NCBI RefSeq assembly: GCF_001708505.1
Contig: NZ_CP015992.1
Location: forward strand, 2,553,898-2,577,897
Direction of reading: 5' to 3'
DNA from: Pseudomonas sp. TCU-HL1
GTDB taxonomy: Bacteria; Pseudomonadota; Gammaproteobacteria; Pseudomonadales; Pseudomonadaceae
Length of the DNA stretch: 24,000 nucleotides
A program made the position numbers and the translations under genes. Below, piece after piece: positions 1 through 24,000 of the stretch. A model generated the notes under the pieces. The model saw only the letters and a list, made by a program, of their open reading frames with translations. It was not told the origin of the DNA and made no database searches. Position 1 is the first letter of the stretch, and each line of letters begins with the position of its first letter.

Positions 1-355
1 TGCCGCAGCACTCGCCGTGGCCATCCTTGAAGAAGCTGAACAGGCCCTTTTCCTTGACGAAGGGTTCCAGCAGTCGCGGGTCCGGCGACAGCACCTCGAT
101 GGCGATGCCATAGTGCTCGCGCACCTGCTCGATGAAGCGGTAGGTCTCCGGGTGCAGGCGACCGGTATCCAGGCTGAACACCTTGACGTTCTTGTTCAGC
201 TTCCAGGCCATGTCCACCAGCACCACGTCTTCGGCACCGCTGAAGGAGATCCACAGCTCGTCGCCGAAATGCTCGAAGGCCAGTTTGAGAATGTCCTGGG
301 GGGACTTGTTGGCGTAGGCTGCCGCCAGTTCGGCGACGTCGAAGGGTTGGCTCAT
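1..355 (-). CDS. cysH: APS/PAPS reductase CysH, N-terminal ~118 codons (gene continues beyond window start)
   Basis: Absent from the ORF track because no stop lies in the window. Reverse complement from the ATG (complement of 353-355) reads [119 protein letters not shown] recognise this as the CysH/PAPS_reduct family: SFSGAED nucleotide-binding motif and the ECCG Cys pair of Fe-S APS reductases. The listed + ORF 17..433 is its antisense shadow. Confidence 0.85.
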
Positions 356-548
356 CAGGCAGGCTTCCTTTTATGGGGGGCGCTGGGCGCGCTCTATGGC
401 GCGCATTTTAGCAAAGCAGAGTTATGCCCCTAAATAACCTTGAGGAAGCATCACTGCTTGCGATGGTTATAAGTGCTGCATTGCGCCGTCCTGGGCTAGT
501 CGCTAGAGTGCCGCCTCCAATCACAAAAGCCATGCGGGGAAATCGCTC

Positions 549-1166
549 GTGGAAATCGCCTGTCTCGACCTTGAAGGTGTACTGGTTCCGGAAATCTGGA
601 TCGCATTCGCGGAAAAAACCGGAATCGACGCGCTGAAGGCGACCACCCGGGACATCCCGGACTACGACGTGCTGATGAAGCAGCGCCTGCGCATCCTCGA
701 CGAGCATGGCCTGAAGCTCTCCGACATCCAGGAAGTGATCGCCACCCTGAAGCCCCTGGAAGGTGCCGTCGAGTTCGTCGACTGGCTGCGCGAGCGCTTC
801 CAGGTGGTCATCCTTTCCGACACCTTCTACGAGTTCTCCCAGCCGCTGATGCGTCAGCTCGGTTTCCCGACGCTGCTGTGCCACCGCCTGATTACCGACG
901 AGACCGATCGCGTGGTGGACTACCAGCTGCGCCAGAAAGACCCCAAGCGCCAGTCCGTCCTCGCCTTCAAGAGCCTCTACTACCGCGTGATCGCCGCAGG
1001 CGACTCCTACAACGACACGACCATGCTCAGCGAAGCCCACGCCGGTATCCTGTTCCATGCGCCGGAGAACGTGATCCGCGAGTTCCCGCAGTTCCCGGCG
1101 GTGCACACCTTTGAGGACCTCAAGCGCGAGTTCATCAAGGCCTCCAGCCGTCAGCTGAGCCTCTGA
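549..1166 (+). CDS. thrH: HAD-family phosphoserine phosphatase / homoserine phosphotransferase ThrH
   Basis: 205-aa ORF with a GTG start. The sequence MEIACLDLEGVLVPEIWIAFAEKTGIDALKATTRDIPDYDVLMKQRL...AAGDSYNDTTML is near-identical, from memory, to P. aeruginosa ThrH (PA1757). It is divergent from cysH and followed by pabB, as in PAO1. Confidence 0.9.
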   Translation: MEIACLDLEGVLVPEIWIAFAEKTGIDALKATTRDIPDYDVLMKQRLRILDEHGLKLSDIQEVIATLKPLEGAVEFVDWLRERFQVVILSDTFYEFSQPLMRQLGFPTLLCHRLITDETDRVVDYQLRQKDPKRQSVLAFKSLYYRVIAAGDSYNDTTMLSEAHAGILFHAPENVIREFPQFPAVHTFEDLKREFIKASSRQLSL

Positions 1167-1180
1167 GAGTCCCGCCCATG

Positions 1181-1213
1181 AAAAAGCCCGCGATAGCGGG
1201 CTTTCTCGTTTTT
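1181..1213. terminator. Rho-independent, potentially bidirectional terminator after thrH
   Basis: aaaaAGCCCGCgataGCGGGCTttctcgttttt: 7-bp GC-rich stem, 4-nt loop, A-run upstream and T-rich tract downstream, starting 15 nt after the thrH stop. Confidence 0.7.
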
Positions 1214-1307
1214 GCTCCCCTCTCCCACTGGGAGAGGGGCCGGGGGTGAGGGGCTGTTTGCTGGCTCGGTGCCGGTCCGTTTCGCGAATGAATTCGCTCC
1301 CACAAGG
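1214..1307 (+). repeat. Composite REP element (type B 'ctctcccactgggagagggg..ggggtgagggg' plus type A 'cgcgaatgaattcgctcccacaag')
   Basis: Both halves recur in the same order and orientation at 18551-18623. Type A copies or variants also occur at 13612-13704 and 14545-14645, and an inverted type B copy at 20431-20471. Each half is internally palindromic. Confidence 0.8.
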
Positions 1308-1308
1308 T

Positions 1309-2658
1309 TTACTCCCCCAACCCCTCCAGTGTCTGCATCAGCACCTTCACCTTGGTGATGGACTCCCGGTATTCCTCCTGCCAGTCGGAGTCGGCGACGA
1401 TGCCGCCGCCGCCCCAGCAGCTGGCCTGTCCGTCCTTCACCAGCACGGTGCGGATGGCGATGGAGCTGTCCAGCTCGCCGCGCACATCCAGGTAGAGCAG
1501 GGACCCGCAATAGATCGAGCGGCGCGTGGGTTCCAGCTCGTCGATGATCTGCATGGCGCGGATTTTCGGCGCACCGGTGATGGAGCCTCCGGGGAAACTG
1601 CCGGTGATCAGGTCCAGCGCATCCTTATCTGCGGCCAGGCGGCCGGTGATGGCGCTGACCAGATGGTGCACGTTGGGGTAGCTCTCCAGGGCAAAGAGCT
1701 CCGGCACCTTGACCGAACCGATGGCGCAGCTGCGGCCCAGGTCGTTGCGCAGCAGGTCGACGATCATCAGGTTTTCCGCGCGGTCCTTGCGGCTGGCCAG
1801 CAGCTCGTCCGCCTGGGCGCGGTCTTCTTCCGGGGTCTGGCCACGGGGGCGGGTGCCCTTGATCGGGCGGGTTTCCACCTGACCCTCGCTGACCTTGATG
1901 AAGCGCTCCGGCGACAGGCTGAGGATGGCGCCCCCATCGTTCAACGCCTGATAGCCGGCGAATGGCGTCGGGCAGGCCGCACGCAATGCCTGGTAGGCGG
2001 ACCAGGGGTCGCCTTCGCAGGGGGCCTGGAAGCGCTGGGTAAAATTCACCTGATAGCAGTCGCCGGCCTGGATATACGCCTGCACCCGTTCGATGGCGTT
2101 GCGGTACTGGGTCTGGTCCAGGTTGGCCCGGAAGGGCGCCAGCAGGCGGAACGGAGCGGATGCCGATTCGGCAGGCTCGCTGAACAGGGCGATCAGGCGT
2201 GCGCGCTCGGCTTGCGCAAGGCTGGGGTGGAACACCAGCTGGCTGGTGCGCAGTTGATGATCGCTGACTAGCGCCCAGGCATAGAGGCCCAACTTGGCGT
2301 CAGGCAATTCGAGGTCGTCGATGGCTGCTTCCGGCAACTGTTCCACCCGGCGGCCGAAGTCGTAGGCCAGATAGCCGACCAGTCCGCCGACGAACGGCAG
2401 TTCGATTCCCACAGGCAGGCCGGCCTCGCCCAGGCTGGCCAGAGCCTTCCGCAGGCGCTGAGCGAAGTCGTTGGCCGATTCGCCCTGCACCGGCGCAAGT
2501 TCTGCCAATGGCCAAGCGCTGAATAGGTCATAGCGTCCACGCGTGGCCACCGGGCGGCCAGCATCGAGCAGCACGGCACCGGGCGCCTGACGGACCCGCT
2601 TGAAGCGTTCGCAGGGCGATTCGTGATACGGAAGGGTGTGCAAATGGCAGTCAGGCAT
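1309..2658 (-). CDS. pabB: Aminodeoxychorismate synthase component I (chorismate-binding enzyme)
   Basis: 449-aa ORF with chorismate-utilising enzyme motifs (SPERFIKV, ETRPIKGTRPRG, ENLMIVDLLRNDLGR, SFPGGSITGAPKIRAMQII). The length fits PabB rather than TrpE. Position after thrH matches PAO1 PA1758 (from memory). Confidence 0.85.
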   Translation of the reverse strand: MPDCHLHTLPYHESPCERFKRVRQAPGAVLLDAGRPVATRGRYDLFSAWPLAELAPVQGESANDFAQRLRKALASLGEAGLPVGIELPFVGGLVGYLAYDFGRRVEQLPEAAIDDLELPDAKLGLYAWALVSDHQLRTSQLVFHPSLAQAERARLIALFSEPAESASAPFRLLAPFRANLDQTQYRNAIERVQAYIQAGDCYQVNFTQRFQAPCEGDPWSAYQALRAACPTPFAGYQALNDGGAILSLSPERFIKVSEGQVETRPIKGTRPRGQTPEEDRAQADELLASRKDRAENLMIVDLLRNDLGRSCAIGSVKVPELFALESYPNVHHLVSAITGRLAADKDALDLITGSFPGGSITGAPKIRAMQIIDELEPTRRSIYCGSLLYLDVRGELDSSIAIRTVLVKDGQASCWGGGGIVADSDWQEEYRESITKVKVLMQTLEGLGE

Positions 2659-2759
2659 AGGGGCGCGCGGGCTGGGAGCAGGAGCGGATTCTAGTCCGCC
2701 TGTAGCGTCGATCCTAGAGCCTTTTCCGAAGTTTACGAGGGAAAAGCATTCTGATACTT

Positions 2760-5537
2760 ATGTACCAATCCCACGGGCATATATGCCTGTTCCACAACGA
2801 TAACGATATAGGGATTCAGGCAGTGGACGCAGTTCTCAACCCCGCAGCCGGTAGCCGTCAGCGCTCCAAACTCGTGACCCCGCAGGCATCTGCCGATTAC
2901 CTGCCAAGACCCCAGGTCCAGGCGGCCCTGGCCGCTCATCCTCATGCTCGCCTCCTGCTGTTCTCGGCCCCCGCCGGGTTTGGCAAGACCACCGCCCTCG
3001 CAGCCCTGGCCGAGCAACGTCGCGCTGCCGGCAGCGCAGTGGCCTGGTTTTCCCTTGAAGCCGAGGATGACGATCCCGCGCGCTTCTTCCCGCAATTGAT
3101 CAAGACCCTCGGTGAAGCCGTGCCCGGCGTCGGTGACTACGCCCGTGGCTACCTGCAGAACACCATGCAGGTGCCGGTGAACGCCGTGCTGGAAAGCCTG
3201 CTGGTGGACCTTGCCCGGCTCAACGGGCCGGTTCTGCTGGTGCTGGATGACCTGCACCTGCTCAAAGACCCGGAGCTGTTTTCCGCCCTCGGCCGCCTGG
3301 TGCGCCTGGCTCCTGCCAGCTTCAGCCTGGCCGTCGGCAGCCGCTCCCTGCCGCCGCTCAGCCTGGCCACCCTGCGTGCCAAGGGCTGGCTGCTGGAGAT
3401 CGGCCTCGATGAGCTGCGCCTGACCGCCGAAGAAACCCGTGATTACCTCGTCCGTACCGGCCTGCAACTGGATGATGCCGTATTGGCGGCGTTGCACAGC
3501 CATACCGAAGGGTGGGCGATAGGCGTCCAGCTGGCGAGCCTGTGGTTGCGCCACCAGCCTCAGGCCACCGGACAGATCGAGAGCCTGGGCAGTGACCAGG
3601 CCACGGTCGGCCAATACCTGCTGGCCAGTGTCTTCGAACAGCTGCCGGCCGACTTGCAGGACGCCTTGCTGGCCCTGGGGATCGCCAGCCAGCTCAGCGG
3701 CGACCTGGCCAATGCGCTGACCGGTCGCCCGGATGGTCAGGCGCTGTTGGAACGACTGGAAACCATGCAGCTGTTCCTCTTGCCACTGGACCGCGAGCGC
3801 CAGTGGTATCGCTTCCATCACTTGTTCGCCGACTTCCTGCGCAGCCGCCTCAAGGCCTGCGACCCGGAGCGCCTCAAGCAGCTGCACTTCAATGCCAGTC
3901 TCTGGTTCACCAATCACCACATGCAGAACCTGGCCATCGAGCACGCCAGCCTCGCAGAGGACCCGGAAATGCTCGCGGCCCTGGTGGACGGTTGCGGCCT
4001 GGAACTGATCAATCGCGGCCAGCTCAACAAGATCTACCGCTGGCGACAGAAAGTGCCGGATGACATTGCCGAACGTTACCCGACGCTGATCCTGGCGGAC
4101 GTCTGGAACCGCGCCATGGAAATGGCCCTGCCGGAAGCCAACCAGATGCTCGACGAGCTGCTGGCCCGTTGGGGTGGGACTCGTGCTGAGTCCCAATTGA
4201 GCGACAAGTACCTGGCTACCCTGGCGGTCAAGGCGGCCATCGCCCTGCAGAAGGATGACCTGGACCTCTGCGTATCCATTGCCCGCCGGGTGGAGGTCCA
4301 GCTCGGACGCAACCAGGCATTCCTCGAGGTCGCCATCCTGGTGATCGGCGCCATGGCCCTGGTGATCCTGGCCCAGCCGGACCAGGCCCGTCGCCTGCTG
4401 GCCCTGGCCCAGCAGCGCAATCACTTCCTCGAAGGCCGTTACCTGGACATGCAACTGGCCAACGTGGAAATCCTCCTTTCCCTTGAGCAGGGCCAGTTGA
4501 AGCAGGCGCATCTGCTTTATGAGCAGATGCGCGCCCAGGTCACGCCGCATCTGGGCGAGAAATCCCGCGCCATGGCCCTGCCGGTCATCGTCGAATCCCT
4601 GATCGCTTACCAGCAAGGCCGCCTGGAGGGGCTGGAAGAACGCCTCGGCACCGCGCTGAGCCACATCGACGTCATTCGGCCAATCGACATCTATGCCCAG
4701 GGCATGCTGTTCCTGGCACGCATTCAGCGCATGCGGGACAAGCCCAGGGAGGCCCAGGCAACACTGGTCCTGATGCAGAACCTGGCCGCGCGCAACCAGT
4801 CCTGGCGCTTCTATGCGCGGGCCGTGGCCGATGAGATTTCCCTGCTCCTCCAGGAACCCGGCACCGACCGCCTCAAGCGCGCCGAGCAACGCTTCAAGAG
4901 TGTGGACTGGAACAAACTGGCCGGTGGCGGCAGCCAGCACGGCGCCAACTCGACGCTCTGGGTGCAGGGGCTGATTCGCGTGCGCCTGCAACAGGCCCGT
5001 GGCCACTTCAGTGAAGCCCTGCACGAAATCACCCAGTTGCGCGGCAAGCTCCTGCCCAACTGGCATGGCCTGCAACGCCTGCGCTTGGACCTGCTGGCGG
5101 CCCTCAGCTACCAGCGCCTGGGTTACCAGGAACGGGCCCAGAGCCTGCTGGTGCAGTGCCTGCTTTGTGCCGAGCGCGAAGGCGCGCGCAGCCTGTTCAT
5201 CGAAGAAGGCGAAGCCATTCGCCAATTGCTCCAGCAGCTGGAGTCGGCAGAACGCCAGCCCGCCTTGCAGGGGTTCATCCGTGGCCTGCTGGCGATCTGG
5301 CCCGGCCAGGACGCACGCAAATCCCAGGATGTGCTCGAAGAAGGCCTGACCGACCGCGAACGTGAAGTGGTCTGCCTGGCCGCCAAGGGAATGTCCAACG
5401 AAGAGATCGGTCAGCAGCTCGCCCTGGCGCTGGGGACCGTCAAATGGCACCTGCACAACATCTACGAAAAGCTCAAGGTGCGTAACCGGACCCAGGCGAT
5501 CCGGCGTACCCGCGAGCTGGGGCTGCTCGAACCATGA
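2760..5537 (+). CDS. Large ATP-binding LuxR-family (LAL/MalT-like) transcriptional regulator 1
   Basis: 925-aa ORF. Walker A FSAPAGFGKTT and Walker B VLLVLDDLH, a long helical middle region, and a C-terminal LuxR/GerE HTH (LTDREREVVCLAAKGMSNEEIGQQLALALGTVKWHLHNIYEKLKVRNRTQA). The start is uncertain: the first ~60 nt are AT-rich and contain a palindrome, so GTG 2823 is a plausible alternative. Confidence 0.85.
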   Translation: MYQSHGHICLFHNDNDIGIQAVDAVLNPAAGSRQRSKLVTPQASADYLPRPQVQAALAAHPHARLLLFSAPAGFGKTTALAALAEQRRAAGSAVAWFSLEAEDDDPARFFPQLIKTLGEAVPGVGDYARGYLQNTMQVPVNAVLESLLVDLARLNGPVLLVLDDLHLLKDPELFSALGRLVRLAPASFSLAVGSRSLPPLSLATLRAKGWLLEIGLDELRLTAEETRDYLVRTGLQLDDAVLAALHSHTEGWAIGVQLASLWLRHQPQATGQIESLGSDQATVGQYLLASVFEQLPADLQDALLALGIASQLSGDLANALTGRPDGQALLERLETMQLFLLPLDRERQWYRFHHLFADFLRSRLKACDPERLKQLHFNASLWFTNHHMQNLAIEHASLAEDPEMLAALVDGCGLELINRGQLNKIYRWRQKVPDDIAERYPTLILADVWNRAMEMALPEANQMLDELLARWGGTRAESQLSDKYLATLAVKAAIALQKDDLDLCVSIARRVEVQLGRNQAFLEVAILVIGAMALVILAQPDQARRLLALAQQRNHFLEGRYLDMQLANVEILLSLEQGQLKQAHLLYEQMRAQVTPHLGEKSRAMALPVIVESLIAYQQGRLEGLEERLGTALSHIDVIRPIDIYAQGMLFLARIQRMRDKPREAQATLVLMQNLAARNQSWRFYARAVADEISLLLQEPGTDRLKRAEQRFKSVDWNKLAGGGSQHGANSTLWVQGLIRVRLQQARGHFSEALHEITQLRGKLLPNWHGLQRLRLDLLAALSYQRLGYQERAQSLLVQCLLCAEREGARSLFIEEGEAIRQLLQQLESAERQPALQGFIRGLLAIWPGQDARKSQDVLEEGLTDREREVVCLAAKGMSNEEIGQQLALALGTVKWHLHNIYEKLKVRNRTQAIRRTRELGLLEP

Positions 5538-8245
5538 CCGACCTCTGCCTGTCTCTCCCGCACCAGATTCCCTTGTTGCGCACCAAGCTGTTTCCGGCCG
5601 ACGCCGGCGGCCGCTCGGTGTTGCCGCGCCGGGCCCTGATCGAGCGCCTGCATACTGCGCGAGCGCGCCGCGTGCTGGTGCTCAGTGCCCCGGCCGGTTT
5701 CGGCAAGAGCACCATACTCAGCCTGTTCCGCCAGCACCTGCAGGCGGAAGGGGCGCACGTTGCCTGGCTCTCCTGTGATGAGGCCGACAGTGAACCGCAG
5801 CGCTTGCTGCAGTACCTGGTCGCCGCCGTGGATGCCGCCTTGCCTGGCTTCGGTGGCAACACCGTCGGGCTGCTGCAGGGGGATGTGAACTGGCCCATCG
5901 AAGCGGTGATCGACGCCTTCGTCGGCGACCTCAAGCGCATCGACGGTGAGCTCTACCTGATGCTCGATGACTTCCATCGCATCCGTCATGCGGCCCTGGA
6001 CCAGGGCGCTCGCTACCTGATCGAAAACCTGCCGTCCCATGTCCATCTGGTCAGCAGCACCCGCTTCACACCGCGCCTGTCGTTCGGCGAGGCCGAGTCG
6101 CTGCTGCTGAACGCCGAAGACCTGCGGCTCACGCTTGAGGAAACCGAAGCCTACTTCCGGGAAGTGCATCAGCTGCCGCTGTCCAGCAGCGAAGTGCGCC
6201 AGCTCCATGCCCGTACCGAGGGTTGGATCACGGCACTGCACCTGGCCAGCCTGGCGTTGGCCCGGCATCCCGACCGCGCGGCGTTCCTGGCCAGCCTCAG
6301 CGGGACCGAACGCAACATCGCCGACTACCTGACCGAAGACGTACTCGACAGCTTGCCCGAAGCGTTGCGACAGTTCCTCGACCAGACCTCGGTGCTGGAC
6401 GAATTCTGCGCCGACCTGTGCAACGCCCTGACCGGGCGACGGGATGGCCTCGACATGCTCATGCGCCTGCAGCGCGAGCAGTTGTTCATTATCCCGCTGG
6501 ACGAGCAGGGCGAGTGGTTCCGTTACCACCATCTGTTCGCCGAGTACCTGCAGGGCCGGCTGGCGCGCCAGACCGATGCGGCAACACTGCTGCACGCGGC
6601 GGCGCGCTGGTGCGAAGGGCACGACCTGCCCGACCGTGCCATCAAGTACGCGCTGCGCGGCCGCGATTTTGCCTTTGCCGCCGAACTGCTGGAGCGCCAG
6701 GGCGCGAGGCTGATTGCCGGTAACCGGGTCTACGGCATCCTGTCCATGCTCAAGGGCGTGCCCGCCGAGGTTATTCGCGAGCACCCCGTGTTCCAGATTT
6801 TCTACGCCTGGCAACTGGCCTTCGAGCAACGCTTCGCCGAATCCGAAGCGCTGATCGAGGAAGTCAGCAACCGCCTGCTGCAAGGGCGTGGCAAGGTGAT
6901 CCATTTCGGTCTGGGCGAACTGCTGGCCGCCTCCCAGGTGCTCAAGGCTCTGGTGATGCTCTACCAGGACAAGCTGGAGGCCTGTCTCAAGGTGGCCCGC
7001 CAGTGGTTGGCCATGGTGCCGGACAACCAGCCGGTGTTCCGCGCCAGTCTCGCCTGCGTGCAGGCCGCGGCCTATGCGTTGATGGGCGAGTTTGGCGAAG
7101 CTGCCAGGGCCATCGCCGTCGCCCGTGACAACCTCAAGCGGGTGGACAGCGAATACCTGCATGTGATGACCAGCCTGATCGAGGCGCTGATCTGCAAAGA
7201 AAGTGGAGAGCTGGAGCGTGGTCGCGCCATTGCCGAAACCGCGCGTGCCCGCGTGGAGCGAGTGTTCGGTCGCCGCAGCCGGGTAGGCGGGCCGCTGGCT
7301 CTGGCTTACGCCGACCTGCTGTATGAGCAGGATCGCCAGGCCGCGATCCTCGCCGAACTGCCCCTGGCCACCACCTGGCGCGACGTGGCGACCCCGGTCG
7401 AGTTGATCAGTCGCGGTCAACTGGTGATGGCGCGTGCGCGATTCTTTGCCGGCGAAGCGGAGCAGGCGCTGGTCCAGCTCGACGAATGGCTGGATGGCCT
7501 GCAGGGCGCCGGCTACGAACGGGTCTTCGCCCATGGCATGGCGTGCAAGGTGCAGTTTCTGTTGTGGATGCGTCGGCCCAACGAAGCCGAGCGCATCTGC
7601 CTGCAATTGCAGCAGCATCTGGCCGTGCTGCCGCTGGCGCGCTATTCCGATGCCCACACGGTGCTGGCCCTCACCGAAGCGCGCCTGGCCCTGACCGAGC
7701 GGCGCCCCGAGCGGGCCCAGGCCAGTCTGGAGAGTTGCCTGGCACGGCAGCAGGACGAACACCAGCGCGACCGTCGCCTGCGCCTGTCGCTGTTACTTTC
7801 TGTGGCGTATTGGCGCAGAGGTAACAGCGAAAAAGCCTTCGCCCTGTTCCAGAACACCCTGGAAGAGGCCTGGAGCCGGGGCTACCGTCGGCTGTTCCAG
7901 GATGACGCACTCTGGTTGTTGCCGCTCTGGGACGCCTGGCGCACCGCCGAGCCCAAGCGTGCGGGGGCTTGGCAGGGGGTTGCCGAAAGTCTGCGCGAGC
8001 AGTGCCGCCGCCTTGCCGTTGACCCGGAAACTTTTGATGAAAATCAGGATGTTAGTCATCGCGAGCGGGAAATCCTGCGCTATGTCGCTGCCGGCCTTTC
8101 CAACCGCGATATCGCCCAGGCGGTGCACCTGTCCGAAGCCACCATCAAGTGGCACCTGCACAACCTGTTCGCCAAGCTCGGGGTGCGCAGCCGGACCCAG
8201 GCGGTATTGAAAGGCAAGAGCCTGGGCCTCTTGAGCGAGGCCTGA
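5534..8245 (+). CDS. Large ATP-binding LuxR-family (LAL/MalT-like) transcriptional regulator 2
   Basis: 903-aa ORF. ATG 5534 overlaps the upstream TGA (ATGA, 5534-5537). Walker A LSAPAGFGKST, Walker B LYLMLDDFH, C-terminal LuxR HTH (VSHREREILRYVAAGLSNRDIAQAVHLSEATIKWHLHNLFAKLGVRSRTQA). Confidence 0.88.
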   Translation: MTDLCLSLPHQIPLLRTKLFPADAGGRSVLPRRALIERLHTARARRVLVLSAPAGFGKSTILSLFRQHLQAEGAHVAWLSCDEADSEPQRLLQYLVAAVDAALPGFGGNTVGLLQGDVNWPIEAVIDAFVGDLKRIDGELYLMLDDFHRIRHAALDQGARYLIENLPSHVHLVSSTRFTPRLSFGEAESLLLNAEDLRLTLEETEAYFREVHQLPLSSSEVRQLHARTEGWITALHLASLALARHPDRAAFLASLSGTERNIADYLTEDVLDSLPEALRQFLDQTSVLDEFCADLCNALTGRRDGLDMLMRLQREQLFIIPLDEQGEWFRYHHLFAEYLQGRLARQTDAATLLHAAARWCEGHDLPDRAIKYALRGRDFAFAAELLERQGARLIAGNRVYGILSMLKGVPAEVIREHPVFQIFYAWQLAFEQRFAESEALIEEVSNRLLQGRGKVIHFGLGELLAASQVLKALVMLYQDKLEACLKVARQWLAMVPDNQPVFRASLACVQAAAYALMGEFGEAARAIAVARDNLKRVDSEYLHVMTSLIEALICKESGELERGRAIAETARARVERVFGRRSRVGGPLALAYADLLYEQDRQAAILAELPLATTWRDVATPVELISRGQLVMARARFFAGEAEQALVQLDEWLDGLQGAGYERVFAHGMACKVQFLLWMRRPNEAERICLQLQQHLAVLPLARYSDAHTVLALTEARLALTERRPERAQASLESCLARQQDEHQRDRRLRLSLLLSVAYWRRGNSEKAFALFQNTLEEAWSRGYRRLFQDDALWLLPLWDAWRTAEPKRAGAWQGVAESLREQCRRLAVDPETFDENQDVSHREREILRYVAAGLSNRDIAQAVHLSEATIKWHLHNLFAKLGVRSRTQAVLKGKSLGLLSEA

Positions 8246-8474
8246 GGTGGGGAGCCCCATTGCCCTCCATCCCTTGGATGGGCTGGCAGCGGAGGAGGGG
8301 CTCAGTAGTTTTGTTCCCAGGTCGAGAAGCATGGTGCTTCACGAATCCTCGCCGGCCGCGACTAAGGAAGCAGCGTCCGGCCTGGAGATCGGCGTGAGCC
8401 GGTCCAGCTGCCGATGACAGGAGTCGACGGCACGCCCTGGGGCAACCCACCTGTGAACTTTGGAGATAAAAAGA

Positions 8475-8927
8475 ATGAAAAGCTTCAAACAACTGGCTCT
8501 GGCCGCTGCTGTACTCGCCGCTCCGTTCATGGCCCAGGCCGACCTCAAGGCCATGGACGATTCCGCTCTGTCCGGTGTGACCGGCCAGGACGGCATCAGC
8601 ATCTCGGGTAGCTTCAACGGCTCCATCGGCAGCATCGTCTACACCGACACTGAAACCAGTGGCACCACCACCACCGCCGGCACCCTGCGTCTGGAAACCG
8701 TGTCCTTCACCGGCTTTGACATCCTCGACAGCGATCCGCTGAAGATCGACGTGATCGACGGTGGCGCTGGCGGCAACGACAAACTGCAGATCAGCCTGCC
8801 GGCGATCACCGGCCAGCTCTCGGTGGGCGCCATCCGCGTGGGCGACGCCAGTGCCGCCAGCATCGGCTCCCTGGCCGTCAACGGCATGAACATGTCCGGC
8901 TCCACCCTCAAGGTCTGGGGCCACTGA
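8475..8927 (+). CDS. Small secreted beta-rich protein of unknown function (candidate structural subunit/substrate of the downstream envelope machinery)
   Basis: I place the start at ATG 8475, with GGAG at 8462-8465, rather than the track's TTG at 8460. Signal peptide MKSFKQLALAAAVLAAPFMAQA with an AxA cleavage site. The 128-aa remainder has no Cys, is rich in G/S/T/I/D and shows repeated alternating polar/apolar stretches. The N-terminal motif L..MDDSALSGVTGQDGI resembles, from tentative memory, an uncharacterised DUF family sometimes mislabelled 'heme utilization protein'. Confidence 0.8.
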   Translation: MKSFKQLALAAAVLAAPFMAQADLKAMDDSALSGVTGQDGISISGSFNGSIGSIVYTDTETSGTTTTAGTLRLETVSFTGFDILDSDPLKIDVIDGGAGGNDKLQISLPAITGQLSVGAIRVGDASAASIGSLAVNGMNMSGSTLKVWGH

Positions 8928-8950
8928 CAGCCGCGTTTATCCTGTAACCC

Positions 8951-8985
8951 GGAAAGCCCCGTCGCCCCTTCGGCGGGGCCTTTCC
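8951..8985 (+). other. GC-rich RNA hairpin between the small-protein gene and the C39 gene (no U-tract)
   Basis: GGAAAGCCCCGTCG-cccctt-CGGCGGGG(C)CTTTCC: about 14 paired positions with one bulged C and one G-U pair, beginning 24 nt after the stop at 8927 and followed by ccgcaacg rather than a T-run. Confidence 0.6.
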
Positions 8986-9014
8986 CCGCAACGAGTCGAG
9001 TAGTCGGAACGGCA

Positions 9015-9776
9015 ATGATCGAAATCCTGGTTGGCAGTTTGCTGGGTCTGTTCGGCTTCACCCAGGCGGTGGATACCAAGCCGCAGCCGCAAGGCTCGGT
9101 GAATATCAGCCAGCCGCTCTCGCCCAATGGCCCCTATCGCGAAACCGCGATGGTCGAGCCGATGAGCCAGTTGCAGTTCCGCAACGTCATCCGCCAGGCA
9201 TACGACTACAGCTGCGGCTCTGCCGCGCTGACCAGCCTGCTGGACTACTACCTGGGCCGGAACCTGGAAGAACGCCAGGTGATGGAAGGCCTGCTGCGCT
9301 ACGGCGAAGCCGACAAGATCGTCGAGCGTCGTGGCTTCTCGCTGCTGGACATGAAGCGCTTCGTCAGTGCGCTGGGTTACAAGAGCGGCGGCTTCCGTGC
9401 CGAGTTCGCCGACCTCGACGCCCTGGAACACCCGGCCATCGTTCCGATCCACTATGGCGGCTTCAAGCATTTCGTGGTGGTGCGCGACGTCTACAACGAC
9501 CACGTATTCGTCGCGGACCCCGCACTTGGCAACATCAGTTTCACCCGTACCCGTTTCGAGGAAATCTGGGACCAGAACGTCCTCTTCGTGATCTTCCCCT
9601 CGGGCAATGAACCGCAGAACGCCATGGCCCTCACCGAGCGCGACCTGCGCCTGGTGGACGACCGCATCGTCAGCCTGCTGGCGTTCCAGGAGTTTCCGCA
9701 GATCACCAAATTCACCCAGAACGAAATTGACGAACTGGGTTCGGGGGGCGATATCCGCTACATCCGTCGCAAGTGA
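9015..9776 (+). CDS. Exported stand-alone peptidase C39-family (bacteriocin-processing-type) cysteine protease
   Basis: 253 aa. Hydrophobic N-terminus MIEILVGSLLGLFGFTQA (signal peptide or anchor). C39 signature RQAYDYSCGSAALTSLLDYY (Gln61, Cys67), GFKHFVVVRD (His152) and FVADPALGNISFTRTRFEEIW (Asp168). No in-frame upstream start is possible before the stop at 8925-8927. Confidence 0.8.
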   Translation: MIEILVGSLLGLFGFTQAVDTKPQPQGSVNISQPLSPNGPYRETAMVEPMSQLQFRNVIRQAYDYSCGSAALTSLLDYYLGRNLEERQVMEGLLRYGEADKIVERRGFSLLDMKRFVSALGYKSGGFRAEFADLDALEHPAIVPIHYGGFKHFVVVRDVYNDHVFVADPALGNISFTRTRFEEIWDQNVLFVIFPSGNEPQNAMALTERDLRLVDDRIVSLLAFQEFPQITKFTQNEIDELGSGGDIRYIRRK

Positions 9777-9813
9777 CACCCGCTCATAACAAGAAAGACC
9801 TGGGGATAGCACC

Positions 9814-10818
9814 ATGGGACCAAGGGAATACGCATGGCTGGCCATGCTGGTGCTCTGTACCAGTCTGCCGCTGCATGCCGAGGAAGCCTCGGTGGACGAC
9901 GCGCGTGATGCGCTGAGCAAGAAGGACGATGACGCCGATAGCGCCAAGGCGCTGGAGGAGGTCTTCCAGGCGTCCGAGAAGAGCTACACGCTCCTGAAGA
10001 AGGGCGAGCGCACACTCACCTACGGGGTCGACTATTCGCTGGTGCGCGATACCCAGATCGAAACCTTCCGCACGGGCTCCAACATCTACAGCGTGCTCAG
10101 CCAGAGCGAAGCCCAGCACACCTTCACCAACTCCTTCACGTTCGACTATGGCGTGTGGGACAACCTGACCTTCAGCGTGCGCCTGCCCTTCGTCGCCAAG
10201 TACGACACCGAGCGCGACCTGAACGTCTACAGCCTGGGCGACATCTCCGCGAGCCTGCGCTGGCAGCCCTGGTCGTCCACCCGTGGCCGCCCGGTCACCA
10301 CGCTCTTCGCCACCCTCGGCTTGCCCACCGGCGAAAGCCCCTACGACATCAATTCCGAGAACGACCTGTCGACCGGCAACGGCTACTACAGCCTGGGCGT
10401 AGGCGCCAACATGTCCTACGTCATCGACCCGGTCGTGCTCTTCGGCTCGGTCGGATACACCTACAACCTGCCGGTGCGCGACATTCACCAGATGCGCGGC
10501 GGGCGCATCCTGGAAGACGTGGAGCCGGGCGACACGCTGAACTTCAGCATGGGCTTTGCCTATGCGCTTTCCTACGACGTGTCCCTGGCCACCTCCTACC
10601 AGATGGCCTACACGATGAAGCCGACCTACAAGTTCCAGAACGCCAACCTGGAAGGCACCGAGCAGACCAGTTCGATCATGAACTTCTCACTCGGCCTGCG
10701 AACGTCGCCGGACTACATCGTCAACATCAACGCCGGCTTCGGTATGACCGAGGATTCTCCGGACGTGCTCCTGGGGCTTTCCGTTCCCCTCGACATCAAA
10801 GGCCTCAAGGCCCAGTAA
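9814..10818 (+). CDS. Outer-membrane beta-barrel of the 'MetA-pathway of phenol degradation'-like transporter family
   Basis: 334 aa. Signal peptide ...LVLCTSLPLHA/EE, then a ~45-aa acidic, probably helical segment. The rest shows alternating beta-strand patterns with the family-typical LGDISASLRW...LFATLGLPTGESPYD...LSTGNGYYSLGVG motifs. Confidence 0.7.
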   Translation: MGPREYAWLAMLVLCTSLPLHAEEASVDDARDALSKKDDDADSAKALEEVFQASEKSYTLLKKGERTLTYGVDYSLVRDTQIETFRTGSNIYSVLSQSEAQHTFTNSFTFDYGVWDNLTFSVRLPFVAKYDTERDLNVYSLGDISASLRWQPWSSTRGRPVTTLFATLGLPTGESPYDINSENDLSTGNGYYSLGVGANMSYVIDPVVLFGSVGYTYNLPVRDIHQMRGGRILEDVEPGDTLNFSMGFAYALSYDVSLATSYQMAYTMKPTYKFQNANLEGTEQTSSIMNFSLGLRTSPDYIVNINAGFGMTEDSPDVLLGLSVPLDIKGLKAQ

Positions 10819-10836
10819 CCGGCGAGCGAGCACTTC

Positions 10837-12429
10837 ATGAGCATGCATCTTTCGCCGCTTGCGTGGGCGATTGCCGGGGTCGGCCTGTGCTGGGTGGGCC
10901 TGGCGCAGGCGCAACTGGCCAACGACCTGACCATCGGCAACCCCAAGGCCATGGCCATGGGCAACGCCATCACCGCCGACTCTTCCGGGATCGATGCGGT
11001 GCACTACAACCCGGCCGCCCTGACCAAGCTCAAGGGTCGCCAGACCACGGTGAAGCTCCTGACCGGGGTGATGGATATCCGCGCCGGGTTCGAAGCACCC
11101 GAAGACTACGGCTTCCTCGGCTACGACGACGACCCGGTGGCCAACCGCAGCAGCCGCACCCTGACCCCCGCCATGTACCTGCCCGGCATGGGCGGCATGA
11201 CCGAGGTGCCGGTGCTGTTTGCGCCACTGGCGGGACTGTCGATCAACCCGCCCGGCTCCAAGTTCACCTTCGCCACCAACGTCTACGCGCCCATGGCCCT
11301 GGGCTACTCGCGGGACTCCGACAGCGATCCGGCCCGCTACCAGGGGCGCGAAGTGGCCTTGCAGCGCATCACCTACTTCTCACCCTCGGTGGGTTACCAG
11401 GTGAACGACGAACTGGCGCTCGGCCTGTCCATCGGCTTTTCCCACCAGGCCATGGCGCTCAACCAGGACTTCCGCAACCCCGGCTTCCTCACCGGACTGA
11501 CCCGGCTGTTCAACGAGTTCCTCTGCCTGCCGGGAATGGGGGAAGTGGTGTCGGGCCTGATCAACGTCTGTGGCGGCAAGATCGGCCCCTTCGACACCCT
11601 GGCCAACATGGACCTGGACCTGCAGCAGTCGCTTTCGCCGACCTGGAACATCGGTTTTCTCTGGGAGCCCACCGACTGGTTCGCCTGGGGCGCGACCTAC
11701 CAGAGCGAGGCGCGCATGCACCTTCAAGGCAAGTACCGGGTGGACTACAGCAAGGACTGGCAGGGCTTCTGGTCCGGCCTGCAGTCCTCGCTCTTCGGCC
11801 AGGTGCTGAGCCCGCTGTTCCCGCTTGGCAATGTCGACGAGGAAGTCGGCAACGCATCGCTCGACATGACCTACCCGGACAACTTCTCCACCGGCATCAA
11901 GCTCGTGCCCTTTGATCGCTGGCAGGTCAACTTCGACCTGAAGTGGAGCGGCTACAGCGACTGGAACGAGTTCGAGATCGAGTTCGACCGCGAGCTGGAC
12001 CTGCTGCGCATCGCCAAGAACTTCGGCGGCGGCAACGCCACCAGCCACAGCATCATCCTTGACCGCGGCTACCGTGACACCTGGAGCTGGGCGCTCGGCG
12101 TGCAGTACCAGTGGACCGACCGGCTGGCGCTGCGCGCCGGCTACGAATGGCGCCCCTCGGCGATTCCCGACGACAAGGCCGACGTGCTCGCGCCCATCGG
12201 TGATGCCCACCTGTACGGCCTGGGCCTGGGCTACCGCTGGGACAAGGACACCAACATCGACATCGGCTTCAACTACTTCACCACCCAGCAGAAAACCCGG
12301 GCTGACAGCAGTTGCAACCTCAACTGCACCGGTATCGACAACCTGGTCTACAACCCCTACGCGGGCCAGAGCGTCGAGACCTCGGTGAAAGCCTACATCC
12401 TGGCCCTGACCTACCAGACGACCTTCTGA
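10837..12429 (+). CDS. FadL/TodX/OMPP1-family outer-membrane hydrophobic-compound channel (oversized, 530 aa)
   Basis: Signal peptide ...WVGLAQA/QL. N-terminal hatch-like motif GNAITADSSGIDAVHYNPAAL. Beta-strand periodicity throughout and a C-terminal barrel signature LALTYQTTF. Two Cys pairs (CLPG...VCGG, SSCNLNC). From memory this corresponds positionally to PAO1 PA1764, counted among the FadL paralogues. Confidence 0.8.
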   Translation: MSMHLSPLAWAIAGVGLCWVGLAQAQLANDLTIGNPKAMAMGNAITADSSGIDAVHYNPAALTKLKGRQTTVKLLTGVMDIRAGFEAPEDYGFLGYDDDPVANRSSRTLTPAMYLPGMGGMTEVPVLFAPLAGLSINPPGSKFTFATNVYAPMALGYSRDSDSDPARYQGREVALQRITYFSPSVGYQVNDELALGLSIGFSHQAMALNQDFRNPGFLTGLTRLFNEFLCLPGMGEVVSGLINVCGGKIGPFDTLANMDLDLQQSLSPTWNIGFLWEPTDWFAWGATYQSEARMHLQGKYRVDYSKDWQGFWSGLQSSLFGQVLSPLFPLGNVDEEVGNASLDMTYPDNFSTGIKLVPFDRWQVNFDLKWSGYSDWNEFEIEFDRELDLLRIAKNFGGGNATSHSIILDRGYRDTWSWALGVQYQWTDRLALRAGYEWRPSAIPDDKADVLAPIGDAHLYGLGLGYRWDKDTNIDIGFNYFTTQQKTRADSSCNLNCTGIDNLVYNPYAGQSVETSVKAYILALTYQTTF

Positions 12430-13586
12430 TGAAAGCGCCCATCCTGTTTATCGCCCTGACTCTTGCCTGCACCACCCAGGCCAGCAGTGGCCGCTACCTG
12501 ACCTGGATCGACGAGCAGGGCAGGGTGCACAACACCTTCGTCGATACCCGCTACAGCGAGCAGCAGCGCCAGGCCGCCAAACGCATCGCCCAGAGCGACC
12601 AGGCGCGCCTCAAGGATGGCGATGGCACGCTCTGGCCCGGCGGCGCCACGGCTGGCGAGAGCAAGCGGCGCTACTTCACCTGGGTGGATGCCAGCGGCAA
12701 CTTGCAGAACAGCTTCTATGCGGCAGGGCAGGTGGAGTCCGGACAGCGCAACTTCACCTTGCCGAACGGCCAGCGATCGGAGGAATACATCGACTCCGAC
12801 GTACTCGAAGGGCGCGGCTACTCCCGGCCGGAGCAGGGCGTGGCCTATTTCACCTGGGTCGACGAGCAGGGCCGCACCCACAACTCGCCTGCACCGGCGC
12901 GTGGCCGGGACGAAGGACGCGACGCGGAGCGGCCCGGCCCCATTGCCTACACCGAAGCGCGCGAGATGGAGTTCCAGCGCAAGGCCGCAGGCCTGCCAGC
13001 TCTGGACGGCCAGCCCACTGCCGCGATGAAGGCCCTGCTGGCGGGCAGCGAAGCGCAGGGTGAGGCGCTCTACCAGAGCCTGGTGGACCGCTGTTGCGGC
13101 CAGCTCCCGGACGAAGCCTTCACCGAGGTGTCGACTGCGGAGCCGCGCTATGAGGAGCTGAACAACCTCTCGCCCAGCTTCGACTTTCCCATGGGCCGCA
13201 GCTACTACAGCGCCCTCAAGCTGCCGCGTTCCCAGCACAGCTATGGCCTGCGCATCCGCAGTTTCGCCAACCGCCAGGTGGTCTACCCCTCGCTACTCTT
13301 CCTCGACGAAGCCAAGCGCCCGACCCGCCTGGTGAGCGACGCCGTCTACCAGCTCCACGGCGAAACCTGGTACCGCTACGCCTTCATCGAAGGCACGGTG
13401 CAGGTTCGCGCCAACCAGGGCGAACGCTATGTCCTGCTGTTGACCACGGATGAAGACCGCAGCCTGCAGACGCTGGACAACAAACCCTTCAAACGACCGA
13501 TGCAGAACCTGGCCCTGAGCGAGTCAGGCATGCAGGTACACGAGCACGGCGACCAGGGCTCGTTCGAACTGGCGATCGTGAAATAA
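12429..13586 (+). CDS. Exported MalM-like protein with three N-terminal DUF4124-like repeats
   Basis: Start chosen at ATG 12429, a TGATG overlap with the upstream stop; the track's start at 12312 lies inside the FadL-like gene. Signal/lipoprotein-like N-terminus MKAPILFIALTLACTTQASS. Three copies of Y(L/F)TW(I/V)D..G..(H/Q)N(T/S). The C-terminal region YGLRIRSFANRQVVYPSLLFLDEAKRP...GERYVLLLTTDEDRSLQT aligns by eye with E. coli MalM (LTLTSEVNKQTSVFAPNVLILDQNM...QKLYVLVFTTEKDLQQT). Confidence 0.7.
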   Translation: MKAPILFIALTLACTTQASSGRYLTWIDEQGRVHNTFVDTRYSEQQRQAAKRIAQSDQARLKDGDGTLWPGGATAGESKRRYFTWVDASGNLQNSFYAAGQVESGQRNFTLPNGQRSEEYIDSDVLEGRGYSRPEQGVAYFTWVDEQGRTHNSPAPARGRDEGRDAERPGPIAYTEAREMEFQRKAAGLPALDGQPTAAMKALLAGSEAQGEALYQSLVDRCCGQLPDEAFTEVSTAEPRYEELNNLSPSFDFPMGRSYYSALKLPRSQHSYGLRIRSFANRQVVYPSLLFLDEAKRPTRLVSDAVYQLHGETWYRYAFIEGTVQVRANQGERYVLLLTTDEDRSLQTLDNKPFKRPMQNLALSESGMQVHEHGDQGSFELAIVK

Positions 13587-13611
13587 CGACGCGAGCCAGC
13601 CGGCGAACCGT

Positions 13612-13704
13612 CCTGTGGGAGCGATTTCAATCGCGACGGACTGCAGCGCAGTCCGCATCCCGGAGCGCCTGCCGGGTTTCGCGAATGAATTCGCTCCCAC
13701 AAGG
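13612..13704. repeat. Inverted REP pair (type A variant, inverted and forward) flanking a short palindrome
   Basis: cctgtgggagcgatttcaatcgcgacgg ... ggactgcAGCgcagtcc ... gccgggtttcgcgaatgaattcgctcccacaagg. The two arms are reverse complements of each other apart from a few bases. Confidence 0.8.
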
Positions 13705-13774
13705 ACAGGCGCACGGTGCAGGCCCAGCCGCGCTATGCTGGCACCTCCCTGCGACCCGAAACGGATTTCCTGCC

Positions 13775-14524
13775 ATGTCCGACACCCGTGCGCTCTTCAC
13801 CCGCAATTCCGACGCTTATCGCGCCAACCGGCCCACCTACGACCCCGTCCTGATCGCCTGGCTCAGCCAGCAGGCACCGGACCTGGCGCTAGCCTGGGAC
13901 TGTGGCTGCGGCAGCGGCCAGGCGACCGTCGATCTGGCCCGGCATTTCCAGCGCGTGGTGGGCACCGATGTGAGTGCGCAGCAACTGGCCAAGGCCGAGC
14001 CGGCCGCCAACATCGACTACCGCTGTGAACCGGCGGAGCAGACGTCGCTGGCTAATGCCAGCGTGTCCCTGACCGTGGTGGCGCAGGCGCTGCACTGGTT
14101 CGACCTGGAATGTTTCTATGCAGAGGTGCGACGGGTGAGCCGGCCGGGCGGGCTGCTGGCGGTGATCTCCTACAACCTCACGTCGATCACGCCCGAGGTG
14201 GATGCGCTGGTCAGCCACCTCTATCACGACATTCTCGGCAGCTACTGGGCCGAAGGGCGCAAGCACGTGGAACAGGGTTATAGGACCCTGCCATTCCCCT
14301 TCGAGCGCATCGAGGTGTCGCCCTTTACCCTCGACGCACAGTGGGACCTTGCGCGCCTGCTGGGCTACCTGGAAAGCTGGTCGGCTCTGGCGACCTATCA
14401 GGCCACCCACGGCAGCAACCCCCTCGACCCGCTCCGCGAACGCTTCCAGCAAGCCTGGGGCGACCCGGCCAGCATCCGCCGGGTGAGCTGGCCGTTGGTG
14501 GTGAATCTGGGCAGAGTGAGCTGA
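13775..14524 (+). CDS. Class I SAM-dependent methyltransferase
   Basis: Start placed at ATG 13775, because the track's start at 13685 lies inside a REP element. SAM-binding motif ALAWDCGCGSGQATVDLARHF plus VVGTDVS and a PGGLLAVISY post-II motif (Methyltransf_11-like). Confidence 0.8.
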   Translation: MSDTRALFTRNSDAYRANRPTYDPVLIAWLSQQAPDLALAWDCGCGSGQATVDLARHFQRVVGTDVSAQQLAKAEPAANIDYRCEPAEQTSLANASVSLTVVAQALHWFDLECFYAEVRRVSRPGGLLAVISYNLTSITPEVDALVSHLYHDILGSYWAEGRKHVEQGYRTLPFPFERIEVSPFTLDAQWDLARLLGYLESWSALATYQATHGSNPLDPLRERFQQAWGDPASIRRVSWPLVVNLGRVS

Positions 14525-14544
14525 CGAGCCTGGGGGCTCATCTG

Positions 14545-14645
14545 TTGTGGGAGCGAATTCATTCGCGAAGAGGGGGCGCAGCCGACCGGGCTAATCTCCG
14601 GCAGGATTGTGTCCTGCATCGCGATTGAAATCGCTCCTACAAATG
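14545..14645. repeat. Inverted REP pair (type A)
   Basis: ttgtgggagcgaattcattcgcgaag ... catcgcgattgaaatcgctcctacaaatg: same family as 13612-13704, lying between two convergent genes. Confidence 0.8.
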
Positions 14646-14664
14646 AACCCCAGCAGCCCTGGCC

Positions 14665-15333
14665 TCAAGCCGGCAAGCTCGCATCCTTCCCATTGTGCGA
14701 GGTGAAATCCACCGACCGGTCCACCATGTTGATCGCCGCCACCAGTTGCTCGGGTTGGGAACGGGCCGAGGCCATGGTCCACTGATCGAAGCGGTCGTTA
14801 CCGATGCGCACCATGCGGATGTGCGTGGTGCGGTCGGCATCGACCACCGGGTCCGGGTCATAGAAGCCCAGCTTGCGCCGCAGCTTCTCCAGGTCCGCCG
14901 GGTCGCCGGTCAGGAACAGCCAGCCCGGCCCCACATGGTGGGACTCGGCGTATTCCCGAAGAACCTCCGGTGTATCCAGCTCTGGCTGCAGGGTAATGGA
15001 GTACATGAAGACATCCCGTCCGGCGCGGTCGCCCAGGAGCTTCTGGGTGCCGCGCAGGTTGGAAGTCATGGTGGGGCAGAGGCCGCCGCACAGCGTGTAC
15101 ATCATGTTGAAGGCCACCACCTTGTCGCGCATGAGGTCGTCGTAGAGCTTCACGCGTTTGCCCAGGTGGGTGTAGAGCGCGACGTTGGGGAAGTAGCGGG
15201 CGCCGAAGCTGTCGCCTTCGGCGTACTCCGGCTCAGGGGCGCCCCAGGGGCGAGCGACTAGGCCACTACCCAGCGCGGCCAGGCCTGCGGCAGCCACACC
15301 GGCGCCGAACAGCAGGTTTCTGCGAGTGTTCAT
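14665..15333 (-). CDS. SCO1/SenC-family thioredoxin-like copper chaperone with Tat-type signal
   Basis: 222 aa. N-terminus MNTRRNLLFGAGVAAAGLAALG (twin-Arg). CxxxC metal motif as LCGGLCP plus a downstream His (TTHIRMV). Lies 37 nt downstream of the multicopper oxidase on the same strand. Confidence 0.75.
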   Translation of the reverse strand: MNTRRNLLFGAGVAAAGLAALGSGLVARPWGAPEPEYAEGDSFGARYFPNVALYTHLGKRVKLYDDLMRDKVVAFNMMYTLCGGLCPTMTSNLRGTQKLLGDRAGRDVFMYSITLQPELDTPEVLREYAESHHVGPGWLFLTGDPADLEKLRRKLGFYDPDPVVDADRTTHIRMVRIGNDRFDQWTMASARSQPEQLVAAINMVDRSVDFTSHNGKDASLPA

Positions 15334-15370
15334 CTGGCATCTCCAGTCACGATCGAAGGTTGGCTGTGGC

Positions 15371-17254
15371 TCAGCTGACGCCGCACCCGGCTGGCGGTTC
15401 GGGCGGTGTGTCGTCCTCGATGTCCCAGCGCAACATCATGCCGTGGTCCTCGTGGATCACGTTGTGGCAGTGCATGACGTACTTGCCGGTGAAATCGCGG
15501 AAGCGCATGAACACCCTGACCGCCTCGTTCTTGCCGAGCACATAGACGTCCTTGCGCCCTCGTTCGTGTTCCGGAATGGCCACGGGCAGGCCGTTGACCG
15601 TTTTGCTGAGGATGCGGCCTTCCTCGAAGTGAATATGCACCGGGTGCTGCCAACCGCCGCTCTCGTTGACCAGTTCCCAGATCTCGCACTCGCCCTTGCC
15701 GATCTTGGCGCTGGTGTCGAGGATGTTTTCCGGCTTGCCGTTCACCGCCCATTCGCCGCCCTTGCGGTCGAACACCCAGCGGCGCACCTTGGCCTGCGCG
15801 ATCTCTTCATCGCACAGCGGGCGCAACGGGCGCAGCACGTCAGGCACCTGGCTGAGGTCCTGCTCCGGCGGGTCACGATCCACCAGCAGCTTGAGCACCT
15901 TGGTGCCGGAGCCGCTCACGTTGTCCGGCCCCTTGGTGGTGTCCTGGATCAGGCGGTTGGTGAGGAACAGCTGGGTGCCGATGGGGTACCTGGAGAAGTC
16001 CACCACCAGGTCGGCCCGCTCGGCGACGCCCAGATGCACCTTGCCCATATTGCGAATGGGCGCGGGCAGCAGGTTGCCGTCGTTGGCAATGTAGGTGAAG
16101 GTCTGCGCCTTGCCCTTGCTGTCGTTCAGGTAGAACTCATAGAAGCGCGACGGGCCGGCATTCAGCAGGCGCAGGCGGTATTTGCGCCGGGCCACACGCA
16201 GCACTGGCTCGATCTTGCCGTTGACCAGCGTCTTGTCGCCCAAGGTGCCGTCGGGGCTGAAACGGTCGAATACGAGCTGGCCCTTCGAGTCAAAGCGCAT
16301 GTCGTTGAAGCTCAGCATGTAGTCGTACGGGAAGCTGGGCAGGCGCAGGGCTTCGGGGCTCGGGTCCTTCTCGTCGCCGGAATCCAGGTGGTCGAATAGG
16401 ACGTAGAAGCCGAACATCCCGCGTACCACGTTTTGCGACGTGGCCTGCCAGGTGTGGTCGTGGAACCACAGGGTGCCGAGCGCCTCGCGGTAGTCGCCGA
16501 TGCCGTTCTGCATTTCATCCAGGCCGGCGTAGACGTTGGGGTAGAAGTGGTCCTTGTACTCGCCCTTGTAGTCCAGGGTCAGGCCCTGCTTGTTGGCACT
16601 GAAGAAGTCACCGGGGAAACCGTCACTTTCCGAGGGGCAGTGCAAGTTGTGCAGGTGCACCGAGATATAGGGCACCCCAACACCCTTGTGATCCTTGGGC
16701 AGCTTGCAGTGGAAGCGGCAGAGCACCGGCTGGCCGTAGCGGGCGAAGATGATCGGGCTGAAGCTCTCCGGCGTGGAATCGGCCGCGCGGTAGCTCCAGA
16801 CCTTGATTTCCGGCAGGTCCGGGTGAGCCTTCCATGGACGTTCCACCACGTTGATTTCATAAAGGGTCGGATTGGCGCCCAACTGGTCGTAGCGCTGGTG
16901 CGGCTTGCGACCGCATTCGCCGTGCTCGGCGTCGGCGTTGGCGGTTGGGGCGACTACCTGCACGCCGTCGGAGCCATGGAGAACGCCGACCGGGTTCAGC
17001 GGGCTCATCTGGTTGGGCAGGAACTCCTTCCAGGGCCTGGTTCTCGGGCTGGGGACATCGGTGGTGTCGCTATCCTTGGCCTGGCTGTCGCTTTCCGCGA
17101 GCAGCAAGGGCAACGCGCTGGCGGCAGCGGACCATTTGAGGAACGAGCGGCGGTTGGCGTTATCGAGGGCGAGTTCGGGTTGGTGGGTGGCGTCGTCCGT
17201 GGACAGGCTGGCGACGAGTGGGGCTCCCTTGAATCTCAAGCGACTGATCTTCAC
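15371..17254 (-). CDS. Tat-exported multicopper oxidase (three-domain laccase/CueO/bilirubin-oxidase type)
   Basis: 627 aa with a GTG start preceded by GGAGG. Twin-arginine motif NRRSFLKWSAAASALPLL. All four copper-ligand motifs are present: HLHNLH, WFHDHTW, HPVHIHFE, HCHNVIHEDHGMM. Confidence 0.85.
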   Translation of the reverse strand: MKISRLRFKGAPLVASLSTDDATHQPELALDNANRRSFLKWSAAASALPLLLAESDSQAKDSDTTDVPSPRTRPWKEFLPNQMSPLNPVGVLHGSDGVQVVAPTANADAEHGECGRKPHQRYDQLGANPTLYEINVVERPWKAHPDLPEIKVWSYRAADSTPESFSPIIFARYGQPVLCRFHCKLPKDHKGVGVPYISVHLHNLHCPSESDGFPGDFFSANKQGLTLDYKGEYKDHFYPNVYAGLDEMQNGIGDYREALGTLWFHDHTWQATSQNVVRGMFGFYVLFDHLDSGDEKDPSPEALRLPSFPYDYMLSFNDMRFDSKGQLVFDRFSPDGTLGDKTLVNGKIEPVLRVARRKYRLRLLNAGPSRFYEFYLNDSKGKAQTFTYIANDGNLLPAPIRNMGKVHLGVAERADLVVDFSRYPIGTQLFLTNRLIQDTTKGPDNVSGSGTKVLKLLVDRDPPEQDLSQVPDVLRPLRPLCDEEIAQAKVRRWVFDRKGGEWAVNGKPENILDTSAKIGKGECEIWELVNESGGWQHPVHIHFEEGRILSKTVNGLPVAIPEHERGRKDVYVLGKNEAVRVFMRFRDFTGKYVMHCHNVIHEDHGMMLRWDIEDDTPPEPPAGCGVS

Positions 17255-17579
17255 GGCTGCGGTCCTCCACAGCTTGATGGACGGTGAGATTTTTCGATCG
17301 CTCTAACCAATTCAGGAGCACCTCGAACCGGTCGGCCTTTTGGGCTCTGTCGTGATTGCCGGTGGGAGGAGGGTGCAGCGCTCTCGAAACAGGTTGAAAC
17401 AAACGTATAGGAGGCAATGCCTGCGTGCCATCATCCGGATAGATGAAAACGGGCCTTGCGGACTGGCGGCCGAAGCAGGGATACGAGCGGTATGAAAGTA
17501 CAAACATATTAATGACTTAGTGCGGCAAAACCTTGGCGTTACTGGTCCGCTTGAAAGTTGACACTGTGCAGGAGGATGC

Positions 17580-18290
17580 ATGCAGCAGATTTCACGGTTC
17601 GCCGTCGTCGAGGGCCTGGATGCGGAGCGCCAGTTGCTGGACCGCGTCCAGCGTGGCGAGCGGGAGTGCGGGCTGCTGATGTGGCGGCCGAATGAGGCGG
17701 CACTGGTGATGCCCCAGCGCATGAGCCGGCTGGCGGGCTTTTCCGCCGCCGAAGCGGACTGCGTTGCCCTGGGTTGGCCCATCGCCCTGCGCGACAGCGG
17801 TGGCGAGCCGGTGCCGCAGTCGCCGGCCGTGCTCAATGTCGCCCTGGCATATGCCTTGCCACCGAAGGAAAGCGAACTGACCCGCATCGAGAGCGCCTAC
17901 CTGCGTCTGTGCCAGCCCATGCTCGACTGGCTGGCCGGCATGGGGCTGGAAGGCGGGCTGGGCGAGGTGGACGGCGCCTTCTGCGACGGCCGCTACAACG
18001 TCACCGTCGCGGCACGCAAGCTGGTGGGCACCGCCCAGCGCTGGCGTCGCCGCCGCGAAGACGGTCGCCATGTGGTGCTGGCCCACGGTGCCGTGCTGAT
18101 GGAAAACCAGCGCGAGCCCATGGTCGAAGTGGTGAACACCTTCTATCAGGGGTGCGGCCTGGACGATCGCGTCCGTGCCAGCAGCCATATCGCCCTGGAT
18201 GAATCCGTGGGGCAGGTGTGGCATCGCCTGGAGCCGCTGCGCGAATGCTACCGCCGGACGCTGGCCGACGCCGGATTGGTACTGGATTGA
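17580..18290 (+). CDS. Biotin/lipoate A/B protein ligase-family protein (LplA catalytic-domain-like, no C-terminal accessory domain)
   Basis: 236 aa, preceded by a GGAGG RBS. The core GAFCDGRYNVTVAARKLVGTAQRWRR resembles the LplA/LipB lysine-containing motif (..gRKisGsAqr). Family assignment is from pattern memory only. Confidence 0.6.
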   Translation: MQQISRFAVVEGLDAERQLLDRVQRGERECGLLMWRPNEAALVMPQRMSRLAGFSAAEADCVALGWPIALRDSGGEPVPQSPAVLNVALAYALPPKESELTRIESAYLRLCQPMLDWLAGMGLEGGLGEVDGAFCDGRYNVTVAARKLVGTAQRWRRRREDGRHVVLAHGAVLMENQREPMVEVVNTFYQGCGLDDRVRASSHIALDESVGQVWHRLEPLRECYRRTLADAGLVLD

Positions 18291-18356
18291 GAGGGGTGGA
18301 GAAGAGAACCGTTGATCACTAAATGGAACTGATTCACATTTGTGAGCAGATATTGC

Positions 18357-18385
18357 TTGACCGAACAATGAGAATCATTATTATT
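18357..18385 (+). promoter_or_regulatory. Sigma70-type promoter with overlapping Fur box
   Basis: -35 TTGACC (18357-18362) and -10 TATTAT (18379-18384), spacer 16 nt. AACAATGAGAATCATTATT (18364-18382) matches the 19-bp Fur consensus GATAATGATAATCATTATC at 15/19 positions, counted by hand. Confidence 0.75.
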
Positions 18386-18389
18386 CCAA

Positions 18390-18506
18390 CCACTGGCCTC
18401 GCGGCCAGCTGGATAAGCTGACAAGCCCAGATTTCGGACTCATCAGATTATCTCCTCATCAGGCTAATCACGGTTATTGACCCGGCAAATTGCCGGGTCT
18501 TTTTTT
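18390..18506 (+). ncRNA. prrF: PrrF-type Fur-repressed small RNA (5' end approximate)
   Basis: About 115 nt between the Fur-box promoter and an intrinsic terminator. 5' hairpin CTGGCC-tcgc-GGCCAG. Central AUUAUCUCCUCAUCAGGCUAAUCACGG, which matches my memory of the conserved PrrF core. Terminator GACCCGGCAaatTGCCGGGTC followed by 7 T (18479-18506). No coding potential. Confidence 0.8.
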
Positions 18507-18550
18507 GCGATTTCTGTCCCTGAATGCCAGTGCAACGTCTGGCACGGAAA

Positions 18551-18623
18551 CGCTCCCTCTCCCGCTGGGAGAGGGTTGGGGTGAGGGCGCCGGTCCGTCG
18601 CGAATGAATTCGCTCCCACAAGC
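18551..18623 (+). repeat. Composite REP element (type B + type A), second copy
   Basis: cgctccctctcccgctgggagagggttggggtgagggcgccggtccgtcgcgaatgaattcgctcccacaagc: same architecture as 1214-1307. Confidence 0.8.
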
Positions 18624-18657
18624 ACCCTACGGCAGTTGCCACCTCAAACGGCAGCGA

Positions 18658-19887
18658 TCAATGCCCCTTCGCCTTCCTGATGCGCAGGAATATCCCGCCG
18701 AGAATCAACGCCACCACCGGCGTCAGCACGAAAATCGCCGTTCTCGGCGAGACCTGCAGCCCTAGGGTGTGCAGGCCGCCGTAGAACAACTTGAACAGGC
18801 TCAGCAGGTAGTAGCTGATGGCGATGATCGACAGGCCTTCCACGGCCTTCTGGATCTTGATCTGGGTATCGGCGCGGGCATTCAGGCTGCGCAGGATCTC
18901 GGAGTTCTGTTCTTCCACTTCCACCTGGACCCGCGCCTGCAGCAGATCGCCCAGGTTGGCGACGCTTTGCCCCAGGCGAACCAGGCGCTGGTCTGTGGCG
19001 ACGCAGTAGCGAACCGTGGGACGGAAGCGGCGTTCGATGAACACCCCCAGGCGCTGGCAATCGCCAACGTGGGATTCGCGCAGTTCGGTGATGCGCTCGA
19101 AGACGATCTGCGCATAGGCCTCGGTGGCGCTGAAGCGCTGGCGGGTACGTGCGGTACTGCGGACGATGCGCGCGGAGAGTGCGGCAATGTCGGCCGACAG
19201 GGTCTTGGCGCTGCTCTTGCCCTCGGCGTTGCGGTCGGAAAGGGCGGCCAGTGCCTTGTCGTACTCCTTCAACTGCAGGCTCACCGCCTGGGCGACCGGC
19301 AGGGTGAGCGAGGCCATCATCCGGTAGGTCTCGATTTCCAGCAGGCGACGGATCATCCGGCCCAGGCGATAGGCATTGAGCCGGCGATTGACCAGCAGGA
19401 TGCGGTTCACACCCTCTTCGGTCAGGCGGAAGTCCGACCAGGCGATGGCATCGCCGCCGCCCAGGGTGGAACCCGAAGGGTCCTTGAAGCCATAGGCCGA
19501 CGTCTCGCCAGCCCAGTTCGCCTCGGACTCCACCAGCACCTGGTCGGCATTGATCAGTAAGTGGCGGTGGTCGGCCACCAGGCTTTCCAGCACCTCGGGC
19601 AGGGGCGGCCAGAAGGCGTCGCCCGGTGCGCGCGGCACCACCAGGGTCAGGGTGAAGAATTCCGTGTGGCGCTCCCATTTCAGGGTGTTCTCGCCCATCC
19701 GCAGCAGACCCTGGGAACCATTGCTCGCCAGCGGTGCATCGGCAGCCTGGTTGAGGCGTTCGACCAGGGCATCGCAGACATCCTCGGCATCGGCGAAGGC
19801 GAAGTGATAGACGTTGGCCGGATCCTGGAAATAGATCGACGGGCGCGAGTGCAACTCGTTGTGCAGGGCTTTGCGAAGTGGGTGCAT
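18658..19887 (-). CDS. Membrane-anchored protein of unknown function (DUF3422-like)
   Basis: 409 aa. N-terminus MHPLRKALHNELHSRPS fits my recollection of DUF3422. Two C-terminal TM helices (GLSIIAISYYLLSLFKLFYGGL, AIFVLTPVVALILGGIFLRI). The overlapping 444-aa ORF 18644..19978 is a Pro/Arg/Gly-rich off-frame shadow. Confidence 0.7.
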   Translation of the reverse strand: MHPLRKALHNELHSRPSIYFQDPANVYHFAFADAEDVCDALVERLNQAADAPLASNGSQGLLRMGENTLKWERHTEFFTLTLVVPRAPGDAFWPPLPEVLESLVADHRHLLINADQVLVESEANWAGETSAYGFKDPSGSTLGGGDAIAWSDFRLTEEGVNRILLVNRRLNAYRLGRMIRRLLEIETYRMMASLTLPVAQAVSLQLKEYDKALAALSDRNAEGKSSAKTLSADIAALSARIVRSTARTRQRFSATEAYAQIVFERITELRESHVGDCQRLGVFIERRFRPTVRYCVATDQRLVRLGQSVANLGDLLQARVQVEVEEQNSEILRSLNARADTQIKIQKAVEGLSIIAISYYLLSLFKLFYGGLHTLGLQVSPRTAIFVLTPVVALILGGIFLRIRKAKGH

Positions 19888-20068
19888 GGAGACTTCTGCG
19901 GGCAGGTAGGTTTTTCTGAATGACGCGGCCTGCCCGGGCGTCGGTCACACCCGTTGTTGCGGAAGGCTGGAGTGCCACCGACCAGTCGGGGCGGGTAGCT
20001 CCTCAGGTCGGTGGCGACGGGAAGTGGCGGCGAAGCCGCCTGGGGACGCTCCTGAGTCTTGTGGACTC

Positions 20069-20385
20069 CTAGGCGCTGAACTGCTGCATCAGCCCTTGCT
20101 GATGATTGGCCAACTCATTGAGCTGACGACTGACCTGGGCGGACTGCTCGGCCTGGCCGGACAGCGACTCGGTCACGTCGCGAATGGCCTCGACGTTTCG
20201 ATTGATCTCTTCTGCGACGCTGCTTTGCTCTTCGGCGGCACTTGCAATCTGCAAATTCATCTCGGTGATCAGGTTAACGGCATCGCTGATGCGCTCCAGC
20301 GCCGCGACCGCCTGCTGCACCTGACTGACGTTGTCCTGGGCCAGGCCGTGGCTGCCCTGCATGGCCTGGGTCACGTCGCGGGTAC
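20069..20385 (-). pseudogene. 3' remnant of a methyl-accepting chemotaxis protein gene (signalling-domain C-terminus only)
   Basis: Encodes ...[104 protein letters not shown], the highly conserved MCP hairpin-tip and C-terminal region. There is no sensor, TM, HAMP or N-terminal signalling helix. Upstream in frame the sequence becomes non-MCP (GGCRGG) and runs into a REP element. Confidence 0.75.
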
Positions 20386-20430
20386 CGCCTCGGCAGCCCC
20401 CGGTCGAAGCTGATGCCGCACTTGGTATAA

Positions 20431-20471
20431 CCCTCTCCCCCGGCCCCTCTCCCTGAAGAGGAGAGGGGGGA
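20431..20471 (-). repeat. REP type B copy in inverted orientation
   Basis: ccctctcccccggcccctctccctgaagaggagaggggggac equals the reverse orientation of the type B unit at 1214-1254 and 18551-18590. It abuts the truncation point of the MCP remnant. Confidence 0.7.
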
Positions 20472-20645
20472 CTCCCGGCTCACCTTCGGCGCGGTCCCGC
20501 AGCAACGGCCCGAGTTGGCCTTCGTACGCGGGTTGAGGGCAAAAAAAGTTTCATCGCGCTTTCCCGGGGAAGGCGGCCTTGATTTTCAGGAAGAAGTACG
20601 CCGAGTCCCGGAAGCCATAGGGGCCACCCAACGACAGGAGCTGTA

Positions 20646-21119
20646 ATGAGCCAGGAAATCGTTCGCCAAGGGGATATGACGGACCACGGTGGCGTGGTCA
20701 CCCAGGGCTTTCCCAACACCGACCTCAACGGCCGTCCCATCGCCGGCGTTGGTCACATGGTGGCTTGCCCCAAGTGCAAGGGAGTCTTCCCCATCGTGGA
20801 AGGCAGCGCCACCTAAGATGTCGGCGGTACGCCGGTGGCCCTGCACGGCATGAAGACCGCCTGTGGAGCCAGTCTGATTACCAGTGGTTCGAAGGGCAGC
20901 GTGGGGTGGGGCTGCGGCGAGTGGGGAGGCGCAGCCGCGCCCGCCCGCTATCGGAAGGCTTTTCCTGCTCGTCAACCAGAAAGTTCTTATTTGGAGCCCG
21001 TGCTGTCGTCAATAGGGGAACGCGTCGCTCTCCGCCCCATCGCCGTCGATGGCGTCTACGATGTGGTGTTCATCCACAAGACCCTGCGCCAAGTCGACTT
21101 GAGGCCGGGCAAGACATGA
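20646..21119 (+). pseudogene. PAAR-domain (T6SS spike-tip type) gene interrupted by an in-frame TAA at 20814-20816
   Basis: AGGAG RBS (20636-20640), then ATG 20646. Reads MSQEIVRQGDMTDHGGVVTQGFPNTDLNGRPIAGVGHMVACPKCKGVFPIVEGSAT*DVGGTPVALHGMKTACGASLITSGS..., a continuous PAAR-motif fold (GD..HGG, GH.V.CP.C, EGS, HG..TACGA.LI) in one frame split by a single stop. The track only shows the second half (20835..21119). Confidence 0.7.
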
Positions 21120-21213
21120 TCATCAACCCGTTGCCCATGTCTCCCGACAAGCGTTACCCATCTGTCCCGGCTGAACACATGGCGCACCCTACTTCTGGGC
21201 ACGGTGGCGGAGA

Positions 21214-21897
21214 TCAGCCCTTATCATCCAGCTCTGCCAGCCGGTAGCCCACGCCGTGGATGGTGTGCAGCAGCGGCCGGGTGAAGGGTTTGTCGAGCAC
21301 CTGGCGCAGTTGGTGGATATGGCTGCGCAGGCTGTCGCTGTCCGGACAGTTGTCGCCCCACAGGGCCTCTTCCAGCACTTCGCGACGGACCACCGCCGGG
21401 CTCTTGCGCATGAGGGTTGTGAGCAGCTTGTGGCCGATGGGGTTGAGCTTCAGGGTCTGGCCGGAGCGGGTGGCTTCCAGGGTGTCGAGGTCGTAGCTGA
21501 GGTCGGAAACCTGCAGACGGGATTTGCGTCCGCCATGGCTGCGGCGCACCACGGCTTCGATGCGCGCCACCAGCTCGGAGAGGGCGAAGGGCTTGACCAG
21601 GTAGTCGTCGGCACCGGATCTCAGCCCGGCCAGCCGGTCCTCCAGGGTGTCGCGGGCGGTGAGCATGATGATCGGCGTATCGCGCCGGGCATCCTGGCGC
21701 AGCCGGGTGCACAGTTGCAGCCCGTCGATGCCTGGCAGCATGAGGTCGAGGACGATCAGGTCGTAGTGCTGGGTGGTGGCCAGATGCAGGCCGGACAGGC
21801 CGTCCTGGGCACAGTCGACGCCGTAACCCTTGAGCTGGAGGTAGTCCAGGACGTTGGCGAGGATGTCGCGATTGTCTTCGATGATCAGTATTCGCAC
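21214..21897 (-). CDS. colR: OmpR/PhoB-family response regulator, ColR-like
   Basis: 227 aa. Receiver domain (MRILIIEDNRDILANVLDYLQLKGYGVDCAQDGLSGLHLA..., phospho-acceptor in LIVLDLMLPGIDG) and a winged-helix output domain (VLEEALWGDNCPDSDSLRSHIHQLRQVLDKPF..PLLHTIHGVGYRLAE). This closely matches my memory of Pseudomonas ColR. The divergent PAP2 gene matches the P. putida PP_0900/colR arrangement. The symbol is tentative because no colS follows. Confidence 0.65.
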   Translation of the reverse strand: MRILIIEDNRDILANVLDYLQLKGYGVDCAQDGLSGLHLATTQHYDLIVLDLMLPGIDGLQLCTRLRQDARRDTPIIMLTARDTLEDRLAGLRSGADDYLVKPFALSELVARIEAVVRRSHGGRKSRLQVSDLSYDLDTLEATRSGQTLKLNPIGHKLLTTLMRKSPAVVRREVLEEALWGDNCPDSDSLRSHIHQLRQVLDKPFTRPLLHTIHGVGYRLAELDDKG

Positions 21898-21928
21898 AGC
21901 GTGCCCTCTGTCCGGCGCCCCGGCGCCT

Positions 21929-21944
21929 TTGATGTTTTTTTCAC
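21929..21944 (+). promoter_or_regulatory. ColR-box-like site in the colR/PAP2 divergent promoter region
   Basis: TTGATGTTTTTTTCAC compared with the ColR consensus as I remember it, (T/C)(T/C)NA(C/G)NN(T/C)TTTTT(C/G)AC: every specified position matches except position 5. Confidence 0.5.
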
Positions 21945-22014
21945 AAGCCCTTTACCCGTTGCTCACACAGGCGGGGGCAGACTGCGGCGGTCCTACCTGA
22001 ACAAGGCCATCACG

Positions 22015-22746
22015 ATGCCCCACTCGCGCCCCTTCAACTTCCTGCTCTGGAGCAGCCTGCCGCTGGCGGCCATGGCGCTCTTGCTGTTTCTCGATACACC
22101 CCGGATCGATTTCGCCCTGGCCCATCTGTTCTACGACCCGCAAGGCGGATTCATCGGTCGTCACAGCGCCTTCCTGGAAGACGTGCTGCACGATCGCGCC
22201 AAGCAGGTGGTGATCCTGCTCGGTGTGTTGGCCGTGGCCGGATTCCTCGCCAGCCTGTTGCCCACCCGCCTGCGCCAGTGGCGCCGTCCGCTGGGCTACC
22301 TGGTGCTCGCCCTGGGGCTGTCGACGGCCATCGTCACGCCGCTCAAGGCGGTTACCGCCGTGCAGTGCCCCTGGAGCCTGGCGGAGTTCGGCGGTGTCGA
22401 ACCCTACTCGCCGCTGCTCGGCCATCACCCTTATTTCGACAAGCCCGGCCGTTGCTGGCCCGGTGGCCACGCTTCGGCGGGTTTCTCCCTGCTGGCACTG
22501 TTCTTCGTCCTGCGTGACCGCCGGCCGCGCCTGGCACGGGTGGCCCTGGTGGGCGCACTGACGCTGGGGACGGTGTTCTCCATCGGGCGCATGATGCAGG
22601 GCGCGCATTTCCTTTCTCACAATGTCTGGACGCTGCTGTTCGACTGGATGATCTGCCTGGCCTGCTACCGCCTGGTGCTCTATCGCCCGGCGCCACTGGT
22701 GGTGCCGGGCACGTCGGAGCGGCAGCTGGAGGTCAGTTCTTCCTGA
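22015..22746 (+). CDS. PAP2-superfamily membrane phosphatase (lipid phosphatase-like)
   Basis: Start placed at ATG 22015; the track's start at 21256 is an antisense run through colR. Multiple TM segments. PAP2 motifs KAVTAVQCPW (C1 variant), PGGHASAG (C2) and SIGRMMQGAHFLSH (C3). Confidence 0.8.
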   Translation: MPHSRPFNFLLWSSLPLAAMALLLFLDTPRIDFALAHLFYDPQGGFIGRHSAFLEDVLHDRAKQVVILLGVLAVAGFLASLLPTRLRQWRRPLGYLVLALGLSTAIVTPLKAVTAVQCPWSLAEFGGVEPYSPLLGHHPYFDKPGRCWPGGHASAGFSLLALFFVLRDRRPRLARVALVGALTLGTVFSIGRMMQGAHFLSHNVWTLLFDWMICLACYRLVLYRPAPLVVPGTSERQLEVSSS

Positions 22747-23692
22747 AGCGATAGAAGAGGTTGGGTTCGCTTACGACATAGAGCGTGCCCTGGTCATCAA
22801 GGGTCAGGCCTTCGGCCTGGCCCGCGCTTTCCTTCAGGTCGCCGAGGTGCCCGAGCAGGGTGCGGAAGCTGACCATCTCGCCGTTCTCGCCCAGTTCGAT
22901 CACCAGCTTCGACTCATGACTGAGCACCAGCAAATGGCCGGTCCTGGCGTCGTAGTGCAGGTCGGAAATGTCCTTGGCAAATACGCTGCGCTCGATCCAG
23001 TCGGAGAGGTCCTGCACCTTGATCTGCAGCTTCCCGGCCAGGCTCGCCTTGATTCCGGTAATTGCGAATAGCTGGCGCGGGTTGCGTTCCTTGGCGACGA
23101 ACAGGCGGTCGTGGGCGGCGTCGTAGGCCACGCCTTCGAAGCCCTTGTTGTGGGCACTGGAGGTGAGCGCGAGGGCGACGGTCTGGGCGTCGTGCTTGTC
23201 GATGGCCTGGCCCGGTCGTTCAGGAAGGCGGAAGAACACCAGTTGCTGCTGAACCTCGTCCGCAACCGCGACCAGGCCGTCGCCCATGTAGGCCAGACCT
23301 TCTACGTCCTCGAAGCCGACCAGCGGGTACTGCGCGGTGATGCGGCCGTCGCGGTCCATTTCCACCAGCTTGATCGGGACGGCGTTGGTCACCGCCAGCA
23401 GCCGCTTGCGGTCCGGCGCGAAGTCGATAGCCGACAGGTCGTCATCGATGCCCGCCACGGGGCGTGCTTCGATTTCCACCTGGTAGTCCGGCAGCCAGAC
23501 GCTGCGGCCTGCCCAGGCATCAGCGTTCAGGTGGCTGGTCAGGTAGAACCAGGCGCGTTCATGCCAGTAGAACTTTCCGCAGGCCAGCCCGGCCAGTAGC
23601 AGGGCGGCCAGCACCAGGCCCCAGAGGCTGAACGTTCTCAGTCGGTGCGCTGGCTTGATCTTCAATTTGTTGTGGTCAACGGCACTGTTCAT
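22733..23692 (-). CDS. SdiA-regulated/YjiK-like beta-propeller protein with N-terminal membrane anchor
   Basis: 319 aa. TM anchor LWGLVLAALLLAGLACG. Repeated propeller-like segments (LSAIDFAPDRKRLLAVTN, VEGLAYMGDGLVAVADE, FEGVAYDAAHDRLFVAKE, ISDLHYDARTGHLLVLSHES, AEGLTLDDQGTLYVVSEPN). Family name is from memory. The 3' end overlaps the PAP2 gene by 14 nt (convergent). Confidence 0.65.
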   Translation of the reverse strand: MNSAVDHNKLKIKPAHRLRTFSLWGLVLAALLLAGLACGKFYWHERAWFYLTSHLNADAWAGRSVWLPDYQVEIEARPVAGIDDDLSAIDFAPDRKRLLAVTNAVPIKLVEMDRDGRITAQYPLVGFEDVEGLAYMGDGLVAVADEVQQQLVFFRLPERPGQAIDKHDAQTVALALTSSAHNKGFEGVAYDAAHDRLFVAKERNPRQLFAITGIKASLAGKLQIKVQDLSDWIERSVFAKDISDLHYDARTGHLLVLSHESKLVIELGENGEMVSFRTLLGHLGDLKESAGQAEGLTLDDQGTLYVVSEPNLFYRFRKN

Positions 23693-23767
23693 CAGGGGTC
23701 CTGTTTCGCGGGCGAACGCCTCACGTGAACCCCGCTTCTGGCGAGGTTCGTGGAGGCCATCCGGGCA

Positions 23768-24000
23768 TCAGTCGAGCGGTTGGGTCCAGGTGAATCGGTA
23801 GGGCTGGGCCAGTGCTGGGTCGTGGCACTGGCCGTTATCGGCGTCGGCCTGAACCAGGTACCAGTCTTCGTCGTCGCCATCGCCAATGCGTCGGGCCTTC
23901 TCGGGCTTGAAGCAGCGCGGCAACTCATCGGGACGGATCAGCGCGTAGCTGGAGGGGTTGTCACGCAGCCATTGCGCGGCTTTCTCCACCTGGCTGGGCG
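23768..24000 (-). CDS. Hypothetical protein, C-terminal part (ORF open to the window end)
   Basis: The reading frame ...PSQVEKAAQWLRDNPSSYALIRPDELPRCFKPEKARRIGDGDDEDWYLVQADADNGQCHDPALAQPYRFTWTQPLD* stays open upstream of the GTG that the track used as a start. Codon bias looks coding. No family recognised. Confidence 0.45.
   Translation of the reverse strand, partial: PSQVEKAAQWLRDNPSSYALIRPDELPRCFKPEKARRIGDGDDEDWYLVQADADNGQCHDPALAQPYRFTWTQPLD

Follow-up and report, generated by a model that had tools for sequence, protein, structure and literature searches.

A five-gene Pseudomonas operon, counterpart of the Acinetobacter Fil locus, probably encodes a thin surface pilus

A five-gene operon of Pseudomonas sp. 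TCU-HL1 (p1 to p5, plus strand, positions 8475-13586 of the window, the 24,000-nucleotide stretch of DNA analysed) encodes, with a probability of roughly 65%, a pilus of the Fil type: a thin surface fibre made of a DUF6160/FilA-family subunit and assembled by envelope-only machinery. The operon corresponds in Pseudomonas to the Fil pilus locus already named in Acinetobacter, and its fibre is most likely assembled via outer-membrane machinery related to the exporter of the Fap amyloid. The initial annotation had offered a fibre as one reading of an undescribed system. The fibre has gained ground, as the p1 family forms a helical filament (PDB 9XFV) and FilA pili are known from Acinetobacter. 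'Undescribed' was too strong, given NCBIfam models for FilA to FilD, the Pfam FilE_C family and published Fil fimbriae. The system is known by name and little studied, and the Pseudomonas form is a variant with its own differences from that of Acinetobacter. As the initial annotation had stated, no published assembly mechanism for a Fil-type system was found in the literature.

The five open reading frames are separated by 87, 37 and 18 nt, and the p4 stop and p5 start share one nucleotide within TGATG (12427-12431), coordinates that were re-derived identically. The sequence GGAG stands 9 nt ahead of the p1 ATG. All five products appear to be exported, as proposed earlier, since each carries a hydrophobic N-terminal stretch followed by an A-x-A-type site (AQA/D, TQA/V, LHA/E, AQA/Q and TQA/S, cleavage points assigned by eye). 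A Pfam domain scan found no ATPase, ABC or inner-membrane module among them, which bears out the view that the machinery is restricted to the outer membrane and periplasm. In NCBIfam searches p1, p2, p3 and p4 are homologous to Acinetobacter FilA, FilB, FilC and FilD, respectively, with every Fil and Fap score for these proteins falling under the curated cut-offs. The FilA-F and C39 peptidase FilB labels that the initial annotation gave for Acinetobacter do exist as NCBIfam model names.

Gene-neighbourhood comparison shows that the five genes travel together. Their order is identical in the loci of 80/80 Pseudomonadaceae species; 74 of these contain all five genes and the remaining 6 are interrupted by contig ends. 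The order is also recognisable in Moraxellaceae and other gammaproteobacteria. Moraxellaceae fil loci run from DUF6160 genes through C39, FilC and FadL-like genes to FilE, matching the operon, and in both cases a gene for a chorismate-binding enzyme lies upstream in the opposite orientation. Intermediate loci are also found: L086, and L087, which has two LAL genes, a MalM protein and adjoining subunits of 158 and 304 aa. On the 3′ side of p5, gene content is kept in the closest relatives only.

The first gene, p1 (8475-8927, +; 150 aa), encodes a probable DUF6160/FilA-type pilus subunit precursor (DUF6160 2.6e-27; FilA model 5e-17). It is predicted to comprise a signal peptide (aa 1-22, 8475-8540), a propeptide (aa 23-38, 8541-8588) and a mature subunit of 112 residues (aa 39-150, 8589-8924). 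The product is free of Cys and rich in beta structure, as first described from composition, and AlphaFold2 places strands across residues 45-139 in a model of moderate confidence (pLDDT 75) for which Foldseek returned no similar PDB structure. Sequence inspection and the homologue alignment revealed no Q/N-rich imperfect repeats. All 34 homologues aligned retain G37, Q38, G40 and the W-G-H at the C-terminus.

Double-glycine leaders have Gly at -2 and hydrophobic residues at -4, -7, -12 and -15. Past the Sec signal peptide of p1 lies a 16-residue segment, DLKAMDDSALSGVTGQ, that shows this spacing at all five positions and ends in MDDSALSGVTGQ directly before DG. The leader motif, [LM]-[DE]-[DE]-x-x-L-[SA]-x-x-[TS]-G-Q/[DE]-G, is common to the 150-aa Pseudomonas and 280-330-aa Acinetobacter subunits, and the C-terminal G-H is likewise kept from the short to the long forms. 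We infer that p1 is cleaved after Gly37-Gln38 by p2. The known C39 specificities are GG, GA and GS, and Gln at -1 is not among them.

The presumed processing enzyme, p2 (9015-9776, +; 253 aa), is an exported C39 cysteine peptidase (Peptidase_C39 2.9e-20) that matches the FilB model at 9.5e-86 and the FapD model at 4e-34. Its catalytic residues Q61, C66, H152 and D168 are unchanged in 74/74 distinct orthologues. The N-terminus has no positively charged n-region, so a periplasmic location is suggested by analogy with FapD, a periplasmic C39 peptidase whose active-site Cys is needed for Fap secretion (PMC5557850). The protein can also be aligned to the C39 domains of PCATs in the PDB (4RY2, 6MPZ), with which it shares the fold and the catalytic Cys/His, and PCAT-type leaders have the same spacing as that of p1. 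However, the PCAT domain is a cytoplasmic part of an ABC exporter, whereas p2 is free-standing and exported, and the p1 leader, unlike those of PCAT systems, sits behind a Sec signal peptide, ends in Gln at -1 and is served by no ATPase. Leaders of a like kind are found behind the signal peptide of FapE-position proteins in two Fap-type loci (LADGELAHLRGR and ITDYELATMRGG).

The evidence for a fibre comes from relatives of p1. The DUF6160 family profile matches PDB 9XFV at 3.1e-13. This helical pilus, named 'pilus-like-alpha', came from cave water; it has a rise of 11.7 Å and a twist of 283.9 degrees and served solely as a handedness control in its paper (PMC12956863). The first residue of its chain aligns with p1 D39 and the last is the C-terminal His of the family; the chain was modelled into density from a database sequence, and that first residue may mark the limit of order rather than a proven mature N-terminus. 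Both proteins share the N-terminal strand DG[IV]SI[AS]G and the C-terminal strand G-S-x-A-[IV]-N-x-h-x-h-x-G-x-x-h-x-h-W-[GA]-H. The 9XFV subunit has 173 residues, about 60 more than predicted for mature p1, and the alignment covers just ~40 residues at either end of the latter, leaving the middle unaligned. Thin, curved pili purified from Acinetobacter gp16 were identified as FilA pili by mass spectrometry. Strain Tol 5 also bears Fil fimbriae, with FilA identified by Edman degradation, and they are most abundant on triacylglycerol.

As p1 is shorter than both the 9XFV subunit and FilA, the case for filaments of the short form is extrapolated from longer relatives. In a rival reading, p1 is processed by the C39 peptidase and leaves through p3 but does not polymerise, acting as an amphipathic factor or a toxin- or bacteriocin-like product displayed on the surface or secreted. 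Such a role would suit a leader of the type used for bacteriocins and the loss of the central ~130-170 residues of FilA. The machinery may also serve other cargo, since in a distant locus (L084) the C39, FilC-like and FadL-like trio has a 1132-aa protein as its neighbour, with no DUF6160 gene alongside. We nevertheless consider this unlikely, because the family-conserved termini that are ordered in the 9XFV filament are both present in p1, short and long subunits occur together in L087, and the Pfam scan revealed neither an immunity gene nor a toxin domain.

The proposed secretion pore of the pilus is p3 (9814-10818, +; 334 aa), a FapF-like outer-membrane beta-barrel and FilC homologue. It matches the FilC model at 1.6e-101, the FapF model at 7e-20 and the FapF structure 5O65 at 1.3e-14, and shares 45.5% identity with A. 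baumannii FilC. The top Foldseek match of its AlphaFold2 model is FapF (7e-18, TM 0.70/0.80) and the second-best a COG4313 importer (1e-10). The domain scan gave no Pfam match to p3 itself; many of its orthologues have a precomputed hit to PF13557 (MetA-like), the family first assigned. Compared with the COG4313 importer, FapF is the closer relative of p3.

The second barrel, p4 (10837-12429, +; 530 aa), belongs to the FadL/TodX family (Toluene_X 2.4e-104), as the initial annotation had it, and is a FilD homologue (7.7e-157). It matches the P. aeruginosa FadL homologue 3DWO at 1.3e-8 and retains the N-terminal NPA region of the family. In contrast to FadL/TodX importers and to PorV, the FadL-like shuttle of type IX secretion, p4 is encoded within a secretion or pilus operon; it is ~100 residues longer than FadL and has a weak, partial match to PorV/PorQ (4.6e-8). 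It most likely provides an anchor or docking site, as PorV does, or a channel for hydrophobic compounds captured by the fibre.

Two such barrels could also import fatty acids, lipids or aromatics, with p1, p2 and p5 as periplasmic accessories and no fibre at all. The family membership and NPA region of p4, the PF13557 and COG4313 matches of p3 and its orthologues and the triacylglycerol peak of Tol 5 fimbriae are in keeping with this, as is the listing of PA1764 as a FadL paralogue in papers; the initial annotation had proposed that the operon is collinear with PAO1 PA1761-PA1765. PA1761 and PA1762 are reported as co-regulated hypothetical proteins. However, p3 resembles the FapF exporter more than the importer in both sequence and fold, and p1 homologues form extracellular filaments. 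Uptake would also leave a conserved, apparently active C39 peptidase and its leader-bearing partner without a role, and a subunit gene, hairpin and machinery genes in succession are typical of pilus operons. A purely periplasmic p1 serving uptake only, the alternative named in the initial annotation, now looks unlikely.

The last product, p5 (12429-13586, +; 385 aa), takes the FilE position. Its predicted periplasmic chain ends in the MalM domain recognised from the outset (5.8e-28) and contains three DUF4124-like repeats (weak Pfam match, 4.8e-8), of the form [RR]Y[FL]TW[VI]D..G...N, at aa 22-36, 80-96 and 139-153. A Cys-Cys pair at 222-223 is invariant. No direct match to FilE_C was found for p5, and its MalM core aligns weakly with that profile (hhalign E 9.5e-4, probability 22%). 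Most likely the protein acts in the periplasm on the unfolded subunit, as its chaperone or adaptor.

The Acinetobacter Fil locus (filA-F; NCBIfam NF050077-NF050080, 'putative pilus system') has homologous FilA-D genes in the same order and a subunit with the same leader motif and C-terminal G-H. In contrast, p1 is about half as long as FilA and present in one copy, against up to four subunit paralogues in Acinetobacter. The fifth protein combines MalM with DUF4124-like repeats instead of FilE_C, the FilF lipoprotein is absent, and p3 is missing the long low-complexity N-terminal linker of FilC. What the Pseudomonas locus has in addition is a pair of MalT-type regulators, together with a conserved palindrome.

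Pseudomonas Fap (FapA-F) is likewise Sec-dependent and secreted by outer-membrane machinery only. The likeness to Fap drawn in the initial annotation was apt; its claim of different parts was wrong, as p2 and p3 are the counterparts of FapD and FapF. The operon differs in having a FadL-like barrel and a MalM-like protein and in p3 carrying ~40 periplasmic residues ahead of the barrel, compared with a coiled coil and linker in FapF; the product, unlike the Fap amyloid, is probably a pilus of folded subunits. These two homologies and the small, Cys-free, beta-rich p1 would fit a second functional amyloid, with p1 secreted unfolded and polymerising as cross-beta fibrils, but this is highly improbable given that p1 has no Q/N-rich repeats, that FapA, FapB/FapC and FapE counterparts are absent and no further Fap model is matched, that the DUF6160 filament rises 11.7 Å per folded subunit rather than the 4.8 Å of a cross-beta repeat, and that FilA gives a monomer band on SDS-PAGE. 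The general plan of the operon resembles that of curli (CsgA-G) and chaperone-usher pili: export of the subunit by Sec, an outer-membrane pore aided by periplasmic helpers without an energy source in the inner membrane, and a major subunit gene that stands first and has a hairpin behind it. Pfam and NCBIfam searches revealed no CsgG/E/F or PapD/PapC-type homology among the five products, and the operon has no sign of a chaperone-usher-type chaperone.

Two MalT/LAL-type LuxR regulator genes sharing 4 nt precede the operon. The first (2760-5537, +; 925 aa; Pfam GerE, TPR_MalT, AAA_16/22) recurs directly upstream of the operon in Pseudomonadaceae loci and L087 and is its probable regulator; the second (5534-8245, +; 903 aa; GerE, TPR_MalT, AAA_16) is syntenic in the 80 Pseudomonadaceae loci. 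A perfect palindrome, CCATCC-CTT-GGATGG (8267-8281), lies ~200 nt ahead of p1 and is a candidate operator for these regulators. The window has a single copy, where chance would give 0.13, and its columns are at least 90% identical across 78 distinct upstream regions. The exact palindrome is found in 69/80 Pseudomonadaceae loci, once per locus, upstream of p1 every time and nowhere else there.

Between the subunit and machinery genes, folding predicts a G+C-rich hairpin (8951-8985, +), likely an attenuator or an mRNA-stabilising terminator. Of the 78 distinct p1-p2 spacers, 69 have a stem that runs without interruption for 8 bp or more (median 12), compared with 8% of shuffled sequences; the stems have 57 different sequences, and 34 spacers carry a T-rich tail.

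In the proposed pathway, the two regulators would activate a promoter 3′ of the CCATCC-N3-GGATGG palindrome, and p1 would be made in excess over the machinery because the hairpin follows its gene. Judging from their N-termini, all five proteins would cross the inner membrane by Sec. Periplasmic p2 would recognise the 16-residue segment once the signal peptide has been removed and cut after Gly37-Gln38, a step to which the observed motif, catalytic residues and 9XFV N-terminus point. Mature p1, starting DGISISG, would leave through the p3 barrel, a role suggested by homology to FapF, with p4 and p5 as putative accessories to secretion. By analogy with 9XFV and FilA pili, p1 would then polymerise extracellularly, giving a helical filament in which the subunits are folded rather than amyloid; the conserved strands at its N- and C-termini are the likely contact or assembly elements.

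The 3′ end of the operon is marked by an inverted pair of REP-like elements (13614-13701), whose two 23-nt arms are 91% complementary. The window contains six copies of the element, each of them intergenic, where 0.03 would be expected.

The five plus-strand reading frames that the initial annotation had assembled into an all-exported operon were recovered at 8475-8927, 9015-9776, 9814-10818, 10837-12429, and 12429-13586, with the gaps of 87, 37, and 18 nt and the closing TGATG overlap that it described. Their products, p1 to p5, each have a hydrophobic N-terminal stretch that runs up to an A-x-A-type site (by inspection only). Pfam and NCBIfam scans likewise agreed with its statement that no ATPase, ABC, or inner-membrane module is encoded among them. 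These domain searches, of a kind it had proposed, assigned p1 to DUF6160, p2 to Peptidase_C39, p4 to Toluene_X/FadL, and the C-terminal part of p5 to MalM, and the operon is less strange than was first supposed. Because GGAG precedes the ATG at 8475 and p1 homologues begin with MK, the 150-residue reading of p1 is right; a start at TTG 8460 was rejected on the same evidence. Consensus scans of the operon for sigma-70 promoters and terminators yielded nothing useful, and an Rfam scan gave no known RNA in or beside it.

The first product, p1, matches DUF6160 with an E-value of 2.6e-27. In an alignment of 34 homologues (61-95% identity to p1), the best-conserved regions are the segment following the signal peptide, AQA↓DLKAMDDSALSGVTGQDGISISG (arrows here and below mark predicted cleavage positions), in which D29, G37, Q38, and G40 are invariant, and the C-terminal ..KVWGH. 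Like FilA, the subunit of the Acinetobacter Fil pilus locus, p1 has the motif ..DDxxLSxxTGQDG.. near its N-terminus and finishes in ..G-H. These two ends are shared with Moraxellaceae FilA paralogues of 280-330 residues, from which p1 differs mainly by their large central insertion, and L32, Q38, G40, and G149 are invariant across p1 and eight such paralogues. C39 peptidases cut double-glycine leaders of the consensus L-S-x-x-E-L-x-x-I-x-G-G. Counted back from Q38, p1 carries hydrophobic residues at -15 (L), -12 (M), -7 (L), and -4 (V) and Gly at -2, which is the spacing of such leaders, with an unusual Gln at -1 in place of Gly, Ala, or Ser. No bacteriocin-leader model matched p1, and AlphaFold2 drew the leader, at low confidence, as a helix that runs on from the signal peptide.

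A solved structure is available for a member of the p1 family. The DUF6160 profile matches PDB entry 9XFV, a 'bacteria pilus (like)', at 3.1e-13. This 173-residue chain starts with DGVSIAGD.., aligned to D39 of p1, and ends with ..MWAH, aligned to ..VWGH, the alignment being confined to the two ends. The predicted processing site of p1 thus coincides with the first residue of a solved environmental filament, a residue that may mark the ordered region instead of the mature end. The entry describes 'pilus-like-alpha' from karst-cave water, a helical filament with a rise of 11.7 A and a twist of 283.86 degrees at about 3 A resolution; it is assigned to UniProt A0A257CJ09 and served only as a handedness control (PMC12956863). 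The AlphaFold2 model of p1 itself returned no Foldseek match in the PDB with E < 1.

Fibres of this kind are already known by name and in purified form. FilA pili have been purified from Acinetobacter gp16, as thin, curved fibres accompanying the type IV pili (PMC10980823, PMC11539960), and the 'Fil fimbriae' of strain Tol 5, in which FilA was identified by Edman degradation, are most abundant on triacylglycerol (PMC3498257). Fil pili are abundant on Acinetobacter, they are induced in A. baumannii pellicles and biofilms, where Fil proteins are increased, and vaccine candidates (FilF) have come from them. By analogy, p1 would be a pilus subunit with a predicted processing site; a filament is known for Acinetobacter FilA and for the DUF6160 homologue, from which the 150-residue form is extrapolated. 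Cleavage by a C39 peptidase after G37-Q38 is likewise a prediction, to which the one pointer is the first residue of the 9XFV chain.

The candidate protease for this step is p2, a free-standing protein of 253 residues that aligns to PDB structures of bacteriocin-exporter C39 domains. Gln61, Cys66, His152, and Asp168 are invariant among 74 distinct orthologues. In double-glycine export systems the C39 domain is fused to an ABC exporter, whereas p2 carries no such fusion. Its match to the model of FapD, the peptidase of the Pseudomonas Fap amyloid system, reaches 4e-34, below the 330-bit FapD cut-off.

The third protein, p3, drew no Pfam match in the scan, with PF13557 precomputed for many orthologues. 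It matches FapF (PDB 5O65) at 1.3e-14, and FapF is also the top Foldseek match of its AlphaFold2 model (pLDDT 74; 7e-18, TM 0.70/0.80, rmsd 3.4 A), followed by a COG4313 importer (1e-10) and then autotransporter barrels. By sequence and fold match, p3 resembles the FapF-type 12-stranded barrel, the strand number of p3 itself being approximate. Only about 40 periplasmic residues precede its barrel, including a conserved helix, ..LEEVFQAxEKSYxLLKKG.., while in relatives the N-terminal extension can reach about 400 residues. The periplasmic part of the FilC-like barrel family is very variable, and p3 nearly lacks the extension. Many other FilC-like barrels (P0249-P0258, P0300, and P0305; also the product of 407-2557 in comparison locus L085) have N-terminal extensions of 250-500 residues and total lengths of 570-840 residues.

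The remaining two proteins are less directly tied to a function. By homology p4 is a FadL-family barrel, with PF03349 (Toluene_X) matched over residues 19-530 at 2.4e-104, a 'HYNPAAL' near the N-terminus corresponding to the NPA hatch region, a match of 1.3e-8 to the P. aeruginosa FadL homologue 3DWO, and a weak partial match to the PorV/PorQ family. In p5, three [RR]Y[FL]TW[VI]D..G...N repeats accompany an invariant Cys-Cys pair, the MalM domain, and a weak DUF4124 match. A lipoprotein assignment for p5 was rejected, since 'TLAC' is no lipobox and its Cys is not conserved. The operon position of p5 is that of FilE in Acinetobacter. Pfam gave no direct match of p5 to FilE_C (PF22881) and matched MalM instead; comparison of the MalM core with FilE_C gave E 0.25 by BLASTP and E 9.5e-4 with 22% probability by hhalign, and both proteins carry an [FY]xT[WI][IV]D..G motif just past the signal peptide. 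These signs of relatedness between p5 and FilE are weak, and all point in one direction.

Co-occurrence of the five genes, another check proposed at the outset, was assessed in a scan with one genome per species, in which 427 loci encode a p3 relative. The best 80 of these 427, taken from the alignment-based search, are all from Pseudomonadaceae. In each of the 80, the genes travel together in the same order behind a HAD hydrolase gene, an opposite-strand gene for a chorismate-binding enzyme, and two MalT/LAL-type regulator genes; all five are present in 74, and contig ends cut the remaining six. Gene content 3' of p5 is kept in the closest relatives only, and in the window p5 is followed by an inverted pair of REP-like elements and an unrelated methyltransferase gene, so the unit ends at p5. 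The chorismate-binding gene lies upstream on the opposite strand in the window (549-2658), in other Pseudomonadaceae, in the Moraxellaceae loci L081 and L083, and in the further gammaproteobacterial loci L084, L086, and L087, preceded in several of them by the HAD gene; the pair would correspond to thrH-pabB (PA1757-PA1758) of PAO1.

Distant loci, gathered from single look-ups and from PLSDB records, show that the window's form is one among several variants. Two Moraxellaceae loci (L081, L083) and one from A. baumannii (L093) consist of the opposite-strand chorismate-binding gene, one to four DUF6160 genes, and genes for C39, FilC, FadL-like, FilE (Pfam FilE_C), and FilF proteins. For L093, several genes come from our own ORF and HMM scan instead of the record annotation, and the expected chorismate-binding region is unannotated. 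L086 combines the HAD and chorismate-binding genes with a 358-residue DUF6160 protein, C39, FilC, FadL-like, and DUF4124 proteins, and in L087 a pair of LAL genes and three subunit genes with leaders (230, 304, and 158 residues) are accompanied by genes for C39, FilC, FadL-like, and MalM proteins. Because the layout is kept in several loci outside Pseudomonadaceae, the locus is old. In L084 (8974-16496), the C39, FilC-like, and FadL-like trio is followed by a secreted protein of 1132 residues that has no Pfam match, and there is no DUF6160 gene at the locus; the machinery may therefore serve cargo besides DUF6160 subunits.

Two observations concern the comparison records themselves. In L093 (A. 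baumannii VB31459, CP035931.1), the FilB C39 gene at 7526-8365 has no entry in the gene table of the record. It appears to be broken into two ORFs, 7526-7963 and 7973-8365, and in this clinical isolate a frameshift may have made it a pseudogene. Four plasmid-labelled PLSDB entries of 3.6-4.9 Mb (NZ_AP026896.1, NZ_CP077849.1, NZ_CP064203.1, and NZ_CP104448.1) are evidently whole chromosomes of Aeromonas caviae or A. baumannii, and the fap and fil comparison loci were drawn partly from them.

Conserved elements also flank the subunit gene. About 200 nt upstream of p1, the sequence CCATCC-CTT-GGATGG (8267-8281) forms a perfect palindrome, with conservation of at least 90% across 78 distinct upstream regions. 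Of the 80 Pseudomonadaceae loci, 69 have a single copy, always in this position. Its half-site resembles the MalT box, GGA[TG]GA. The adjacent MalT-type regulators may bind the palindrome, which fits control by them. A role as terminator of the regulator gene was rejected, as the sequence itself is conserved, not merely its pairing, and no T-run follows. Between the p1 and p2 genes lies a G+C-rich hairpin (8951-8985). An uninterrupted stem of at least 8 bp occurs in 69 of 78 distinct p1-p2 spacers, against 8% of shuffles, with 57 different stem sequences and often a T-rich tail. It is structure, not sequence, that is conserved here, since the hairpin recurs in almost every orthologous locus but with many stem sequences. 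The element is probably an attenuator or an mRNA-stabilising element; hairpins so placed usually serve to raise the output of major subunit above that of the machinery.

Among known systems, the operon is most aptly classed with the Fil-type pili, as their Pseudomonas variant. As in L081, L083, and L093, genes for the C39 peptidase, the FilC barrel, and the FadL-like barrel follow the subunit gene or genes in order, and there are matches to the NCBIfam models of FilB (p2, 9.5e-86), FilC (p3, 1.6e-101), and FilD (p4, 7.7e-157). However, scores against FilA to FilD, 'exception'-type models fitted to Acinetobacter, fall under the curated cut-offs (62 of 220, 288 of 475, 340 of 630, and 523 of 970 bits, respectively). 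FilE_C is unmatched, and FilF, a lipoprotein of about 640 residues encoded last in Acinetobacter, has no counterpart in the window (tblastn with three FilF sequences, best E 0.45). By NCBIfam thresholds the operon therefore falls short of full membership in the Acinetobacter Fil family, from which it differs by its minimal subunit, MalM-type fifth protein, lack of FilF, and upstream LAL regulators. A Fap system would account for the FapD match of p2, with its active-site Cys66 and His152 invariant, and for the FapF match of p3. It was rejected because the operon lacks an amyloid-repeat subunit (FapB/FapC), FapA, and FapE, in contrast to a genuine fap locus such as L092; neither p1 nor any other gene of the operon encodes Q/N-rich imperfect repeats. 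A plain FadL uptake locus was also rejected. What the window holds is a minimal form of the Fil system, conserved across Pseudomonadaceae, with a core homologous to the Fap amyloid exporter.

A pathway can be proposed from the homology of p1 to p4 with Fil proteins and of p2 and p3 with Fap proteins, the intact C39 active site, the leader-like motif and conserved termini of p1, and the solved filament of a family member that starts right past the motif. All five proteins would be exported by Sec, and the p1 signal peptide would be removed at AQA↓D. In the periplasm, where FapD is also located and requires its catalytic Cys (PMC5557850), p2 would cut p1 after G37-Q38. The subunit would then pass through p3 and polymerise outside the cell into a helical, non-amyloid pilus. 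As helpers, p5 could act as a periplasmic chaperone or adaptor, and p4 as an anchor or docking site, or as a channel for hydrophobic compounds. Our literature search returned no paper on Fil pilus assembly; the operon, with its five genes and a predicted mature subunit of 112 residues, yields a model by which an uncharacterised pilus pathway can be put to concrete tests, and would be a convenient system in which to study the whole family.

The comparison with Fap also bears on FapE. According to Rouse et al., FapE is the only Fap protein found without its first ~70 residues, and the target of FapD is unidentified (PMC5557850). In the Aeromonas caviae fap locus L092, FapE (6688-7335) continues after its signal peptide as ..HFAPE-LADGELAHLRGR↓YVSSHGISYFGIEF. 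In the Fap-type locus of Polymorphobacter (L096), the protein encoded between the C39 and FapF-like genes has ..ITDYELATMRGG↓IRLPDG, and a neighbour of 104 residues has ..VSDAELGKVAGK↓... Proteins in the FapE position with a double-glycine-type motif past the signal peptide are thus encoded at L092 6688-7335, L096 6624-6938 and 7620-8303, and L095 7339-8088, with the motifs ..ELAHLRGR↓, ..ELATMRGG↓, ..ELGKVAGK↓, and ..LDKQRGG↓; the sample comprises two clear loci (L092 and L096) and a less clear third from Cupriavidus (L095). In a search against the NCBIfam FapE model, the A. caviae peptide aligned with positions 28-52 (5e-5), which makes the motif a property of the family. Against a bacteriocin-leader model, the Polymorphobacter FapE-like leader gave one weak match (E 0.095).

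The motif is a candidate FapD cleavage site, and the leader on FapE-position proteins a candidate answer to what FapD cleaves. Its likeness to that of p1 suggests a common recognition logic for FilA and FapE. Dueholm et al. noted that their FapD and FapF models match many proteins from outside Fap systems and read this as membership of larger families. Fil and Fap may both be branches of a single general, unnamed outer-membrane-only secretion and assembly pathway, to which we would give a probability of roughly 0.4. A free periplasmic C39 peptidase would recognise a double-glycine-type propeptide immediately behind the Sec signal peptide of FilA/DUF6160 pilins and of FapE, and cleavage would license passage through a FapF-type barrel. 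If so, Fil pili would form a biogenesis class apart from chaperone-usher, type IV, type V, curli, and conjugative pili, and FapE would be the substrate of FapD, cut at a ..E-L-x-x-x-R-G-[GR]↓ site.

Elsewhere in the window, the REP-like element GTGGGAGCGAATTCATTCGCGA occurs in six copies, all intergenic (1282-1303, 13615-13636, 13679-13700, 14547-14568, 14619-14640, and 18598-18619), and two inverted pairs of such elements flank the methyltransferase gene at 13685-14524. The iron-responsive small RNA PrrF is encoded at 18357-18507 on the plus strand (Rfam RF00444, 133.8 bits), adjoining a minus-strand cluster that encodes a Tat-exported multicopper oxidase (15371-17254) and an SCO1/SenC protein (14665-15333).
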